64,000 nucleotides of DNA from an uncultured Actinomycetota bacterium (GTDB lineage Bacteria; Actinomycetota; Actinomycetes; JACCUZ01). Shown here piece by piece: positions 1 to 64,000 of this stretch. Where the stretch lies: assembly GCA_963723975.1 (NCBI GenBank), contig CAVRTI010000002.1, forward strand, positions 199,473-263,472, given 5' to 3'. Within the stretch, counting starts at the first letter, position 1; every line of letters starts with the position of its first letter. Made by a program: the position numbers and the translations under genes. A model generated the notes under the pieces. It saw only the letters and a program-made list of their open reading frames with translations. It did no database searches and was not told the origin of the DNA.

Positions 1-351
1 GTACCGCTGCTGCCGTCGATCGCGCGCAACCCGCGGGACGGCGCGTGGAACGCGATGCGCGCCTATCTGCAGGAGCACGACCGCGAGATCGACACGATCG
101 TCACCGACGACCGCGACGCACTGATCCTCGGCATCTACTCCCGGGAGCCGGTCGGCGGCGACCTCGTGGTGAACGCCGACGTCGAGGTGATCGGCCACGA
201 GCTGAAGGCACCACCGGTGGCCTCCGGGGACCCTGGCACCTACCTGGTCTGGACACCGGGTCTGTCGAGGAAGAAGCCCCAGGAGTTCGACGGTTGGCAG
301 CTGTTGCTCAAGGAGCGCGAGCTGCGCCTGTACGGCCCCACCGGCGGCTGA
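1..351 (+). CDS. hypothetical protein, C-terminal part (5' end outside window)
   Basis: Open from the window edge in frame 1 to TGA 349-351. High GC3. ORF-track piece 55..351 is its tail. No family recognised. Confidence 0.4.
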   Translation, partial: VPLLPSIARNPRDGAWNAMRAYLQEHDREIDTIVTDDRDALILGIYSREPVGGDLVVNADVEVIGHELKAPPVASGDPGTYLVWTPGLSRKKPQEFDGWQLLLKERELRLYGPTGG

Positions 352-361
352 GCGGCCCGGT

Positions 362-1741
362 TCAGCGGCCCGCTGGCACGTTCTGGTTGAGCCGGAACAG
401 GTTCGTCGGGTCCAGGCGTCGCTTCAGCGCGACGAGGGACTCCCAGGTCGGTACGCCGTACGCCTCCCTGACCCGATCGGCGCCCTCGTCGGCGTCCAGC
501 TGGTTGACGTACGCACCGCCGCTGGAGACCCGCCGCAGGGCGCCCCACAGGCCCCGCGCCCAGGCGACGTGCGGCGCCGCGTCGTCACCGGGCATCCAGG
601 CACCGACGACCGTGAGCAGCTGGGCTGCGTCGCGGAACGCGAACGCGGTGGCGCCGGGTGCGACGCGGGAGGTCGCGCCGCCCATCTGGCGCAGCAGCAC
701 CTGGTTGAACGGTGAGGTCATCGACCCGACCGCCGCGAGCATCTCGTCGATCGCGCGGTCGTCGAGGTGGTCGAGCCACTCGGACTTCACGTGGTAGGCG
801 CGGCCGTGCGGAGCGCCGTCGTCGAACATCGACTGCAGCACGGTGTACGGCAGCATGCCGACCAGGTCGACCGGGGGTCGCAGCGTGCGCAGCCGTGCTG
901 CCCACGGCTCGCCGTCCTCTGGCGGGCCGACCCAGGCCATGCTGATGGCGACGACCGGTCGCCCCACCAGGTCGGGCGGCACGAACGGCGCCGGCGGGGC
1001 GCAGATGCAGGCGACGGTCAGCGACAGCTCGTCCGGCGCCTCCGCGCACAGCTCGCGGTACAACCGAAGCGCCTCGCGGCCCTGCTCGAGCGGCACCATC
1101 ACGCCGCCTGCCAGCAGCGGAGGCACCGGGTGCAGCGCGAAGCTGAAGCGGGTGACGATCCCGAAGTTCCCGCCACCGCCGCGCAGCCCCCAGAGCAGCT
1201 CGGGCTCGGTGTGCTCCGACACCCTGAGGACCTCGCCCGCCGCCGTCACCAGCTCCGCCTCGACGAGGTTGTCGCAGGCGAGCCCGTGGGCGCGGGAGAG
1301 CCAGCCGACCCCGCCGCCGAGCGTGAGGCCGGCGACGCCGGTGTGCGAGATCTCCCCGCCGGGTGACGCCAGACCGTGGGCCTGCGTCGCACTGTCGTAC
1401 TCCGACAGCAGCACACCGGGCTGCACGTCGGCCCGTCGTGCGACCGGGTCGACGGCGATCGCCTTCATCTCCGACAGGTCGATCATCAGTCCGCCGTCGC
1501 AGACCGAGTGGCCGGGGATGGAGTGCCCGCCGCCGCGCACGGCGACGAGCAGGTCGTGCCGGACGGCGAAGCGCACTGCAGCGACGACGTCCGAGGTCGC
1601 GGTGGCACAGGCGATCATCGCCGGCCGGCGGTCGATCGCCCCGTTCCACACCCGGCGCCTCTCGTCGTACTCCGCGTCGTGGGGGTGCAGGATGCGGCCG
1701 CGGAAGCCGTCCAGGGTCATGGGTTCTGTCGTCGAGGTCAT
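362..1741 (-). CDS. FAD-binding oxidoreductase (FAD_binding_4 / berberine-bridge-like)
   Basis: ORF 362..1888 trimmed to ATG 1741 (MTSTTEP...). Motifs VAVRGGGHS, LTLGGGVGW, GLRGGGGNFGIVT and a BBE-like C-terminus. Confidence 0.85.
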   Translation of the reverse strand: MTSTTEPMTLDGFRGRILHPHDAEYDERRRVWNGAIDRRPAMIACATATSDVVAAVRFAVRHDLLVAVRGGGHSIPGHSVCDGGLMIDLSEMKAIAVDPVARRADVQPGVLLSEYDSATQAHGLASPGGEISHTGVAGLTLGGGVGWLSRAHGLACDNLVEAELVTAAGEVLRVSEHTEPELLWGLRGGGGNFGIVTRFSFALHPVPPLLAGGVMVPLEQGREALRLYRELCAEAPDELSLTVACICAPPAPFVPPDLVGRPVVAISMAWVGPPEDGEPWAARLRTLRPPVDLVGMLPYTVLQSMFDDGAPHGRAYHVKSEWLDHLDDRAIDEMLAAVGSMTSPFNQVLLRQMGGATSRVAPGATAFAFRDAAQLLTVVGAWMPGDDAAPHVAWARGLWGALRRVSSGGAYVNQLDADEGADRVREAYGVPTWESLVALKRRLDPTNLFRLNQNVPAGR

Positions 1742-1901
1742 GCCTGCAACGGTGGCGACCGGGCGGCGAGCCGGCCATCCCAGATCCTTGGGGGATTCAG
1801 GGGCGCCGGGACCCCTGCGGCGGCACACTGACCGGGTGCGACGGTCTGCCGAGACGGTGCGGGAGGAGGTCCGCCGCGCCTGCCGCACCGAGCCGGACCC
1901 G

Positions 1902-2939
1902 ATGGCCGTTCAGCGCACGGCGATCGCGGCACTGCCGGCGGCGGTGCCGTTCGACCGGTGGTGCGGCCTGCTGCTCGACCCGGCCACCCTGCTGGTGACG
2001 AACGGCTACCACGAGGAGGGCCTGCCGCTGCAGGTTCTCCCGCGCCTGCTCGACATCGAGGCGGCCGACGAGGACGTGAACGGGATGGCCGCCCTGGTGC
2101 GCAGCAGCGCCGGTGTGAGCACGCTGGACCGGGCGACGGCGGGCCGGCCCGAGAGCAGCGAGCGCTTCCGCGACGTGCTGGCACCCAGCGGGCTCGGCCG
2201 CGAGATGCGCGCGGTGCTTCGCGACCGCGAGACCGGTTGGGGCGGTGTCATCCTCTTCCGCGAGACCTCGGCGCCGGACTTCACCGACGACGAGATCGCC
2301 TTCGTGCGCTCGATCGCCGAGGACCTGGCCCGCGGGATCCGCCGGTGCCTGCTCCAGTCCGAGCTCGCGCACCGCGACGGCGACTCGGTGCCGGGGATGG
2401 TCGTGGTGGCCGAGGGCGGCCTGGACGTCGAGGTGGTCACGGCCGCGGCTGCGCGCTGGCTGGCGGCGCTGGACAGCGGTCCGGTGACAGCAGAGCTGCC
2501 GTTGCCGCTGGGCGTGGTGGTGGCCCGCGCCCGGGCAGCCGACGACGGGGTGGCGCGCACCAGGCTGCGCGCTCGGGACGGCCGCTGGCTCACCCTGTAC
2601 GCCGAGGCGACCACCCCCGGCCCGGACGCCCGGGTGGCCGTGGTGCTCGAGCCGACCCGCCCGTACGAGCTGGCCGCGGTGCTGGCCGAGGCCTACCGCC
2701 TCACCCCGCGCGAGCGCGAGGTGGCGCAGCACGTGCTGCTCGGGCGGTCGACCGCCGAGATCGCAGCCGCGCTGTTCCTCTCGGCCTGGACGGTGCAGGA
2801 CCACCTGAAGAAGGTGTTCGACAAGGTCGGCGTGCGCAGCCGAGCCGAACTGGCGTCCCGACTGTTCTTCGGCGACTACCTGCCCCGGTCGACCGCCGGC
2901 AAGCCGCTGGGCGCGGACGGCTGGTTCATCGACACGTGA
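1902..2939 (+). CDS. LuxR-family transcriptional regulator with N-terminal sensor-like domain
   Basis: C-terminal LuxR HTH (LTPREREVAQHVLLGRSTAEIAAALFLSAWTVQDHLKKVFDKVGVRSRAEL). The upstream part of ORF 843..2939 is antisense to the FAD oxidase. ATG 1902 chosen; GTG 1836 is possible. Confidence 0.8.
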   Translation: MAVQRTAIAALPAAVPFDRWCGLLLDPATLLVTNGYHEEGLPLQVLPRLLDIEAADEDVNGMAALVRSSAGVSTLDRATAGRPESSERFRDVLAPSGLGREMRAVLRDRETGWGGVILFRETSAPDFTDDEIAFVRSIAEDLARGIRRCLLQSELAHRDGDSVPGMVVVAEGGLDVEVVTAAAARWLAALDSGPVTAELPLPLGVVVARARAADDGVARTRLRARDGRWLTLYAEATTPGPDARVAVVLEPTRPYELAAVLAEAYRLTPREREVAQHVLLGRSTAEIAAALFLSAWTVQDHLKKVFDKVGVRSRAELASRLFFGDYLPRSTAGKPLGADGWFIDT

Positions 2940-2993
2940 GCACGGGTCGGCACGTTCGGTCGCGCCTTGTGCCTCGGCCAGCCACCCAGCCGA

Positions 2994-3236
2994 TCAGTGC
3001 TGGACGATCCGTCGCACGATCACAGCGAACAGCCCGCCGAGGGCTCCTACGACCGCACCAGCGATTGCGGCGGGCACCGCGACCTCGAACACGGCGAACC
3101 ATGCAGTGGCCGGGTGCGCGCGCAAGCCGAGGACGAGGCCCACTAGACCGCCGAGGATGCCCGCCGCCACCGACCCGACGATCGCGGACCGCGGGATGAG
3201 GGGCACGGCCGCCAGCTGAGACCGGGCCGACATCAT
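2994..3236 (-). CDS. small hydrophobic membrane protein (80 aa)
   Basis: Tail of ORF 2994..3443 from ATG 3236 (MMSARSQ...). Two Gly/Ala/Val-rich TM-like segments. High GC3. Confidence 0.5.
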   Translation of the reverse strand: MMSARSQLAAVPLIPRSAIVGSVAAGILGGLVGLVLGLRAHPATAWFAVFEVAVPAAIAGAVVGALGGLFAVIVRRIVQH

Positions 3237-3435
3237 GGCGTCAGTATGGCTCGCCGGCTCAGGCAGTCTTCCGATGTCACATTCCTGATCCCGGCGGTGC
3301 TGTTGAGATATGGACCTGGTTCGGCACTCACGCGCGGCGCCCGCGACTGCACTGGCCGGAGCGGGCGTCGGCGCCGCCGACCTGCGGGACGAGAGGAAGA
3401 AGCGCGTGGGGGTGTCTGGCTCGGCCCGAGGGGAC

Positions 3436-3930
3436 GTGCGCACCGACCTGGACGAGGTCTTCCGCCGCGACTACCAGCGGGTTCTCGGCGTGGCCGCCCG
3501 CGTGCTCGGCTCGAGGGACCAGGCCGAGGACGTCGCCCAGGACGTGTTCCTCTCGTTCGGCCGCTCGACCGTGCCGGCTGAGCAGGCCAGCGGTTGGCTC
3601 TGCGTCGCCGCCGCCCACACCGCGCTGAACCTGCTCCGTTCGGGGCGCCGCCGCGCCTCGCGGGAGGAGACGGCGGCAGCCGCGAACGACGTCGTGGTGT
3701 CCGACGTGGCGGAGGCGGTCGTGACGCTCGAGGAGCGCAGCCGGGTGCGCGCAGCGCTCGCCCGGCTGCCCCGCAAGCAAGCCATGGCCCTCGTGCTGCG
3801 GCACAGCGGCCTCAGCTACGCCGAGGTCGCCGCATCTCTCGACTTGTCCCCCGGTAGCGTCGGCACCAGCGTGCGGCGCGCCGAATCCGCTCTGCGCAAG
3901 GAGCTGAACCGTCATGCGTCATCCCACTGA
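3436..3930 (+). CDS. ECF-type RNA polymerase sigma factor
   Basis: Region-2-like DVAQDVFL and region-4 HTH (LSYAEVAASLDLSPGSVGTSVRRAESALRKEL). GTG 3436 chosen inside ORF 3310..3930; the start is uncertain. Confidence 0.8.
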   Translation: MRTDLDEVFRRDYQRVLGVAARVLGSRDQAEDVAQDVFLSFGRSTVPAEQASGWLCVAAAHTALNLLRSGRRRASREETAAAANDVVVSDVAEAVVTLEERSRVRAALARLPRKQAMALVLRHSGLSYAEVAASLDLSPGSVGTSVRRAESALRKELNRHASSH

Positions 3931-4996
3931 AGGCGCGCTGCGCCGGTTGCTCGACGAGCCCGCCGGGGTGGCCGACTCCGACCGCCGGCATGTCGCTGGC
4001 TGCGTCCAGTGCCTCGACGATCTGACCGCCGTCCGCGAGGACGCCGCCCTCGTCGATGCAGCGTTGACGACCGAGGACGCGCAGGGCGTCGACGTGACCG
4101 CCGCGTGGCGGCGCCTGTCGACAGCAGCGCCCGCGACCGGCCCCGGACGGGCGGCGCGGCCTCGTGCCGGTCGGTCCCGCGCGGCCCTGCACCGACCTGT
4201 CATCGCGGCCCTCGCCGTCGCCGCCGTCCTGGCCGGCGCGGGCACCGCCGCGGCCAACGACTGGCTGCAGATCTTCCGGACCGAGCAGGTCACCCCCGTC
4301 AGCATCACCACCGACGACCTCATCGCACTCCCCGACCTGAGCGCGTACGGCGAGCTCCAGGTGACCGGCGACCCGGACGTGCACGAGGTCCCCGATGCGG
4401 CGGCCGCGGCAGCAGAGACAGGTCTTGACGTGCCGGAGGTCACCACCCTGCCCCGCGGGGTGAACGGCGAGCCGGTGTACCAGGTGGGCGGAAAGGTCAG
4501 CGCCACGTTCACCTTCTCGGCTGAGCGCGCCGCCCAGGCCGCCGCCGAGGCGGGCGAGGCGCTGCCGCCTCCTCCCACCGGGCTGGACGGGAGCTCGGTC
4601 CGGCTGGACGCCGGCCCGGGCCTGGCTCAGGTGTGGTCGTCCTCCGTCGGAGCCCCCGCCCTGGTCGTCGGTCGCGCGGTGGCACCCACGGCGTTCTCCT
4701 CCGGCGTCCCGTTCGAGACGGTGCGCGACTACCTGCTGTCACTGCCCGGGCTGCCCGACGACATCGCCGCGCAGCTACGCACGTTCACCGCGGACGGCGC
4801 GACCCTGCCGCTGCCCGTGCCCGCGGACGAGGTCAACACGTCCTCAGCGCAGGTCGACGGCGAGCCCGCCACGGTGCTGGAGACCCGTGACCGGACGCTG
4901 GCTGCCGTCGTGTGGGTGGACGAGGGGGTGGTCACCCTCGTGGCTGGTTCGTTGGACGTCGACGAGGTGCTCTCGGTCGCCAGGAACCTGCGGTGA
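3914..4996 (+). CDS. anti-sigma factor (zf-HC2 type) with one TM segment and an extracytoplasmic domain
   Basis: Overlaps the sigma gene 3' end. HxxxCxxC motif (HVAGCVQCLDDL). TM segment VIAALAVAAVLAGAGTAAA. Large C-terminal domain. Confidence 0.75.
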   Translation: MRHPTEGALRRLLDEPAGVADSDRRHVAGCVQCLDDLTAVREDAALVDAALTTEDAQGVDVTAAWRRLSTAAPATGPGRAARPRAGRSRAALHRPVIAALAVAAVLAGAGTAAANDWLQIFRTEQVTPVSITTDDLIALPDLSAYGELQVTGDPDVHEVPDAAAAAAETGLDVPEVTTLPRGVNGEPVYQVGGKVSATFTFSAERAAQAAAEAGEALPPPPTGLDGSSVRLDAGPGLAQVWSSSVGAPALVVGRAVAPTAFSSGVPFETVRDYLLSLPGLPDDIAAQLRTFTADGATLPLPVPADEVNTSSAQVDGEPATVLETRDRTLAAVVWVDEGVVTLVAGSLDVDEVLSVARNLR

Positions 4997-6003
4997 GCGT
5001 GGCCGCGAGGCCAACCACCGCGGGGGACGACGCCGCCCGTCGCGCGACGGCCGACCTGGTCGCCGGCCTGCCGTCGGCGCCCGCCGTCTGGTGCTCGGGC
5101 CTGCGCAAGCGGTACGGCCGGCAGCAGGCCGTCGAGGACGTGTCCCTCGAGGTGGACCGCGGCGAGATCGTGGGGCTGCTCGGTCCCAACGGGGCGGGCA
5201 AGACCTCGGTGATCAAGATGCTCCTCGGCCTGGTCCGCCCCGACGGGGGTGAGGTGATGCTCCTGGGGCAACCCGGCGCGGATCCCGGCGCGCGCACCCG
5301 CGTCGGCTACCTGCCGGAGCTCTTCCGGTACCAGCCGTGGCTGAGTGCGGCCGAGGTGCTGGCCCTCCACGTCCGGCTGTCGGGGATCGGCGTGACCGCG
5401 AAGGAGCAGCGCGACTGCCTGGCCCTCGTCGGCCTGGCCGAACGCACCGGCGACCGGCTGGGCGGCTTCTCGAAGGGGATGCAGCAGCGGCTCGGGCTGG
5501 CGGTCGCCCTGGTGGCCGGTCCGGAGCTGGTCGTCCTGGACGAGCCGACCAGCGCGCTGGACCCGCTGGGGCGCGCTGATGTGCGCGACATCGTGCTGGA
5601 ACTGAGGCGGCGGGGGGTCGCGGTGCTGCTGAACTCGCACCTGATCGGCGAGGTCGAGCGGGTCTGCGACCGGGTGGTCATCCTCGACCGGGGACGGGTC
5701 GCCGCGGCGGGCACGCTCGCCGAGCTGCTCGGCCAGCGCGAGCTCCATCTGCAGCTGGGCGACGTCTCCCCCGAGGCGGAGGCGCGACTGGCCGCGACCG
5801 GGAAGGTCCAGCGGGCCGGTGACTGGTTCACCCTGGCGCTGCCGAGCGACGACGACGGAGCCGCCGTGCCCGAGCTGGTGCGGGACCTGGCCGCCCTCGG
5901 GGTCCGGGTGCACGCGGTCGAGCCCGCGCGGATCACCCTGGAGGAGCGACTTCTCGGCATTCTGCGAGAGGGCGCCGCCGGCCGGTCGGGAGATGCCCGA
6001 TGA
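4993..6003 (+). CDS. ABC transporter ATP-binding protein
   Basis: GTGA overlap with the anti-sigma stop. Walker A GPNGAGKTS, signature FSKGMQQRL, Walker B LVVLDEPTSALD. Confidence 0.9.
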   Translation: MSVAARPTTAGDDAARRATADLVAGLPSAPAVWCSGLRKRYGRQQAVEDVSLEVDRGEIVGLLGPNGAGKTSVIKMLLGLVRPDGGEVMLLGQPGADPGARTRVGYLPELFRYQPWLSAAEVLALHVRLSGIGVTAKEQRDCLALVGLAERTGDRLGGFSKGMQQRLGLAVALVAGPELVVLDEPTSALDPLGRADVRDIVLELRRRGVAVLLNSHLIGEVERVCDRVVILDRGRVAAAGTLAELLGQRELHLQLGDVSPEAEARLAATGKVQRAGDWFTLALPSDDDGAAVPELVRDLAALGVRVHAVEPARITLEERLLGILREGAAGRSGDAR

Positions 6004-6861
6004 CGACGGCCCGGACGGTGCTGACCATCGCCGCCCTCACCCTGCGCGAGGCGTCCCGCCGGCGCGTGCTGCTGGCCCTCTCGGCGCTCACCGTCGTCCT
6101 GATCGCGCTCAGCGGCTGGGGCTTCTCACGCGTGGCGGCAGAGTCGGGCGGCAGCGCCCTCACCAGCGGCGAGGCGCGCCTCACGGCCTCCATCCTGCTC
6201 AACCTGGTGATGTTCGGCTTCAGCCTGATCGCGGCGCTGGGCACCGCCTTCCTCGCCGGCCCCACGCTGTCCGGTGAGACGGAGTCGGGGATCGCGCTGG
6301 CCGTGCTGGCCCGGCCGATACGTCGCTCTGCCTTCCTGCTGGGCAAGTGGCTGGGGTTGGTGGTGTTCGGCACCGGCTTCGTCGTCCTCGCCGGGCTCGC
6401 CCAGTGCCTCGTCGTCCGGGCGACGGTGGACTACTGGCCGCCGGAGCCGGCGGCCGCCCTCGCGCTGCTCGCGGCCCAGACGACGGTGCTGCTCACCCTC
6501 GCGCTGCTGCTCTCGACAGCCATCTCGCCGATGGCCTCGGGCGTGGTCGCGGTCGGCCTGTTCTGCACGACCTGGGTGGCCGGGGTGGTGGGCGGTATCG
6601 GTGACTCCCTCGGCAACGACTCCGTCGCGCGCGTGGGCACCGTGTCGCGGATGCTGCTGCCCACCGACGGCCTGTGGCAAGGGGCGATGCACGCGTTCCA
6701 GGACCCGTCGGTGTTCGTCACCTTCGGCGGCGCGGACGTCGAGGCCTTCCCGTTCCTCAGCGCGGCGCCGCTGACGGCTTCCTACCTCGGCGTGGACCGC
6801 GGTGTGGGTGGCGATGGTCTGGGGACTGGCGGCGAAGTCCTTCCTGCGCAAGGACCTGTGA
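6000..6861 (+). pseudogene. ABC-2 type transporter permease, frameshifted near 6789
   Basis: ATGA overlap with the ATPase gene. Several hydrophobic TM stretches. The expected C-terminus ...AWTAVWVAMVWGLAAKSFLRKDL-stop lies in the +1 frame (TGA 6859-6861). One extra nucleotide near 6789 makes frame 0 run on into the next gene. Confidence 0.8.
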
Positions 6862-6956
6862 CCGCCGGTCACGCACTTGCCGAAACCACCCTGCGGGCAG
6901 CCGAATCTGCGGCCATAGACTCTGATCCGTTCTCTACAGAGGAGCCCCGAACCCGC

Positions 6957-9900
6957 ATGCCCCGCGTCAGCGTCGTCGTGCCCATCTACAACGTCGAGCG
7001 ATACCTCCTCGACTGCCTCGAGTCGCTGGCGCAGCAGACGTTGGGCGATCTCGAGGTGGTGATGGTCGACGACGGCTCGACCGACTCCAGCGCCACCATC
7101 GCCGCAGCCTTCGCGGCCAAGGACGACCGCTTCGTCCTGGTGCAGCAACCCAACGGCGGCCTCGGCAACGCACGCAACACCGGCGCGGACCGGGCCACCG
7201 GCGACTACCTGGCCTTCGTGGACAGCGACGACATCGTCACGCGTAACGCGTACGAGCTGCTGGCCGGCTCGCTCGACCGCACCGGGTCCGACTTCGCGAC
7301 CGGGAACTTCCACCGGCTGACCACCGTGGGCACCCGGCAGGCCGGCATGGTCTTCACCGCGTTCAACGCCACCCGCGCGGGCACCCACGTGACGAAGCAT
7401 CCGGCTCTGCTCAACGACCGGACCGCCTGGAACAAGCTGTTCCGCCGCGCGTTCTGGGACGAGCACCAGTTCCGCTGGCCCGAAGGCGTGCTGTACGAGG
7501 ACATCCCGGTGACGCTGCCGGCGCACGTCCTGGCGCGCGCGGTCGACGTGGTGCGCGAGCCGGTCTACCTGTGGCGGGCCCGGGTGGGCGACAGCACGTC
7601 GATCACCCAGCGGCGGACCGAGCCGCGCGCCATCCGGGACCGGTTCGCCGCCGTGGACGGCGTGAGCCGGTTCATGGCCGAACGCGGTGAGCACGACCTG
7701 AAGGCACGCTACGACCGGTCGGTGGCCGAGCAGGACCTCAAGTACTTCCTGCAGCAGCTCGACGAGGCCGACGACGAGTTCCGGGCGCTGTTCCTCGAGC
7801 TGACCAACGACTACTTCGACCGGGCCCGGCCGGACGTCTTCGACGACCTGCCCGCGCTCGGGCGGCTGAAGTGGCACCTGGTGCGCCGCCGGCTGATGCC
7901 CGAGCTGCTCGAGGTGCTGCGGTTCGAGCGGGCCGGCGAGGTCGCCTACACCCCGATCGTGCGCAAGGGACGCAAGATCTACGGCGACTACCCGTTCCGG
8001 GACGACACCGAGCTCGCCATCCCGGCCGAGGTGTACCGGCTCGGCAAGGACGAGCTGCCGCTGCCGGCCCGGATCGAGGACGTCTGGTGGGACGGCGACG
8101 TGCTGCGGCTGTCCGGCTATGCGTACATCGCGTTCCTCGAGCTGCCGACCGAGCGGTCCGGCCGGATCCGGCTCACCCTGGAGGAGTCCGGCCACCCCGA
8201 GAGCGTCATCCCGCTCGAGACCCGCCGGGTCCGGCGGCCCGACGTCACCGAGAACGCCCCCGACGGCGTGACCGACTACGACGGGTCCGGCTGGGAGGCA
8301 TCGGTGCCGATCGCGGCGCTGCGGCACCGCGGCACGTTCCGGACCGGCAACTGGCGGCTCCGCGTCGAGGTGCGCACCAAGGGAGTCACCCGGCGGCGCT
8401 GGCTGTCGGGCACCGAGCCGGGTCGCGGGAAGCGGCCCGGCTGGACGACCGTCGACGGCGCGCGGATCGTCCCCACCACCACAGCGGGAAATTTCGCCGT
8501 CGAGGTGTCCACGACACCGGCCGAGGTGCAGGACGTCCGCCTCGACGGCACCGTCCTCGAGCTGACCGGCACGCTGCACGGTCGCCGGTTCGACCCGGCG
8601 ACCGCCTCGCTGCGGGCCGGCCGCGAGGACGGCACGTCGTCGCTGGAGCTGCCGGTCGCCACCGGCGGGTCGCCGGCAGCCGGGGAGACGCCGTTCGTCA
8701 GCCGGGTCGACGTCACCTGCCTGCTCGGCGGCGGCGAGGTCGACGAGACCCTGGCGCGCAGCCAGGACCTGGGCGACGGCGTCGTCTGGGACCTCTCGCT
8801 GCTCCCCGACGCCACCGGCGCTCGCATCCCCTTGTCGGCGGGCAGCGCGATGCCCGAGCAGCGGCTGACCCTGCAGGGTTCGGAGGTCCTCCTGCAGGTC
8901 ACCCGTACCGGCCGACTGCAGGTCATCGCCCGGCACCCGCGGCCCGAGGTGCACCAGGTGGGGTGGGCCGACGGCGGCTGGCTGGAGCTCACCGGCAGGT
9001 ACGCCGAGTCGACCGGCGCCCCGACCGAGCTGGTCCTCAGCGCGGCCGACCGGGCGGTGTCGCTGGCGGTGCCGATGACCCGCGACGGCGACCGGTTCAC
9101 CGTCCGGGTTCCCGCCACGGCGATGGTGACCCCCGGCGGCCCGATGCCGCTCGGCCAGGGGCAGTGGGACGTCTACTCCCGCCGCGCCGGCGAGCCGGGC
9201 CTCGTGCGGGTCAAGGTCGCCCGCTCGACCCTTCCGTCCCTGCCGCAGCGGCAGGTGGAAGGCTCCCGGGAGCTGATGGTGCTCGACGTCGACCACGACT
9301 GCCTCGCGCTGATGGTGTCCGGTGGCCTGCCGGTCGGCGAACGGAGCCGCGCCGGAGCGCGCCGACTGCGCAGCGAGGCCTACCCGGCGTACCTGCGCCA
9401 GCCGCTGCTGGACCAGGTGCTGGTCGATGCCTACGGTGCCGGCCGGTACGGCGACGACGCACGCGCCGTGCACGACGAGCTGGTCTCACGGGGCACCGGC
9501 CTCGACGTGGTCTGGGCGGTGCAGGACGGCCAGGCCGTGCCGCCGGGCGGCGCCCGCCCGGTGCCGCGGCGCGGCCGCGAGTGGTACGAGGCGCTGGCCA
9601 GGTCGAGGTTCGTGGTCACCAGCGACCTGCTGGGGGTCCCCGACCTGGCCGCCCGGCCCGGCCAGCGGGTACTGCAGACCTGGCACGGCGTCCCGGTCAC
9701 CGCGCTCGGCCTGGACGACGAGCACGCGGGCACCAGGCTCGGCCGCGGGTGGCAGGACCGCCTGCGGCGCGAGGCCGCGCGCTGGGACGTCCTGCTGTCT
9801 GCCGGCGCGCGCAGCACCGAGGTGCTGCAGCGGGCGTTCGGCGTGCAGGGCTCGGTGACCGAGACCGGGCTGCCCCGGCACGACCTGCTGGTCTCGCCGG

Positions 9901-10511
9901 ACCGCGCGGACGAACGGCAGTCCCGGGCGGCTGCCGTCCGCGAGGAGCTCGGCCTGCCGGCCGGCCGCCGGGTCGTGCTCTACGCCCCCACCTACCGGCC
10001 GGAGCAGCAGGTCGCGCCGGACCGCTACCGGCTGGACCTCCTGCTCGACCCGGACCAGCTCGCGAAGGAGCTCGGGGACGACCACGTGCTGCTCATCCGC
10101 CCGCACCCCAAGGTGGTCGACAGCGTGCCTGCCGCCGACGGCCGGGCGGTTGTCGACGCCTCATGGCATGCCGACGGGCGCGACCTGCTGCTCGCCGCCG
10201 ACGTGCTGGTGACCGACTACTCCTCGGTGCTGGTCGACTTCGCCCTCACCGGGCGGCCGATGGTGTTCTTCACCCCCGACCTGGAGCACTACCGCGACCT
10301 GGGTCGGCTGTCTCTCGACCCGGAGGCGCTGCCCGGCGCTGTCGTGACCGACGAGTCCGCGCTGGCCGACGCGGTGCGAGCCGCGGCCGACCAGGCCGCC
10401 AGGTACGCCGCGGCGTACCAGGACCTGGTGAGCAGCCATGTCCCGCGAGCCGACGGCCGGGCCGCCGCTCGCGCGGTCGACGCCCTGCTCGCCGAGGACG
10501 GCGCGCGCTAG
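6957..10511 (+). CDS. bifunctional glycosyltransferase family 2 / CDP-glycerol glycerophosphotransferase (TagF-like), 1184 aa
   Basis: ATG 6957 with GGAG at 6941-6944. GT2 motifs (VVVPIYNVERYL, VDDGSTD, VDSDD). TagF-type C-terminus (QTWHGVP, VLYAPTYR, LLIRPHP, LVTDYSS). About 500 aa of unassigned central region. Confidence 0.9.
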   Translation: MPRVSVVVPIYNVERYLLDCLESLAQQTLGDLEVVMVDDGSTDSSATIAAAFAAKDDRFVLVQQPNGGLGNARNTGADRATGDYLAFVDSDDIVTRNAYELLAGSLDRTGSDFATGNFHRLTTVGTRQAGMVFTAFNATRAGTHVTKHPALLNDRTAWNKLFRRAFWDEHQFRWPEGVLYEDIPVTLPAHVLARAVDVVREPVYLWRARVGDSTSITQRRTEPRAIRDRFAAVDGVSRFMAERGEHDLKARYDRSVAEQDLKYFLQQLDEADDEFRALFLELTNDYFDRARPDVFDDLPALGRLKWHLVRRRLMPELLEVLRFERAGEVAYTPIVRKGRKIYGDYPFRDDTELAIPAEVYRLGKDELPLPARIEDVWWDGDVLRLSGYAYIAFLELPTERSGRIRLTLEESGHPESVIPLETRRVRRPDVTENAPDGVTDYDGSGWEASVPIAALRHRGTFRTGNWRLRVEVRTKGVTRRRWLSGTEPGRGKRPGWTTVDGARIVPTTTAGNFAVEVSTTPAEVQDVRLDGTVLELTGTLHGRRFDPATASLRAGREDGTSSLELPVATGGSPAAGETPFVSRVDVTCLLGGGEVDETLARSQDLGDGVVWDLSLLPDATGARIPLSAGSAMPEQRLTLQGSEVLLQVTRTGRLQVIARHPRPEVHQVGWADGGWLELTGRYAESTGAPTELVLSAADRAVSLAVPMTRDGDRFTVRVPATAMVTPGGPMPLGQGQWDVYSRRAGEPGLVRVKVARSTLPSLPQRQVEGSRELMVLDVDHDCLALMVSGGLPVGERSRAGARRLRSEAYPAYLRQPLLDQVLVDAYGAGRYGDDARAVHDELVSRGTGLDVVWAVQDGQAVPPGGARPVPRRGREWYEALARSRFVVTSDLLGVPDLAARPGQRVLQTWHGVPVTALGLDDEHAGTRLGRGWQDRLRREAARWDVLLSAGARSTEVLQRAFGVQGSVTETGLPRHDLLVSPDRADERQSRAAAVREELGLPAGRRVVLYAPTYRPEQQVAPDRYRLDLLLDPDQLAKELGDDHVLLIRPHPKVVDSVPAADGRAVVDASWHADGRDLLLAADVLVTDYSSVLVDFALTGRPMVFFTPDLEHYRDLGRLSLDPEALPGAVVTDESALADAVRAAADQAARYAAAYQDLVSSHVPRADGRAAARAVDALLAEDGAR

Positions 10512-11645
10512 CTAGCGGCGGGCCAGTCGCGAGGCCCGGTTCGCCGTCCGCACCAGCCGGGCCCGCCAGACCGGCGGGACCTTGCGCAGCAGGCTGCGCG
10601 GCACCATCTGCTCGGCGACCCGGATCAGCGCGTCGGCGCCACCCCCGCGGGTGCCACCCGGCGAGGAGCCGGCCCCCTTGCCCCCGCCCCCGCTGCCGCT
10701 CGCGCCGCTGCCGGTCGGTCGCAGGGCATGCAGCGACGACTGCGCGACGGCCTCGATCTCCGCGTAGTAGGCGCGGTAGGCCTCCCGTGACTCGTCCAGC
10801 CGGGCCTGGGCCTGCGGACCGTCGCCGTCCGGGACCGCGAGGTCGAGGAACTCCGTCCACACCCGCTCGGTCATCTGCTCGACCGCGGCCGGCACCCCGA
10901 GATCGGCGAAGCTCACCTTCTGCCGGTGCAGGGTGGGGTCGACGAAGGCGTCGATGGACGCCCGGGCCTCCGGGTCGAGGTCCTGCAGGGCGGGCACCGA
11001 CAGCGCCCGCCCGGTACGCGCGACCTGACCGGACCAGTCGGTGAGCAGGTCGTCGTAGCGGACGAACACCCGCTTCCGGCCGCGGGTCGCGAACTCGGTC
11101 TCCAGCATGATGTTGAGCCACGAGACGGTGCGGCTGGCCGGCGCCTGCCAGTCGCCGTACCACTTCATCGCGCTGCTGACGGCCTCCGCCGGGTGGCGCA
11201 GCAGGGTCGCGAACGACACCTCGACACCGAGGTCCTCCGCGGCCTTCTCCCACAGCGGGAGGAACCAGCCGATCCGCGGGTCCTTGACCACGACGGCGTC
11301 CCGGCCGACGAACTGCACCTTCAGCCAGCCGCGCAGCTCGGCCAGCGCCGCCGGGTCCTCGACCGCACGGGAGGTGTCCTGCCAGGCCGACGGCCGGGAG
11401 TCCCACACCGACACCCGGCGCGAGCGCAGCTGACGGCCGTGGAAGTCGACGGCCCACTTCGGCTCGCCGAAGCCCTTGGGGTTGGTCGAGTCGGCGTCGA
11501 CCTCGGGCTGCGGGACGTGGAACCCGGCCTTGCCCAGGATCGAGGTGAACAGGCTGGTACCGCTGCGGCCGACCCCTGCCACGAGGACGAGCCGGCGGGT
11601 CGGCGCACCTGCGCCCGGCGCGGCCGTCGACCCGTCGCTGCTCAT
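10512..11645 (-). CDS. sulfotransferase family protein with Gly/Ser linker and basic C-terminal tail
   Basis: PAPS-loop-like VAGVGRSGTS and later VRYDDLL motif. ATGA overlap with the upstream gene. Stop codon abuts the convergent gene's stop (TAGCTA). Confidence 0.8.
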   Translation of the reverse strand: MSSDGSTAAPGAGAPTRRLVLVAGVGRSGTSLFTSILGKAGFHVPQPEVDADSTNPKGFGEPKWAVDFHGRQLRSRRVSVWDSRPSAWQDTSRAVEDPAALAELRGWLKVQFVGRDAVVVKDPRIGWFLPLWEKAAEDLGVEVSFATLLRHPAEAVSSAMKWYGDWQAPASRTVSWLNIMLETEFATRGRKRVFVRYDDLLTDWSGQVARTGRALSVPALQDLDPEARASIDAFVDPTLHRQKVSFADLGVPAAVEQMTERVWTEFLDLAVPDGDGPQAQARLDESREAYRAYYAEIEAVAQSSLHALRPTGSGASGSGGGGKGAGSSPGGTRGGGADALIRVAEQMVPRSLLRKVPPVWRARLVRTANRASRLARR

Positions 11646-13693
11646 GCTTCCTCCTTCACGGCTGTCGCCGTGGTCGTCGTGCGGGTGTGCCGCTCGTCGT
11701 CGCCACGCGGCGGCGCGAGACCCGGCGAGCCGGGCCAGAGCCTGCGCACCACGCGCTCTGCCGCCCGGCCGTCCTCCAGCGAACAGTATCGGGCCCGGAA
11801 CTCGCTCCGGAGCGCGGCACTGACGGCGTCCTCGGCCTGCCCTGAGCGCAGGACGTCGGTCAGCTCGGCCTGCGTCGTCGCGACCGCACCGGGCGGCTCG
11901 GCCATCAGGTCGAAGTACGTTCCGCGCTCGGCGCGGTAGGTCTCCCAGTCCGGCGCGTAGATGACGATCGGCCGGTCGAGGACGGCGTAGTCGAACATCA
12001 GCGACGAGTAGTCGGTCACCAGCAGGTCGGAGGCGATCGCGAGGTCCTCGATGGAGGGGTGCGCCGCGACATCGACGATCCGCTCGCTCGCCCCCGCGGT
12101 GTCAGCGCCGCGGTAGAAGTAGTGCGCCCGCATGAGCACGACGACGTCGGGCCCGAGCTCCGCGACGAGGGCGTCGAGGTCGAGAAAGGACACGTACTCC
12201 GGGCTGTACTCGCGGTGAGTGGGCGTGTAGAGCACGGCCTTCTGCCCCGGCGCGAGACCCAGCTCGGCACGCACCCGGTCGCGGTGCTCGGCGGTGGCGG
12301 TGGCCAGGACGTCGTTGCGCGGGTACCCGGTCTCCAGGCTCTCGTAGGTGCCGCTCGGGTAGACGCGCTCCCAGATCTCGGTGGTGAACTCGTTCGCCGA
12401 GATGCTGTAGTCCCACCGCTCCACGCGCTTCATCAGCCGCTTGAAGTTCAGCCCCAGGCTGCTGTGCCGGGCGTTGACCAGGTCCAGCCCCATCGTCTTG
12501 AGCGGGGTGCCGTGGTGGGTCTGCAGGTGCACCTGGCCGCGCCGCTTGACGATGTCGTTGGGGAAGTTGACGTTGTTGACGAAGTAGGTCGCCCTCGCCA
12601 TCACGCGGTAGTACTCGCGGCTGCCCTCCACGACGTGCTCGACGCCCGGTGGGATGACGTGCTCGGAGCCGGCTTTCACCACCCAGACACCGCGCAGCCA
12701 CGGCACCAGCTCGCCGGCCTTCTCGTAGATGGCGCGCGGGTTGCACGAGTACGCCGCGCCCCAGTAGGCGGCGAACACCGCGAGCGCCGGGTCGAGCGGC
12801 TTGCGTCGCTCGGCCGCGTATCGGACCTCGCGGACTGCCTTGCGCAGATCGGTCCGGCTTCGGGGGACGCGTCGCGCAACTCCTCGGACGGTGGCCGCCG
12901 CGGGGCGCCGCGCCCTCGTGAGCCCGGCGTTCACGTGGCGCCAGCCCGCCTCCCGCTTCGGTCGCGCGATCTCCGGGCCGCGCGCGTCCGGAGCATCGGC
13001 GTACCACGGGTCGCCATGGGTCCACTGCTGGACGACGCGGGCGGGAAGCAGGCGGTGCGCGTGGACCGGGGTGTCGACCTGCTCCACGGTGGTGGCGGCG
13101 GCGAGGACTGCGGACGCGAAGCGGCTCTCGTCGCGGTGCGCGCCCGGCCGCATGTCGATGCCGAGCAGGTGTTCCCGGCGGACGAGCCGGTTGCGCATGA
13201 CCGGCCGGCCGCGCGGGCCGGCGTCGGGGCGACGGTCCTTACCGAAGATGTCGCGTTCGATCTCCCCCACCAGCAAGACGTCGGGCGCCGACGCCAGGCC
13301 GGACGTCACCGCCGCGAACGCTCCGGGCAGCATCAGGTCGGCGGCGTCGAAGAACCAGACGTAGTCGCCCCGGGCCAGCTCGCGACCGGTCTCGAGGGCG
13401 GCCGACGTGCCGAGCTGCGTCTCCGAACGGTGCACGCGGACGCGCTGATCACCGGCAGCGACCTCCGCGACGATGCGCGCCGTGTGGTCGTTCGAGCCGT
13501 CGTCGACCACGACCAGGTCGAGGTCGTCCGGTGCCTGGTCAAGGATCGAGCGCAGCGACGGCCGGACCCAGGCCTGGTGTTTTCGGACGACCAGGACGAC
13601 GCTCAACAGCACCGGGCTGACGCTACCCGACGCCAGGTGACGCGGTTGTCGAGCATCCGGGGCGCCCGCGTATCGTGGGGCCGCTTCGTCCAC
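11642..13693 (-). CDS. bifunctional GT2-like / CDP-glycerol glycerophosphotransferase (TagF-like), 683 aa
   Basis: N-terminal GT2-like region (VVVDDGSNDHT). TagF motifs (QTHHGTPLK, VLYTPTHR, VLMRAHY, LVTDYSS). Confidence 0.9.
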   Translation of the reverse strand: MDEAAPRYAGAPDARQPRHLASGSVSPVLLSVVLVVRKHQAWVRPSLRSILDQAPDDLDLVVVDDGSNDHTARIVAEVAAGDQRVRVHRSETQLGTSAALETGRELARGDYVWFFDAADLMLPGAFAAVTSGLASAPDVLLVGEIERDIFGKDRRPDAGPRGRPVMRNRLVRREHLLGIDMRPGAHRDESRFASAVLAAATTVEQVDTPVHAHRLLPARVVQQWTHGDPWYADAPDARGPEIARPKREAGWRHVNAGLTRARRPAAATVRGVARRVPRSRTDLRKAVREVRYAAERRKPLDPALAVFAAYWGAAYSCNPRAIYEKAGELVPWLRGVWVVKAGSEHVIPPGVEHVVEGSREYYRVMARATYFVNNVNFPNDIVKRRGQVHLQTHHGTPLKTMGLDLVNARHSSLGLNFKRLMKRVERWDYSISANEFTTEIWERVYPSGTYESLETGYPRNDVLATATAEHRDRVRAELGLAPGQKAVLYTPTHREYSPEYVSFLDLDALVAELGPDVVVLMRAHYFYRGADTAGASERIVDVAAHPSIEDLAIASDLLVTDYSSLMFDYAVLDRPIVIYAPDWETYRAERGTYFDLMAEPPGAVATTQAELTDVLRSGQAEDAVSAALRSEFRARYCSLEDGRAAERVVRRLWPGSPGLAPPRGDDERHTRTTTTATAVKEEA

Positions 13694-13725
13694 TGCCCCC
13701 CACTGCCGCTCATCGAGGAGACCGC

Positions 13726-14823
13726 GTGCCCGACGACCGTACCGATGTCGTGAGCGGCGGACGGCCGATCTTCATCGTGGGGCCGATGGGGTCCGGGACC
13801 ACGCTGATGCGCCTGATCGTCGACAGCCACGACAACATCGCGATCGCCCAGGAGACGTCGATCATGCGCGCCTACCTGGCGCACAAGTGGATTCCCTTCC
13901 ACCGGCACGGCGGCGACTGGTACGGCCGGCTCGGGTGGTCCGACGACGAGCTCGACGTCCGGATGCGCGAGTTCTACTCCGGCATGTTCGAGCGGTTCGC
14001 GGCGGGGCAGGGCAAGCAGCGGTGGGGGGACAAGACGCCGTGGCACGCCTGGCACCTCCGGGAGCTCGCGCGGGTCTTCCCCGATGCCGTGTTCATCGCC
14101 ATGGTCCGCCAGCCTGGCGCGGTGGCGACCTCGGTCTCCGAACGGTTCCGGCTGGACTGGGACGGCGCGGTCAACCACTGGGTCAACACCACGACCGAGC
14201 AGGTCCAGCGGGGCATCGAGCTCGGCGACCGGCTGCTCATGGTCCGCTACGAGGACCTGGTCACCTCCCCCGAGACCACGCTGCGCGAGGTCTTCTCGTG
14301 GCTCGACGAGCCCTGGTCCGACCGCCTGCTCGAGCACGACAAGGTGCACGCGGAGCGCGGCACCGCGAAGAAGGTCGAAGGCGCGACCCGGTCGGACAAG
14401 CCGATCGTCACCGACCGGATGACGGCGTGGGTGGCGGACAAGACTCCCGAGCAGCTCGCCGTCCTGACCAAGAAGGCCAGCGAGCTCGCCCCGTTCTACG
14501 GCTACGACATCGAGGACCCCGAGGCGCTCGCCCCGATGGACGTCCCCGGAACGCCGGGGCGCAGGACGCTGACCGGCACCGAGCTGGCGGTGCGCAAGGC
14601 GCAGTTCCCCCAGCTGGCCGCGGAGTTCGACCGCGAGATCACGCCGTGGGCCGGCAACCGGATGCTCACCCCGGAGGCGGTCGGCATCATCAAGGGCCCG
14701 GGCCGCAAGGCCAAGGCGGCGAAGACGGCCAAGACGGCCAAGAAGGCTCCACCGCCCAAGTCGCCGGCCGCGAAGGTGAAGGCACGGCTCCGTCGGGTGG
14801 CGCGCCGGGTGCGGTCCCGCTGA
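13726..14823 (+). CDS. sulfotransferase family protein with Lys/Ala/Pro-rich basic tail
   Basis: GTG 13726 with GAGGAG at 13715-13720. PAPS loop IVGPMGSGTTL. 3' motif VRYEDLVTSPETTLREVFSWLDEPW. Tail KAKAAKTAKTAKKAPPPKSPAAKVKARLRRVARRVRSR. Confidence 0.85.
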   Translation: MPDDRTDVVSGGRPIFIVGPMGSGTTLMRLIVDSHDNIAIAQETSIMRAYLAHKWIPFHRHGGDWYGRLGWSDDELDVRMREFYSGMFERFAAGQGKQRWGDKTPWHAWHLRELARVFPDAVFIAMVRQPGAVATSVSERFRLDWDGAVNHWVNTTTEQVQRGIELGDRLLMVRYEDLVTSPETTLREVFSWLDEPWSDRLLEHDKVHAERGTAKKVEGATRSDKPIVTDRMTAWVADKTPEQLAVLTKKASELAPFYGYDIEDPEALAPMDVPGTPGRRTLTGTELAVRKAQFPQLAAEFDREITPWAGNRMLTPEAVGIIKGPGRKAKAAKTAKTAKKAPPPKSPAAKVKARLRRVARRVRSR

Positions 14824-15239
14824 CCCGGCAGATCGGCGGGCCGTTCTACCACGGGACGAAGTCCGCACTCGAGGCCGGCGATGAGCTGCTCCCCGGCTAC
14901 GGCTCCAACTTCCAGGTGGGCCGGGTGTCGAACAACATCTACTTCACCGCGCTCGTGGACACAGCCGCATGGGGAGCGGAGCTGGCGACAGCGCTGGCCG
15001 GGAGCGGCGAGCGGGGACGCATCTATGTCGTCGAGCCCCTCGGCCCCTTCGAGGACGACCCCAACGTGACCGACAAGAGATTCCCGGGCAACCCCACGCA
15101 GTCCTATCGCACCCGCCATCCGCTGCGCGTCGTCGGCGAGGTGGACGACTGGGAGGGTCACGACCCGGAGGTTCTGCAGGAGATGCTGGATCACCTGGCG
15201 CCGTTGCGGGAGCAGGGGCTGGACGTCATCGAGGACTAG
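14820..15239 (+). CDS. arr: NAD+--rifampin ADP-ribosyltransferase (Arr) homolog
   Basis: Arr-family similarity over the whole length (GPFYHGTK, IYFTA, AAWGAELA, RIYVVEPLGPFEDDPNVTDKRFPGNPTQSYR, PLRVVGEVDDWEGH). There is no in-frame ATG or GTG just upstream of the conserved core. CTG 14820 overlaps the sulfotransferase stop (CTGA), so the start is uncertain. Confidence 0.8.
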   Translation: MTRQIGGPFYHGTKSALEAGDELLPGYGSNFQVGRVSNNIYFTALVDTAAWGAELATALAGSGERGRIYVVEPLGPFEDDPNVTDKRFPGNPTQSYRTRHPLRVVGEVDDWEGHDPEVLQEMLDHLAPLREQGLDVIED

Positions 15240-15281
15240 GCGAAGTCCTCCCGACAGCGGCACCCGTCGAGTGCAGGGCCC

Positions 15282-16541
15282 TCAGGAGCCGGGAGGGCAC
15301 TTCGCTCGGCCCCACGCGAGGCAGTCGACGACGATCGCGTCGTAGGTGCGCAGCAGCACCCGGCCGGTGTCGTTGTGCATCGGCGGCACCTTGGCCTTCA
15401 GGTGCCGGCTGAGCCGGCTGTCGTCACCGGAACCGCTGGAGACCCGCATCGTCTCGCCGGGGTGCAGCCAGTGGTCCGCAGGGAACTCGTAGATGTAGGG
15501 GAACTCCTCGAGCACGAGCCCGCCGGTCTGCACCGGGACCTGGCCCTGGTTGCTGATCTCGACGTACTCGGTGTTGAGGGCGTGTCCCTCGTTGCCGGGC
15601 GGGTCGATCTCCACGTGCGAGAACACGATCGCGCCACCCGTGGGGTCCCCGCACGAGTAGGTGCACGGCCAGGTCATGTGGGCCCGGATGTCGTTGTTGG
15701 GGTCGATCAGGTAGCTGCCACTGCCCAGGTGCTTGCCACCGTCGATCGAGGCGTTGACCAGCATCGGCACGCTGCTGCCGAGGAAGCGATCGGTCGCGCT
15801 GTTGGTGCCGAAGCCGACGTGGATGTCGACGGCCTGGCCGGGCGGGATGAAACCGCCGGAGGGCACCCGGCGGCTGCGGTCGTTGCCGACCCGCAGGGTC
15901 CAGCCGTCGATGCTCACCGGCGCCGGGCCGTCGTTGCGGATCCGGATGAACTCCTGGTTGCGCCGCGCCGTCTCGCCCATCCAGTCCGCAGCGTCGGAGA
16001 CGTACTGCACCTGCATGGTCAGGGACTCCTCCGAGAACGGCCCGATGCCGCACCGGGAGCTGTTGAACCAGCCCAGCCTGGCGGCGGCCGCACGGTCTGC
16101 TGCCTGGTGCTGCTGGAGGCTCTGGGTGATCTCTCCGTCCCGGGGCATCCAGACGCCCCAGCCGCGCTCGAGCATCCAGGTCGAGGCGTCGACCTTCTTG
16201 CCGCCGGCGATAGGCACGATCACCCGCCGCTCCGGGCGGTTCATGATCCCGGTGCGGCCCTTGTCGGAGCGCAGCTCGACGATCTTGTGCCGGACCAGGC
16301 TCTTCAGCGCGTTGGTCGACGCGGCGAAGCCGCACAGCCCGTGCTCGGGGGCGTCGATCCCGATCAGCCGGATGCGGGCGTCGATCCGGCCGTCGCGGTT
16401 GCGGTCGACGTCGATGGTGTCGCCGTCCAGGACACGGACGACCCTCACCTTCTCGTAGGTGCCGGCATCGGCGGTCGGCGGCGGCACGAGGAGCATGAAG
16501 GGCAGCGCAAGCGCAAGGGCCCACAGGCTCGGACGGATCAT
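15282..16541 (-). CDS. secreted thermonuclease (SNase-like) with two lamin-tail-like domains
   Basis: ATG 16541 followed by a signal-peptide-like MIRPSLWALALALPFMLLVPPPTADA. SNase motifs LDGDTIDV and RLIGIDAPE. Two LTD-like segments (EFIRIRNDG..., EYVEISNQG...). Confidence 0.85.
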   Translation of the reverse strand: MIRPSLWALALALPFMLLVPPPTADAGTYEKVRVVRVLDGDTIDVDRNRDGRIDARIRLIGIDAPEHGLCGFAASTNALKSLVRHKIVELRSDKGRTGIMNRPERRVIVPIAGGKKVDASTWMLERGWGVWMPRDGEITQSLQQHQAADRAAAARLGWFNSSRCGIGPFSEESLTMQVQYVSDAADWMGETARRNQEFIRIRNDGPAPVSIDGWTLRVGNDRSRRVPSGGFIPPGQAVDIHVGFGTNSATDRFLGSSVPMLVNASIDGGKHLGSGSYLIDPNNDIRAHMTWPCTYSCGDPTGGAIVFSHVEIDPPGNEGHALNTEYVEISNQGQVPVQTGGLVLEEFPYIYEFPADHWLHPGETMRVSSGSGDDSRLSRHLKAKVPPMHNDTGRVLLRTYDAIVVDCLAWGRAKCPPGS

Positions 16542-16650
16542 GGCTGCGCGGGTCACCCCATGGACATCGGCGCCTCGAACGGCGCTCTTGAGAGCGGAAC
16601 GGACGAGGGCAAAGTAGCCCGGACCGGGCAAAGGGCTGGTCAGCCGCCGG

Positions 16651-17803
16651 TCAACGGTCCACGAGGGCGAAGACGGCCTCCCACTGGGCCACCACGGCGT
16701 CGGGGGCGAACCGCCGGACGCTCTCCCGCGCGGCCCGGCCGTAGGCACGGCGGAGCTCCTCGTCGCCCATCAGCCGGGCGAGGCCGTCGGCAAGCGCCTC
16801 GACGTTCCTGGGCGGCACCACGATGCCGTCGACGCCGTCGGTGACGATCTCGCGCACACCGGGGGCGCAGTCGAACGCCACGCAGGCCAGCCCGCAGGCC
16901 ATCCCCTCGGCCAGCGCCATGGGCAGGCCCTCATGGATGGAGGACAGCGCGAACACCGAGGCGTGGACCAGCTCTGCCTCGATGTCGTCGGCCAGCCCGG
17001 GCAGCAGCACGCGCTCGGTCAGCCCGAGCGCCTCGACCTGCTTCCGGAGCCGAGGTAGCAGCGGGCCGCTGCCGAAGATCTTCAGCGACCCACCCCGGGT
17101 GGTCACCGACGACCTGGGCGAAGGCGTTGATCAGACGGTCGTAGCCCTTCTCCGGGGCGAGCCGGCCGGCTGCGACGACGACGCGCGCGCTGACGTCACT
17201 GGCGACTTCGGGGTAGAACGACAGCGAGTTGTGCATGACGCCGACGTTGTTGAAGCCCTCGAGCTCGAACCGCGAGGCGTCGTGCTCGGTGAGCAGCAGC
17301 AGCAGGTCCACGTCCCGGTAGAACTTCTGCACCCGCTCCCAACGGGTCGAACCGAGCGTCGCGTCGAAGGACTCATGGCTCATCCCGATCACGTGCAGGT
17401 GGTCGGTCGCTGCGGGAGCGACCCAGTTCATCGACCAGACCTGCATGCAGACGACGAGCCCGTCCTCGGCCTCGGCGAAGAGCGCGGAGAGCCGGTCGAC
17501 GGCCGCTGTCCGGGCCGCGACGTGCGCCTTCCGGGCGGCGACGACCCGGGGGTCCACCCGCGCACGCAGGCCGGCCTCCTCGGGCTCCGGCGGTTCCGGC
17601 GCCTCGTTGAGCACCAGCCAGCGGTAGGGGCGGTCCCCGTAGTCGTGCGGCTCGGGGTGGTGCTGGATGCCGATCACTGTGACACGGTGGCCACGGTCGT
17701 GCAGCATCAGTGCGAGGTTGTGGGTCACTCGCTGGACCCCGCCCAGCTCCTCGAGGTTGTTGGCCACCAGGAACACGTCCCGGGGCTGCTCGGCCCGGGT
17801 CAC
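16651..17803 (-). pseudogene. glycosyltransferase family 4 (GT-B), frameshifted near 17090
   Basis: GTG 17803 overlaps the upstream stop (GTGA). GT4 motif EGLPMALAEGMACGLACVAFD. The frame breaks at ...FAQVVGDHPGW | SLKIFGSGPLL... through one extra nucleotide in a C run at 17089-17091. Confidence 0.85.
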
Positions 17804-20647
17804 GACGACCCTGCCCGTGCGAAGAACTCGTCGACCACGGCCTCGGCCGCGTGGCCCGACTCGTAGGTGCAGAACCGGTCCCGGAACGCGGCGTAACGCT
17901 CGCGATACCGGTCGACATCGTCGTCGACCGAGCGCAGGGCCTGGACCAGCTCGTCGTGGGTCGCCACCATCGGGCCGGGGGCGACGTCCGGCAGGTCGAA
18001 GTACGTGCCCCGCTCGTCGCGGACGTAGTCCTGGTAGTCGTAGGTGTAGAACACCATCGGCTTGCCGGAGTTCGCGAAGTCGAACATCACCGAGGAGTAG
18101 TCGGTGACCAGCACGTCTGCGAGCAGCATCAGCTCGGTGACGTCGTGATGACGCGACACGTCGGTCGCGAACGGCGCGAACCGCGGCGAGAGCTTGAAGT
18201 TGTCGAGGTAGTGCGGGCGCAGCAGCAGGTGGACCTCTCCGCCGAGCTCCCGGCGCATCGGTTCGAGGTCCAGCGGGAGCACGTACGACGTCCCGAGCCG
18301 GCGGGCCCGGTCGCGGAAGGTCGGGCAGTAGAGCACCAGCCGCCGGTCGGTGGGCAGGCCGAGCTCCTGCTTCTTGGCCCGCACCCACGCCTCGTCGGCT
18401 CCACGTACCAGCAGGTCGTTGCGCGGCAGACCCTTGCGCACCAGCCGCCCCTGGAAGCCGTAGGACTTGACGAAGGTCTCGACGAAGTACTCGCTGGGCA
18501 CCAGCAAGGCGCTCCACCGCTTGACCATCGCTCGCTGCTGCCGGCGTACCCCGGCTCCGGCCCGCTCCAGCGCAGGCGAGTCGAACCCCATCCGCTTCAA
18601 CGGCGTGCCGTGCCAGGTCTGCACGTACGTCGTCTCGCGGCGCCGCGCGAAAGCCCGCGGGAAGCCCTGGTTGTCGACCCAGAACTCGGCCCGGGCGAGG
18701 TCCAGGTGGTAGCGCCAGCTGTCCCGGCGTACCAGCCGCACGTCGGTCGGGAACCCGTCGGTGCGTCGCGCGTAGGACCACACCGGGTCAAGTCCGAGCC
18801 GGTCGAGGCCGGCAGCCACCGCGGCCTCGTAGATGTAGCGCGGGCTGTCGGAGTACTGCTTGCCCATGTGCGACTCGAACACAGCGAGGCCGCTCTTGAC
18901 GGGCAGCCGGCGGAACACCTTGTACGCCAGGGCCTTGAGGGCGGCGTTGTTGCCGATGGTCCTGCTCGACCGCCACCGCACCGATTGGCTGGCCCGCTTG
19001 CGCAGGAAGTCGGCTCTGGCCCCCGCCGCGGACAGCCTGGTGTCCGGCGCCTGCTCGAAGGCCAGGTTGAGCCGGGTGGTGACGAAGGGGACCACGTATC
19101 CGGTGGCTGCGCCGCCCAGCCGGGCCCGGACCGGGATGCGACGGCCGGTCACCTTCGTCGGGTCGATGGCGATCGGCGAGACGTTCACCTCCGTGCCGCG
19201 TCGGATCTCCAACCGGACGTCCCAGACCGGGTTCTCCAGGTCGAGCTCGCCGACGGCAGCCGAGACGTCGATGTCCGTGCGGTAGAAGAGCCGGTCCCCC
19301 TCGACCCACCAGTCCCGCACCGGCCGCGACCGGCTCCGGCCGCCGGCGCCTCGTGACTTCACGTTGAGGAACAGCTCCAGGTCGTCGTCCGGCTGGATGC
19401 GTCCCAGCGGGATCACGACCCGGCCCGTCGATCTGCATGACCGAGCGCTTCATCCGGACATCGGTGATGAGGTTGTGCAGGGCGAGCCGGTCGAACGGCA
19501 GCCGATGGAACCCCATCTCGGTGACGTCCATCGCGGCGCGGTCTTGCGGGGTGTCGAGGTACTTCCCGGACCAGTACACCCGCCCGTCGCGCTCGACCAG
19601 GTCCGTCGAGAGCTTGAAGCCGAACCGGAGGTAGTCGACCGTGCTCAGCGTCCCCGCGACGTCGAGTCGCCGGATCAGGTGCACGCACACCCGCTCGACT
19701 GGCAGGAGCATCGCCAGCGTCTCCTCGCTGACCGTCGCGAGGTAGTCGGCGGCGAGCTGCATGAACTTGCGCTGGTAGTCGTCGTCGCGTTCCGGGAGGT
19801 CGGAGAGGTACAGCTTCAGGTCGTGCCGGATGAACTTGAAGTCCTTGTGCACCTTGAGGTCGGCCGAACCGTGCTCGCGCAGGAAGTCGTCCATCATCCG
19901 GTGCACCGCGACCCGGTCCCGGAAGTTCTCGAACTCGTAGCGCCGCTGGGTGATCGAGGCCTCCGCCTCCTCGGCGTCCGCCACCACCCGCCAGTAGTAG
20001 ACGACGTTCGGGATCACTGCGATGGTCTCGGCCTGGCAGTAGACCTCGGTCGAGAACAGCGAGTCCTCGTAGTGCACGCCCTCCGGGAACCGGATCTCGT
20101 TGCGGTCCAGGAACTCGCGGCGGTAGATCTTGTTGGTCGAGAGCGGGTCGAAGAAGAGCAACGGGTTCTCGCGCACACCGCGGTAGACGGCGCGGCCGGT
20201 GAACAGCTTCTTGGCCCAGGGCAACTCGCGGTTATTCGCCAGGTGGATCCGGACCACCTTCCCGGCGACGACGTCCGCGCCGGTCCGCTCGGCCGCGACC
20301 AGCAGGTTCTTGCAGGCATGCCGCTCGTAGACGTCGTCGCTGTCCAGGAACATGACGTACGGCGCCCTCGCCCGCTCGATGCCGACGTTGCGCGGCAGAC
20401 TGCATCCGCCGCTGTTCTCCGGCAGGCGCACGACGCTGACCCGGGGGTCCTCCCGGGCGATCTCCTCGGCCAGCTGCACCGAGTCGTCGGTCGAGCAGTC
20501 GTCGACGACCAGCACCTCGAGGTTGCGCAGGCTCTGGCCGAGCACCGACCTGATCGCCTTCGGCAGGTTCTTGCGGTCGTTGTACCCGATGACCACGACC
20601 GACACGTCAGGCGAGGCGGGTGGGCCGGAGACGGTCCGTCGGGCCAC
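17800..20647 (-). pseudogene. bifunctional GT2 / CDP-glycerol glycerophosphotransferase (TagF-like), frameshifted near 19422
   Basis: GTG 20647 with GGGAGGAAG 5 nt upstream. GT2 motifs (VVVIGYNDRKNL, VDDCSTDDS, LDSDD). TagF motifs (QTWHGTPLK, VLYCPTFR, LLLRPHY, LVTDYSS). The frame breaks at ...MQIDG | RVVIPLGRIQ... Confidence 0.85.
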
Positions 20648-20715
20648 TCGGACTTCCTCCCGTTTCTCGTACGTCGTCTGCCGGCAGCGGCCGCCAAGTC
20701 TATGGCGGGGATGTT

Positions 20716-21582
20716 TCAGATGACTGGTGGCCTGCCGGCGCGGGTCAGGCGCCAGACGGTCCGCCAGCGCATCGGTCGGCGCTCTCCGGCTCCCGGGCCC
20801 ATCCCCTCGCGGAACCCGGCGAACCATAGGCGCAGCAGCCGCACCGACCGGAACCTGACGACGCTCAGCAGGGTCCAGGCCGTCACGTAGACGACGGCCA
20901 GCGGCCAGGGCAGGTTCCGCCTCGCCACCCACAGCCGGTTCCGGGCGTTGAGCCGGTAGTAGGTGTCGTGCCGTGTCGGGGAGGTCGCCGGATGGTTCAT
21001 CACGATCTCCGGCGCGTACCACGTGACGTAGCCGGCGTCCCAGATCCGCCAGGCGAGCTCGATGCCCTCGTGCCCGTAGAAGAAGTGCCCGGGCCAGCCG
21101 TCCGCCTGCTCGAACAGGTGCCGGCGCACGACGAAGGTGCCCTCCCAGACCCAGCCCACCGCACCCGGTTGCAGCGGCGCCCGCCCGCCCGGCCGCGGCA
21201 CCCACCGTTTCGGCGACGGCTTCCCCGTCGGGTCGACCGGGCGCGGCTGGACCGCACCCACCCGCTGGTCCGCGACCAGCACCTCGACCAGCCGCGCCAC
21301 CACGTCGGTGGTGGGCAGGTAGGCGTCGTCGTCGTAGAAGAAGAGGTACTCGCCGCGAGCCTCGGCCGCGCCGACGTTGCGACCCTCGGGGATGCCGACG
21401 TTCTCGGGCAGGTGCACCGTGCGCACGCCTTCAGGCAGGTCGACCGGCTCCCAGCCGTTGCCGACCACGACGACGTCGAGGTCGACGCCCTGCTGGGCCA
21501 GCAGCGACGCGAGGGCGCGGGGAAACTCCTGGGGCCGGGTGCCCATGCTGAGCACGACGGCACCGACAGTCGGCAGGGTCAT
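20716..21582 (-). CDS. glycosyltransferase family 2
   Basis: ATGA overlap with the upstream gene. GT2 motifs (VVVGNG, FFYDDDAY). C-terminal hydrophobic segment. Confidence 0.85.
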   Translation of the reverse strand: MTLPTVGAVVLSMGTRPQEFPRALASLLAQQGVDLDVVVVGNGWEPVDLPEGVRTVHLPENVGIPEGRNVGAAEARGEYLFFYDDDAYLPTTDVVARLVEVLVADQRVGAVQPRPVDPTGKPSPKRWVPRPGGRAPLQPGAVGWVWEGTFVVRRHLFEQADGWPGHFFYGHEGIELAWRIWDAGYVTWYAPEIVMNHPATSPTRHDTYYRLNARNRLWVARRNLPWPLAVVYVTAWTLLSVVRFRSVRLLRLWFAGFREGMGPGAGERRPMRWRTVWRLTRAGRPPVI

Positions 21583-22361
21583 CGCAGCCTGCTCGAGGTG
21601 AGGATCGCCGCGAGATGCCCGACGACGGTCAGGCCCGCGGCCGGCACCAGCACCGCGACGAGCAGCCGGGTGGCCTCGAGCCCGCCGCCGGTCGCCGCGT
21701 CGACGACACCGGCGACCAGCGCGAGCAACGTCAGCTCGATGGAGTGGAACGCCCGGTGGAACGGCACGAAACGGGCCAGCGACCGGAGCCGCCGGACGCT
21801 GGAGACCTGCGGAGCGGCCTCCTCGGCGCGGTCCTCCAGCCGGGGCAGCCCGTTGGCCGCCCGCGCGATGTGCACGGCGTCGTTGAGCGACTTGTTCACC
21901 AGGACCAGCACCGCGAGCGCCGCGCCGAGGGTGGTCCACCCGCCCAGCGAGTCGAAACCGCCGTCGGCGCGGACGCCGAGCGCGAGCGGGATGGCGCTCT
22001 CGGCAATGGTGTGGCCCAGCTTGTCGAGGAAGAACCCGGCCGGGGAGAACGTGCTCCGCCAGCGTGCGACCTCGCCGTCGCAGCAGTCCCACAGCATCTG
22101 CAGCTGAGCCAGCAGCGCGGCGAGCACCGCGCCCACCAGACCGGGCAGCAGCAGGGCGGCGCCGGCTGCTGCCCCTGTCACGATCATCAGCACGGTGACG
22201 CCGTTGGCGGTGATCGCCGTGCCGAGCAGGACCCGGGTCAGGTACGGCGAGAGGCGCCGCTGGTAGAGGTCACCCGTCCAGTGCTCGGCATTGCGCCGGC
22301 CGCGCACCGAAGGCGGCTGGGTGACGGCCCTCAGCTCGGCGATCGTCGGGCGGTCAGCCAC
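21579..22361 (-). CDS. CDP-alcohol phosphatidyltransferase family protein
   Basis: Signature DCCDGEVAR within a polytopic protein. GTG 22361 overlaps the upstream gene by 8 nt. Confidence 0.85.
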   Translation of the reverse strand: MADRPTIAELRAVTQPPSVRGRRNAEHWTGDLYQRRLSPYLTRVLLGTAITANGVTVLMIVTGAAAGAALLLPGLVGAVLAALLAQLQMLWDCCDGEVARWRSTFSPAGFFLDKLGHTIAESAIPLALGVRADGGFDSLGGWTTLGAALAVLVLVNKSLNDAVHIARAANGLPRLEDRAEEAAPQVSSVRRLRSLARFVPFHRAFHSIELTLLALVAGVVDAATGGGLEATRLLVAVLVPAAGLTVVGHLAAILTSSRLR

Positions 22362-24144
22362 CTGCTGCTCCTCCGGTCGGGACGTCGGCGCGGGACCGCA
22401 CCTCGCGGAGCACGCGCGCCGGCTCGATCACCAGGTAGAGCATGCCGAGCCATGCCGCGAGCACCCACAGGCCCCCCTCGCCGACGGCGCCGCCGAGCAG
22501 CGACAGCACGGCCACCACGAGCAACCGACCGGGCCAGCCCAGGCCCAGGACCCGGGCCGTCGCGGCGGGCGGTGCCAGCCGGTTCAGCACCCGGTAGAGG
22601 TCGTCGTAGTGGTGCGAGGCGACCACCAGCAGCAGGGCACAGGCCGCGGCGCCCGGCCCGGCGCCGGGCAGCATTGCGGTGAGGCCGAGCACCCCGGCGT
22701 ACTCCCCCGCCCGGACCAGCGCGGGGCGCACCCAGAGGAACCGCTCCCGGCCACCGGGCCGGCCGGCGATCGGCGCCGCGATGCCCTCGGGCAGCAGCGG
22801 ACCTCGATCCAGCTGGGCCCGCACGATCTCGCGCTCCCGGTCGGTCACCGGCTCGGGCGGCCACGACCTGGCTCGAAGCGTGCGCCCGGCCGCGGTGTAG
22901 AGCAGGGACCCGGCGCCGAGCACCAGCAGCGTGCCGAGCGCCCCGACCGGGCGGCCGGCGGCAGCGAGCAGCGAGATCACCAGCCAGCGCTCCGCGATGC
23001 CGAGGTGCAGCACCTTCTTCAGCCAGGTCACCACCGGCCGTCCGGCGCTGCTACGCCTGCTCAGCTCGATCGCGCGGGCCGCCCGCTCGTCACCGACGCC
23101 CCGGCGTCCGGGATCGTCCCCGTCGTCCAAAGGTGCGCGCACCACCTCGGCCTCACGCAGGTCCTTCACCGCGGTGAAGGTGTAGTCGACGCTGTGCCGG
23201 GTCGTCTGCAGCGCGATCATCGCCGCGGCCAGCACCCACCCGGTTCGTCCGGCACCGGCGCCCCAGGCGAGGCCGGCGTAGCAGGCGAACTCCTTGAGCC
23301 GGTCCGTCGAGGCGTCCAGCCAGGCGCCGAGCGGGCTGAACAGCCGGGTGTACCGGGCGACGTCGCCGTCGACGCAGTCGACGACGAGGGACAGCTGCAG
23401 CAGCAGCGCGCCGGCGATGAGAGCCACCGGGCCGCCGACGGCAAACAGCGCGGCCGCGGCCAGTCCGATCACCACCGACGCGGCCGTGACCTGGTTCGGG
23501 CTCAGGCGCAGACGCAGGGCCCAGGGCGTGAGCAGTCGCGACAGCGGACGGCTGAGGAAGGTCGCCACGAAACCGTCGTCGGACTTGCTGGCCCGGGCCA
23601 ACCGGACCGCGTGCACCGCCCGGTCGTCCATCCCGTCCAGGTCGGCCTGCACAGGTGCGTCAGCGCCCGCCGGACCGCGCCACCACGGCCAGGGGTCGAG
23701 CGGCACCGTGCCGACCCGGACGCCGGTGCGGACCAGGCCGAGGACGAGGTACTCCAACGGGTCGCCGGTCCAACCGTCCCGGAGGGCCAACCCGGCGAGG
23801 TCACCGGCGATCCCGGCAGCCGAGACCCGGTCCTCGTCGGCAAGTCGCAGGGCACCCGCGAAGGCGGTGTCGGCGTCGGCCACCCGGTGCGCCGGGGTCC
23901 CGGCCGCGACCACGCTGCCGGCCCTCACCCGCAGGCCGCGGACGACCACCGCGTCGCGGCTGACGAGCACGGCCGTGCCCGGGCGCGGGTCCTCGGCCAG
24001 GTCAGCCAGCGCCTCCCGGTGCACCGTGAGGTCCGCGGCGACGAGCAGCAGCCCACCGGTGCCTGACCGCACGGCGGCCGCCAGGGCCTCGAGCCCGGCC
24101 GCCAGGTCCGGCGGGGCCGGATCCACGACGACCGGCGCCGTCAC
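22354..24144 (-). CDS. CDP-alcohol phosphatidyltransferase-domain protein with soluble N-terminal domain and long polytopic C-terminal extension
   Basis: GTGA overlap with the exporter ATPase gene. Central signature DCVDGDVAR. N-terminal domain of about 190 aa with no recognisable nucleotide-binding loop. Confidence 0.8.
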   Translation of the reverse strand: MTAPVVVDPAPPDLAAGLEALAAAVRSGTGGLLLVAADLTVHREALADLAEDPRPGTAVLVSRDAVVVRGLRVRAGSVVAAGTPAHRVADADTAFAGALRLADEDRVSAAGIAGDLAGLALRDGWTGDPLEYLVLGLVRTGVRVGTVPLDPWPWWRGPAGADAPVQADLDGMDDRAVHAVRLARASKSDDGFVATFLSRPLSRLLTPWALRLRLSPNQVTAASVVIGLAAAALFAVGGPVALIAGALLLQLSLVVDCVDGDVARYTRLFSPLGAWLDASTDRLKEFACYAGLAWGAGAGRTGWVLAAAMIALQTTRHSVDYTFTAVKDLREAEVVRAPLDDGDDPGRRGVGDERAARAIELSRRSSAGRPVVTWLKKVLHLGIAERWLVISLLAAAGRPVGALGTLLVLGAGSLLYTAAGRTLRARSWPPEPVTDREREIVRAQLDRGPLLPEGIAAPIAGRPGGRERFLWVRPALVRAGEYAGVLGLTAMLPGAGPGAAACALLLVVASHHYDDLYRVLNRLAPPAATARVLGLGWPGRLLVVAVLSLLGGAVGEGGLWVLAAWLGMLYLVIEPARVLREVRSRADVPTGGAAGG

Positions 24145-24911
24145 TGCGGCTTCCGCCGCTCGGCCGTGTCGGCGTCGTACCTCGCGAGCGCGTCCTCCAG
24201 CGGGCCGTCCGTGACCAGCGAGCCACCGCTCAGGTACAGACCACGGGTGCAGAACCGGCGCAGGTCAGCCTCGTTGTGCGACACGAGGAACAGCGTGCGG
24301 CCGCCGGAGAGCATGTCGTTCATCCGCTGGTAGCACTTCTCCCGGAACGCCCGGTCGCCGACCGCCAGAACCTCGTCGACGAGCACGATCGGCTCGTCCA
24401 GGGTGGTGATGACCGAGAACCCGAGTCGTACCTTCATCCCCGACGAGAAGTGCCGGAACGGCGTGTCCAGGAAGTCGCCCACCTCGGCGAAATCCACGAT
24501 CTCGTCGAACCGCTTCGCGATCTCGCGCTTGCCCAGGCCGTGCAGGCCGGCCGTCAGCCAGATGTTGTCGCGCGCGGTGAGGTCACCGACGAAGCCGCCG
24601 GTCACCTCGATCAGCGGAGCGACCCCGCCATGCACCGCGATGCGTCCCTCGTCGGGCAGCAGGACACCGGCGATGAGCTTGAGCAACGTGCTCTTGCCCT
24701 GCCCGTTCCCGCCGACCAGACCGACCGCCTCGCCCTCGTTGATGGCGAACGAGACGTCGCGCAACGCCCAGAACTCGCCCTTGCGCTTGTTCTTGCCCGG
24801 CACCTTCTCGGGTGCCCTGGAGCCTGCCAGCAGGTCACGCAGCCGCTTGTCCCGGCGCCGGTTGCGTGTGAAGGAGATGCCGAGCCCCTCGGCAGCAATG
24901 ACCGCCGACAC
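24141..24911 (-). CDS. ABC exporter ATP-binding protein (TagH/Wzt-like)
   Basis: Walker A GGNGQGKST and Walker B IVLVDEVLAVGD. Start abuts the permease stop. Confidence 0.9.
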   Translation of the reverse strand: MSAVIAAEGLGISFTRNRRRDKRLRDLLAGSRAPEKVPGKNKRKGEFWALRDVSFAINEGEAVGLVGGNGQGKSTLLKLIAGVLLPDEGRIAVHGGVAPLIEVTGGFVGDLTARDNIWLTAGLHGLGKREIAKRFDEIVDFAEVGDFLDTPFRHFSSGMKVRLGFSVITTLDEPIVLVDEVLAVGDRAFREKCYQRMNDMLSGGRTLFLVSHNEADLRRFCTRGLYLSGGSLVTDGPLEDALARYDADTAERRKPQ

Positions 24912-25748
24912 TCAGATCTCCTTGAGGACGGCACCCTCGAGGCGCCGGAACACGACGGCGCCGAGGACGAAGAGAACCACCGCGGCCACCCCGGAGACCG
25001 CGACCGCGCCCCAGCCGGCCCACTGGTCCGGGAAGAAGGCACGGCGGTAGAGGTCGAAGATCCCGGCGAGCGGGTTGAGGACGTACAAGTCGGCCGCGAC
25101 GCCACCGAGCTTGCGCTGCACGTCGTGCACGCCGTAAAGGATCGGCGAGAAGTAGAAGAGCAGTCTCAGGACGATGCGCATCAGCCGCTGGACGTCGCCG
25201 TACAGCACGGCCAGCGGTGCGAGCAGCAGCCCGGCGCCGGTCAGCAGGACCGCCTGGATCAGCATCGCGAGCGGCACGAACACGACATGCCAGGAGACCT
25301 CCGCCTTGGTCAACACGGCGAAGAAGATGAGCACCGGGAGCGCGAAGCCGAACTCCGCGAACTTCGAGCCGACGGTGCGCAGCACCCAGATCTCGCGCGG
25401 CAGGTTTGTCGAGCGCACCAGCTTGGAGTCCTTGGACAGCGCCCGCATCGACGTGCGCAGCACGGCGTTGGTCCACTGCCACGGAAGCATCGCGCAGAGC
25501 AGGAAGACGATGTACGGGTCCGCGCCGAGCTGACGCTCCATCAGCACGGTGAAGACGAACCAGTAGACGCCGGCCATCATCAGCGGGTCGAGGACCGACC
25601 AGACGTAGCCGAGCACCGAGTCGGCGAACTTGACCTTGAGGTCGCGGGTCACCAGCAGGGTCAGGATCCGTCTGCTGCCCCACAGGGTGGCGAGCCTCGC
25701 CGGAACCACCTGACCAGCCACGACGCTCCCACCGGTCTGCACGCTCAC
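24912..25748 (-). CDS. ABC-2 type exporter permease (TagG/Wzm-like)
   Basis: Polytopic ABC-2 permease pattern, immediately upstream of its ATPase gene. Confidence 0.9.
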   Translation of the reverse strand: MSVQTGGSVVAGQVVPARLATLWGSRRILTLLVTRDLKVKFADSVLGYVWSVLDPLMMAGVYWFVFTVLMERQLGADPYIVFLLCAMLPWQWTNAVLRTSMRALSKDSKLVRSTNLPREIWVLRTVGSKFAEFGFALPVLIFFAVLTKAEVSWHVVFVPLAMLIQAVLLTGAGLLLAPLAVLYGDVQRLMRIVLRLLFYFSPILYGVHDVQRKLGGVAADLYVLNPLAGIFDLYRRAFFPDQWAGWGAVAVSGVAAVVLFVLGAVVFRRLEGAVLKEI

Positions 25749-25794
25749 GGACTGCGGAACGCTATCACCGGGGAGGTTGCGCCAGCGGGCGCGG

Positions 25795-26835
25795 TCACCC
25801 GCCGTAGGCCTCGATGTAGGCGTCGACCCGAGCGCGCACGCCCGCCTCGTCCAGGTCGAGATGCTCGAGGATGGTGTACCGGTCGGGCCGGGTGCTCGGT
25901 GCCAGGACGACGGCCTCGGCGAACTGCTCGGTCGACAGCCCCACGTCGGCAGGGACCCGCGGCAGCTGGTGCCGGCGCAGGCACCGGTCGATCTGCTCGG
26001 AGAGCCGCTGGTTGTCCCGGACGTACGCCGAGAAGAGGGCGCCCACCCCGGCCAGCTCGCCGTGGTTGGCGGTGCCCGGGAAGAGCTGGTCGATGGCGTG
26101 CATGATCTCGTGGTCCGCGCCGCTGCTGGGACGGCTGTCGCCCGCTGCGGTCATCGCCATGCCGGAGAGCACGAGGCCCTCCGCCAGCGCGGTGAGGAAG
26201 CCGTCCGACTCGATGCCGTCGGTGCGGTGCAGCACGGCCTCGGCGGCGGTGCGGGCGAACGTCACCGCCAGGCCGTCGACCGGCTCACCGCGCTCTCGGG
26301 ACGCCAGCCGCCAGTCTTCGCACGCGGTGATGTTGCTGACCAGGTCACCCACCCCGGACAGCACCATCTGCGGCGGCGAGGTGCGCACATAGTCGAGGTC
26401 GACCACCACCGCCACCGGTGGGACGACACCGAAGGACCCCTTGCCGCCCTCGTGCAGCAACGAGCTGACCGGTGAGGCGATGCCGTCGTGCGCGAGGTTG
26501 GTGGCGACGGCCACCATCGGCAGCCCGAGCCGCATGGCGGCGTACTTCGCCACGTCGAGCGTCCGGCCGCCGCCGATGCCCACCAGGGCGTCGTAGCTCT
26601 TGCCGCGCAGCTCGCCCTGCAGGTCGCCGGCCGCCTCCAGGCTGCCGCCGCGCACGGTGAAGATGTCGGCGTTGGCCAACGACGGCCGGATCGCCTCGAC
26701 GACGCTCTCGCCCTGACCCGGGCCGACGGCGACCGCGACGTGGCCGTCGGCGGAGATCCGGCGGTCGGAGAGCAGGTCGCCGAGCCCTGTCACCGCGCCC
26801 GCCCGGATGTCGATGAACAGCGGGCTGAGCAGCAT
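25795..26835 (-). CDS. iron-containing alcohol dehydrogenase family, sn-glycerol-1-phosphate dehydrogenase-like
   Basis: Motifs GIGGGRTLDVAKYAA and VAVATNLAHDGIASPVSS, typical of G1PDH (AraM/EgsA-type) enzymes. Start trimmed to ATG 26835. Confidence 0.8.
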   Translation of the reverse strand: MLLSPLFIDIRAGAVTGLGDLLSDRRISADGHVAVAVGPGQGESVVEAIRPSLANADIFTVRGGSLEAAGDLQGELRGKSYDALVGIGGGRTLDVAKYAAMRLGLPMVAVATNLAHDGIASPVSSLLHEGGKGSFGVVPPVAVVVDLDYVRTSPPQMVLSGVGDLVSNITACEDWRLASRERGEPVDGLAVTFARTAAEAVLHRTDGIESDGFLTALAEGLVLSGMAMTAAGDSRPSSGADHEIMHAIDQLFPGTANHGELAGVGALFSAYVRDNQRLSEQIDRCLRRHQLPRVPADVGLSTEQFAEAVVLAPSTRPDRYTILEHLDLDEAGVRARVDAYIEAYGG

Positions 26836-26840
26836 CCGGG

Positions 26841-27584
26841 CTAGTAGTGGCACGCGATCTCCCGAGCCTTGACGAGGTCGTCGTGGTTGTCGACCTCGAC
26901 CCACGGCAGCGTCCCGATCGGCGCGACCCCCACCTCGCCGCCGGTGTCCACCAGCGTCTGGTAGCCGTCCTCGTAGTAGAGGTCGGGGTCGCGCTGCCAG
27001 GTGGCCTCGAGGGCGTCGGCCAGCGCACCGGCAGCACGGGCCTCGATCAAGGTCGCGCCGATGTACTCCCCCGCTGCCTCGGCGGGCTTCATCAGCTTGG
27101 TGATCCGGCTCATCCGGCCGGCGCTGTCGAGGACGACCTTCATCTCCTCCTCGGCCAGCGCCTTCTGGTCGTCGAGCGCGAGCAGGATGCTTGCGGCGCC
27201 GTCCTGCTCGCGGGCGGCCAGCAGGGTGCGCTCGACGTCGACCGGGTGCACCGTGTCTCCGTTGACGAGCAGGGCACCCTCGGCGAAGTGGTCACGCGCG
27301 AGCCACAGCGAGTAGCAGTTGTTCCACTCCTCGGCCTTGTCGTTGTGCACCAGGGTGAGACGGACGCCGTGCCGTGCCTCGAGGGCGGCCTGGCGCTCCT
27401 CGACGGCCTCGGCGCGGTAGCCCACCACCACCGCGACGTCCGCCAGCCCGACGGCAGCGAGGTTGCGCAGTGCGATGTCGAGGATCGTGGTCTCGCCGTC
27501 GACCGGCACCAACGCCTTCGGCAGGGTGTCTGTGTACGGCCGCAGTCGACGGCCGGCTCCTGCGGCCAGCACCATGCCAATCAT
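26841..27584 (-). CDS. nucleotidyltransferase (cytidylyltransferase / LicC-like)
   Basis: ATG 27584 with a GGGAG RBS. N-terminal motif MVLAAGAGRRLRPYTDTLPKALVPV. Confidence 0.85.
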   Translation of the reverse strand: MIGMVLAAGAGRRLRPYTDTLPKALVPVDGETTILDIALRNLAAVGLADVAVVVGYRAEAVEERQAALEARHGVRLTLVHNDKAEEWNNCYSLWLARDHFAEGALLVNGDTVHPVDVERTLLAAREQDGAASILLALDDQKALAEEEMKVVLDSAGRMSRITKLMKPAEAAGEYIGATLIEARAAGALADALEATWQRDPDLYYEDGYQTLVDTGGEVGVAPIGTLPWVEVDNHDDLVKAREIACHY

Positions 27585-27627
27585 CTGAGGTGGGCTCCCT
27601 TGGTCGACGTCCACGCAACGATGGACG

Positions 27628-28668
27628 CTACCGTCCCGGGCTGCGCAGCCTCCGCGGGCTGGTGAGGAACCCGACTCCCCACGCTCCGTGCATGGTGGCC
27701 AGGACGACGGGCAGCCAGGCCCGTGACCGGAGCGGCAGACCGCGCCCGACGACCGCCGTACCGACGACGACACCGGCGGCATACCCCACCGGCGCGAGCA
27801 GCGCCGGGCGCCACGCGGTCACCCCGAGGACGGTGCCCGCCGTGACGGCCAGCACCGCAGCCGGTGGAGCGAGGTAGCGCAGGCTGGCGGTCCCCTCGTG
27901 CTCGCGCATGACGACTCGCCGCCACCGGCCGTAGTCGCGGTACTGCCGGGCCAGCGCGCGCAGGTCGGAGCGCGGCCGGTACGTCACCGTCAGGCGGGGC
28001 GTGAACCAGACGACCCCGCCGCTCTCCAGGATCCGGTGGTTGAGCTCCCAGTCCTGGGCCCGCAGGAACGTCTCGTCGTAGCCCCCGAGCCGCTCGAGGA
28101 CCTCGCGGCGGAAGGTGCCGAGGTACACGGTCAGCGCCGGGCCCTCCTCGCCGCCGACATGGAAGCTGGCCTGCCCGACCCCGATCGAGCTGGTCATCGC
28201 GGCCGCGACGGCACGCTGGAAGTCGGTGACGCCTTCGGCCGACATCACCCCGCCGACGTTGTCCGCACCGGTGCGCTGCAGCGTCTCGACCGCGATCCGC
28301 AGGTAGTCGTCGGGGACGAGTGCGTGCCCGTCCAACCGGACGACGATGTCGTACCGTGCGGCGGCCAGCGCCCGGTTCAGGCCGGCACCGGTGGCGCCGG
28401 TCGGGTTCGGGACCAGCCGCACCCGAGCGTCGGAGGCAGCAAGCTCGGCGGCGATCTCGTCGGTGCGGTCCCGGGACGGACCCAGGGCCAGCACGACCTC
28501 GACCGGGCCGGCGTAGTCCTGGCCGAGCACGGTCGACACGGCGGCCCGCAGGTGGTGCTCCTCGTCGAGCACCGGGACGACGACCGAGACGCCGGGCCAC
28601 CCCTCGACGTCGGCGGCGGGCCCCGCGGAGCGGTCGGGGACGGGATCGGGAGCAGCCATGGCGCCCAC
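27628..28668 (-). CDS. glycosyltransferase family 2
   Basis: VSVVVPVLDEEHHL and RLDGH motifs. C-terminal TM segments. Confidence 0.85.
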   Translation of the reverse strand: MGAMAAPDPVPDRSAGPAADVEGWPGVSVVVPVLDEEHHLRAAVSTVLGQDYAGPVEVVLALGPSRDRTDEIAAELAASDARVRLVPNPTGATGAGLNRALAAARYDIVVRLDGHALVPDDYLRIAVETLQRTGADNVGGVMSAEGVTDFQRAVAAAMTSSIGVGQASFHVGGEEGPALTVYLGTFRREVLERLGGYDETFLRAQDWELNHRILESGGVVWFTPRLTVTYRPRSDLRALARQYRDYGRWRRVVMREHEGTASLRYLAPPAAVLAVTAGTVLGVTAWRPALLAPVGYAAGVVVGTAVVGRGLPLRSRAWLPVVLATMHGAWGVGFLTSPRRLRSPGR

Positions 28669-28755
28669 ACGCTACCGGCGTGCCTGACCGGCGTACGGCG
28701 ACAGCGCACCTAGCATCGCCAGCGACGGTCACTCCTGCGCCGGAAGGTCTCCCGC

Positions 28756-30270
28756 ATGCCCTCGCCGTCCGGCGTCCACCCTCCGCTGCCGCCGCAGCTC
28801 GACCCGCGCGGCCGCGCGAGCAGGGCACGTCCGGGTCCGCGGACGGGGCGTCGACCACCGACCCGGATCAGCCGCATCATCCGCCGCCTGCTGGTCGTCG
28901 CCGCAGCCGCCGCCGCGGTGGCCGTCCTGGTGGTCAGCGCGTCGGGGTACACCCTGCTCACCTGGTCGAGCAGGTCCATCGAGCGGGTCGACGCCTTCGC
29001 CGGCGTCACCGACCGCCCACCTGGCAGCGCAGCCGGCTCGACCACCTTCCTGCTGGTCGGCTCGGACGGCCGCACCGGCATGAGCAGCGCCGACATGAAG
29101 CGCCTGCACGTCGGCAACGCCGACACCGCCGCCGGGCGCCGGGCCGACACGATGCTGATGGTGCACGTCTCGGCCAGGCACGGCACCGTCGACGCCGTCA
29201 GCCTCCCCCGCGACTCCTACGTCACGATCCCCGCGCACGTGTCGTCCGACGGCGACCGGGTGCGCGAGCGGCGCAACAAGCTCAACGCGGCATACGCCTT
29301 CGGCGGGCCGGCCCTCACGGTCGCCACCGTGGAGCGCAGCACCGGCGTCCGCATCGACCACTACCTCGAGGTCGACTTCCTCGGCTTCGTCCGGCTGGTC
29401 GACGCCGTGGGCGGTGTCGACGTGTGCAGCCCGGTCCGGCTGCGGGACCGCAAGGCGGGCCTGCGGCTGCCGGCCGGCGTCACCCACGCCGACGGTGAGA
29501 CCGGCCTCGCCTACGTCCGGGCCCGCAGCCTCGACGCCCGCGCCGACCTGGGTCGGGTCGAACGCCAGCAACGCTTCCTGGCCGCGATGGTCGACCGGGT
29601 CACCAGCCGTGACGTCCTGCTCGACCCGCGGTCCCTGGTGCGCTTCCTGGACGCCGCGCTGGCCGCCGTCCGGGCCGACCCGGGGCTCACGGAGGACGAG
29701 CTGGTCCGGCTGGGCACCCGGCTGCGTCACGTCTCCGGCAGCGACATCCGGTTCCGCACCGTGCCGGTGGCCGACCCGTCGCACCGCACGGCGTCGGCCG
29801 GCTCGGTCGCCCTGTGGGACGAGGAGGCAGCCGCGCAGGTCTTCACCGCGATGCGCGAGGACACCGCACGTCCGGATCGCCGCGGCGGCGGGGCCGCTGC
29901 AGGACGTCCGACCGTGCTGCCGGCCCAGGTGCGCGTGCAGGTCTACAACGGCGCGGGTACGCCCGGGCTCGGCTCGCTGGCGACCGCCGACCTGGCGGCG
30001 CGCGGCTTCGTGACCGCGGGCCCGGCCCAGAACTGGAGCCGCACGGGGGTCGAGCGAACGACTGTGCGGTTCGACACCCGCTACACCGAGAGCATCAAGA
30101 CGGTCGCTGCGGCGCTGCCGGGTGCCCGGGTGCAGGCGGTCGCGGGACTGGGCCGCACGATGCAGGTGGTGGTCGGTTCGTCGTACGACGGGGCGCGGGC
30201 CGTGCGGGTCTCGGGGCCGTCACCCGCCGACAAGGGCGTCCGCACCGCGAGTGATCACGTCTGCAGCTGA
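28756..30270 (+). CDS. LCP family (LytR-CpsA-Psr) glycopolymer ligase with LytR_C-like domain
   Basis: TM anchor followed by the LCP core (FLLVGSDGR, RADTMLMVHV, LPRDSYV, NKLNAAYAFGG, GLAYVRAR). Confidence 0.9.
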   Translation: MPSPSGVHPPLPPQLDPRGRASRARPGPRTGRRPPTRISRIIRRLLVVAAAAAAVAVLVVSASGYTLLTWSSRSIERVDAFAGVTDRPPGSAAGSTTFLLVGSDGRTGMSSADMKRLHVGNADTAAGRRADTMLMVHVSARHGTVDAVSLPRDSYVTIPAHVSSDGDRVRERRNKLNAAYAFGGPALTVATVERSTGVRIDHYLEVDFLGFVRLVDAVGGVDVCSPVRLRDRKAGLRLPAGVTHADGETGLAYVRARSLDARADLGRVERQQRFLAAMVDRVTSRDVLLDPRSLVRFLDAALAAVRADPGLTEDELVRLGTRLRHVSGSDIRFRTVPVADPSHRTASAGSVALWDEEAAAQVFTAMREDTARPDRRGGGAAAGRPTVLPAQVRVQVYNGAGTPGLGSLATADLAARGFVTAGPAQNWSRTGVERTTVRFDTRYTESIKTVAAALPGARVQAVAGLGRTMQVVVGSSYDGARAVRVSGPSPADKGVRTASDHVCS

Positions 30271-30410
30271 CGTTTTCCTCGGTGCGGTCCGGGCAAGCCC
30301 CCCGGCGAGACATCGACCGGGTGGCACCCAGCGTGCCGCCGCCGCGTCGGTCGGGGGACCTGCCTCCGGCGCGACCAGAGTGCACGCGCAGCGTGCGGGA
30401 GGTACGGCTC

Positions 30411-31085
30411 ATGACCGAGAAGGACCTGACACCCCTGTCGGCGGACGAGCTGGCCGCTGAGGCCGGCACCGCACTTCCGCCGAAGGAAGTGATCTCGCTG
30501 CTCGACCTGAACGTCGACCTCGACCTCGCCCTCGACCTGGCTGCACCGATCGACCTCGCGGTCGCCGCCAACGCCAACGTGGCCGCGCCGATCGACGCGG
30601 CCGTCGGCGCCAACATCCTCTCGGTGGGCTCCACCGCTCAGGCACTGGCTGCCCAGGACGCCTCCATCGACCAGGGGATCAGCGGCGAGGCGGTCGCCAA
30701 CAGCACCCAGGACAGCACCCTCGACCAGGGCAACGACGTCGTGGACGCGGGCACGACCGCACCGGCCGCCGACGGCACGACCGCTCCGGCTGCCGACGCC
30801 GGCAGCACCGGCGTGACGTCCGACCCGACCTCGATGCTGGACGGGGACCTGCTCAACGTCGACGTGAACGCCGCGCTGGACGCGGACATCGCCGCGCCGA
30901 TCGCGGGTGCGGTGGCCGCCAACGCCAACGTCGCCGCGCCGATCGACGCCGCTGTGGCGGCCAACGTCGGGTCCGTCGCCTCGTCGGCGACCGCGGTCGC
31001 CGACCAGGACGTCGTCATCAACCAGCACCTGGACGGCGTCACAGCCGAGGCGAACACCGATCAGCAGTCCGACATCACCCAGTAG
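30411..31085 (+). CDS. acidic Ala/Asp/Asn-rich repeat protein (224 aa), unknown family
   Basis: ATG 30411 with GGGAGG at 30397-30402. Two internal repeats of about 75 aa sharing AVAANANVAAPIDAAV. No Cys, Trp, Tyr, Phe or Arg and no signal peptide. High GC3. Confidence 0.7.
   Translation: MTEKDLTPLSADELAAEAGTALPPKEVISLLDLNVDLDLALDLAAPIDLAVAANANVAAPIDAAVGANILSVGSTAQALAAQDASIDQGISGEAVANSTQDSTLDQGNDVVDAGTTAPAADGTTAPAADAGSTGVTSDPTSMLDGDLLNVDVNAALDADIAAPIAGAVAANANVAAPIDAAVAANVGSVASSATAVADQDVVINQHLDGVTAEANTDQQSDITQ
30564..30965 (+). repeat. in-frame direct repeat: 51-nt cores at 30564-30614 and 30915-30965 (45/51 identical), plus a 24-nt tandem x2 at 30750-30797
   Basis: Aligned by eye. Most differences between the 51-nt copies are synonymous third-position changes. 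The 24-nt tandem unit encodes GTTAPAAD twice. Confidence 0.85.
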
Positions 31086-31097
31086 GCCACGCCACCC

Positions 31098-33459
31098 GTG
31101 ACTGCCACGCCTGACGCCCCGGCCCGGGCGGGAGCCTCCCCCGCGGAGGTGCCCGCCCGGGCTGCTGGCGTGGAGCTGATCGGGGAGCTGCCCGGATCGG
31201 GATACAAGAAGCCGCCGGCTCTCGTACGGCGAGCGGACGGGCAGACGGTCCAGCTGACCCGGCTGCTGTTCATCGTGCTGGAGGAGATCGACGGCCGGCG
31301 AAGCTACGACGAGCTCGCAGCCGCGGTCAGCAACTCCTTCGGCCGTCAGGTGAGCACCGGAGCAGGTCGCCACCCTCGTCGAAGGCCAGCTCCGTCCCCT
31401 CGGCGTGCTGAAGCTGGCGGACGGGACCGAGCCGGAGGTCAGGAAGACCAACCCGTTGCTGGCGGTCCGGCTCAAGAAGGTCGTCACCGACCCCGCCGTC
31501 ACCCGCCGCCTCACCGCACCGTTCGCGGTGCTCTTCCACCCGCTGGTCGTCGTGCCGTTCACGCTGGCTTTCGTGGTCACCGCCGGGTGGGTGCTGTTCC
31601 GCGAGGGACTCGCCGCCGCCACCCGGGATGCCTTCACCGAGCCCGGCCTGTTCCTGCTGGTCTTCGCCGTGACCGCGCTCTCGGCCGGCTTCCACGAGTT
31701 CGGCCACGCCGCCGCGTGCCGCTACGGCGGCGCGACCCCCGGCGCGATGGGCGCCGGGCTCTACCTGGTCTGGCCGGCGTTCTACACCGAGGTGGGCGAC
31801 AGCTACCGCCTCGGCCGGGCGGGCCGGGTCCGCGTCGACCTCGGCGGGCTGTACTTCAACGCGCTGTTCGCGGTCGCCATGTTCGGGGTCTGGGCCGTCT
31901 TCCGCTGGGAGGCGCTGCTGCTCATCATCGCGGCGCAGGTCGTGCAGATGGTCCGGCAGCTGGCGCCGCTCGTCCGGTTCGACGGCTACCACATCCTCGC
32001 CGACCTCACGGGAGTGCCCGACCTCTACTCGCACATCAAGCCCACGCTGGCCGGCCTGCTGCCGCACCGCTGGCGGCACGAGTCCGCCCTGACCTGGTGG
32101 GCCCGTGCGGTGGTCACCGCGTGGGTCCTGCTCGTCGTACCGCTGCTGCTGCTGTCCCTGGTCCTGCTGGTGGTGGCTCTGCCCCGGGCCGCCGCCACGG
32201 CGTGGGAGAGCGTCGGCAACCAGTGGGACGTGCTGACCCAGGCCTGGTCCGCGGGCGCCGTGGCCGAGGTGGGCGTGCGGGTCCTGTCGATCCTCGCGCT
32301 GGCCCTGCCGGTGCTGGCGATGGTCTACCTGCTCGTCCGGGTGGTGCGCCGGACCGTGGTTTCGGTGGCGCGCTCGACCGAGGGTCGGCCGGCCCGCCGG
32401 GCCGTGGCCGTCGCGACCGCGCTCGCCCTGGTCGCGGGCCTCGCGTGGGCCTGGTGGCCCGACGAGGACACCTACCGGCCGATCCAGGGCAACGAGCGGG
32501 GCACGCTGCTCGACGCCGTACCCGCCGCGGTCGCCGACCGGGTTCCCGTGCTCCAGCGGGCCAGGTCCGCCGCCGCGCCCGCCGCGCCGTCGCTGAAGGA
32601 GGGCCAGACCGGGGCCGCCCAGACGCTGTGGGCCAGCGACGAGGCGCCGCCGCCGAAGGACGAGCCGCAGCTGGCGATGGTCCTGGTACCGGCGGACGCC
32701 GCGCCGCAGGGAGCTGCCGGCGCCCTCGAGGTTCCGGCCGAGTCGCCGACCTGGGTCTTCCCGTTCAACAAGCCCGACGCTCCGCTCGAGGGCGACAACC
32801 AGGCGCTCGCCGTCAACACCACGGACGGCTCCATCCGCTATGACGTGGCGTTCGCCCTCGTCTGGGCCGACGACGGCGAGGTCCTGAACGCCAACGAGGC
32901 CTACGCGTTCGCCAGCTGCACCGGCTGTGCCGCGGTAGCGATCGGCTTCCAGGTGATCCTGGTGCTCGGTCAGGCCGACGTCGTCGTGCCGCAGAACATC
33001 GCGGCGGCGGTCAACTACAACTGCGTGGCGTGCGCGACGTACGCGCTCGCCCAGCAGCTCGTGCTCACCCTCGACGGGCCGCTCAGCGACGAGGGGATGG
33101 CGGCGATCGAGGCAGTCTGGGCGCAGATCCAGCAGTTCGGCAGCACCATCCAGGACGTGCCGGTCGGTCAGATCCAGTCGACGCTGGCCGGCTTCGAGAA
33201 GCAGATCCTCGACATCGTCGAGGCCGAGTCCGCCGGCGAGACACCGACGGCTCCGCCCTCGCCGACGGGCTCCTCGCCGACCGCCGACCCGTCCGCTTCC
33301 ACGTCGGGCGGGACGGCACCGACCGGCGAGCCGTCGATCTCCGGCTCACCAGGGCAGACCCCGTCGCCGGCGACGACCGGCGACGGGACGACGGGCACGC
33401 CCACCGCGACCGCCGAGCCGACCGGCGCGGCTTCCTCGGCCGCGGCCACCGTTCCGTGA
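31098..33459 (+). pseudogene. membrane HExxH (M50-like) metalloprotease with PqqD/RRE-like N-terminal domain, frameshifted at 31353-31359
   Basis: GTG 31098 lies 12 nt after the upstream stop. N-terminus QLTRLLFIVLEEIDGRRSYDELAAAVSNSFGRQVS-PEQVATLVEGQLRPLGVL resembles PqqD. Polytopic core carries HEFGH. A C-terminal region of about 300 aa has two CxxC pairs and a Pro/Thr/Ser tail. ORFs 31098.. and 31405.. join across a +1 indel. Confidence 0.8.
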
Positions 33460-33472
33460 CCCGTCGGTGACG

Positions 33473-34006
33473 TCAGCCGCCTGAGACCTGCTCCCGGGAC
33501 CGCAGGATGGCCTGCCTCCTGGCCAACCGGTGCGCCCGCCGGATCTCTGCCTCGGCGAAGCGGCGACGGTCCTCCGCGGTCTCCGGCTGCACCGGGGGCA
33601 CCGGGCGCGGCTGCCCGTTCTCGTCGACGGCGACGAACACGAGGTACGCCGTGGCGACCCGCGTCGGCGGCACGCCCGCGCGGTTCCACGGCTCGGCGAG
33701 CACCCGGACGCCCACCTCCATCGAGGTGGTGCCCGACCAGTTGACCTGGGCCTCGGCGTGCACCAGGTCGCCGACTCGCACCGGTTCGACGAAGTCCATC
33801 TCGTCCATCGACGCAGTCACCGCAGGGCCACCGGAGTGCCGCTGCGCGACGACGCCGGCCACGTCGTCGACGAGCTTCATCACCACGCCGCCGTGCACCG
33901 TTCCCAGCAGGTTCGTGTCCAGCACGGTCATGATCCGGCTCAGGGTGCTGCGCGCGGCACTGGTCGGCTTGCCGTCGAACGGGGGGACATCGGTCATGAG
34001 GCGCAA
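33473..34006 (-). CDS. acyl-CoA thioesterase (hotdog fold)
   Basis: LGTVHGGVVMKLVDDVAG and overall acyl-CoA hydrolase pattern. ATG 34006 or 33997. Confidence 0.85.
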   Translation of the reverse strand: MRLMTDVPPFDGKPTSAARSTLSRIMTVLDTNLLGTVHGGVVMKLVDDVAGVVAQRHSGGPAVTASMDEMDFVEPVRVGDLVHAEAQVNWSGTTSMEVGVRVLAEPWNRAGVPPTRVATAYLVFVAVDENGQPRPVPPVQPETAEDRRRFAEAEIRRAHRLARRQAILRSREQVSGG

Positions 34007-34021
34007 GGGTACGGTCGTCGG

Positions 34022-35215
34022 ATGAGCGGACCCAGGGACTGGCCGGAGGGCTGGTCGCGCGAGGACGGCACCCGCCGTCCCCCTGCGGGCAGCCCGCGCC
34101 CCGCGGCGAGCGGCCCGCGCCCCGGGCCCGCGGCCGGCGGCGACTCGGAGCGCACCCAGGTGCTGCCGCCCGCTACCGGCCGGCCCGGCTCGCGCTCACC
34201 CTCGCCGTACCCCGAGACAGCGCGACCTCGCCGCGGCGACCACCCGCCGCCGGAGTTCTCGCACCCGCGGCGGCGCAGCGGCGGTGGGGCCGGCCGCTGG
34301 ACGAAGCGGGTGCTGCTGGCGCTGCTGCTCGTCCTGGTGCTCCTGGTGGGCACGATGCTGTTCTTCTTCACCCGCATCGAGAAGGTCGACGCGCTGCGTG
34401 ACTACGACGGCCGACCGGCACCGGCGTCCGGCACCAACTGGCTGATCATCGGCTCGGACAGCCGCGAGGGCCTCAGCGACGAGCAGGTGAAGGACCTGCA
34501 CCTGGGCAAGGTGGCCGGCCGACGTACGGACACGATCATCCTGCTGCACAAGCCGGACAGCGGAGAGCCCACGCTGGTCAGTCTCCCCCGCGACTCCTAC
34601 GTGCCGATCCCCGGACACGGCCGCGACAAGCTGAACGCCGCCTACGCCTTCGGTGGTGCCCCGCTGCTCGCGCAGACGGTCGAGAACACGACCGGGCTGC
34701 GCATCGACCACTACTCCGAGGTCGGCTTCGGCGGCTTCGTCGGGATGACCGACGCGGTGGGCGGCGTCGAGCTCTGCCCCAAGCGCAAGATCCGTGACCG
34801 CAAGAGCGGACTCGACGTCGCCAAGGGCTGCCAGCCGATGGACGGCCCGACGGCGCTGGCCTACGTCCGGGCCCGCTACTTCGACCCGCAGGGCGACCTC
34901 GGCCGGGTCCAGCGGCAGCAGGAGTTCCTCGGCGCGGTCTTCGACGAGGCGGCCAGCCCCGCCACGCTGCTCAACCCGTTCCGCATCCTGAAGCTCGGCG
35001 ACGCCGCGACCACCGCGCTGACCATCGACGAGGGCGACGGACCGTGGTCGCTGGTGCAGTTCGCGCTGACGATGCGCGCGGTCGCCGGCGGTGGCGGCCA
35101 GCGGATCACGGTGCCGGTGGCCGACCCGGACTTCCGGACCCCGAGCGGTGCCTCCGCCGTCCGCTGGGACCGCGCCCGAGCCCTCGAGCTCTTCCGCACC
35201 CTCCGCACCAACTGA
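34022..35215 (+). CDS. LCP family (LytR-CpsA-Psr) protein
   Basis: ATG 34022 inside ORF 33530..35215. Pro-rich N-terminus, TM anchor, then LCP core (WLIIGSDSR, RTDTIILLH, LPRDSYV, DKLNAAYAFGG, ALAYVRAR). Confidence 0.9.
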   Translation: MSGPRDWPEGWSREDGTRRPPAGSPRPAASGPRPGPAAGGDSERTQVLPPATGRPGSRSPSPYPETARPRRGDHPPPEFSHPRRRSGGGAGRWTKRVLLALLLVLVLLVGTMLFFFTRIEKVDALRDYDGRPAPASGTNWLIIGSDSREGLSDEQVKDLHLGKVAGRRTDTIILLHKPDSGEPTLVSLPRDSYVPIPGHGRDKLNAAYAFGGAPLLAQTVENTTGLRIDHYSEVGFGGFVGMTDAVGGVELCPKRKIRDRKSGLDVAKGCQPMDGPTALAYVRARYFDPQGDLGRVQRQQEFLGAVFDEAASPATLLNPFRILKLGDAATTALTIDEGDGPWSLVQFALTMRAVAGGGGQRITVPVADPDFRTPSGASAVRWDRARALELFRTLRTN

Positions 35216-35247
35216 CCCGCCCCCCTTGCCAGTCCGCGGTCAGACCC

Positions 35248-35276
35248 TTGACAGCGGCGACACAGCGGCCTAACTT
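35248..35276 (+). promoter_or_regulatory. candidate sigma-70-type promoter, TTGACA-17 nt-TAACTT
   Basis: TTGACA at 35248-35253 and TAACTT at 35271-35276, about 120 nt upstream of glpF. Confidence 0.4.
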
Positions 35277-35288
35277 CACCGAAACGCT

Positions 35289-35305
35289 GTTCGACATCGT
35301 CGAAC
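35289..35305. promoter_or_regulatory. operator-like palindrome GTTCGAC-ATC-GTCGAAC
   Basis: 7-bp perfect inverted arms just downstream of the candidate -10. A near-identical 17-mer occurs at 40246-40262. A tandem GATCGTCCG x2 follows at 35320-35337. Confidence 0.45.
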
Positions 35306-35398
35306 GCGATCGCGGCGACGATCGTCCGGATCGTCCGATTTCCAGGGAGGTGGAGTCCACCCGTCCCGGGTCCCCGGGCTCCGCGGCTGGACACCCGC

Positions 35399-36166
35399 AT
35401 GGAACCCAGCTCACGTGCGCAGCAATGGCTGGCCGAGGCTCTCGGCACCGGCTTCCTCGTCTTCATCGGCGCCGGGTCGATCCCCGCGACGCTGATCCTC
35501 GGCAACGCCGGCGACGTCGCCTTCTCGATGGCCGACCTCGGCATGATCTCCTTCGCCTTCATGCTGGTGATCGTCGGCATGGTCTACGCCCTCGGCCACA
35601 TCTCCGGCTGCCACATCAACCCGGCGGTCACCGTCGCGCTGGCCGCCACCGGCAAGTTCGCGTGGAAGGACGTGCCCGGCTACGTCGCGGCGCAGGTCGT
35701 CGGCGCGACAGCGGGCGCGCTGGCCATCGTCGGCACCCTCGGCAAGACCGCGGCCGACCTCGGCCTCGGCATGACGACGTACGGCGACAGCACACCGTTC
35801 GCGCGCGCCACCTTTGCCGAGTTCATCGGCACCGCCCTGCTGGCGTTCGTCATCTTCGGTGTCATCGACGGCCGGGCAGCGCCTGGCTGGGCCGGCCTGG
35901 CCATCGGATCGATCGTCTTCGCCATCATCATCGTCGTGGGCCCGGCGACCGGCGCATCGCTCAACCCGGCCCGCTACCTCGGCCCGATGTTCGTCGGCGA
36001 GGGCTTCGACGCGACCGTGCAGTGGTCGCAGCTGCCTGCCTACCTCATCGGTGAGTTCCTCGGCGCCATCGCCGGTGCGTTCGCCTACCTGACGGTGGCC
36101 CGGACCCGCCCGGCGACCAGCGTCCCCGCCCAGTCATCCCGTGTCGCAGAAGAGGTGTCCGCATGA
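35399..36166 (+). CDS. glpF: MIP-family channel (aquaglyceroporin-like)
   Basis: Two NPA boxes (HINPAVT, SLNPARY). ATGA overlap with dhaK. Confidence 0.9.
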
Positions 36167-37157
36167 AGAAGCTCATCAACGCCCCCGACGACGTCGTCGT
36201 GGAGGCCCTGCGCGGCATCGCCGCCGCCCACCCGTCGCTGTCCGTCGACGTCGAGAACAAGGTCATCAGCCGGATCGGCGGCGCGACGGCCGGCAAGGTC
36301 GGACTGGTCTCCGGCGGCGGCTCCGGTCACGAGCCCCTGCACGGCGGGTTCGTCGGGTTCGGCATGCTCGACGCCGCCTGCCCCGGCGAGGTGTTCACCT
36401 CGCCGGTGCCCGACCAGATGCTGCTCGCCACCCAGCGGGTCGACGGCGGCGCCGGGGTCCTGCACATCGTGAAGAACTACACCGGCGACGTGCTGAACTT
36501 CCAGATGGCCGCCGAGCTCGCGTCGGACGAGAACATCGAGGTCGCCTCGGTCGTCGTCAACGACGACGTCGCGGTGCAGGACAGCCTGTACACCGCCGGC
36601 CGTCGCGGCACCGGTGCGACGGTCTTCGTCGAGAAGATCGCCGGCGCGCTCGCCGAGCAGCGCAAGGAGCTCAAGTCGGTGGCCGACGTCGCCCGCGAGG
36701 TCAACGAGCGGTCGCGGTCGTTCGGCGTCGCGCTCACCGCGTGCACCCACGCCGGCCTCGGGACAGCCGGGTTTCGACCTGCCCGACGACGAGATCGAGC
36801 TGGGCGTCGGCATCCACGGCGAGCCGGGTCGGGAGCGCGGCCCGATGCGGTCCGCGCGCCGAGATCGTCGACTTCTCGCTGGCCGCCATCGACGACGACA
36901 TGCCGCTCGAGGGCGAGCTGGCGGTGATGGTCAACGGCATGGGCGGCACCCCGCTCATCGAGCTGTACGTGGTCTTCGAGGAGGTACGCCGGGTGGTGGC
37001 CGCCAAGGGGGCGACCATCGCGCGGGCCCTCGTCGGCAACTACATCACCAGTCTGGACATGACCGGCGCCTCGATCACCGTGCTGCGCCTGACCCCGGAC
37101 CTCACCACGCTCTGGGACGCTCCTGTGGAGACGCCCGCACTGCGATGGGGGCGCTGA
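36163..37157 (+). pseudogene. dhaK: dihydroxyacetone kinase subunit DhaK, two frameshifts (near 36751 and 36860)
   Basis: The conserved DhaK sequence is spread over three frames: ...[10 protein letters not shown]...ALTACTH | [35 protein letters not shown] | [10 protein letters not shown]...NGMGGTP...RWGR-stop. Confidence 0.85.
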
Positions 37158-37165
37158 GGACCATC

Positions 37166-37819
37166 ATGGAAGAGGTGCTGCTGGTGGACGTCACGACCGT
37201 CGCCGACTGGATCACGCGGGCCAGCTCGGACTTCGAGGAGAACAAGGACCACCTCACGCACCTCGACTCCGCGATCGGGGATGCCGACCACGGCATCAAC
37301 CTGGTCCGGGGGTTCACCGCCGCCGTCGCGGCGGTGGCCGAGAAGCAGCCCCCGACCCCTGGCGAGCTGCTCACCCTGGTGGGCAACACGCTGATCTCCA
37401 AGGTCGGGGGCGCTTCCGGCCCGCTGTACGGGACGGCGTTCCGGCGGGCCGGCAAGGTCCTGGGCACCGAGTCCGACGTCGCCCCGGAGGCGCTCGGGGC
37501 GGCACTGCAGGCCGGGCTGGAAGGCGTGCAGGGGCTGGGAGCCGCGGCCGAGGGCGACAAGACGATGGTCGACGCGCTCGCTCCCGCGGTCCGCGCCTAC
37601 CAGCACGCGCTCACCACCGGCGCGACCATCGCGGACGCGGCGCAGGCGGCCGCTGCCGCAGCCGAGAAGGGAGCGGAAGCGACCATCCCGATGCAGGCGC
37701 TCAAGGGCCGCGCGAGCTATCTGGGCGCCCGCAGCGTCGGTCACCAGGATCCCGGCGCGACGTCCACCGCGCTGCTGCTCGCGGCGCTGGCCGCGGCACT
37801 GGGCGGGCCCGGGTCATGA
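37166..37819 (+). CDS. dhaL: dihydroxyacetone kinase ADP-binding subunit DhaL
   Basis: DSAIGDADHGINL and GGASGPLYG motifs. ATG 37166 with GAGGA 6 nt upstream; ATG 37145 is an alternative. Confidence 0.85.
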   Translation: MEEVLLVDVTTVADWITRASSDFEENKDHLTHLDSAIGDADHGINLVRGFTAAVAAVAEKQPPTPGELLTLVGNTLISKVGGASGPLYGTAFRRAGKVLGTESDVAPEALGAALQAGLEGVQGLGAAAEGDKTMVDALAPAVRAYQHALTTGATIADAAQAAAAAAEKGAEATIPMQALKGRASYLGARSVGHQDPGATSTALLLAALAAALGGPGS

Positions 37820-39430
37820 GCTCGTCCTACTCCGCAGTCACCTGCTCCCCCGGGGTGGCGCTGGCCCCGGGTTGGCGACCGCGGGGTGCGGTGCCCGACC
37901 CGGCACCGCCGGCGGTCGTCACGACGGCGGCGGTCCGGGACGCGTTCGAGGCCACCGCCGCTCACCTCGACCAGCTGGCCGGGTCGTTCCGCGGCGACGG
38001 CGTCACGGCGTACGCCGACATCCTCGACGCCGAGGCGCTGATCGCCCGGGACCCGGCCTTCCTGGCCGAGGTGGTCGCGCTGATGGAGGACGACGGCGTC
38101 GAGGCCGTCGCAGCGGTCACCCGGGTGGCCGAACGCCACGCCGACCTGATGGCCGGGCTGGCGTCCGCCGACCTGCGCGAGCGGGCCGCCGACATCCGTC
38201 AGGTCGGCCGGATGGTCATCGACCGGCTCGGCGGGCGGGTGCAGCCCACCCCGCCCGCCGGCCCGTTCGTCCTGCTGGCGCAGGAGGTCACCGCACCGGA
38301 CCTGCTGGAGTACGCCGAGCAGCTGGCCGGTGCGGTCTCGGTGCTCGGCGGCCCGGCCTCGCACGCGTCGATCGTGGCGCGCTCGCTCGGCGTACCGCTG
38401 GTGGTGGGGGTCAGCCCACCGCCCTGGATGCCGCGGAGGGCGCGCCGGTCCTGGTCGACGGCGACGCCGGTGCGCTCGTGGTGGCGCCCGACCCTGCGGC
38501 GGTCCGCCGGGTGCACGCGCGGGCGGGCGGCCCGTCGTCGGTCGAGCTCGCAGCGGCCCGGGCGCTGCCTGCCCGGACGGCCGACGGCACCGACGTCACA
38601 CTGCTGGCGAACGTCGCGTCGAGCCTCGAGGCCCGGCGCGCTCTGGAGGCCGGAGCAGCGGGCGTCGGTCTGCTCCGGACCGAGCTGCCGTTCCTCGATG
38701 CCCAGGACTGGCCGAGCCGCGACCAGCACGAGGCAGCTCTGCGCCCGGTGCTGGAGGTCCTGGGCGGCCGCCCGGTCACCGTGCGGCTGCTCGACTTCAC
38801 CCACGACAAGGTGCCGCCGTTCCTGCGTGGCCGCGGTGACGAGTCGTCGCTGGCCCTGCTGCTGGCCCACGGCGACGCGCTGGACTCCCAGCTCCGTGCG
38901 GTCCTCGCCGCCGGGCGCGGGGTCGACCTGCGGCTGATGCTGCCCATGGTCACCCGGCCCGAGGAGCTGGAGCAGGTGCGGGCCCGGCTGGGTCCGGCGG
39001 CCCGTGCGGTCGGTGTGGAGCGGCTCCCCGCGCTGGGCGCGATGCTCGAGCTGCCGGCCGCGATCGACGCCCTGCCCGAGCTGGTCGCGGTGGCGGACTT
39101 CTTCTCCCTCGGGACCAACGACCTCACGGCGTCCACCCTGGGGCTGGACCGGTCCGACCCGCGGCTGACGCCTGCGCTCGCGACCGATCCGGCGGTGCTG
39201 CGCCTGGTCGAGCGCGCGGTGGTGCTCACCGGTCAGGCCGGCCGGCCGCTCTCGCTGTGCGGCGACGCCGGGGCCGACCCGCAGGCGTTCGCCCGGCTGC
39301 TGGCTGCCGGGGTCCGGACCTTCAGCGTCGCGCCGTCCCGGATCGACCAGGTCCGTGCGATGGTGCGTGCCGCGTCGGTCGCCCCCGACCGCGACCCCTG
39401 CTCAGCCAGGCGGCCGGTTCCGGTGCGTAG
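37816..39430 (+). pseudogene. PEP-utilising phosphotransferase (PTS enzyme I-like), frameshifted near 38416; 3' end uncertain
   Basis: ATGA overlap with dhaL. GGPASHASIVARSLGVPLVVG (catalytic His), SLGTNDLT, LCGDAGADP. ORFs 37816.. and 37872.. join across a -1 indel in a C run. There is no in-frame stop until 40289, so the end is inferred. Confidence 0.75.
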
Positions 39431-40202
39431 CGCGGGGCTCGGCGTGCAGCGCGCGGGTCGCACCCAGGTCGCGGGAGACCGCCCGCGCGGTCTCGACCAC
39501 CGCTCGGGACAGCCGCGCCTTCGCCTGCCGTTGCAGCAGCCGCTCGGCCGGCCCGACGACGCCCAGCGAGCCGACCGCGCGGCCGCCGTGGTCGAAGATG
39601 GCGGCCGCGATGCCACCGTCGCCGACGTTCGCCTCCTGGTTCTCGACCGCGAAGCCCTTGTCCAGCACCGTTCCCAGTGCCTTGCGCAACGCCTCGGGCG
39701 ACGTGCGGGTGCGACCGGTCAGTGCGCGCAGCGGCTGAGCGAGCAGGGCGTCGACCTCGCCGTCCGGCAGGGCTGCGACCATCGCCTGGCCGAGTGCGCA
39801 GGCGTGCCACGGGATCGTCGCGCCGACCTCGAGGATCTGCACGGCGTCGTCCGGGCGGAACTCGTGGTGCACCACCATCACCGCGTCGTCCACCAGGACC
39901 GAGACCCAGACCGCCTCGTCGACCTGCCGCGCCAGCGAGCCGGCGCGCAGCATCGAGCGGGCCCGCAGCTCCGAGCCGGCCAGGTAGGCGTTGCCGAGCT
40001 GGAGCACCCGCGGCCCGAGCGAGTACCTGCCGGTCGCCACGTCCTGGCTCACCAGCCCGCTCTGCTCCAGGGTGCGCAGCAGGCCGTGCACGGTGGGCTT
40101 GGCCAGTTCCAGCCGGGCGCCGAGCTCGGTGACGCCGAGGGTGGGGCTGCCCGAGCCCAGCTCGTGCAGGATCCGCGCCGCCCGGTCGACCGACTGGATC
40201 AT
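39402..40202 (-). CDS. IclR-family transcriptional regulator
   Basis: N-terminal wHTH (SVDRAARILHELG...LGVTELGARLELAKPTVHGLLRTLEQSGLV) and an IclR effector domain. Confidence 0.9.
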   Translation of the reverse strand: MIQSVDRAARILHELGSGSPTLGVTELGARLELAKPTVHGLLRTLEQSGLVSQDVATGRYSLGPRVLQLGNAYLAGSELRARSMLRAGSLARQVDEAVWVSVLVDDAVMVVHHEFRPDDAVQILEVGATIPWHACALGQAMVAALPDGEVDALLAQPLRALTGRTRTSPEALRKALGTVLDKGFAVENQEANVGDGGIAAAIFDHGGRAVGSLGVVGPAERLLQRQAKARLSRAVVETARAVSRDLGATRALHAEPRATHRNRPPG

Positions 40203-40245
40203 GCCTGTCCCCTTCCTCGCGGGCGCCGGACCGATCCGGGACCCC

Positions 40246-40262
40246 GTTCAGCATCGTCGAAC
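40246..40262. promoter_or_regulatory. operator-like 17-mer GTTCAGCATCGTCGAAC
   Basis: 15/17 identical to 35289-35305. Lies in the IclR / dhaM divergent intergenic region, 20 nt upstream of the dhaM ATG. Confidence 0.45.
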
Positions 40263-40281
40263 ACAGATGAGGATAGAGGCA

Positions 40282-40680
40282 ATGACTGAGAACGCCACGG
40301 TCGGCATCGTGCTGCTGTCGCACAGCCGGGCGATCGCCGAGGGCGCGGCCGACGTGGCCGCGCAGGTGAGCGCGGGCGCGGTGCGGATCGTCGGCGTCGG
40401 CGGCACCGAGGACGGCCGGCTCGGCACGTCGCTGGACGCGCTCGCCGGTGCCGTCGACAAGGTGTCCGCGGGTGCCGGCGTCGTGGTCATCCCCGACCTC
40501 GGCAGCGCGGTCCTGACGGTCAAGGCCTACCTCGCCGACTCCGAGGCGTCCGGCGTGGTCGTCGCCGACGCACCCTTCGTCGAGGGCGCCGTCGCGGCAG
40601 CAGTCACCGCGTCCGGCGGTGCGACCCTCGCCGAGGTCCTCGCTGCAGCGGAAGGGGCGCGCGATGTCCGAAAGCTCTGA
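40282..40680 (+). CDS. dhaM: DhaM-type PTS EIIA(Man)-like phosphotransfer domain protein
   Basis: ATG 40282 with GAGGATAGAGG upstream. VGIVLLSHSRAIAEGAADV (phospho-His motif). Confidence 0.85.
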   Translation: MTENATVGIVLLSHSRAIAEGAADVAAQVSAGAVRIVGVGGTEDGRLGTSLDALAGAVDKVSAGAGVVVIPDLGSAVLTVKAYLADSEASGVVVADAPFVEGAVAAAVTASGGATLAEVLAAAEGARDVRKL

Positions 40681-40951
40681 GCAGACGGCCGAGGAGTACG
40701 TCGTGCTGCCGGCCGACCTGCACGCCCGGCCGGCCGGGCAGGTCACCAGGGCGGCGACGTCGTACGACGCACAGGTGTGGCTGAGGGCCGGGGACCGCCC
40801 CGAGGTCGACGCCCGCAGCGTGCTGGCCGTGATGGGCCTCGGTGCCGTCGCCGGGCAGTCGGTCCGGGTTCGCGCTCGGGGGAGCCAGGCGGTCGAGGCG
40901 GTCGCAGCGGTGGTCTCGGTCCTCTCAGCGGCCGAGGCCGTCGCCGGCTGA
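40664..40951 (+). CDS. HPr-family phosphocarrier protein
   Basis: ATG 40664 overlaps the dhaM 3' end. LHARPAGQV motif. Confidence 0.85.
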   Translation: MSESSEQTAEEYVVLPADLHARPAGQVTRAATSYDAQVWLRAGDRPEVDARSVLAVMGLGAVAGQSVRVRARGSQAVEAVAAVVSVLSAAEAVAG

Positions 40952-41134
40952 GTCGACCCCGGGACCGACCGCCAGCCGGGCGAGCAGTCGCGTCGTGAGC
41001 TGGACCTGGCCCAGGTAGCGCAGGCAGTCCACGCAGTCGGCCAGGTGCTCGCGCACCTCGCGGTGGCGGTGCGGGGGCACCGCTCCCTCGAGGTAGTCGG
41101 TGGCGAGCTCGACGAACTCCTGGCAGGTCAGCAC
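40925..41134 (-). CDS. zf-HC2 anti-sigma factor paralog (69 aa)
   Basis: GTG 41134. LTCQEFVELATDYLEG...HLADCVDCLRYL (C...HxxxCxxC). Its 3' end overlaps the convergent HPr gene by 27 nt. Confidence 0.6.
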   Translation of the reverse strand: MLTCQEFVELATDYLEGAVPPHRHREVREHLADCVDCLRYLGQVQLTTRLLARLAVGPGVDSAGDGLGR

Positions 41135-41151
41135 GGGTCCGGACCCGCTCG

Positions 41152-41427
41152 TCAGGAAGGACCCGGACCGGCGGCGTGGATGGTCCGGAAGGCCGCCACG
41201 AGGTCGGCCTGCGCCTGCTCGCTGAGCGTCTCGACCGGCACGTGGCCGAGCTGGTCGATGGTGGCGCGCATCTGCTCGAGGTAGGTCTCGCACCCCGGGC
41301 ACAGCTCGAGGTGCGCCTCGAGCTCGGCGACGGTGGCGTCGTCCAGCTCGCCCTCGAGGTAGTCCGTCACCAGCTCGACGACTTCCTGACAGGTGATCGT
41401 CGCGCCGGTGGCCTGGTCGCCGCTCAC
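41152..41427 (-). CDS. zf-HC2 anti-sigma factor (91 aa)
   Basis: GTGA overlap with the sigma gene. ITCQEVVELVTDYLEG...HLELCPGCETYLEQ. Confidence 0.75.
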   Translation of the reverse strand: MSGDQATGATITCQEVVELVTDYLEGELDDATVAELEAHLELCPGCETYLEQMRATIDQLGHVPVETLSEQAQADLVAAFRTIHAAGPGPS

Positions 41428-42155
41428 GATGCCGCCTCCCCCATGTCGCGGTAGTAGTCCTCGAGGACGGCGCGCAACCTGGCCCGGCCGCGGTGCAGCA
41501 GGACCCGCTGGTTGGCCGCACTGACGCCCAGCAGGTCGCAGACCTCCTCGCCCGACAGGCCGTGCACGTCGCGCAGCGTGACGACAGCGCGCTGCCGCTC
41601 GGGCAGCGCGACCAGCGCGGCGCCGAGCAGCCGCCTGGTCTCGGCGTCCACGGCGGACTGCTCGGGGCTCGACAGCCAGGGCGCCGGCTTCCCGACCAGC
41701 GTCCAGTGGTGCGGGTTCTGGTCGTCGTCCCCGCGGAAGCGGTCCGGGTCGACGGTCGGCCCGGCGTCGTCGGCGGCGTACGACGACATCGGCACCGAGC
41801 GGGCCTCCCGGACGCCGCGCGTCTTGGCCAGGTTGGTGAGGATGCGGAACACCCAGGTGCGCAGCGAGGAGCGTCCCTCGAACCCGTCGAGCCCGCGGAC
41901 CACCGCCATCCAGGTCTCCTGGACGACCTCCTCGCACGAGGCGTCGGTCGAGACGTGACCGCGAGCCACCCGAAGCATCAGCGGCGACCAGCCCGTGACG
42001 ATCTCGGTGAATGCGGCGTCGTCGCCGCGCCGGAGCCTCGCCACCAGCGCGCTGTCGTCGACCCGTGGCGCGCGTTGAGCGGGCACCTCGGGGTGGTGCA
42101 CGCGCAGGTCCCCGCCGGCGACCGTGCGGGGCAGAGCCTGGTCACGGGTCATCAT
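41424..42155 (-). CDS. ECF-type RNA polymerase sigma factor
   Basis: ATG 42155/42152 with a GGAGG RBS. Region 2 (EEVVQETWMAVVRGL) and region 4 (LSGEEVCDLLGVSAANQRVLLHRGRARLR). Confidence 0.85.
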   Translation of the reverse strand: MMTRDQALPRTVAGGDLRVHHPEVPAQRAPRVDDSALVARLRRGDDAAFTEIVTGWSPLMLRVARGHVSTDASCEEVVQETWMAVVRGLDGFEGRSSLRTWVFRILTNLAKTRGVREARSVPMSSYAADDAGPTVDPDRFRGDDDQNPHHWTLVGKPAPWLSSPEQSAVDAETRRLLGAALVALPERQRAVVTLRDVHGLSGEEVCDLLGVSAANQRVLLHRGRARLRAVLEDYYRDMGEAAS

Positions 42156-42234
42156 CGGCCACCTCCGTCCCACCGGGCCCGGTCCGAGCCTAGACCGGCC
42201 CGATGCCCCTCCGTCTGCCGAACGGCCCGAGGCG

Positions 42235-44066
42235 TTACGCGCCGGCCCGGACCCGGGCCTGGCTGATCGCCCAGGCGGCGTTGACCAGGCCGATGTGACT
42301 GAAGGCCTGCGGGAAGTTGCCCAGCAGCTCGCCGGTCTCCGGGTCGACCTCCTCGGCGAGCAGGCCCACGTCGTTGACGAAGCGCCACCGCTCGCTCGAA
42401 GACCGTCTCGGCCCGCTCGACCTGGCCGGCCAGCGCCAGCGCCTGGGCCAACCAGAAGGTGCAGAGCAGGAAGGTGCCCTCCTCGCCGGCCAGGCCGTCG
42501 ACGCCGCCGGACGTGCGGTACCGGTAGACCAGGCCGCGGTCGTCGGTGAGGCGCTCCTCGGTGGCATCGATGGTCGCGAGCATCCGCGGGTCGTCGGCCG
42601 GCAGGAAGCCGACGATCGGCCATCATCAGGTTCGATGCGTCGAGCTCGCTGGACCCGACGTACTGCGTGAACGCCTTCGCGTCGTCGCTCCAGCCGTCGC
42701 GCACGACCATCTGGTGGATCTCGTCCCGCGCTGCCGTCCACGCCGGCACCCGGTCCCCGGCCTGCAGCAGCTCGGCCAGCGCGATCGCGCGGTCCAGCGC
42801 CACCCAGCACATGACCTTGGAGTACAGGAAGTGCTGCGGGGCTCCCCGCACCTCCCAGATGCCCTGGTCCTTCTCCACCCATTTCTGCGCGGCGGTGTCG
42901 GCGCAGGCGACCAGGAAGTCGCGGGTCTGGTCGTCGAGGGACGCGAGCTGGTCGGCCAGCCGGTGCGCCGCCCCCAGCAGCTCGCCGTACACGTCGATCT
43001 GGGCCTGGTCCCACGCGCCGTTGCCGACCCGGACCGGCCGGCTGTCGCGCCACCCCTCGAGGTGCGGCAGCTCGCGCTCGGACAGGTCGTGCTCCCCGCC
43101 GACGCCGAACATGATCTGCAGCGCCTTGCCCGGGCCGAGCCCGGACGCTGCCGCCGTGGTCATGAACGCGAAGAAGTCGTCGGCCTCGTCCGGGCAGGCC
43201 GCCACCCAGAGGGCCTCCATGGTGAAGCTCGCGTCGCGCACCCACGAGTAGCGGTAGTCCCAGTTGCGCTCGCCGCCGACACCCTCCGGCAGGGACGTGG
43301 TGGCGGCGGCGACGATCGCGCCGCTGGGCTGGAACGACAGGCCCTGCAGGACCCGCCCGCTGTGGTGCACGAGGTCTGCCCACGGCCCGTCGTAGGACTG
43401 GTGCAGCGCCGACCACGACTCCCAGGCCTCGAGCGTGCGGTCGACCACGTCGGAGAGCTCTTGCTGCGACCAGGTCCGCGCGGGCGTCTCCTCCAGCGTC
43501 GACCGGTGCAGCGCCAGGTGCAGCGTCTCGCCCTCGGTCATCTCGACCCGTCCGGTGGCCCTGCCGTCGGCCAGGTCGAGGGCGACCGGGGTGGTGAGCA
43601 CCAGCCACTCGGCGCCGCCGCGAGCGGTGACCCCGCCGTCGACGGCGGCCAGCAGCGGGACCACCAGGCCGTACTCCGGACGCGGCCGGTAGTCGACCTC
43701 GACGTCGACCCGGCCGGCGACGCAGGTGACCCGGCGGACCAGCAGGTGCGGGACGTCCCGGCCCAGCCGGTGGCCGCCGTTGTCCTCGCCCATCGCCATC
43801 AGGTCGGTGACGACGAGGGTGCCCGTGCCGGTGGTGAAGGTGGTCTCGAGGACCAGGCTGTTCCCGACATAGCGCCGGGTGCTGACCGCGGCACCAGCCG
43901 GGGCGACCTGCCAGTGCCCTGCGTCGGCGCCGAGCAGCCGGCCGAAGACGGAGGGCCCGTCGAAGCGCGGGAAGCAGAGCCACTCGACGGACCCGGCGGT
44001 GCTCACCAGGGCCGCGGAGTGCCGGTCGGACAGCAGGGCGTGGTCACCGATCGGGGTGGTCGACAT
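42235..44066 (-). pseudogene. glycoside hydrolase family 15 (glucoamylase/trehalase-like), two frameshifts (near 42620 and 42383)
   Basis: The conserved sequence runs through three frames: ...NLMM | [24 protein letters not shown]...VFERAVA | [39 protein letters not shown]... Stop at 42235-42237. Confidence 0.85.
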
Positions 44067-44129
44067 CGAGGGCTCCGCTCACACGTGGTCGGGCAGGTTC
44101 ACTCGGTTCCGTCACGAGTGCCCGCGAGC

Positions 44130-44143
44130 CGTTACGCGTAACG
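44130..44143. promoter_or_regulatory. perfect 14-bp palindrome CGTTACGCGTAACG
   Basis: Located in the 136-bp divergent region between GH15 and the redoxin gene. It is AT-containing in a very GC-rich context. Confidence 0.35.
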
Positions 44144-44202
44144 CGACCGGGCGCCGGCGGACCGAGCGGTACGACCGTCCGCCCGCACCTCGGAGGAGCC
44201 AC

Positions 44203-44709
44203 ATGCACCCCGACCTCGTCCCCGGCAAGCAGCTTCCCGACCTCGAGCTGCCCGACCACACCGGCATCACCCGGACGCTCGGCGAGCTGGCCGAGGGCGA
44301 CCCGGTCGTGCTCACCTTCTTCCGCGGCTGGTGGTGCCCCAAGGAGCAGGCCTTCTTCCGCGGGCTGGTGCAGCTGCAGGACGAGGCGGAGGTGGCGTAC
44401 ACGCGGCTGGTGTCCGTGAGCATCGACGCACCCACCGAGCAGGCGGCGTTCCGGGCCGGGCTGGGTGCCCGCTGGACGTTCCTGTCCGACCGGGAGCGGC
44501 GCTACCTCGAGCCGCTGGGGCTGCGCGAGACCACCGACACCGTGTACCGGCCGTACCTGCCGACGGCTTTCGTCCTCTACCCCGACCGCACCATCCACTC
44601 GGTGTACAACGGCTACTGGTTCTGGGGCCGGCCGACCCTGGAGGACCTGCGCCGCGACCTGCGCGCGGTGTCTCAGCAGCTGCGGCCCGACTGGGAGGTG
44701 CCCGCGTGA
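44203..44709 (+). CDS. redoxin / peroxiredoxin-like (AhpC/TSA family) protein
   Basis: ATG 44203 with GGAGGAG at 44192-44198. Thioredoxin-fold pattern with FFRGWWCPKE. Confidence 0.8.
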   Translation: MHPDLVPGKQLPDLELPDHTGITRTLGELAEGDPVVLTFFRGWWCPKEQAFFRGLVQLQDEAEVAYTRLVSVSIDAPTEQAAFRAGLGARWTFLSDRERRYLEPLGLRETTDTVYRPYLPTAFVLYPDRTIHSVYNGYWFWGRPTLEDLRRDLRAVSQQLRPDWEVPA

Positions 44710-45212
44710 GCTGGTGCTGGTTCGCCCGGCTGGACGTCGGCGCCCGCATCGCCGACGAGCTGGCGTCGGCGCCGGTGACCACCACCGACGGCCGGCCAGC
44801 CGGAGTGCTGGCCGCGTGGCCGGCCGGCCGCAAGCCGGTGGCGTCGGCGGTACGGATGGACGACCGCCTGGTGGACGCCGCGGGCGCACCGGCCTGGGTC
44901 TCGCTGGTGCTGCTGCCTCGCGACCGGGCTCCGCTGTTCGACGACCCCGTCGTCTCGGGCGCGCTGCGCGGGGTGCTCGCCGGGCCGCCGCCGCACGGCG
45001 TGAGCACCCTGGTCCGCGACTCGTCGCACTTCGCCGGCTCCGTGACGGTCCGCCGGGAGCGGCCGGGCGTCCTGCGCGACGACCCGTTCGCCCGGATCGG
45101 CCCGGCCGCCGTCCTGCAGGTCGGCGCCGGGCTGTTCGGGCAGGTCGCGCCGGTGCCCGGCCCGGTGATCCAGCGCTACAGCGGCAAGCCCTGGCCCGCT
45201 GCGGGATTCTGA
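44706..45212 (+). CDS. hypothetical protein (168 aa)
   Basis: GTGA overlap with the redoxin stop. Very high GC3. No family recognised. Confidence 0.6.
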   Translation: MSWCWFARLDVGARIADELASAPVTTTDGRPAGVLAAWPAGRKPVASAVRMDDRLVDAAGAPAWVSLVLLPRDRAPLFDDPVVSGALRGVLAGPPPHGVSTLVRDSSHFAGSVTVRRERPGVLRDDPFARIGPAAVLQVGAGLFGQVAPVPGPVIQRYSGKPWPAAGF

Positions 45213-45221
45213 CGGCCGGGC

Positions 45222-46078
45222 ATGGCTCTTCTCGGCGGCCTGGCCGCGGCAGCATTCTTCGCGACGGCCACCCTCTGCTCGTCCCGGTCGACCCGGATGG
45301 TCCCGCCGACGTCGGTGCTGGCCTGGGTCATGCTCACCGGGCTGGTCGCCGTCGTGCCGGCTCTCGCCGTGACCGGCCCGCCGCGCGACCTGGGCGCGGC
45401 CGACGCCGGCTGGCTGCTGCTCTCGGGGGCCGGAAACGTGGTCGGCCTGCTGCTGGCCTACTCGGCGCTGCGTCGCGGGAAGGTCGGCGTCGTCGCGCCG
45501 GTGGTGTCCACCGAGGGCGCCCTCGCCGCGGTCGCCTCGGTGCTGTCCGGCGAGCCGCTGCAGACAGCGGCCGCGCTGCTGCTGCCGGTCATCGCGCTCG
45601 GGGTCGCCCTCGCGGCCTCCGGCCCGGCCGCAGAGGTGCCGGCCGACCACGACCCTGCCGCAGGCGACGGCCGGCCGGTGCTGCTCGCCGGCGCGGCGGC
45701 GGTCGCTTTCGGTGCCAGCCTCTACGCCACCGGCCACGCCAGCGCCGACCTGCCCATCCCGTGGGTGCTGCTCCCGGCCCGCCTCATCGGTGTGCTGGTG
45801 ATCGCCGTCCCGCTCGCCGCCCGTGGCCGGCTGCTGCTGACCCGGCGGGCGGTGCCGCTGGTGGTCACGGGGGCCTGTGCGAGGTGCTCGGCTTCGCCGC
45901 CTTCGCGCTCGGCGCCCGGCACGGGCTGGCCGTCGCGGCCGTCCTGTCCTCGCAGTTCGCGGCGCTCTCGGCGATCGCCGCCTTCGTGTTGTTCCGCGAA
46001 CGGCTGACCCGCCTCCAGGTGTCCGGCGTCTCCCTGCTGGCGATCGGGGTGGCGGCGCTCTCGGCGGTTCGCGCGTAA
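45222..46078 (+). pseudogene. EamA/DMT-family transporter, frameshifted near 45870
   Basis: Polytopic. The frame breaks in a G run at ...RRAVPLVVTG | GLCEVLGFAAFALGARHGLAVAAVLSSQFAALSAIAAFVLF... Confidence 0.8.
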
Positions 46079-46107
46079 CGCCCCGACGACGCCGGGGACA
46101 GACCGGG

Positions 46108-47500
46108 ATGGACGAGTACGACGTGGTGGTGGTCGGCGCCGGACCGGCCGGCGAGAACGCCGCCGGCCGCTGCGCCGCCGGTGGGCTGTCCGTGGTCCTC
46201 GTGGAGCGCGAGCTCGTCGGGGGCGAGTGCTCCTACTGGGGTTGCATCCCGAGCAAGACCCTGATCCGGCCCGGCGACGTGCTGGCGGCGACCCGCCGCG
46301 TGCCCGGGGCCGCGCAGGCGGTGACCGGGGCCGTCGACGTCGCGGCGGCGCTCGCGCAGCGCGACTACATGACCAGCAGCTGGTCCGACGCCGGTCAGCT
46401 GCCGTGGCTGGCGGACAACGGGATCGACCTCGTGCGGGGGCACGCCCGGCTGGACGGCGAGCGCGCGGTGCTCGTCGCAGTTCCCGGTGCCCCGCCGCGG
46501 CGGCTGCGGGCCCGCCGGGCCGTCGTCCTGGCCACCGGGACGCGCTCGGTGCTGCCGCCGGTCCGGGGCTGGCGGCGGCGCTGCCGTGGGACAACCGCGG
46601 CGCGACCGGCGGCGAAGGACCTGCCGAGACGGCTCGTCGTCCTCGGCGGCGGGGCCGTCGGCGTCGAGCTGGCCCAGGCGTTCCGCCGGCTCGGGAGCGA
46701 GCAGGTGACCTGCTGGAGGTCGGGCCCCGGCTGCTGCTGCGCGAGGAGCCGTTCACCGGCGACGAGGTGCGCGCCGCCCTCGAGGCCGACGGGGTCATCG
46801 TCGTGGTCTCGGCCGCCCTTGACCGGGTCGGAGCGTCCCGCCCCGGACGGGCCCGTGACGGTCCTCCTGGCGGACGGCGCCAGCCACGTCGGCGACGAGC
46901 TGCTGGTGGCCGCCGGCCGCCGGCCTACCACCGAGGACCTGGGCCTGGAGACCGTCGGCCTGGAGCCGGGCCACCCGGTCGAGGTCGAGACGCAGCTGCG
47001 CGCGACCGGCGTCCCGGGCGGCTGGCTGCTCGCCGTCGGCGACGTCAACGGACTGGCCCCGCTCACCCACATGGGCAAGTACCAGGCGCGCATCGCGGTG
47101 ACGTCCTCCTCGGCAAGGACGTCCGCGACCGGTCCAGCCGCGACGTCGTGCCGCGGGTGACGTTCACCGACCCCCAGGTCGCGCGCTGTCGGCCTGACCG
47201 AGGCCGAGGCGGTGGGTCGCGGGCTCGCCGTGCGCGCCGTGACCTACGGCACCGGGGACGTCGCCGGGGCCTACACGCTCGGGCAACGGCGTGCGCGGCA
47301 CCAGCAAGCTCGTCGTCGACCAGTCGCGCGGCGTCCTGGTGGGTGCGACGTTCACCGGCCCGGGCGTGCAGGAGCTGCTGCACTCGGCGACCGTCGCCAT
47401 CGCCGGCGAGGTCCCGCTGGACCGGCTGTGGCACGCCGTGCCGTCGTTCCCCACCATCAGCGAGGTCTGGCTCCGGCTGCTCGAGACCTACGGACTCTAG
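46108..47500 (+). pseudogene. class I pyridine nucleotide-disulfide oxidoreductase (FAD/NAD(P), CxxxxC), about 7 frameshifts
   Basis: GAGPAG and GGECSYWGCIPSK motifs. The conserved sequence alternates between frames, with breaks near 46563, 46609, 46710, 46830, 47097, 47183 and 47284. Ends at TAG 47498-47500. Confidence 0.8.
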
Positions 47501-47508
47501 GAGACACC

Positions 47509-48734
47509 GTGCCCGACGTGTCGTTCGACAACCTGTTCCTCGTCGTCCTGGTCGCCGCCGCCGCCCCGCTGGCGCTCGGCTTCGCACCCCGGCTGCGGCT
47601 GCCGTCGGTGGTGCTCGAGCTGGTGGCCGGGATCGTGCTCGGCCCTGCCGTGCTCGGCTGGGTAGAGGTCGACCTTCCCGTGCAGATCCTCAGCCTGATC
47701 GGGCTGGCCTTCCTGCTCTTCCTGTCCGGCCTGGAGATCGACGTACGCACGCTGCGCGGCGCCCTGCTGCGCGGTGCGGTGCTGGGCTACCTGGTGACGC
47801 TGGCCATCGGCGTGCCCGTCGGGCTGGCCATGGACGCGGCCGGCTGGGTGCGCTCGCCGGTCATCATCGTCATCGCGCTGTCGGCAACGTCGCTGGGGCT
47901 CATCGTGCCGGTGCTCAAGGACGCCGGCCAGACCGACGGGACGGTCGGCCAGAGCGCGATCCTCGCGGCGACCGTCGCGGACTTCTCGGCCATCGTGCTC
48001 CTGTCGCTGCTCTTCTCCGCCTCGGACGGCAGCACGTCCAGCAGGCTGCTGCTGCTCGGGGGCTTCGTGCTGCTGGTGGCGGTCACCGGGCTGGTCGTCT
48101 CGCGCGCCGGGAAGGTGATGCGGCTCGGCGACGTGCTGGTACGCCTGCAGGACACCACCGCCGAGATCCGCGTGCGCTTCGCCGTGGTCCTGCTGGTCGC
48201 CTTCACGGTACTGGCGGAGCGGGCCGGGCTGGAGAGCATCCTGGGTGCGTTCCTGGCCGGCGTGGTCGTCGGGATGGTCGACCGCGACTCGGCCAGCCAC
48301 CCGTCGTTCCGCACCAAGCTGGAGGCGATCGGCTTCGGCTTCCTCATCCCGGTGTTCTTCGTGAGCAGCGGTGCGAACCTCGACCTGCAGGGCCTGCTGG
48401 ACCAGCCCTCCGCTTGTTGCGGGTGCCGGTCTTCCTCGTGGCCCTGCTGGTGATGCGCGGAGTGCCGGCCCTGCTGCAGCTGCGGGCCGTGGGACCGCGC
48501 GCGACGCTCGCGATCGCGCTGCTCCAGGCGACCTCGCTGCCGTTCATCGTGGCGGCCGTGCAGATCGGCATCGAGCTGGGACGGATCTCGCCGGTCACCG
48601 GAGCCGCCATGGTGACCGCGGGCCTGCTCTCGGTGCTGATCTTCCCCCTGCTTGCGCTGGCGCTGCTGCGGGATCCGTCATCGGCCGGGCTGCCCGAGCA
48701 GCGGCACGAGCCCTCGACGGCGATCAGGATGTGA
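47509..48734 (+). pseudogene. cation:proton antiporter (CPA family), frameshifted near 48413
   Basis: GTG 47509 with AGGAG 5 nt upstream. Polytopic. The frame breaks at ...GLLDQPSA | LLRVPVFLVALLVMRG... Confidence 0.85.
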
Positions 48735-49234
48735 CTACAGCTCAATCGGACCCTGCTCGCGAGGCGTGAAGAGAAATAGGTGTGGGGAACGTCCTCGGAA
48801 GGGCGCGTCAGTGCCCGATTCCTCTGGCGAGCGGCTCAACCGACTGCTGCGGCACCGGGTGCTCGGCCTCTCCGACGTCGCGACCCTGCCGATCAAGCTC
48901 TGGTCCGACGTGACCTCCAACCGGGTGTCGCCCTCGTCGAGCCTCCGGGCTGCCGCGACAGGGCTCCCGTGACCAGGGTCAGCGCGGGCCCCACGCCGTC
49001 CCGGTCGTTCCAGAACTTCCACCGCACCCCCACCTGACCGCCGTCCCGCCTCGGGCTCGCCAGGCGCTCACCTCTGCCCCGTCGAACCATTGCTCAATGT
49101 GCCGAACCCGAGGCAACACGCGTCGACGCCAGTTGCCCCGCAACTGCTCAGTCGGAGCAATCCATGTCTGCGGCCGCCTGCCCAGCCGACGGCCCTTCCA
49201 CCAGCAACGAGCAGAGCACCTCCGACCTTCAGGG

Positions 49235-49846
49235 TCAGCGGGCGCCGGCACCACGCCTGGCTGCCGGCCGGCGTCGGGCCGGGGCCCGGGGCGCGGGGAC
49301 CTCGGCCTGCTGCTGGGCGACCCACGCGGCCCGGGCCTCGGCCGTCGTCGGGTCGAAGTCGGCCTTGGTGCGCCGGAACAGGTCCTGCAGGTCCGCCCAG
49401 AGCTGGTCGACGGAGGGCCGGCCCCAGAACCAGTAGCCGCAGTAGACCTTGTCGATCACGAGCCCCGGCCCGAGCACGAGGGTGTGCGGCACCGTTGCCG
49501 GGTGGTGCACGTCGGTGTACTCATCGATCGCCAGCGCGCGCTGCACCTGGAGGTCGGTGTCGCAGAGAAACGTCCACCAGGCGCCCGTCGCGATCTTCAT
49601 CTTGTTCGTGTCGTGCTGGTCGTTCGGCAGCACGGTGACCAGCTTCGTGAAGGCGACCGGCACGAGCTCCTGCAGCCGGAGCAGCTCCTTGTGGTGCTGG
49701 CGCTCCCGGGGGCAGTGCTCGCCGCGGCCGAGCTGGAGCACGAGGGCGTCGTCGCCCTGCAGGTCGGAGAGCCGGTGCATCGTGCCGGTGTCGTCCGGCA
49801 GCTCGAAGTCGGGCAGCACGGCGCCCACACTCAGTCCCTTGCTCAT
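49235..49846 (-). CDS. redoxin / peroxiredoxin-like protein (paralog of 44203..44709)
   Basis: Shares LPDFELPD, the single-Cys motif, WWTFL and GYWFWGRP with the other redoxin. Arg/Ala-rich tail. Confidence 0.75.
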   Translation of the reverse strand: MSKGLSVGAVLPDFELPDDTGTMHRLSDLQGDDALVLQLGRGEHCPRERQHHKELLRLQELVPVAFTKLVTVLPNDQHDTNKMKIATGAWWTFLCDTDLQVQRALAIDEYTDVHHPATVPHTLVLGPGLVIDKVYCGYWFWGRPSVDQLWADLQDLFRRTKADFDPTTAEARAAWVAQQQAEVPAPRAPARRRPAARRGAGAR

Positions 49847-49858
49847 GCTGGTGCCTCC

Positions 49859-51448
49859 TCAGGTGGGTCGGATGCCGGCGACGGTTGTCCGCAGCCGGTA
49901 GACGCTGGTCAGTGCGGTCACGTAGAGCGTGCGCCCGTCGGCGTCTCCCCAGGCGAGGTTGTGCGGGTCCTCGGGCAGCCGCAGGGTCGCGAGGTGCACG
50001 CCGTCGGGTGACAGCACCCAGATCCCGCCCGGGCCACACACCCAGAGGTTGCCGCGTGCGTCGACCTTGATGCCGTCGATGGCGTCCTCGCCCTCCGCGT
50101 CGGTCATGTCGTGCAGGACGACGCCGCCGGACACCTCGCCGTCCGGCGCCACGTCGTACCGCATGACGACCTTGCGGACGGGATCCCAGTTGCCGACGTA
50201 GAGGTACCGCTCGTCCGGCGAGAAGGCGATGCCGTTCGGGCCGGCGAGCGAGTCGTCGACGAGCGACACGGCGCCGTCCCGCACCATGAAGACGCCGCTG
50301 AATCCCAGTTCCTTCTTGGGATCGTCGAAGACCTCGGGCAGACCGAACGGCGGGTCGGTGAAGTACAGCGTGCCGTCGGACCGGTAGACGAGGTCGTTGG
50401 GGCTGTTCAGCCGCTTGCCGTCGAAGTGGTCGGCCAGGACGGTGACGTTCCCGTGCGGCTCGACCCGGACGATTCGGCGGTTGCCGTGCTGGCACAGCGT
50501 GAGCCGGCCCTGCGGGTCGAACGTGAGCCCGTTCGACCCAGGCTGGTGGTAGCGGCCGATGTCCACGCCGGTGTAGCCGCTGTGGGACCGGAACACGGTG
50601 AGGGAGCCGCCGGGAACCAGCCGGTAGACCTGGTTGGTGTTCGGCGCGCTGAACAGCAGTGAGCCGTCCCTGGACCAGACCGGGCCCTCGGTGAACTCGA
50701 ATCCGCCGGCCACCCGCTCCAGCGGGGTGCCGGGCGCGACGAGCTCGTCGATGCGGTCGCCCTCCCGCAGCACCTCGTACGTCACGCGCTCGACCGCTAC
50801 GGCGCTGGCCGTGGCGAACACGTCGAGCGTCGCGCCGCGCAGCCAGATGTAGTTCTCCGGCGCCGCCGAGATCGGGCCGTTGATGCCGAACACCGCGACC
50901 TGGAAGGTCTGGCCCGGCTGTGCGTCGGTGGTGAGCACCACCCGGTTCGGCGCGTTGAACCCGCCGACCACCGGACCGCCCGTGTCTCCGAGCGCGGCCG
51001 GCAGGCGGCCGTCCACCCACACCTCGGCGTAGTCGTCGACGACCACCTCGAACACGATCGTGGCACCGGTCGGGTCGAGGTCGCCGACCCGCGGCGGGAC
51101 CGTCACCTCCAGCCGGTACCAGCTGAAGCAGACCTTGCCGGTGCTCAGCCGGAGCATCGTGTCGGCCGGACGCAGCTCGCGCCAGCCCGAGTCGTCGAAG
51201 TCCGCGGCCCCGGCTTGCGGGCGCACCTCGTAGGTGCGGTTGGGGCGGTCGCCGGGCCCGAGCGGGTCGGCAGCCGACCCGACCTCGACGAAGTCGACCT
51301 CCTCGACCCGCGCGTCGGAGTACCGCCACCGGGCCCCGACCAGGGCGGCTCCCTCGTCGGACTGGAGGTCCACGACTGCGTCCGGGCGGCCCGGCAGGAG
51401 CTGCGAGGGCCGCGGCAGGTTGGCCAGGAGGGTGTGCGACGTCGGCAT
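49859..51448 (-). CDS. SMP-30/gluconolactonase/LRE-family protein with about 220-aa N-terminal beta-rich domain
   Basis: C-terminal six-blade lactonase pattern (FTEGPVW, NSPNDLV, PNGIAFSPD, GIKVDARGNLW). Confidence 0.85.
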   Translation of the reverse strand: MPTSHTLLANLPRPSQLLPGRPDAVVDLQSDEGAALVGARWRYSDARVEEVDFVEVGSAADPLGPGDRPNRTYEVRPQAGAADFDDSGWRELRPADTMLRLSTGKVCFSWYRLEVTVPPRVGDLDPTGATIVFEVVVDDYAEVWVDGRLPAALGDTGGPVVGGFNAPNRVVLTTDAQPGQTFQVAVFGINGPISAAPENYIWLRGATLDVFATASAVAVERVTYEVLREGDRIDELVAPGTPLERVAGGFEFTEGPVWSRDGSLLFSAPNTNQVYRLVPGGSLTVFRSHSGYTGVDIGRYHQPGSNGLTFDPQGRLTLCQHGNRRIVRVEPHGNVTVLADHFDGKRLNSPNDLVYRSDGTLYFTDPPFGLPEVFDDPKKELGFSGVFMVRDGAVSLVDDSLAGPNGIAFSPDERYLYVGNWDPVRKVVMRYDVAPDGEVSGGVVLHDMTDAEGEDAIDGIKVDARGNLWVCGPGGIWVLSPDGVHLATLRLPEDPHNLAWGDADGRTLYVTALTSVYRLRTTVAGIRPT

Positions 51449-51458
51449 GGCTGCCTCC

Positions 51459-52604
51459 TCAGGCCTCGACCTTGGCGACGAGGTAGAGGAACGGCTCCGA
51501 CACGTCGACGAACTGGTGCGGGACGCCGCTCGGGATCACGAGTACGTCCCCCTCGGCGAGCAGATGGGTCGCCTCCCCGGCCACGACCGTCGCCTCGCCC
51601 TCGACCACGTGCATGATGTCGACGACGTCCTCGTGCAGCTCGACGTCGCCCGGTGCCGTGCGGCGGCCGGCATCGACCTGGTATCCCGCGGTGTCGACCA
51701 ACAGGCCGCCGGTCTCGAACTTGGCACGCACGGCCTGCCGCGGGATGAGCACCGCCGCCGGAGCCGCCCCGCGGGCCGCGTCCTCGGCGGCCCGCTGGCC
51801 CAGCACGGACAGCTCCTGGTCCTCGTCCGCCGAGGATGCCCCGCTGACCCCTACCGCACCGACCACCTGGCCGTCGACGGTGATCGGCATGCCCCCTTGC
51901 AGCGGCACCGCCCCCGCCAGGTGCAGCGCCGCCGGGCGGCCGCCGGAGGCCTGGTCCTCGAAGTCCTTGCTGGGGCGACGGAACAGTGCCGCCGTGTGCG
52001 CCTTGTCGGTGGCCACCGCGACGCTCGCGACCTGCGCCGCGTCGGGCCGCCAGAGGTAGACCAGGTCGCCGCCGGCGTCGACGACCGCCACGACCGGCGC
52101 GACCCCGCGGACGGTCGCCTGCGCACCCGCCGTCTCGGCGGCGAGCCTGGCCAGCGACCTGGTCATGGCCGGTACCTGGCGGGTGGAGAAGTCCGCGGCG
52201 GCCCCGGCCAGCGACACCCATTCGTCCTCCCCGGTCGTCTCGCCGCTGGTGCCCACGGCGCCGACCACCTCGCCGTCGACCGTGAGCGGGATGCCGCCGA
52301 TGAGCGCCCTGGCGCCGTGCAGGGCGAGACCGCCCAGCCGGCCGCCGTTGACCTGCTCCTCGATCTCCCGGCTGGGCCGCACGAAGATCGCCGCGGTCCG
52401 CGCCTTGTCGACGGCGACCTGGTCGCTGGCCAGCTGGGCGTCCTCGGTGCGGCGCAGGCCGAGCAGCCGGCCGGAGGCGTCCACCACGGCGATGACGACG
52501 CGGTAGCCCTTGCCCAGCGCCGCCCCCTCCGCCGCGGTGAGGACGGCGTCGACACCGGCGGTGTCGAGGATCCTGCGGGTACGGACCGCGGTCATGGCGG
52601 TCAC
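51459..52604 (-). CDS. tandem GlcG/HbpS-like (DUF336) domains fused to a C-terminal cupin
   Basis: Two copies of the ...GG.P...DG.VVGAVG.SG... module, then a cupin-like GEATHLLAEGDVLVIPSGVPHQF. Confidence 0.8.
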   Translation of the reverse strand: MTAMTAVRTRRILDTAGVDAVLTAAEGAALGKGYRVVIAVVDASGRLLGLRRTEDAQLASDQVAVDKARTAAIFVRPSREIEEQVNGGRLGGLALHGARALIGGIPLTVDGEVVGAVGTSGETTGEDEWVSLAGAAADFSTRQVPAMTRSLARLAAETAGAQATVRGVAPVVAVVDAGGDLVYLWRPDAAQVASVAVATDKAHTAALFRRPSKDFEDQASGGRPAALHLAGAVPLQGGMPITVDGQVVGAVGVSGASSADEDQELSVLGQRAAEDAARGAAPAAVLIPRQAVRAKFETGGLLVDTAGYQVDAGRRTAPGDVELHEDVVDIMHVVEGEATVVAGEATHLLAEGDVLVIPSGVPHQFVDVSEPFLYLVAKVEA

Positions 52605-53597
52605 GCTCCTCTCGTGTCGAGCACGGCCGCCCAGAGGGCGGTGTCCGCGGTGATGAACAGGACGTTGCGGTGCATCCCGCCGAAGGTGAAGTTGACTGCG
52701 CCCGGGACGTCGATCTGACCGAGGCGCGCTCCGCCGGGGTCGAGCACCTGGACCCCGGAGAAGGACGACACGTACACGCGCCCGGCCTCGTCGGTGACAA
52801 CACCGTCGGGGAACCCCGGCGAGATGTCAGCGAGCAGCTGCCGGCTGCAGCACCGAGCCGGCGGCGTCGAGGTGCAGGGCAACCACGTGGTGCGGGCGGT
52901 CCGGGTCGAAGCTGCCCGGCTCGTGGTTGGCGCCGCTGTCGGTGACGTAGAGCACCGAGCCGTCCGGCGAGAACGCCACCCCGTTGGGCTTGACGAACGT
53001 GTCGTCGACCACGCGCAGGCCGCCGGTGGTGGGGTCCAGCCGGTAGACGGCATCGGGGGTCTCCGGACGCGGGCGGAAACCCTGCAGGAAACCGTAGGAC
53101 GGGTCGGTGAACCAGATGGTCCCGTCGGCGCGGACGGCGACGTCGTTGGGTGAGGACAGGCGGCCACCGCCGGGCCGTTCCACGACGGTCGTCGCCGTGC
53201 CGGTACGCCGGTCCACCCGGGCGATCCTCGCCGGCTGGTACCAGCTGCCCTGCTCGCAGACCAGCAGGCTGCCGTCCGGAGCGAGCGTCATGCCGTTGGC
53301 CGCGTTGGCCTGCGGCCGGAGCACCGACACGCGCGCCTGCTCGAGCGGGAAGCGCAGACCGTCCAGCGCGAGCCGTTTGATGTCGACCAGCGGGACGTCG
53401 CGACCGGCCTCGCGGCGGGTGCGCGGCAGGCTGGTGAAGTAGAGCGCGTCCTCCTCCGCCACGTAGACGGGGCCCTCGTGCGCGTCGACGTCGAGCACCT
53501 TCGCCAGACGCGGCCGCGCTCCGGTGACGCCGCGGAACGCCTCGTCGTACGCCGTGAAGCCCTCGACCCGGAGCCCGACAGGCGCGCTGGCGGTCAC
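52601..53597 (-). pseudogene. SMP-30/gluconolactonase/LRE-family protein, frameshifted near 52843
   Basis: GTGA overlap with the GMC gene. HEGPVY, SSPNDVAV, PNGVAFSPDG. The frame breaks at ...LDAAGSVLQ | RQLLADISPGFPDGVVTDEAGRVY... Confidence 0.8.
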
Positions 53598-55228
53598 GCC
53601 GGCGTCCCTGCGCGGCTCGGTGTGAGGTGCAGGGTCGACGCCTGGGCCGGCAGGCGGGGCCGGACGACCGGCTCGGCGAGGGTGCTGGCGCCGAGCCGGC
53701 CGGCCACCGTCTCGGCGATACGCAGCGCGTTGGCGATGATGGTCAGCGTCGGGTTCACGGCCGTGCTCGAGACGAAGAAGCTCGAGTCCGCGACATAGAC
53801 GTTGTCCAGCTCGTGCATCCGGCACTCGAGGTCCAGGGCGGACGACCTGGGGTCCGTCCCGAAGCGGACCGTGCCGTTCTGGTGGGCGACGCCGGCGATA
53901 CCGAGCCGGCCGCCGACGTACGACAGGTTCTCGTAGACCTCCTCGCGGCACTGCATGGCGGACAGGAGTCCCTCGAACTTCTCCCGCAGCCGCTGGTGCG
54001 CCTCGAGGTTGGTCGGGGTGTAGCGCAGGCTGATGGCGCCGTCACGGTCGACGGTGACCCGGTTGTCGGGCAGCGGCAGGTCCTCGGTGGTCAACCAGAA
54101 GTCCAGCGCGTGCCGAGCCACCTCGGCCGGGTCGGGGTGGTCCTTCACGTCGAAGGCGATCAGCGTCGCGTCGCTCTTGCCGAGCATCTGCATCGCGCCG
54201 AGCGGGAACCCGAAGTCGCCGTCCGGGTCACCGAGGTAGTAGTCGTTGATGCCCAGCGTCTTCTGGAACTTCGTCGGGTTCGGCGACTTCGAGAACGCGA
54301 TGAGCGACGAGTTGTTGTGCAGCATGAGATTGCGGCCGACCTGGCCCGAGCCGTTGCCCAGCCCGTCAGGGTGCGCCTCGTTGGCCGACCGAAGCAGCAG
54401 CGCGGCCGAGTTGATGGCACCGCCGGCCACGACCACGACGTCGGCCGTGTAGCGCTCCGTCGCCCCCTCGCGCTCGACCACGACTCCGGTGACCGTGCGG
54501 CCCGCAGCGTCGGTCTCCAGCCGGGTCACCAACGCATGGGTGAGAAGCGTGACGTTCGGGTAGCGCAGCGCCGGGTCGACCGCGATGACGGCCGCGTCGG
54601 CCTTGCCGTTGGTCGGGCAGGCATAGCCGTCGCAGGTGGCGCAGCGGATGCATGCCGAGCGCCACGGCGCCTCCTCGTCCAGCAGGATGCCGTTGGGCAG
54701 CGGGAACGGGTTCAGCCCGGCGCCACGCAGGTCGGCCGAGAGCTGGGCGATCCGTGGCTCGTGGCTGATGGCGGGGAACGGGTAGGGGGTGTCGCAGGGC
54801 GGCTCGGTAGGGTCCGAGCCACGCTCGCCGTGCACCTGGTAGAGCCGTTCGGCCCGGGTGTACCAGGGCTCGAGATCGGCATAGCCGATCGGCCAGGACG
54901 GCGAGATCCCGTCGACGTGCCGGATCTCGCCGAAGTCCTGCTCCCTGAACCGGAAGAGGATGGCGCCGTAGACCTTGGTGTTACCGCCGACGTAGTAGTG
55001 CTGCTTGGGGGTGAACGTCTTGCCGGTGGCCGCGTCGGTCCACTTCCCGGCGTTGGAGTACCGCTTGTCCAGCCAGACGGCCTTCGAGTCCCAGTTCTCG
55101 ATCTCGCGCGGCAGGAAGCCACCACGCTCGAGCAGCAGCACCCGCTTCCCGGTGGGCGCCAGCGCATGCGTGAGGGTGCCGCCGCCGGCGCCGGAGCCGA
55201 TGACGATGACGTCGTAGTGGTCGGTCAT
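53594..55228 (-). CDS. GMC-family FAD oxidoreductase
   Basis: N-terminal DVIVIGSGAGGG and overall GMC pattern through to the C-terminal active-site region. Confidence 0.9.
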   Translation of the reverse strand: MTDHYDVIVIGSGAGGGTLTHALAPTGKRVLLLERGGFLPREIENWDSKAVWLDKRYSNAGKWTDAATGKTFTPKQHYYVGGNTKVYGAILFRFREQDFGEIRHVDGISPSWPIGYADLEPWYTRAERLYQVHGERGSDPTEPPCDTPYPFPAISHEPRIAQLSADLRGAGLNPFPLPNGILLDEEAPWRSACIRCATCDGYACPTNGKADAAVIAVDPALRYPNVTLLTHALVTRLETDAAGRTVTGVVVEREGATERYTADVVVVAGGAINSAALLLRSANEAHPDGLGNGSGQVGRNLMLHNNSSLIAFSKSPNPTKFQKTLGINDYYLGDPDGDFGFPLGAMQMLGKSDATLIAFDVKDHPDPAEVARHALDFWLTTEDLPLPDNRVTVDRDGAISLRYTPTNLEAHQRLREKFEGLLSAMQCREEVYENLSYVGGRLGIAGVAHQNGTVRFGTDPRSSALDLECRMHELDNVYVADSSFFVSSTAVNPTLTIIANALRIAETVAGRLGASTLAEPVVRPRLPAQASTLHLTPSRAGTPA

Positions 55229-55257
55229 GGCGGTGCTCCTCTGAGCCTCTCGAGTGG

Positions 55258-56205
55258 TCAGACGACGGCCAGCGGCGCGATCCAGGCGCCGGTAGCGCCG
55301 CGCAGCTTGGCGTGGGAGATGACGAGCAGGAACTCACGAAGGCCCTCGCGGGCGACCTCGGCGAGATGCAGGTTCTCCACGACGACGACGCCGTGGTGCG
55401 TGTTGAGCGTCTGAGGTACGACGAACGGCTCGGCCGGGTCCTCCGGCGGGACGGGTCCGTAGCTCCACGTGTCGCACCCGGTGAGCGCGACGCGGTGGTC
55501 GGCCAGCCAGGCAGCCAGCGCCATCCCGGGGCCAGGCTCGCCGGCGCCGTACCTCTCGTTGTCGACGCCCCACAGCGAGCCCCAGCCGGTGTGCACCAGC
55601 AGCGCGTCGCCCGGCTGCACCTGCAGGCCGGCCCGGTCCAGCGACATCTCGACGTCGTCGGGGGTCACGACCTGGCCGGGCTCCAGCCGGTGGACTCCGC
55701 GCAGTGCCGCGACGTCCACCAGCAGCCCTCGGGTCACGACCTGCGGAAGGGTCTCGATACCCAGCCTGTTGGTGCCGTGCTCCTCGGCGATGTCGGCGAG
55801 CCGGTGCCCGTTGTAGGTGCGGTCGCCCACCTGGAGGTGGTTGAGGCCGTCCATGTGGGTCCCCATCTGCTGGGTCGCGGTCACCTGCTCGACGACCCAG
55901 TTGACGTTGTTCCTGCCCCAGCCCTCCGGCCCAGCGTCGGGCCGGCGCCGGTTCACCTGGTGGGCGTTGGTGGTGAGGTACTGCCGGAAGGTCCGCCCCG
56001 GGAAGGCCGGGACGTCGGCGTGCAGCACGTGGGCGAGGTCGAAGACCCGGCCCTGGCGCACCAGGCGGACCGCCTCGAGCACCTTCTGCGGGCCGATCTC
56101 GTTGAGCGCTCCAGCCTCGTCGTCGGCGCCGTACCGGGACGGCCACCAGGTACTGCGCGCCTGCGGCACCTGGGCGGCCGGCCCGGTCACCGTCGTCCCT
56201 GTCAC
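55258..56205 (-). CDS. cyclase-family protein (kynurenine-formamidase-like fold)
   Basis: QMGTHMDGLNHL metal motif. GTG 56205 chosen, 8 nt after the upstream stop; GTG 56190 is an alternative. Confidence 0.85.
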   Translation of the reverse strand: MTGTTVTGPAAQVPQARSTWWPSRYGADDEAGALNEIGPQKVLEAVRLVRQGRVFDLAHVLHADVPAFPGRTFRQYLTTNAHQVNRRRPDAGPEGWGRNNVNWVVEQVTATQQMGTHMDGLNHLQVGDRTYNGHRLADIAEEHGTNRLGIETLPQVVTRGLLVDVAALRGVHRLEPGQVVTPDDVEMSLDRAGLQVQPGDALLVHTGWGSLWGVDNERYGAGEPGPGMALAAWLADHRVALTGCDTWSYGPVPPEDPAEPFVVPQTLNTHHGVVVVENLHLAEVAREGLREFLLVISHAKLRGATGAWIAPLAVV

Positions 56206-56212
56206 GGCCGGC

Positions 56213-57034
56213 TCACTCGCTCGACCAGGTGGTCTCGAACGACGGGTAGAGCGTGAGGCCGCCATCGACGAACAGCGTCTGCCCGGTGATGTAGCCGGCC
56301 TCGTCCGAGCAGAGGAAGGCGGTCGCCGCAGCCATCTCCTCGGCGTCGCCCGCGCGGCGCATCGGGATGTGGCTCTCGACCGCCTGCCGCTTCACCGGGT
56401 CATCGATCCACGAGCGATTGATCGGCGTGATCGTGGCGCCCGGCCCGATGCCGTTGACCCGGACGCCGCGGCCGGCGTACTCCAGCGCGAGGGTGTGCGT
56501 GAGGTTCGCCATGCCGCCCTTGGACACCGAGTAGCCCACGAAGCGTGGCTTCGGGATCACCTGATGGACGCTGGACACGTTGACGATCACCCCACCCCGA
56601 CCGGAGTCGAGGAAGTGCCGCAACGCCTGCTGGGCGCAGAGGAAGGCGCCGCGCAGGTTGACGGCGAGCACCCGGTCGAAGTCCGCGACGCTGAGCTTGT
56701 CGGTGTCCTCGGCGACCTGGATCCCCGCGTTGTTGATGAGCACGTCGATCCGGCCGTACTCGTCCAGCACCTGCCGGAACATCGCCTCGACCTGGTCCTC
56801 CTGCGACACGTCCGCGGCGACCAGGATCGGCCTGGTGCCCGAGGCGGCCATCTGCTTCATGCAGATGTCGACGCCGTGCTCGATCGCGTCCTTGGTCTCC
56901 TCCGCGCCCTCGGGCCGCCCGACGTAGTTGATGGCGACGTCGACGCTCTCCTCGCCGAGCCGGATGGCGATGGCCTGCCCGATGCCCGAGCTGCCACCGG
57001 TGACCACGGCCACCTTGCCTGCCAGACCCTTCAT
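56213..57034 (-). CDS. SDR-family oxidoreductase (glucose 1-dehydrogenase-like)
   Basis: TGGSSGIG, NNAG and the S...YxxxK catalytic pattern (YSVSK). Confidence 0.9.
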   Translation of the reverse strand: MKGLAGKVAVVTGGSSGIGQAIAIRLGEESVDVAINYVGRPEGAEETKDAIEHGVDICMKQMAASGTRPILVAADVSQEDQVEAMFRQVLDEYGRIDVLINNAGIQVAEDTDKLSVADFDRVLAVNLRGAFLCAQQALRHFLDSGRGGVIVNVSSVHQVIPKPRFVGYSVSKGGMANLTHTLALEYAGRGVRVNGIGPGATITPINRSWIDDPVKRQAVESHIPMRRAGDAEEMAAATAFLCSDEAGYITGQTLFVDGGLTLYPSFETTWSSE

Positions 57035-57088
57035 GACCTGTCTCCTCGTCTCGCGATTAGGTGGTCAGTCACCTACCGGTTCTGCGCG

Positions 57089-57733
57089 TTACAGCGCGGC
57101 CGCGTCGTGCCCGGCACGCAGGAAGGTCAACGCCTGCTCGGCGTCCGTCACCTGGTCCCAGGTGCGGAAGGCTCCGAACGGCGCGTTCCAGAAGTCGCCT
57201 ACCTGCCGGCCGGGGTCGTGCGGGCCGACGTAGACGTAGGGCACGGTGATGTTCGCGTCGCCGGGCGAGAATCCGTAGTTGACCGTCCCGGCGGTGACCC
57301 CGAGGTCGAAGTGCTCGGGGAAGATCTGCGGTGCCGTCGGCTGCTCCGACGCCAGTTCGGCGGCCAGCGCGGTGAGCGCGCGGTGGGCCGTGGCGAACCA
57401 GCCGGCGAGGGCCGCGGCGGCCGCCGGGTCGACCACCAGCGGCCGGTGCGGCTCGAACGGGGTCGCCGGCTCGTGCTTGGTCCACGGGAACCCAGCAGGC
57501 ACACCCGCGACACCGGCGGCTTCCGCGAGCGTCGTCAACGGGGCGCGGCGCTCGCCGTCCGGGGCGGTCACGACGAGTTCGGCTCCGTCGACGGCGAGCC
57601 TGCTGCCGTCCGGGAGGACCGGAGTCCCGAAGCCCCCTGGCGTGGCGAGGAGGGTGATCTCCCCGGTGGCGCGCTTGCGGGTCGCGGCGAGCAGGTGCTC
57701 GGCCACCCGGTGCAGCGATTCGCGGGTGGTCAC
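57089..57733 (-). CDS. hypothetical protein (214 aa)
   Basis: High GC3 and a TAA stop. GTG 57733 start. ATG 57760 (MTTINAD...) would join it only across a 1-nt indel near 57738, so the N-terminus is uncertain. Confidence 0.6.
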   Translation of the reverse strand: MTTRESLHRVAEHLLAATRKRATGEITLLATPGGFGTPVLPDGSRLAVDGAELVVTAPDGERRAPLTTLAEAAGVAGVPAGFPWTKHEPATPFEPHRPLVVDPAAAAALAGWFATAHRALTALAAELASEQPTAPQIFPEHFDLGVTAGTVNYGFSPGDANITVPYVYVGPHDPGRQVGDFWNAPFGAFRTWDQVTDAEQALTFLRAGHDAAAL

Positions 57734-57792
57734 CAGATCGGTCGGCGTTGATGGTCGTCATGGCGTCCAGTCTCGCGAGGACGCGTAACGTT

Positions 57793-57816
57793 GCGGCGGC
57801 GGCGGCGGCCGCGGCG
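57793..57816. repeat. GCG trinucleotide repeat (8 units, one GCC) flanked by GCGTAACG direct repeats
   Basis: gcggcggcggcggcggccgcggcg lies between acGCGTAACGtt (57781-57792) and gGCGTAACGcg (57811-57821). Confidence 0.7.
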
Positions 57817-57848
57817 TAACGCGGCTCGAGGCACCCAGACTGCGCCGT

Positions 57849-58218
57849 ATGACGACGGCGCCTCACGCAGAGCGCGACCGGCTGGCCGCGGCGGACGACG
57901 GGCGGGAGCGGTGGCGGGCCTGGAGGACGGCTTCTTCTACGACGTGCTGAGCTTCGCCGACGGCTCGGCCACCCGGTTGCGTCTCCGGTCGATGGTCGGG
58001 CTCATCCCGCTCTGCGCGACGACGACGCTGGGGACGGACACCCTGGGCCGGTTGCCCGACTTCGCCGACGGGTCGGCTGGTTCCTCGCCGACGAGCCGCG
58101 CTACCGCGGCGTCGTCGACAGCGAACGGCTCGTGCGGGTCCTTGCCACGATGCTGTCCGAGGTGGAGTTCCACTCCCCTCACGGGCTCCGGGCCCTGTCC
58201 CGCCGGCAGACCTGCTGA
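57849..58218 (+). pseudogene. remnant of a GH63-like (MGH1-type) glucosidase gene: N-terminal 25 codons fused to a short C-terminal segment
   Basis: ATG 57849 MTTAPHAERDRLAAADDGRERWRAW abuts, out of frame, ...EDGFFYDVLSFADGSATRLRLRSMVGLIPLCA... A further frameshift near 58068 and a premature TGA at 58216-58218 follow. Confidence 0.6.
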
Positions 58219-58252
58219 TGCGCCCACGAGCGTGAGCCGACCCGCGCGGCAC

Positions 58253-58915
58253 TCAGGCCGGCTGGGGGGCGAAGTGGCCCTCCAGCCGGCTGCGCACACG
58301 GGCGCGGCCGTGGTTGAGCAGGGCCCGCACCTGCTCCGCCGGCCGCCCGAGGATCTGCACGATCTCGGCCACGTCACAGCCCGCCACGTCACGCAGCCCG
58401 ACCACCACCCGCTCCGGCTGCGGCAGATCCTCGAGGGCCGCACGCAGAACCTGGCCGATCCCCCGGTCGGCCGGTCGGCCGTCCTCGAGCGCCGGCCAGG
58501 GCGCCGGCGGCAGGGCCCAGTGGCCGGGCCACTCCGCGTCGCCCGGCGGACGGAAGCGCGCCGCCTCGACGGGCGGCTCCGGCTCGACCGGAGGCCCGCC
58601 CCGGGCCGGGACCGCCCCCACCCGGCGGACCATCAGCGAGCAGACCCAGGCCCGCAGGCCGGGCGGCGGCTGGAAGGTCGACACCTCGCTGAGCATCTGC
58701 AGCCAGGTGTCGCGCACCAGCGCCTCTGCCCGGTCCCGGTCGCCGGTGAGCGCCAGCGCCGTGCGCACGAGCATCGGGGACCAGACCTGCACGATCCCGG
58801 CGAAAGCGGCCGCATCCCCGGCCCGCAGCGCCGCGAGCCGCGGCCCCTCGGACTCGAGGTCCACGTCTGCCCCGGCCCGGCGGTCGTGCCGGCCTGCGTC
58901 GGTCATGGTCAGCAC
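58253..58915 (-). CDS. ECF-type RNA polymerase sigma factor
   Basis: Region 2 (AEALVRDTWLQML) and region 4 (CDVAEIVQILGRPAEQVRALLNHGRARVR). No adjacent anti-sigma gene. Confidence 0.85.
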   Translation of the reverse strand: MLTMTDAGRHDRRAGADVDLESEGPRLAALRAGDAAAFAGIVQVWSPMLVRTALALTGDRDRAEALVRDTWLQMLSEVSTFQPPPGLRAWVCSLMVRRVGAVPARGGPPVEPEPPVEAARFRPPGDAEWPGHWALPPAPWPALEDGRPADRGIGQVLRAALEDLPQPERVVVGLRDVAGCDVAEIVQILGRPAEQVRALLNHGRARVRSRLEGHFAPQPA

Positions 58916-59023
58916 GCTAGGCCGGTCCGGCGCGCCGCGGGGGACGGTACGCCGGGCCGGGCGCCGATCTCACCCGGGTGAGGTTGTTCGCCGAGACCGT
59001 GGACGCGGTCCGGGGAAGGCGGT

Positions 59024-61309
59024 ATGTCCTGGGCGTACACCCTTCCCGGCACCATCGGGCCGTCCCCTGGGGGTGAACCCGTGCCCCGGTCCCCGGCACC
59101 CGCTCAGACCCACCCCGCCCTGCTCGCCACCAAGGTGCATCCGCCGCAGGGCCGTCGCCGGCTGCTCGAGCGGGGCGCGCTCGTCGACCGGCTGGTGGCC
59201 GGGCGGTCGGGACGGCTCACGGTCGTGAGCGCCCCTGCCGGATGGGGCAAGACGACCATCGTCCTGCAGTGGTGCCGGCGCACCGCCGTCGACGGCACTC
59301 CCTTCGGCTGGGTGTCCCTCGACGAGGACGACAGCGACCCGATGACGTTCTGGGCCTACGTCGTCGGTGCGCTCGGCGCCATGTTCCCGGGATACACGAG
59401 CGAGGCCCAGCGGCTGGCCGGCCAGGGCGGGCTGGACGTGCGGGCCAGGCTCGTCCCCGCCCTGGTCAACGGTCTGGCCGGCGCGCCGGCCGGTGGGGTA
59501 CTGGTTCTGGACGACTACCACGCGGTGCGGTCCCCGCAGGTCGACGAGCAGGTGGGCTTCCTGATCGACCACCTGCCGCCCACCCTGCACCTCGCCGTGG
59601 TCACCCGGTCCGAGCCGGCGCTGCCGCTGGCCCGGCTGCGCGCCCGGGGCGAGCTGACCGAGCTGCACGCCGCGGACCTGCGCTTCTCCCCGGGTGAGGC
59701 GGCTGCGCTGCTCAACAACGTGCTCGGGCTCCGGCTGGGCCGCGACGACGTCGTCACCCTCCAGCAGCGCACCGAGGGCTGGGCAGCGCTGCACCTCGCG
59801 GCTCTGCACCTCGCGGCCCTGTCGCTGCGGACCGGTGGCGACGCGACCGCGGCGATCGGCGGCTTCTCCGGCGAGCACGACCACCTCGTCCAGTACCTCG
59901 GCTCGGAGGTGCTCTCGCGGCTCGACCCCGCGCTGCGGTCCTGGCTCACGGAGACCTCGGTGCTGGACCGGTTCTGCGTGTCGCTGTGCGACGCCGTCAC
60001 GGGCCGCACCGACGGCGCGGAGATGCTGCGCCGTGCCGAGCAGGCGAACCTGTTCGTCATCGCCCTGGACGACCGGCACGACTGGCTGCGCTTCCACCAC
60101 CTGTTCGCCGAGATGCTGCGCCGGGAGCTCGCCGGTGCGGAGGCCGGTCACAGGGCCGTGCTGAACCGACGGGCAGCCGGGTGGTACGCCGCGCACGACC
60201 TGCCCGTCGACGCCGTCCGGCACGCGCTGCAGGGCGGCGACCTCGGCACCGCCCACCGGCTGGCCGGCCGGCACTGGAACCACGAGTACAACGCCGGGCG
60301 GCTGGCCACGGTCGACGGCTGGCTGACCGCGCTGGGCGAGGAGCGGGTGCGCCAGGACCCGTGGCTGTCAGCAGCGCGGGTGCTGATCTGGGCCGACGAG
60401 GGCCGGCTGGACGAGCTGGACGCGTGGCTGGAGGTGGACCCGACGGTCGACGGCTACCCCTACGCCGTCCTGCGGGCGCTGCACCGGTTCAAGTCCGGCG
60501 ACCTGGGGCGAGCCGGTGCCGAGCTCGCCCGCTCGCAGCGGCTGCGGTCGGAGAGCGAGCCCTTCTGGCCCACGGTCGAGCGCTGCGTCCGCGGGACGAC
60601 CGCGTACTGGTCGGGCGACCTGGCGACCGCCCGTACCTCCCTGGCCTCGGCCACCACCCTGGCCCGCTCGTACGACAACGCCGCGGGTCTCACCTACGCC
60701 ACGGGCTACCTCGCCCTGATGGCCCTCGACGCGGAGGACGTCGTCACGGCGCGCCGCAGGCTCGACCAGGTCGCGGCCCACCTCGACCCCAGGGGCGACC
60801 TGGCCACCCACTTCGTGCTCGCCCTGCCGCTGCTCGCCCTCGGCCGGCTGCTGCAGCGGGACGGCGATCTCGACGCGGCCCACCGGGCGCTCACCCGCGC
60901 GGCGACCTGCGCCAGGGGTGGGGCCGGCCGGCTGGAGCGGGTGGCCACGACCGCGGCACTGGCCCGGATGGCAGACCGTCTCGGCGACCGGGAGCAGTCC
61001 GCCGGGCTGCTCCGCGAGGCCGCGGCGCTGCTGCGCCTGTGCCCGGACGCCGGCCGCGCGGCGGCGCTCGTGGCCGACGAGCCATCCGCCCCCCGGGTGC
61101 GGCCGGCCGACGGCGGCCGGGAGCTGACCGCCCGGGAGGCAGCCCTGCTCCGGCTGCTGCCCAGCCAGCTCACTCTGCGGGAGATCGCCGACGAGCTCTA
61201 CGTCTCGCACAACACCGCGAAGACGCACTCGCGGACGCTGTACCGCAAGCTCGGTGTGGCGACGCGGGACCAGGCGGTGGTTGCTGCCCGCAACGGTGGG
61301 CTGCTCTGA
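59024..61309 (+). CDS. large ATP-binding LuxR-family regulator (LAL/MalT-like)
   Basis: Walker A SAPAGWGKTT, Walker B VLVLDDYH, TPR-like middle region, C-terminal LuxR HTH (LTAREAALLRLLPSQLTLREIADELYVSHNTAKTHSRTLYRKLGV). Confidence 0.9.
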   Translation: MSWAYTLPGTIGPSPGGEPVPRSPAPAQTHPALLATKVHPPQGRRRLLERGALVDRLVAGRSGRLTVVSAPAGWGKTTIVLQWCRRTAVDGTPFGWVSLDEDDSDPMTFWAYVVGALGAMFPGYTSEAQRLAGQGGLDVRARLVPALVNGLAGAPAGGVLVLDDYHAVRSPQVDEQVGFLIDHLPPTLHLAVVTRSEPALPLARLRARGELTELHAADLRFSPGEAAALLNNVLGLRLGRDDVVTLQQRTEGWAALHLAALHLAALSLRTGGDATAAIGGFSGEHDHLVQYLGSEVLSRLDPALRSWLTETSVLDRFCVSLCDAVTGRTDGAEMLRRAEQANLFVIALDDRHDWLRFHHLFAEMLRRELAGAEAGHRAVLNRRAAGWYAAHDLPVDAVRHALQGGDLGTAHRLAGRHWNHEYNAGRLATVDGWLTALGEERVRQDPWLSAARVLIWADEGRLDELDAWLEVDPTVDGYPYAVLRALHRFKSGDLGRAGAELARSQRLRSESEPFWPTVERCVRGTTAYWSGDLATARTSLASATTLARSYDNAAGLTYATGYLALMALDAEDVVTARRRLDQVAAHLDPRGDLATHFVLALPLLALGRLLQRDGDLDAAHRALTRAATCARGGAGRLERVATTAALARMADRLGDREQSAGLLREAAALLRLCPDAGRAAALVADEPSAPRVRPADGGRELTAREAALLRLLPSQLTLREIADELYVSHNTAKTHSRTLYRKLGVATRDQAVVAARNGGLL
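59789..59818 (+). repeat. 15-bp in-frame tandem duplication (14/15 identical) inside the LAL regulator
   Basis: ctgcacctcgcggct / ctgcacctcgcggcc, encoding LHLAA-LHLAA. Confidence 0.85.
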
Positions 61310-61347
61310 GGGTGGCGGGGCTGACCGACGCCGTACCGGCCGGCCAA

Positions 61348-61368
61348 GGTGCCGGTCAGACCGGCACC
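61348..61368. terminator. GC-rich hairpin GGTGCCGG-tcaga-CCGGCACC between convergent genes
   Basis: 8-bp perfect stem with a 5-nt loop and no U tract. The loop contains the stop codon of the egtD remnant. Confidence 0.3.
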
Positions 61369-61667
61369 GCGAGGGACACCGCATAGTCGCCGGCCGGGTC
61401 GGTCCACCAGGAGTGCAGCCGCAGCCCCGCCTCGGCGTACTCCTGCTGGAGACCGGCCCTGGTGAACTTCGCGGACACCTCGGTGCGCACCGTCTCGCCT
61501 GCGTCGAACACGACGTCCAGACCCAGCGCGGCAATGCGGACGGTCTGCGCGCGGACCGAGCGCAGGTGCATCTCGATCCACGACTCGGCGGCGTTCCACC
61601 GCGCCTCGTGGGCGAACGCGGCCAGGTCGAAGTCGGCACCCAGCTCGCGGTCGATGGTCGCGGTCAT
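61356..61667 (-). pseudogene. egtD: C-terminal fragment (103 codons) of an EgtD-like histidine N-alpha-methyltransferase
   Basis: MTATIDRELGADFDLAAFAHEARWNAAESWIEMHLRSVRAQTVRIAALGLDVVFDAGETVRTEVSAKF...WWTDPAGDYAVSLAVPV matches only the last third of EgtD-type enzymes. Its ATG overlaps the MFS stop (ATGA). Confidence 0.65.
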
Positions 61668-62953
61668 GCAGTGTCTTCCTCGGCCGGCACCGGGGCGGGC
61701 GCCCCGTCGGCGGTCCCGACCACGAGGTCGGCGGCAACCCCCGTACGTCGGGCCAGCGCGAGGAACGGGATGGCACAGGCCTGCACCGCTGCGCTGAGCC
61801 CGAAGGTGAGCGCGTAGCTGCTGACGTCGGCCACCCGGCCGAACGCGGGTTGTACGACGACTCCGCCGGCCGAGCTGAGCAGCGAGTCGAACGAGAGCAC
61901 GGTAGCCCGCTGCTGGGACGGGATCTGGTCGTTGAGGTACGCCTGCCGGATCGGCATCGAGACGGCGCTGGCGAGGCCCCACACCACCAGCAGCCCGACC
62001 ACCACCCAGAACACCTGCACGAGGCTGACGAACAGCAGCGCCGCGACGCTCACCGTCGCCGAGGCGATCAGCAGCGAGGTACGCCGGCGGAAAAGCGTGC
62101 GCAGCCGGGGCGCCGAGAGCCCACCGACGATCTGCGCGCCCGCCACGATGGCCGCCGCGAGCCCGGCGATCCCGTAGGCCCCCTGGTCGCCGTACAGCTC
62201 GAGCAGGTACGGCTGCATCGCGTAGAACGCGTAGATGCTGACGCCGCCGACGAACGGCGACGTGAGCATGACCCAGCGGACCGAAGGTCGACCCAGCCCG
62301 TACCGCAGCGAGTCGTTGAAGATCCGCTTCACCTCGGGTCCGGGTCGTTTGCCGCGCAGGGGGGTGAACCCGAGGTCGTGCATCATCAAGAAGGCCAGCA
62401 CGAAGGTCACACCGAGCAGGACGCTGCGCACGACGAACGGGACGCCGAGGCTGGTGACCTGGGCGATGACGCCGCCGAGGACCGAGCCGGTGAGCATCGC
62501 CCCGCCACCCACGGCCTGCCCCTTGGCGAAGACCGGGTCCAGCGGACCGTCGTACCCGGTGTGCCGAAGCGCGTCGACCAGCCAGGCCTCGACGGCCCCG
62601 GAGAAGAAGGTGAATCCCAGCCCGATCAGCACCGACACCACCGCCCACGCCCAGAACGGCGCGTTCGTCTGCCACATCAGCACGTAGGAAAGCGTCGAGG
62701 TGGTCAGGGTCAACGAGCCGAGCAGGAAGGAGAACCGGCGACCACGCAGGTCGGCCACCACGCCGGTGGGCACCTCGAACAGCATCATCCCGGCGGTGAA
62801 GAACGCGTTGGCCGCGAAGGCCTCGAGGTTGTTCAGGCCGGCGTCCAGCAGGAAGAGCGTGTTGATGCCCCAGATCAGGGACGCCGACAACGTGGTGAAC
62901 AGCGTCAGCGTCAGGTAGGTGCGCTGGACCTTGGCAGACTCGCTGCCCATCAC
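61664..62953 (-). CDS. MFS transporter
   Basis: 12-TM-like pattern with an MFS loop motif (VADLRGRR). Confidence 0.9.
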   Translation of the reverse strand: MMGSESAKVQRTYLTLTLFTTLSASLIWGINTLFLLDAGLNNLEAFAANAFFTAGMMLFEVPTGVVADLRGRRFSFLLGSLTLTTSTLSYVLMWQTNAPFWAWAVVSVLIGLGFTFFSGAVEAWLVDALRHTGYDGPLDPVFAKGQAVGGGAMLTGSVLGGVIAQVTSLGVPFVVRSVLLGVTFVLAFLMMHDLGFTPLRGKRPGPEVKRIFNDSLRYGLGRPSVRWVMLTSPFVGGVSIYAFYAMQPYLLELYGDQGAYGIAGLAAAIVAGAQIVGGLSAPRLRTLFRRRTSLLIASATVSVAALLFVSLVQVFWVVVGLLVVWGLASAVSMPIRQAYLNDQIPSQQRATVLSFDSLLSSAGGVVVQPAFGRVADVSSYALTFGLSAAVQACAIPFLALARRTGVAADLVVGTADGAPAPVPAEEDTA

Positions 62954-62962
62954 CGTTCCTGC

Positions 62963-64000
62963 CTACTTCAGCAGCTGTCGGGCCATCACCAGGCGCTGGA
63001 CCTGGTTGGTGCCCTCGTAGATCTGGGTGATCTTCGCGTCCCGCATCATCCGCTCGACCGGGTAGTCCTTGACGTAGCCGTAGCCGCCGAGGACCTGCAC
63101 CGCGTCGGTGGTGACCTCCATCGCGATGTCGGAGGCGTAGCACTTCGCCGCGGCCCCGAAGAACGTGAGGTCCTTGTCGCCGCGCTCGGACTTCGCGGCG
63201 GCCACGTAGGTCATCTGCCGGGCCGTCTCGACCTTCATCGCCATGTCCGCGAGCATGAACTGGATGCCCTGGAACTCGGCGATGGCCTTGCCGAACTGCT
63301 TGCGCTCCTTGGCGTACGCCGTCGCGTAGGCCAGCGCGCCGGACGCGATGCCGACGGCCTGCGCGGCGATCGTGACGCGAGTGTGGTCCAGCGTGCGCAG
63401 CGCGGTCTTGAAGCCGGTGCCCTCGGCGCCGACCAGCCGGTCGGCGGGGATCCGGCAGTCGTCGAAGTACAGCTCGCGGGTCGGCGACCCCTTGATGCCG
63501 AGCTTCTTCTCCGGCGCCCCGAAGGTGAAGCCCTCGTCGGACTTCTCCACCACGAACGCGGAGATGCCGTTCGCTCCCGCGTCCGGGTCGGTCACGGCCA
63601 TCACCGTGTAGTACTCGGACACGCCCGCGTTGGTGATCCAGCGCTTCGCGCCGTTGAGCACGTAGCCGTCGCCGTCGCGGACGGCGGTGGTCTTCATGGC
63701 GACCGCGTCGCTGCCGGCCTCCGGCTCGCTCAGCGCGTAGGAGAACATCGCATCCCCGGCGGCCACGGCGGGCAGGTAGCGCTTGAGCAGGTCCTCGGAC
63801 GCCGAGAGCAGCAGCGGCATCGTGCCCAGCTTGTTCACCGCCGGGATCAGCGAGGTCGAGGCGCAGGCCCGTGCGACCTCCTCGATCACGATGCAGGTGG
63901 CCAGGGCGTCAGCCCCGGCGCCGCCGTACTCCTCGGGGATGTGCACGGCGTGGAAGTCCGCCTTGCGTAGTGCGTCGTAGGAGTCCTGCGGGAACTCGGC
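62963..64000 (-). CDS. acyl-CoA dehydrogenase (5' end outside window)
   Basis: ACAD pattern (ALSEPEAGSD, KRWITNAG, GYGYVKDYPVERMMRDAKITQIYEGTNQVQR). The frame stays open to the window edge. Confidence 0.9.
   Translation of the reverse strand, partial: AEFPQDSYDALRKADFHAVHIPEEYGGAGADALATCIVIEEVARACASTSLIPAVNKLGTMPLLLSASEDLLKRYLPAVAAGDAMFSYALSEPEAGSDAVAMKTTAVRDGDGYVLNGAKRWITNAGVSEYYTVMAVTDPDAGANGISAFVVEKSDEGFTFGAPEKKLGIKGSPTRELYFDDCRIPADRLVGAEGTGFKTALRTLDHTRVTIAAQAVGIASGALAYATAYAKERKQFGKAIAEFQGIQFMLADMAMKVETARQMTYVAAAKSERGDKDLTFFGAAAKCYASDIAMEVTTDAVQVLGGYGYVKDYPVERMMRDAKITQIYEGTNQVQRLVMARQLLK

Follow-up and report, generated by a model that had tools for sequence, protein, structure and literature searches.

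The locus described here raises the question of which activated alcohol phosphate its enzymes produce and which enzymes consume it. The window, a 64,000-nucleotide stretch of DNA from an uncultured Actinomycetota bacterium, contains a minus-strand operon encoding, in this order, a LicC/IPCT-like nucleotidyltransferase (NTase), an alcohol dehydrogenase (ADH) of the glycerol-1-phosphate dehydrogenase (G1PDH) family, an ABC-2 exporter pair, and two CDP-alcohol phosphotransferases (CPTs). A preliminary description had read this block as a route from DHAP to an activated polyol phosphate and on to the membrane, separate from the TagF-type enzymes of the locus and supplementing them. The enzyme chain of that proposal found support, whereas its separateness from TagF did not. 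We give somewhat better than even weight to the reading that the block represents the conserved core of a TagD-free, teichoic-acid-like route to a wall polymer in actinobacteria, in which the NTase-G1PDH pair would feed both the CPTs and TagF. No characterization or experimental test of this cassette was found in the literature open to search.

Organization of the operon

The described operon genes are all located on the minus strand and have GC3 values of the coding type (0.89-0.95). Five junctions overlap or abut, as measured for the downstream gene relative to the upstream gene: NTase/ADH (-13 nt), permease/ATPase (0 nt), ATPase/long CPT (-4 nt, GTGA), long CPT/short CPT (-8 nt), and short CPT/GT2b (-4 nt, ATGA). 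At the two remaining junctions, 43 and 46 nt separate the genes. This spacing bears out the earlier view of a co-directional, translationally coupled block, and every gene named in it was present and matched its family. The limits given to the block (21579-27584) were too narrow. The first gene of the operon is GT2a (27628..28668, minus strand; PF00535, E=8e-23), encoding a family-2 glycosyltransferase whose C-terminal tail is hydrophobic. Downstream, the operon runs on through GT2b (20716..21582, minus strand; PF00535), which encodes a soluble family-2 glycosyltransferase, a GT2-TagF fusion, and a GT4 glycosyltransferase. The block is thus bordered by GT2 genes, with the fusion, the GT4 gene, and an LCP ligase gene close by.

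The GT2-TagF fusion (17800..20647, minus strand), a CDP-glycerol glycerophosphotransferase located by frame plot, translations, and a PF04464 match (G000:C2:217296-218399), is interrupted near 19420, where the frame changes. The GT4 gene (16651..17803, minus strand; frame plot and translations) has a frame change near 17100. Both genes are syntenic in the clade of the window, and the fusion is a likely consumer of CDP-glycerol. GT2a is kept near the module in 68 loci, with 60-64% identity even in Streptosporangiales, and GT2b comes after the short CPT in 71 loci. A check of gene-neighborhood conservation recovered the block in syntenic form in dozens of genomes belonging to several orders of actinomycetes, and the gene arrangement is therefore far beyond chance.

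Dehydrogenase and nucleotidyltransferase

For the iron/zinc ADH gene (25795..26853, minus strand; PF13685, NF002022), GTG 26853 is the most likely start, which gives a protein of 352 aa, a length shared with most homologues. Its earlier assignment to the G1PDH type held. The protein carries the motif VATNLAHDGIASP and scores 240 bits against NF002022 versus 48 bits against GldA; the 240 bits stay under the NCBIfam G1PDH equivalog cut-off of 413 bits. Comparison with solved structures revealed the G1PDHs of M. jannaschii (4rgq, E=2e-45) and P. calidifontis (5fb3, E=6e-36), versus E-values no better than 1e-13 for GldA structures and 3e-6 for DHQS; the score against G1PDH is about 110 bits above that against glycerol dehydrogenase structures. 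The blocks DGIASP, GDLVSNITA, SRPSSGADH, and HGE align with the archaeal enzyme. In a small tree, which contains no reliable outgroup, the ADH falls in a clade of its own. The proposed reaction, judged from these relationships, is DHAP + NAD(P)H to sn-glycerol-1-phosphate.

Alternatively, the ADH might reduce dihydroxyacetone to glycerol, in the style of the pneumococcal Gtp1-Gtp3 route, or another ketose phosphate, and the activated alcohol would then differ. The score below the equivalog cut-off fits this reading, as do a dihydroxyacetone kinase operon 7 kb off in the window and the pneumococcal capsule loci that combine a reductase with a LicC-like cytidylyltransferase (PMC1391919). However, the dha operon neighbors the module in only 2 of 80 loci, and the conserved module contains no Gtp3-type glycerol phosphotransferase or kinase. 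With the archaeal G1PDH motif blocks, the bit-score difference to glycerol dehydrogenases, and a gene replacement described below that points to glycerol phosphate, we regard this alternative as quite improbable.

The NTase (26841..27584, minus strand; 247 aa; PF00483, PF12804) has LicC (1jyk, E=3e-14) and the T. maritima IPCT (4jd0) as its closest solved relatives, and direct reading of the sequence identified the N-terminal signature LAAGAGRRLRPYT...PK. Identity amounts to 70-77% across orders. In all loci with contig sequence upstream of G1PDH (79/80), the NTase gene adjoins that of G1PDH. On this basis the protein is proposed to be a CTP:glycerol-phosphate cytidylyltransferase.

Two different CPTs

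The gene of the short CPT (21579..22361, minus strand; 260 aa; PF01066, motif DCCDGEVAR) lies directly downstream of G1PDH in most loci; only in the clade of the window does the permease gene intervene between G1PDH and the CPTs. In the extended motif, DxxDGxxAR-x8-GxxxD-xxx-H, the fourth Asp is replaced by His, and the alignment revealed His at this position in 69 of 72 orthologues.

The long CPT (22354..24144, minus strand; 596 aa; PF01066 and PF19365 [DUF5941]) is built from three domains: a cytosolic, degenerate NTase-like one (residues ~1-185), the CDP-alcohol phosphotransferase domain (~190-335) with the motif DCVDGDVAR and the full DxxDGxxAR-x8-GxxxDxxxD pattern, and the DUF5941 membrane domain (~350-590) with a conserved polar HHYD motif. 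The soluble N-terminal domain and the polytopic C-terminal extension noticed previously are thus real, and the AF2 model has a pLDDT of 89.8. Among solved structures, the sequence matched AF2299 (4o6m) and IPCT-DIPPS (4mnd), and Foldseek returned 4mnd, 4o6m, and PIPS as best matches of the model and the IPCT structures 4jd0 and 2xme for its N-terminal domain. AF2299 has reportedly been crystallized with CDP-glycerol (entry 4q7c). Reading of the N-terminal domain did not reveal a GxGxR motif. Judged by its sequence, the long CPT is of the AF2299/IPCT-DIPPS-like type, and its NTase-like domain is catalytically dead; there is also weak evidence for a CPT-like fold of DUF5941.

These matches could also indicate synthesis of a soluble phosphodiester osmolyte, such as diglycerol phosphate or glycerophosphoinositol, as is known from Archaeoglobus and Aquifex with their IPCT/DIPPS-type enzymes. 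Besides AF2299, the long CPT is matched best, by family and by structure, by inositol-phosphate-using AIPS/PIPS/DIPPS enzymes, CDP-1-glycerol is used in archaeal glycerophosphoinositol synthesis (PMC8262930), and DUF5941, with its conserved polar motif, could be a phosphatase for the phosphorylated intermediate. We nevertheless consider an osmolyte very improbable, given the tight linkage of exporter, GT2, TagF, and LCP genes across orders. To our knowledge, no glycerol phosphodiester solute has been reported from mesophilic actinomycetes.

Characterized members of the CPT family are mostly lipid synthases, and the product of the two CPTs might accordingly be not a polymer but a phospholipid of the membrane or a lipid head group, with the NTase-G1PDH pair separately feeding TagF. 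Kennedy-type formation of phosphatidylglycerol from CDP-sn-1-glycerol and diacylglycerol would be one example, a glycerophospho-glycolipid another. The head group of phosphatidylglycerol is sn-glycerol-1-phosphate (PMC8262930), and the NTase-G1PDH-CPT trios of Micromonosporaceae stand in a non-wall context, beside aminotransferase and CorA genes. In most lineages, however, the CPT genes are coupled to GT2 genes, with LCP, TagF, and ABC exporter genes on their flanks, and two different CPTs kept together with DUF5941 would be excessive for a single head-group transfer. A lipid product is thus rather unlikely.

Distribution and probable source of CDP-glycerol

The cassette is widespread in actinomycetes, where, depending on the lineage, the NTase-G1PDH pair neighbors CPTs, TagF-type enzymes, or both. 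A bare NTase-G1PDH-CPT trio is found in Actinoplanes, Plantactinospora, and genome G031. In two cases without a CPT, the pair is located beside a stand-alone TagF (G136) or precedes an ABC pair and a GT2-TagF (L011). TagF is encoded in 31/36 genomes with G1PDH versus 10/44 without (p=1e-8), and the short CPT in 32/36 versus 6/44 (p=6e-12), neither comparison being corrected for phylogeny. The six genomes with a short CPT and without G1PDH indicate that CPTs are not tied to G1PDH supply. In G029 the CPT core adjoins a TarIJ-like fusion, and in some related loci such a fusion replaces or accompanies the NTase-G1PDH pair.

Canonical TagD was not found in the genome of the window, which is only 78% complete, so that TagD could have been missed here; none of the 80 sampled Actinomycetes genomes contained a TagD above the family cut-off. 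The window's genome also yielded neither a TarIJ-type CDP-ribitol synthase nor PcrB/GGGPS, the latter indicating that the G1PDH product is not destined for ether lipids. Because TagD and TarIJ are missing, G1PDH and TagF co-occur, and some pairs stand beside TagF without a CPT, the NTase-G1PDH pair is most likely the shared CDP-glycerol supply for the CPTs and the TagF enzymes of the locus. These results contradict the claim of a route apart from TagF.

The supplied CDP-glycerol is probably the sn-1 form, as the enzyme family suggests. Four sister genomes of the same family (G089, G178, G179, and G180) advise caution against a strict sn-1 reading. They lack G1PDH and carry, exactly between the ABC permease and GT2a, a coupled MobA-like NTase and a glycerophosphodiesterase (GDPD), whose product would normally be sn-glycerol-3-phosphate. 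Since the CPTs of these loci are ~78-79% identical to those of the window, either the CPTs are non-stereoselective or the sn-1 assignment is wrong. The same swap supports the chain from G1PDH through the NTase to the CPTs, together with NTase-G1PDH adjacency, the minimal trios, and the resemblance of the long CPT to AF2299 and IPCT-DIPPS.

Proposed export, attachment, and pathway

The permease (24912..25748, minus strand; PF01061) is of the ABC-2 Wzm/TagG-like type, with a weak best match to galactan Wzm (NF050109). The TagH/Wzt-like ATPase (24141..24911, minus strand; PF00005) scores 189 and 173 bits against the TagH models NF010065 and NF010066, both under the equivalog cut-offs. Divergent from the operon lies an LCP (LytR-CpsA-Psr) ligase gene (28756..30270, plus strand; PF03816 and LytR_C), which points to attachment of the product to peptidoglycan; in 69/80 loci, LCP homologues are encoded no more than 10 kb from the module.

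A lipid-anchored product is another option. The CPTs might polymerize CDP-sn-1-glycerol on a GT2-made glycolipid, followed by export through the ABC pair, giving the poly(sn-Gro-1-P) lipoteichoic acid (LTA) reported for Streptomyces and Thermobifida, both of which lack LtaS. Actinobacterial LTA occurs without LtaS homologues, by a pathway that is not known (PMC3196553, PMC3089915), the glycerol phosphate of LTA is the sn-1 enantiomer (PMC8262930), in agreement with a G1PDH product, and both Streptomyces (PMC13118837) and Streptosporangiales carry the cassette. The conserved LCP neighbors argue instead for a peptidoglycan-linked product, and no glycolipid-anchor synthase was identified; we hold LTA to be unlikely.

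For the wall-polymer pathway, we propose that the G1PDH-family enzyme would reduce DHAP to glycerol phosphate, most likely sn-glycerol-1-phosphate, given its family membership. The NTase would then form CDP-glycerol with CTP, as gene coupling, synteny, and family suggest. The pair is the only evident CDP-polyol source of the locus and probably feeds the two membrane CPTs as well as the three fusions of GT2 with TagF. At the cytoplasmic face, the CPTs, the long one with its dead NTase-like domain and fused or coupled to DUF5941, may transfer glycerol phosphate from CDP-glycerol to membrane-bound acceptors. By pure analogy with TagB, we favor their participation in priming or in making the linkage unit, together with the two conserved GT2s; classical TagA is absent, and TagA/WecG was not found in the window's genome or in 5/7 relatives. 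The ABC-2/TagH-like pair would export the lipid-linked product, and LCP ligases would join it to peptidoglycan, as expected from their families. An archaeal-type enzyme thus appears to stand in for the usual bacterial one in providing activated glycerol phosphate, which appears to be attached by membrane enzymes borrowed from phospholipid synthesis.

Comparison with known systems

The TagD/TagB/TagF/TagGH wall teichoic acid pathway of Bacillus subtilis 168 and Staphylococcus likewise uses CDP-glycerol as the activated donor, and TagF-family enzymes, an ABC-2 exporter with a TagH-like ATPase, and adjoining LCP ligases recur here. In contrast, the TagD-family cytidylyltransferase and TagA are missing, and the donor would come from G1PDH and a LicC/IPCT-fold NTase, probably as the enantiomer opposite to that of the TagD pathway. 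The classical pathway has no integral-membrane CPTs, whereas two are present here. TarI/TarJ (or fused Bcs1/TarIJ), also located in teichoic acid loci, similarly couples a reductase that makes a polyol phosphate from a keto-phosphate to an activating cytidylyltransferase. The reductase is of the Fe-ADH/DHQS-like type here versus MDR or SDR there, the cytidylyltransferase fold is LicC/RmlA versus IspD, and the presumed substrate is DHAP versus ribulose-5-phosphate.

IPCT-DIPPS of Archaeoglobus fulgidus (4mnd) and AF2299 (4o6m/4q7c) share with the long CPT an NTase-like cytosolic domain followed by a CPT, and the archaeal and Aquifex CDP-glycerol routes to diglycerol phosphate and glycerophosphoinositol share a soluble CDP-alcohol donor, which is CDP-1-glycerol in archaea (PMC8262930). 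The long CPT differs in that its NTase-like domain lacks GxGxR, and in its additional DUF5941 membrane domain; activation would fall to a separate NTase gene. A second CPT is present, and the surrounding genes point to export and attachment of an envelope polymer instead of osmolyte synthesis. AraM, the G1PDH of B. subtilis that acts with PcrB, and archaeal EgsA belong to the same enzyme family as the ADH, and AraM shows that bacteria can make sn-glycerol-1-phosphate. The ADH scores 159 bits against archaeal G1PDH versus 88 bits against a 414-aa G1PDH entry (9h4x, probably AraM), and its partner is a nucleotidyltransferase, not a prenyltransferase. The Gtp1/Gtp2/Gtp3 system for CDP-2-glycerol in Streptococcus pneumoniae capsule types 15/23F, whose enzymology was reportedly worked out by Wang et al. 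(2010, J Bacteriol), also combines a reductase with a LicC-like cytidylyltransferase in a surface-polysaccharide locus, but it needs the glycerol-2-phosphotransferase Gtp3 and a WchX-type transferase, which have no counterpart in the conserved module described here.

Organization of the operon and its surroundings

Analysis of third-position GC content and frame plots delimited a single long minus-strand operon in the window, which originates from an actinomycete with 72% G+C (genome of 3.57 Mb, 78% complete) whose relatives are Sporichthyaceae-like soil MAGs. In the order of transcription, the operon encodes a family-2 glycosyltransferase (GT2a; positions 27628 to 28668), a nucleotidyltransferase (NTase) of families PF00483/PF12804 (26841 to 27584), an alcohol dehydrogenase of the glycerol-1-phosphate dehydrogenase (G1PDH) family (25795 to 26853), an ABC-2 permease (24912 to 25748), a TagH-like ATPase (24141 to 24911), a 596-aa CDP-alcohol phosphotransferase (CPT) with a DUF5941 domain (long CPT; 22354 to 24144), a 260-aa CPT (short CPT; 21579 to 22361), a second family-2 glycosyltransferase (GT2b; 20716 to 21582), a GT2-TagF fusion (about 17800 to 20647), and a GT4 (16651 to 17803). 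Five of seven operon junctions overlap or abut (-13, 0, -4, -8, and -4 nt). Pfam, NCBIfam, and PDB sequence searches recovered every gene family and motif named in a preliminary description of the block, and these matches, together with the tightly packed junctions, confirm that observation. The start of the dehydrogenase was corrected to its most likely position, a GTG at 26853, which gives 352 aa as in most homologs, and the unit, which had been described as running from 21579 to 27584, reaches past both of these ends.

The exporter pair is of the ABC-2/Wzm-Wzt type at the family level. The ATPase stayed below the TagH equivalog cutoff (NF010066, 173 versus 320 bits), and the best match of the permease was galactan Wzm (58 bits versus a cutoff of 380). 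The region around the operon, from 4 to 36 kb, forms a wall-glycopolymer super-locus, which also contains two further GT2-TagF fusions, two sulfotransferases, a second ABC exporter, and two LytR-CpsA-Psr (LCP) ligases. Past the GT4 gene, the final minus-strand gene (15282 to 16748) codes for a product of 488 aa that combines two lamin-tail domains with an N-terminal region resembling a secreted nuclease.

The GT2-TagF fusion changes frame near 19420 (19410 to 19430) and GT4 near 17100 (17090 to 17120), with the conserved protein sequence continuing in another frame in each case; these switches could reflect assembly indels or pseudogenization. The initial sequence reading of this genome showed many further frame-change sites. 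An open frame of 1503 aa (6000 to 10511), composed of an ABC-2 permease-like N terminus, a GT2 domain, and a TagF domain, probably represents two genes fused by an indel, which the initial reading placed near 6789.

Affiliation of the dehydrogenase

Comparison of the dehydrogenase with solved structures revealed the strongest similarity to the G1PDHs of M. jannaschii (4rgq, E=2e-45) and P. calidifontis (5fb3, E=6e-36) and to 9h4x (E=1e-23), whereas glycerol dehydrogenase GldA (E=3e-13 or weaker) and dehydroquinate synthase (E=3e-6 or weaker) were more distant. Judged by sequence, the enzyme is nearer to G1PDHs of proven activity than to either of the latter two enzymes. Likewise, it scored 240 bits against the NCBIfam G1PDH model NF002022 and 48 bits against the GldA model NF006941. 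The curated equivalog cutoff of NF002022 is 413 bits, a score reached by none of the 151 sampled actinomycete genomes and by only 3 of the controls with a match (6 to 8, including four archaea and B. subtilis); the cutoff therefore seems to be fitted to archaeal EgsA. The dehydrogenase shares the blocks DGIASP, GDLVSNITA..DW, SRPxSGxxH, and HGE with archaeal G1PDHs. When it was aligned to 4rgq, the Asp of DGIASP, the His of SGADHEIMH, and the His of NHGE fell into the same columns as an Asp and two His residues of the M. jannaschii enzyme, which are reported to be metal ligands (Han & Ishikawa 2005; Carbone et al. 2015).

In a small IQ-TREE tree built from aligned PDB segments with weak paralogs as outgroups (unrooted, with saturated outgroup branches), the actinobacterial dehydrogenases formed one tight clade, to which neither 3ce9 and 9h4x nor the archaeal enzymes belonged. 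In published trees, the actinobacterial sequences belong to a bacterial clan of G1PDHs, the sister group of the archaeal clan (PMC6431249). G1PDH was present in about a quarter of the sampled Actinomycetes genomes.

Other functions of the dehydrogenase were considered. An ether-lipid role of the AraM/PcrB type was ruled out, since no PcrB/GGGPS (PF01884) match was found in the window's genome, which is 78% complete. A conserved tie to a dihydroxyacetone operon was rejected because just 2 of 80 compared loci have such an operon beside the module. A Gtp1-like enzyme acting on another substrate is a further rival, to be set against the structural matches and shared blocks; the corresponding Gtp1-3 route to CDP-2-glycerol is disfavored by the lack of a kinase/phosphotransferase (Gtp3-type) gene in the operon and in the conserved syntenic core.

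The nucleotidyltransferase and its pairing with the dehydrogenase

The N terminus of the NTase carries the GxGxRLxPxT...PK signature of the RmlA/GlmU-like fold, which reads LAAGAGRRLRPYTDTLPKAL. Its best PDB matches were LicC (1jyk) and the T. maritima inositol-1-phosphate cytidylyltransferase IPCT (4jd0), and the IPCT/DIPPS model NF041135 covered residues 3 to 242. The enzyme is not of the TagD type, as no match to the HxGH-cytidylyltransferase family (TIGR01518) was obtained. CTP and glycerol phosphate would be its substrates, as suggested by its coupling to G1PDH and to CDP-alcohol/TagF transferases.

Eighty related loci were compared across GTDB species genomes, with taxa including Sporichthyaceae-like MAGs, Frankiaceae, Streptosporangiaceae, Thermomonosporaceae, and Micromonosporaceae. 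Wherever the contig extends far enough, the gene immediately upstream of G1PDH is that of the NTase, so the NTase-G1PDH order is kept across several actinomycete families. With 70 to 77% identity between orders, conservation of the NTase is unusually high. In most lineages, the genes follow the order CPT(+DUF5941), NTase, G1PDH, short CPT, and GT2b, and both GT2a and an LCP gene lie close by; LCP ligase genes were found near the module in 69 of the 80 loci. The ABC-2 pair between G1PDH and the CPTs is an insertion seen in the window's clade.

Variation around the NTase-G1PDH pair is the most informative result. A bare NTase-G1PDH-CPT trio stands alone in Actinoplanes, Plantactinospora, and the sampled genome G031. 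Genome G136 has the pair next to a stand-alone TagF gene without a CPT, and at locus L011 the pair precedes an ABC pair and a GT2-TagF gene, again without a CPT. Because its neighborhoods are CPT only, TagF only, or mixed, the pair acts like a portable supply unit for either known kind of CDP-polyol-using transferase.

Search for other sources of CDP-polyols

A canonical TagD encoded elsewhere was not found: TIGR01518 had no match anywhere in the window's genome (78% complete), and none of 80 cross-tabulated Actinomycetes genomes had a match above the family cutoff. The best TagD-like match among these 80 genomes (125 bits) came from a same-family genome with TagF and without G1PDH. A TarIJ-type CDP-ribitol source was also rejected for the window's genome, where no such fusion and a lone IspD-like match on another contig were found. 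Cross-tabulation revealed TagF in 31 of 36 genomes with a strong G1PDH match versus 10 of 44 without (Fisher p=1e-8, phylogeny ignored), and the short CPT in 32 of 36 versus 6 of 44 (p=6e-12, phylogeny likewise ignored). Only two of the 36 G1PDH-positive genomes, G031 and G146, lack both TagF and a short-CPT ortholog, and in G031 another CPT directly adjoins the pair despite the missing ortholog. The route had been regarded as distinct from the TagF-type enzymes of the locus; given the co-occurrence of G1PDH with TagF and the lack of a TagD or TarIJ source, this independence is probably wrong.

Replacement of the pair in related genomes

Within the window's own family, G1PDH is missing from 10 of 39 genomes. 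Four of these (G089, G178, G179, and G180) carry, in exactly the position of the missing genes and flanked by the ABC permease and GT2a, another coupled pair, which consists of a MobA-like NTase and a glycerophosphodiester phosphodiesterase (GDPD) (L081, 16664 to 18117, in G089; L093 to L095 in G179, G180, and G178, respectively). A second generator of glycerol phosphate beside a second NTase argues independently that glycerol phosphate is the activated alcohol. Two points call for caution. GDPDs normally release sn-glycerol-3-phosphate, yet the short CPT downstream of the replacement pair in G089 is about 78 to 79% identical to that of the window. In addition, a GDPD paralog with approximately 50% identity to the replacement GDPD adjoins many G1PDH-positive loci, divergently oriented beside GT2a; this paralog is absent from the window.

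Genome G029 has the CPT-DUF5941-CPT-GT2b core without the NTase-G1PDH pair; the neighbors of the core are a TarIJ-like fusion and a TagF gene. Such IspD-SDR fusions (TarIJ/Bcs1-like CDP-ribitol synthases) were observed at L064 (5300 to 6799; Microbispora rosea) and L084 (8023 to 9594; G029), each with a TagF-like gene and divergent beside the CPT-DUF5941 core. These two loci probably handle two different CDP-polyols.

The CDP-alcohol phosphotransferases and DUF5941

The long CPT has a complete motif (D1xxD2GxxAR...GxxxD3xxxD4), which reads DCVDGDVARYTRLFSPLGAWLDASTD, and most of the 62 long-CPT sequences examined, including that of the window, retain the fourth Asp. Its AlphaFold2 model (596 aa, pLDDT 89.8, pTM 0.86) was compared with the PDB by Foldseek. 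The whole model matched IPCT-DIPPS (4mnd, E=3e-9) and AF2299 (4o6m, E=3e-7), with 4o6n/4q7c of AF2299 and PIP synthases among the further top matches, and the N-terminal domain matched the inositol-1-phosphate cytidylyltransferases 4jd0 and 2xme. Thus, a cytosolic NTase-like domain precedes the CPT domain, as in IPCT-DIPPS/AF2299. No GxGxR(L) motif was found within the first 60 residues, which indicates a degenerate NTase-like domain; AF2299 reportedly has a truncated NTase-like domain akin to it (Sciara et al. 2014).

The short CPT, which matched PF01066 above the cutoff (29.6 versus 22 bits), has an incomplete motif, DCCDGEVARWRSTFSPAGFFLDKLGH. Of 72 orthologs, 69 have His and 3 have Ala at the position of the fourth Asp, the proposed catalytic base of CPTs. 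On the basis of this motif, the His-for-Asp enzymes form a distinct subfamily.

DUF5941 (22357 to 23130 in the window; 8484 to 9146 in L064) contains a nearly invariant HHYD...R motif. It is fused to the CPT in the window's clade; many Streptosporangiales and Frankiaceae encode it in a gene of its own, often an overlapping one. When DUF5941 was modeled alone (pLDDT 85.8), the top 13 PDB matches were all CPTs, with TM-scores of 0.42 to 0.57, probabilities of 0.85 to 1.00, and E-values of 0.07 or weaker. Profile-profile comparison with CPTs by hhalign gave no signal (probability 0.9%), and a Pfam scan at E<=1 returned only DUF5941 itself; the fold resemblance therefore stays tentative. Going by the model, DUF5941 may be a degenerate CPT-fold partner, and it could act as a partner domain of this kind or as a separate catalytic module. 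The literature searched did not mention DUF5941.

Proposed pathway and comparison with known systems

The locus is a real, conserved, and uncharacterized variant of teichoic-acid-type biosynthesis. From the family assignments and the synteny, we infer that DHAP would be reduced by the G1PDH to glycerol phosphate, most likely sn-glycerol-1-phosphate, which the NTase would convert to CDP-glycerol. This donor would be used by the TagF fusions of the locus and by both CPTs, which may transfer glycerol phosphate onto membrane-bound acceptors. The chain from DHAP through an activated polyol phosphate to a membrane acceptor, as first suggested, is the best reading, and sn-1 stereochemistry is plausible.

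For the CPTs, synthesis of a primer or linkage unit together with the two conserved GT2s would be the favored role, because different orders share the core but vary in TagF content, LCP neighbors are conserved, and TagA is mostly absent. TagA/WecG (PF03808) was found neither in the window's genome nor in 5 of 7 same-family genomes, although these genomes have LCP ligases and loci rich in TagF; a linkage unit unlike that of Bacillus/Staphylococcus must therefore be used. The lipid-linked product would be exported by the ABC-2 pair and then bound to peptidoglycan by LCP ligases. Two rivals are lipid head-group synthesis by the CPTs and a pathway to osmolytes like that of archaeal DIPPS/GPI synthesis, the latter in line with the structural matches of the long CPT to IPCT-DIPPS, AF2299, and PIP synthases; on the other side stand the conserved LCP neighbors that point to a primer or linkage-unit role. 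A lipoteichoic acid route independent of LtaS is a third rival. Actinobacterial synthesis of lipoteichoic acid without LtaS is unexplained (PMC3196553, PMC3089915), and the LCP neighbors again favor the linkage-unit role.

No experimental work on the cassette was found in the literature searched. A 2026 Streptomyces pan-proteome paper went no further than noting that araM, tagGH, a CDP-alcohol transferase, a GT2, and a sugar-phosphate NTase are syntenic (PMC13118837). According to a 2021 study of TagF-like polymerases, CDP-1-glycerol (CDP-1-Gro) is likely absent in bacteria, and the known bacterial surface structures with Gro1P all derive from other donors (PMC8262930). If CDP-1-glycerol is the product of the pair, the rule that CDP-glycerol in bacteria is always sn-3 and made by TagD would fail for a whole class. 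Bacterial G1PDH homologs would then gain a physiological role beyond ether lipids, the donor source of TagF-rich actinomycetes without TagD would be explained, and the unexplained teichoic acids that Streptomyces and Thermobifida make without LtaS would have a route open to testing. The short CPT, with its Asp-to-His exchange, and DUF5941, possibly a degenerate CPT fold, would extend the CPT family to polymer or linkage-unit synthesis. Handedness of the polymer bears on stereospecific teichoicases (GlpQ), phage receptors, and immune recognition. A broader proposal, which we regard as possible but doubtful, is that Actinomycetes make CDP-sn-1-glycerol, which the teichoic-acid literature takes to be missing in bacteria. 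Membrane CPTs together with TagF-type enzymes would use it in the cytoplasm to build envelope polymers of glycerol phosphate with "archaeal" handedness, and this would also be the long-sought source, independent of LtaS, of poly(glycerol phosphate) lipoteichoic and wall teichoic acids in actinobacteria.

Among known systems, TarI/TarJ with TagB/TagF/TagGH follows a logic similar to that of the window's locus, where other enzyme families are used, and the architecture of the long CPT resembles that of the transferases IPCT-DIPPS and AF2299.

Follow-up and report, generated by a model that had tools for sequence, protein, structure and literature searches.

A strictly linked gene pair of Actinomycetota encoding an acidic repeat protein and a putative RRE-fused intramembrane metalloprotease

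The acidic repeat protein

Two adjacent genes, located on the + strand of the analyzed window (the whole 64-kb stretch of DNA; all coordinates below refer to this strand), form the locus described here. Gene 1 (30411..31085) encodes an acidic repeat protein of 224 aa, as judged from the ORF call and the composition, and a Shine-Dalgarno-like GGGAGG (30397..30402), read from the sequence, is placed 8 nt 5' of its ATG. The original prediction of an acidic protein devoid of Cys, Trp, Tyr, Phe and Arg and lacking a signal peptide was fully confirmed. None of these five residues occurs in the product, which has two Lys, 34 Asp and Glu residues taken together and a net charge of -32. In six neighboring proteins Arg, Phe, Tyr, Trp and Cys make up 16% of residues, and the chance of finding none of them in 224 residues is about 1e-17. 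Inspection of the sequence revealed neither a signal peptide nor a TM segment. In the comparison with 13 orthologues the differences at third codon positions were 2-4 times more numerous than those at positions 1 and 2; hence gene 1 is a genuine gene, subject to purifying selection.

Family alignments distinguished a leader-like segment at the N-terminus (about residues 7-31, TPLSADELAAEAGTALPPKEVISLL; 30429..30503), in which E13, L22, P23, K25, E26, V27 and S29 are invariant. The only match to this motif within the window is gene 1 itself. The segment is separable: the divergent members P0286 and P0300 keep it despite the long variable linker that sets module 1 apart, which indirectly favors its reading as a leader. 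According to the alignments and AlphaFold, module 1 (about residues 30-106; 30498..30728) consists of LLDLNVDLDL..AAPIDLAVAANANVAAPIDAAVGAN and, after it, an amphipathic beta-hairpin, and module 2 (about residues 139-224; 30825..31082) likewise contains a hairpin and ends with the C-terminal Q224. The alignments place between them a variable linker of ~32 aa, rich in Gly, Thr, Pro and Asp (about residues 107-138; 30729..30824), whose length varies and which is expanded in some homologues. The two repeats noticed earlier hold up: they are 58% identical over 84 aa and align with a score of 185 vs. 45 +/- 7 for shuffles. The linker had been overlooked. The modules of ~75 aa each are nearly invariant across orders, and gene 1, the proposed substrate, is conserved more strongly than its protease, gene 2, which sets it apart from RiPP precursors.

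The short strands DASIDQ, DSTLDQ, DVVINQ and QSDITQ are present as described, and their Gln residues (82, 88, 100 and 106 in module 1; 199, 205, 218 and 224 in module 2) are invariant in 120 gene-1 homologues. The AlphaFold model shows two long amphipathic hairpins but no confident fold (overall pLDDT of 53; strands 75-105 at pLDDT 55-70). Profile and structure searches with the 224-aa protein yielded no beta-solenoid and no family match, and the similarity to a curlin-type ladder is a resemblance only. About 4000 homologues of gene 1 exist and none is assigned to a Pfam or NCBIfam family; PDB sequence and fold searches gave no match either. The placement of gene 1 outside the characterized families was upheld by the Pfam, NCBIfam, PDB and 120-member profile searches.

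Architecture of the membrane protein

Gene 2 (31098..33459) starts with a GTG at 31098, 12 nt past the gene-1 stop codon. Its reading frame is interrupted by one extra G (GG at 31359..31360) in comparison with intact homologues, as revealed by DNA comparison with locus L001. After frame correction the product has 786 aa, and the junction reads ...FGRQVSTEQVATL... instead of the QVS.PEQV given previously. Intact homologues of 787 aa exist, e.g., P0122 with 87% identity over its full length. The dhaK gene of the same window (36163-37160) is likewise split, over three frames, and in the related MAG L005, too, gene 2 is interrupted, at another place. The frameshift is probably an assembly error; if genuine, the window copy of gene 2 could be inactive. 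The AlphaFold and Foldseek results for gene 2 given below were obtained with a model made from a homologue.

The anticipated order of an N-terminal winged helix, a HEFGH protease core and an outer domain proved correct, a Pro/Thr tail being the fourth part. The cytoplasmic RRE/PqqD-like domain (about residues 20-105; 31155..31413) was delineated via AlphaFold, Foldseek and weak HMM matches. Strands 26-30, 41-44 and 50-53 are followed by helices 55-63, 70-81 and 87-101, all modeled at pLDDT above 90. Foldseek aligned this domain with PqqD (5sxy; TM 0.62 with an rmsd of 3.0 A across 90 columns; prob 0.98) and with the leader-bound TbiB1 (5v1u/5v1v; TM 0.59-0.61), every E-value exceeding 0.1. The Pfam PqqD profile (PF05402) did not match full-length gene 2 even at E 0.1. 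When the isolated N-terminal domain was used, PF05402 matched 10 of 32 members (best E 0.0075, ~16 bits vs. the 23.4-bit cut-off), and TIGR03859 (PqqD) matched 13 of 32 (best E 0.0048, below the 46-bit cut-off). Weak matches were also found to ApyI (24/32), the daptide protease (10/32), lasso PqqD and ScmD, most of the NCBIfam matches being to peptide-chaperone families and most of the Pfam matches to PqqD or further winged-helix families. Since the PqqD threshold was missed, the RRE assignment of the original prediction relies on the fold and the convergent weak HMM matches, and together they support an RRE fold of the modeled domain.

The membrane core (about residues 131-452; 31489..32454) has seven TM helices according to hydropathy and AlphaFold (helices at pLDDT 85-97), and it holds the predicted active site. 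The zinc-binding motif HEFGH (residues 199-203; 31693..31707) is situated at the cytoplasmic end of TM2 and is invariant in 117 homologues; in the AlphaFold model its helix is followed by a beta-hairpin. The second motif, QLAPLVRFDGYH (residues 287-298; 31957..31992), resembles the site-2-protease NxxPxxxxDG, with Gln where these enzymes usually have Asn, and its Q, P, D, G and Y do not vary among the same 117 homologues. Topology and AlphaFold put both motifs where TM helices end on the cytoplasmic side. In the M50 family, the NxxPxxxxDG motif supplies an Asp zinc ligand, and by analogy the Asp of QLAPLVRFDGYH would be the third zinc ligand.

The best profile match of gene 2 was NF041824, the daptide intramembrane metalloprotease (residues 40-313 on profile positions 18-292; E 1.8e-23, 83.3 bits), which also matched the divergent locus L164 (E 6.8e-31, 107.7 bits). 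Both scores, the first by a wide margin, miss the equivalog cut-off of 300 bits, so by sequence comparison gene 2 is homologous to, and not an equivalog of, the RRE-fused daptide protease MpaP, its closest named family. NF058609 (YydH/LiaK) matched the catalytic core only (residues 193-307; E 1.2e-10), whereas Pfam Peptidase_M50 (PF02163), the profile proposed for this search, stayed below its gathering threshold and gave no match to the full-length 787-aa protein even at E 0.1, nor did any other Pfam profile. The invariant motifs, the seven TM helices and the NF041824 match nevertheless vindicate a polytopic HEFGH protease core, of the site-2-protease kind, and support gene 2 being a site-2-protease-like HExxH protease with putative zinc-dependent activity.

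The extracytoplasmic domain (about residues 455-713; 32461..33237) contains WVFPFN and two CxxC pairs, CTGC (32917..32928) and CVAC (33022..33033), then two helices, and it is followed by a disordered Pro/Thr/Ser-rich tail (33238..33456; recognized from the sequence and pLDDT below 40). An outer domain with two CxxC pairs and such a tail had been foreseen. The four Cys are invariant in the 117 homologues; neither Pfam nor Foldseek returned a family or fold match for this domain, which AlphaFold modeled with low confidence. Hydropathy and the positive-inside rule place the N-terminus and the active site in the cytoplasm and the C-terminal domain outside. The outer location is confirmed by locus L164, in which this domain is encoded by an ORF of its own and carries a Sec-type signal peptide.

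Linkage and distribution of the pair

Gene 1 was found directly upstream of gene 2, on the same strand, in 82 of the 83 gene-2-anchored genomic loci; the 83rd has no upstream DNA, so the informative count is 82/82. Conversely, gene 2 directly follows gene 1 in all 62 informative gene-1-anchored metagenomic loci, and the gaps between the genes are mostly 6-16 nt. This neighborhood survey turned the suspected coupling into an obligate pair.

Relatives of gene 2 are encoded by at least 564 species genomes. The loci kept for analysis represent at least three classes and several orders, including Micrococcales, Propionibacteriales, Micromonosporales, Pseudonocardiales and Geodermatophilales as well as Mycolicibacterium, Nitriliruptorales and Microthrixaceae; Micromonospora, Arthrobacter, Nocardioides and Mycolicibacterium are among the pair-bearing genera. 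Within +/-6 kb in 80 loci, no conserved neighbor besides gene 1 was detected, and neither a modifying enzyme nor an ABC transporter is conserved there; a conserved sigma factor was also lacking near the pair. In the window itself, both flanking LCP genes match PF03816, as had been recognized, and a 4HBT thioesterase gene separates gene 2 from the downstream one. The functional link to LCP ligases suggested by this arrangement was not sustained: the context is limited to the window's own clade, and in other lineages the pair occupies unrelated housekeeping neighborhoods of the core genome. The pair was absent from the phage and plasmid collections searched, and no description of it was found in the literature. 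It is best read as a stand-alone, vertically inherited unit.

A maturation model and its relation to known systems

The explanation that we lean towards, at slightly better than even chances, sees the two genes as a self-contained operon under vertical inheritance, in which the RRE-fused protease matures the gene-1 protein via leader logic. Gene 1 would provide an acidic protein made in the cytoplasm, with a leader-like N-terminus of ~25-30 aa and two self-similar modules, and gene 2 would be its dedicated processing enzyme with the HExxH/DG active site on the cytoplasmic side of the membrane. The RRE would bind the leader and present it to the active site, where it would be cut off according to the logic of MpaP, the leader peptidase of daptides, and of EpeP/YydH, the protease of epipeptides, applied here to a full-size, strongly conserved protein without modifying enzymes. 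The matured two-module protein, most likely a self-assembling beta-hairpin structure, may then act at the envelope together with the extracytoplasmic CxxC domain, be it as part of the protease or as a secreted protein of its own. The reality of gene 1, its strict linkage to gene 2, the domain architecture and topology of the latter and its homology to RiPP-type M50 proteases are the observed basis, from which we infer the docking of the leader to the RRE, the cut and its position, a possible export step and the eventual role of the product. Because no transporter is linked and the gene-1 protein has a net charge of -32 and no signal peptide, its export would proceed without a known route. A double role, cleavage and export of its peptide, is assumed for the M50 protease EpeP (PMC10885120). 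In a bolder version of the model, which we hold improbable, the RRE-protease would combine leader peptidase and exporter for a full-size protein, recognizing the leader in the cytoplasm, cutting it and passing the acidic two-module protein through the membrane; outside, the CxxC domain, or its separately secreted form, would nucleate or anchor a Gln-laddered beta-hairpin polymer on the envelope; if true, it would mean an unrecognized Sec-independent surface-protein pathway across Actinomycetota.

The site-2-type active site at the cytoplasmic face, combined with an outer domain carrying four invariant Cys, could also make a sensor module, in which the CxxC domain would respond to an envelope or redox signal and thereby control the protease, so that the gene-1 protein, as a signaling or inhibitory factor, is destroyed or activated inside the cell with no export, by analogy to regulated intramembrane proteolysis of anti-sigma factors. 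The lack of a signal peptide and of a linked transporter, as well as the core-genome housekeeping contexts, would suit such a role. However, gene 1 has no TM segment, anti-sigma or DNA-binding domain, no sigma factor is linked, the separately secreted outer domain of L164 fits a protease-fused sensor poorly, and the extreme composition and repeats look structural rather than regulatory, which makes this alternative unlikely. A genuine RiPP locus, with gene 1 as a multi-core precursor, gene 2 as the leader peptidase only and the modifying enzymes and transporter encoded elsewhere, would agree with the kinship of gene 2 to the daptide and epipeptide proteases and with the leader-like N-terminus and repeated core-like modules. 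We consider it very unlikely, since modifying enzymes and ABC transporters are not conserved in the 80 surveyed neighborhoods, the ~75-aa modules are nearly invariant across orders, unlike the short, hypervariable cores of RiPPs, the pair is distributed broadly and vertically instead of in patches, and gene 1 has no Cys, its Ser and Thr not occupying obviously conserved modification sites. Gene 1 hence shows neither the co-encoded modification nor the short hypervariable core of RiPP precursors.

Two further readings start from database matches or names. Weak Pfam Gasdermin (PF04598) matches in 29 of the 120 gene-1 members, with the repeat module on profile positions 64-142, the protein-then-protease gene order reminiscent of bacterial gasdermin operons and the two long amphipathic hairpins raise the idea of a latent pore-former or toxin, in which proteolytic removal of the N-terminal segment would free the hairpin modules to oligomerize and insert into the membrane, leading to programmed cell death, defense or release of contents. 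Yet the scores of 11-14 bits vs. the cut-off of 25 effectively represent one shared observation among close relatives; PADLOC, including its defense-system gasdermin models (bGSDM), gave no match at E <= 1, and PDB sequence and fold matches are lacking as well. The invariant Gln residues on the apolar face of the hairpins are atypical of a lipid-facing surface, the charge of -32 argues against membrane insertion, and vertical inheritance in the core genome, with no phage or plasmid occurrence, is unlike defense islands; a pore-former is hardly credible, and the gasdermin matches, as well as the curli-like idea, are unsupported. We give even less credence to gene 1 being a secreted peptidoglycan-binding protein that would be the neighbor but not the substrate of the protease. 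Several orthologues bear the name 'peptidoglycan-binding protein' in RefSeq/UniRef and the pair lies between LCP genes in the window's clade, but other RefSeq orthologues are just 'hypothetical protein' and the LCP context is clade-specific. No known peptidoglycan-binding domain (LysM, PG_binding, SPOR and similar) matched any of the 120 members even at E 1, the signal peptide is missing, and chance does not explain 100% adjacency with 6-16 nt gaps.

RRE domains are peptide-docking domains known from antibiotic-peptide (RiPP) pathways and are used to mark peptide natural-product clusters. In the maturation model, docking combined with an intramembrane protease seems to be put to use for a cellular protein that is conserved and inherited vertically in hundreds of actinobacterial species. 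On our best reading, the RiPP leader-peptidase logic is the known part and its use on a full-size, highly conserved protein is the new one. If the model is true, the role of the RRE widens from secondary metabolism to protein maturation, an orphan family of about 4000 sequences without a Pfam or NCBIfam model gains a handle, and an unexplored envelope-associated process is indicated, since an extracytoplasmic domain with Cys is a constant part of the system. For genome mining, RRE-based searches will catch this abundant family as false 'RiPP clusters'.

Among the known systems, PqqD and other RRE domains (PF05402; TbiB1) share the beta3-alpha3 winged-helix fold with the N-terminal domain of gene 2 (TM of about 0.6), and gene 2 weakly matches PqqD, ApyI, lasso PqqD and ScmD; all these matches are below the family thresholds, and the partner here is a protein, not a short precursor. 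Curli CsgA and further functional amyloids with Gln/Asn ladders resemble gene 1 in flavor only: short strand-turn-strand units and regularly spaced conserved Gln are common to both, but gene 1 has no sequence or fold match to them, no signal peptide and no beta-solenoid. The site-2 proteases that act in regulated intramembrane proteolysis (RseP, SpoIVFB, Rip1; MEROPS M50) have the HExxH within a TM helix, the beta-hairpin after it and the [N/Q]xxPxxxxDG motif in a later helix in common with gene 2, which differs in being unmatched by PF02163 at E 0.1 and in lacking PDZ or CBS domains. Its presumed gene-1 substrate would be soluble and RRE-recruited, whereas theirs is a TM segment that a site-1 cut has set free.

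EpeP/YydH-LiaK (NF058609) is a membrane M50-type HExxH protease maturing a ribosomal peptide of the same operon, and the idea that it cleaves and exports is the only precedent for the exit of a signal-less protein here (PMC10885120). Gene 2 matches it in the catalytic core only, and epipeptide operons, found in Bacillota, differ by a radical-SAM epimerase, an ABC transporter and a short peptide substrate. The closest relative is MpaP (NF041824; Ren et al. 2023), in which an RRE is fused N-terminally to a site-2 protease (PMC10036551). It shares with gene 2 the N-terminal RRE and the intramembrane HExxH site-2-type protease, both covered by this best HMM match, and the adjoining substrate; the daptide leader is conserved and acidic with E-L...P, and both systems are actinobacterial. 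Daptide clusters always contain the MpaB/C/D/M modification enzymes (MpaB, a DUF-RRE protein; an oxidative decarboxylase; an aminotransferase; a methyltransferase), and their short precursors have a C-terminal Thr (PMC10036551). In contrast, no Mpa-type enzymes accompany the pair in the 80 loci, gene 2 scores 83 bits vs. the 300-bit equivalog cut-off, and its partner, a repeat protein of 224 aa, has an invariant Gln at the C-terminus. To the MpaP plan, gene 2 adds three TM helices, an extracytoplasmic CxxC domain of ~260 aa and a PT tail.

Conservation and genomic context of the gene pair

Gene 1 (acidic repeat protein) and gene 2 (membrane HExxH protease) were originally predicted to form a coupled pair with conserved synteny in relatives, and the analysis of related loci bore this out. 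In the genome scan with the gene-2 profile, at least 564 species genomes yielded relatives, and the neighbourhood analysis rests on the 80 best loci of these, which came from Arthrobacter, Pseudarthrobacter, Sinomonas, Pedococcus, Phycicoccus, Nocardioides, Kribbella, Marmoricola, Planosporangium, Plantactinospora, Saccharothrix, Actinokineospora, Blastococcus, Mycolicibacterium, Sporichthyaceae, Nitriliruptorales, and Microthrixaceae. A gene-1 homologue was located immediately upstream on the same strand in 82 of the 83 gene-2-anchored genomic loci (the exception had no upstream DNA), with the gap between the genes typically of 6–16 nt. Anchoring on gene 1 instead gave 62 informative loci from metagenomes, and gene 2 lay directly downstream in every one of them. 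The pair is obligate and probably translationally coupled. In the window, gene 1 extends on the + strand from ATG at 30411 to TAG at 31083–31085, with GGGAGG 8 nt upstream of the start, and gene 2 begins with GTG at 31098 (+ strand), 12 nt past the gene-1 stop codon and in the same frame.

All-vs-all clustering of ORFs from the 80 genomic loci showed nothing else conserved, neither a transporter nor a modifying enzyme nor a regulator. The proposed tie of the pair to the flanking LCP ligases was not confirmed: the LCP/4HBT/GT2 surroundings are confined to the window's own clade, and the idea that the pair works with LCP ligases, thioesterase, or GT2 was therefore rejected. Other neighbourhoods are of the housekeeping type: Micromonospora has cytochrome oxidase genes around the pair, Pedococcus has xseAB-ispH...ychF, and Nocardioides has glyA. 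A defence or mobile-element origin was also rejected, given these core-genome contexts and zero matches to the pair in the phage and plasmid collections searched.

Upstream of the first LCP gene, the window encodes GT2 glycosyltransferase, NTP-transferase-like, and Fe-ADH-like genes (25795–28668, - strand). The same genes occur in the close relative L001 (1–7521), where an ABC-2 transporter and CDP-alcohol phosphatidyltransferases come next. Judged by its gene content, this set looks like a wall-glycopolymer (teichoic-acid-like) cluster, which, if so, would account for the presence of two LCP ligases. Directly downstream of the second LCP gene, there is a MIP-family channel (35399–36166) and dhaK/dhaL-like genes with a PTS enzyme-I-like ORF (36163–40289), which, as read from ORF translations only, look like a glycerol/dihydroxyacetone utilisation operon.

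The acidic two-module protein

The 224-aa gene-1 product contains 54 Ala, 28 Asp, and just 2 Lys residues (net charge -32), and Arg, Cys, Trp, Tyr, and Phe are all absent. Since R, F, Y, W, and C together constitute 16% of the six neighbouring window proteins used as a composition reference, the chance of finding none of them in 224 residues is approximately 1e-17. Comparison with 13 orthologues revealed 2–4 times more differences at the third codon position than at positions 1 and 2; this excess indicates purifying selection on a genuine gene rather than a high-GC artefact.

The protein consists of a conserved N-terminal segment, module 1 (~30–106), a variable Gly/Thr/Pro/Asp linker (~107–138), and module 2 (~139–224). 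Over 84 aa, the modules share 58% identity (alignment score 185 vs 45 ± 7 for shuffles), and in each, LL(D)LNVDxxLALDxAAPIxxAVAANANVAAPIDAAVxAN leads into an amphipathic strand-turn-strand. Gln residues of these strands (82, 88, 100, and 106; 199, 205, 218, and 224) are invariant among 120 homologues. The family numbers about 4000 homologues, yet clustering at 50% identity leaves just 518 groups; when the window clade is compared with Arthrobacter, gene 1 retains ~65% and gene 2 54% identity, the protease being the less conserved partner. The invariant cross-strand Gln residues and the extreme conservation suggest, speculatively, a tightly packed self-assembling structure. AlphaFold with 120 homologues gave no usable fold (pLDDT 53, pTM 0.22), the best-modelled parts being two hairpins (pLDDT 55–70), and Foldseek with this model returned zero matches. 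The expectation that gene 1 belongs to no recognised characterised family held, as no family match was obtained in Pfam (full length, E 0.1), NCBIfam, PADLOC, or PDB.

On sequence grounds, the gene-1 architecture is modular. In the homologues P0250, P0258, and P0261, the middle linker grows to more than 200 aa. Short units repeated in tandem, for example GNxxGTLDxxTGxV or NGTLDxVNDT, build up the expansion, and the leader and both modules are unchanged despite it. The homologues P0286 and P0300, from a divergent subfamily, retain the N-terminal motif (...ELEAExxEALPERxxMS...) and carry a long variable stretch before module 1. Preservation of the motif at a distance from module 1 is what would be expected for an independent recognition element. 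The 64-kb window has a single occurrence of this motif.

The RRE-fused membrane protease and its outer domain

The reading frame of gene 2 (31098–33459) is broken after ...FGRQVST by one extra G at 31359/31360, as compared with the intact orthologue in L001. The corrected product has 786 aa, and intact homologues of 787 aa are known (P0122, 87% identity over full coverage). The dhaK-like (dihydroxyacetone-kinase) gene at 36163–37160 is split over three frames; this requires at least two indels in 1 kb and points to frameshift errors in the underlying assembly. Gene 2 of the closely related MAG L005 (6001–6258) is also interrupted, its ORF stopping after 85 aa. In view of both, the frameshift is probably an assembly error; the different position of the break in L005 is consistent with such errors and not with shared pseudogenisation.

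Full-length gene-2 protein, like that of gene 1, had no Pfam match at E 0.1, and PDB sequence-profile searches brought no meaningful match, whether run with either family or with the isolated RRE domain. In NCBIfam, residues 40–313 matched NF041824, the daptide intramembrane metalloprotease MpaP (E 1.8e-23, profile positions 18–292 of 379), and residues 193–307 matched NF058609, the YydH/LiaK epipeptide protease EpeP (E 1.2e-10), with both scores far under the equivalog cut-offs. All 117 homologues keep HEFGH and QLAPLVRFDGYH unchanged, and the latter resembles the NxxPxxxxDG motif established for M50 site-2 proteases. The gene-2 protease is a homologue of both MpaP and EpeP. The assignment as an HExxH membrane protease is thus upheld by the NCBIfam matches and the invariant HEFGH, but not at the Pfam M50 threshold.

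The AlphaFold2 model of P0122, built with 117 homologues (pLDDT 72, pTM 0.61), has seven helices in residues 131–452 (pLDDT 85–97) and a beta-hairpin (214–230) after the HExxH helix. By hydropathy and charge distribution, the cytoplasmic face of the membrane carries the N-terminus and the two catalytic motifs; the loop RVVRRTVVSVARSTEGRPARR is inside, and the acidic C-terminal domain is on the outer side. Foldseek identified the RRE alone, leaving the membrane core and the outer domain without identification. Residues 26–101 fold into three strands and then three helices (pLDDT >90) in the RRE/PqqD topology, and high-probability PDB matches were limited to PqqD (5sxy: probability 0.98, TM 0.62, rmsd 3.0 Å over 90 columns) and the leader-bound lasso RRE TbiB1 (5v1u/5v1v, TM about 0.6), all with E-values of 0.1 or higher. 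The isolated domain gave sub-threshold hits to Pfam PqqD (10 of 32 members) and other winged-helix families, and, in NCBIfam, to RiPP_bind_ApyI (24/32), PQQ_PqqD (13/32), daptide_HExxH (10/32), lasso PqqD, and ScmD; weak as they are, these hits converge on one kind of family. Hence, the predicted RRE/PqqD-like domain was recovered in fold and in convergent weak hits, although the Pfam PqqD threshold was missed. The daptide paper (PMC10036551) describes MpaP as having an RRE at the N-terminus of an intramembrane site-2 protease.

The C-terminal domain (~455–713) contains WVFPFN, CTGC, and CVAC, then two helices; it had no family or fold match, and its AlphaFold model was poor. In L164, a locus of a divergent subfamily, the protease (5116–7023, 635 aa) is devoid of this domain. 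The next ORF (7020–7862) overlaps the protease stop codon; it can be aligned with the missing domain at 30% identity (E 6e-21), has both CxxC pairs, and opens with a Sec-type signal peptide, MTKNRLTALLILLICSLLIAAPQPASA|EG. The signal peptide of this split version independently supports the outside location of the domain. Farther downstream, L164 encodes an 82-aa ORF and RsbU/HATPase-type genes.

Proposed maturation and relation to known systems

In this system, a cytoplasmic RRE-type domain is fused to a site-2-protease-type active site facing the cytoplasm, an extracytoplasmic CxxC domain is always present, and the partner protein bears a separable, conserved N-terminal segment. By analogy with MpaP and EpeP, the RRE would bind the N-terminal segment of the gene-1 protein, which the protease would then remove. 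The matured acidic two-module protein may work alongside the outer domain at the envelope, perhaps once the gene-2 protease itself has exported it; EpeP is believed to carry out cleavage as well as export (review PMC10885120). That gene 1 encodes the substrate and gene 2 the protease we consider probable, if modestly so; in the envelope role or export of the product, our confidence is much lower.

Sensor-gated cytoplasmic proteolysis of the gene-1 protein, without export, appears unlikely. A true RiPP locus with its enzymes encoded elsewhere is very improbable, as the 80 genomic loci share no modifying enzyme or transporter. We give a slimmer chance to a gasdermin-like latent pore. Weak matches to Pfam Gasdermin (PF04598) were indeed seen in 29 of 120 gene-1 family members, the repeat module aligning with profile positions 64–142 (e.g., residues 154–231 of the homologue P0042 and 48–91 of P0038), but they reached 11–14 bits against a cut-off of 25, and they were discarded as evidence and treated as noise because PADLOC and PDB searches did not confirm them. 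The least credible reading is a peptidoglycan-binding protein with a meaningless neighbour: some RefSeq orthologues are so named (others are called "hypothetical protein"), but a peptidoglycan-binding domain was not detectable in any of 120 members.

Literature searches covering daptides, YydH/EpeP, and RRE/PqqD with site-2/M50 proteases turned up no account of the gene pair. Its linkage and architecture stand on firm ground and are unexpected for RRE biology, while its function and the RRE-leader cleavage step are proposals. Daptide family membership failed on score, partner enzymes, and precursor type; gene 2 lies under the Pfam M50 and PqqD family thresholds, and gene 1 does not qualify as a RiPP precursor. 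The module would nevertheless work like the RRE-dependent leader peptidase systems of its homologues MpaP and EpeP, and what appears new is RiPP-style leader recognition and intramembrane cleavage acting on a conserved full-size protein, combined with a new extracytoplasmic domain and an orphan protein family.
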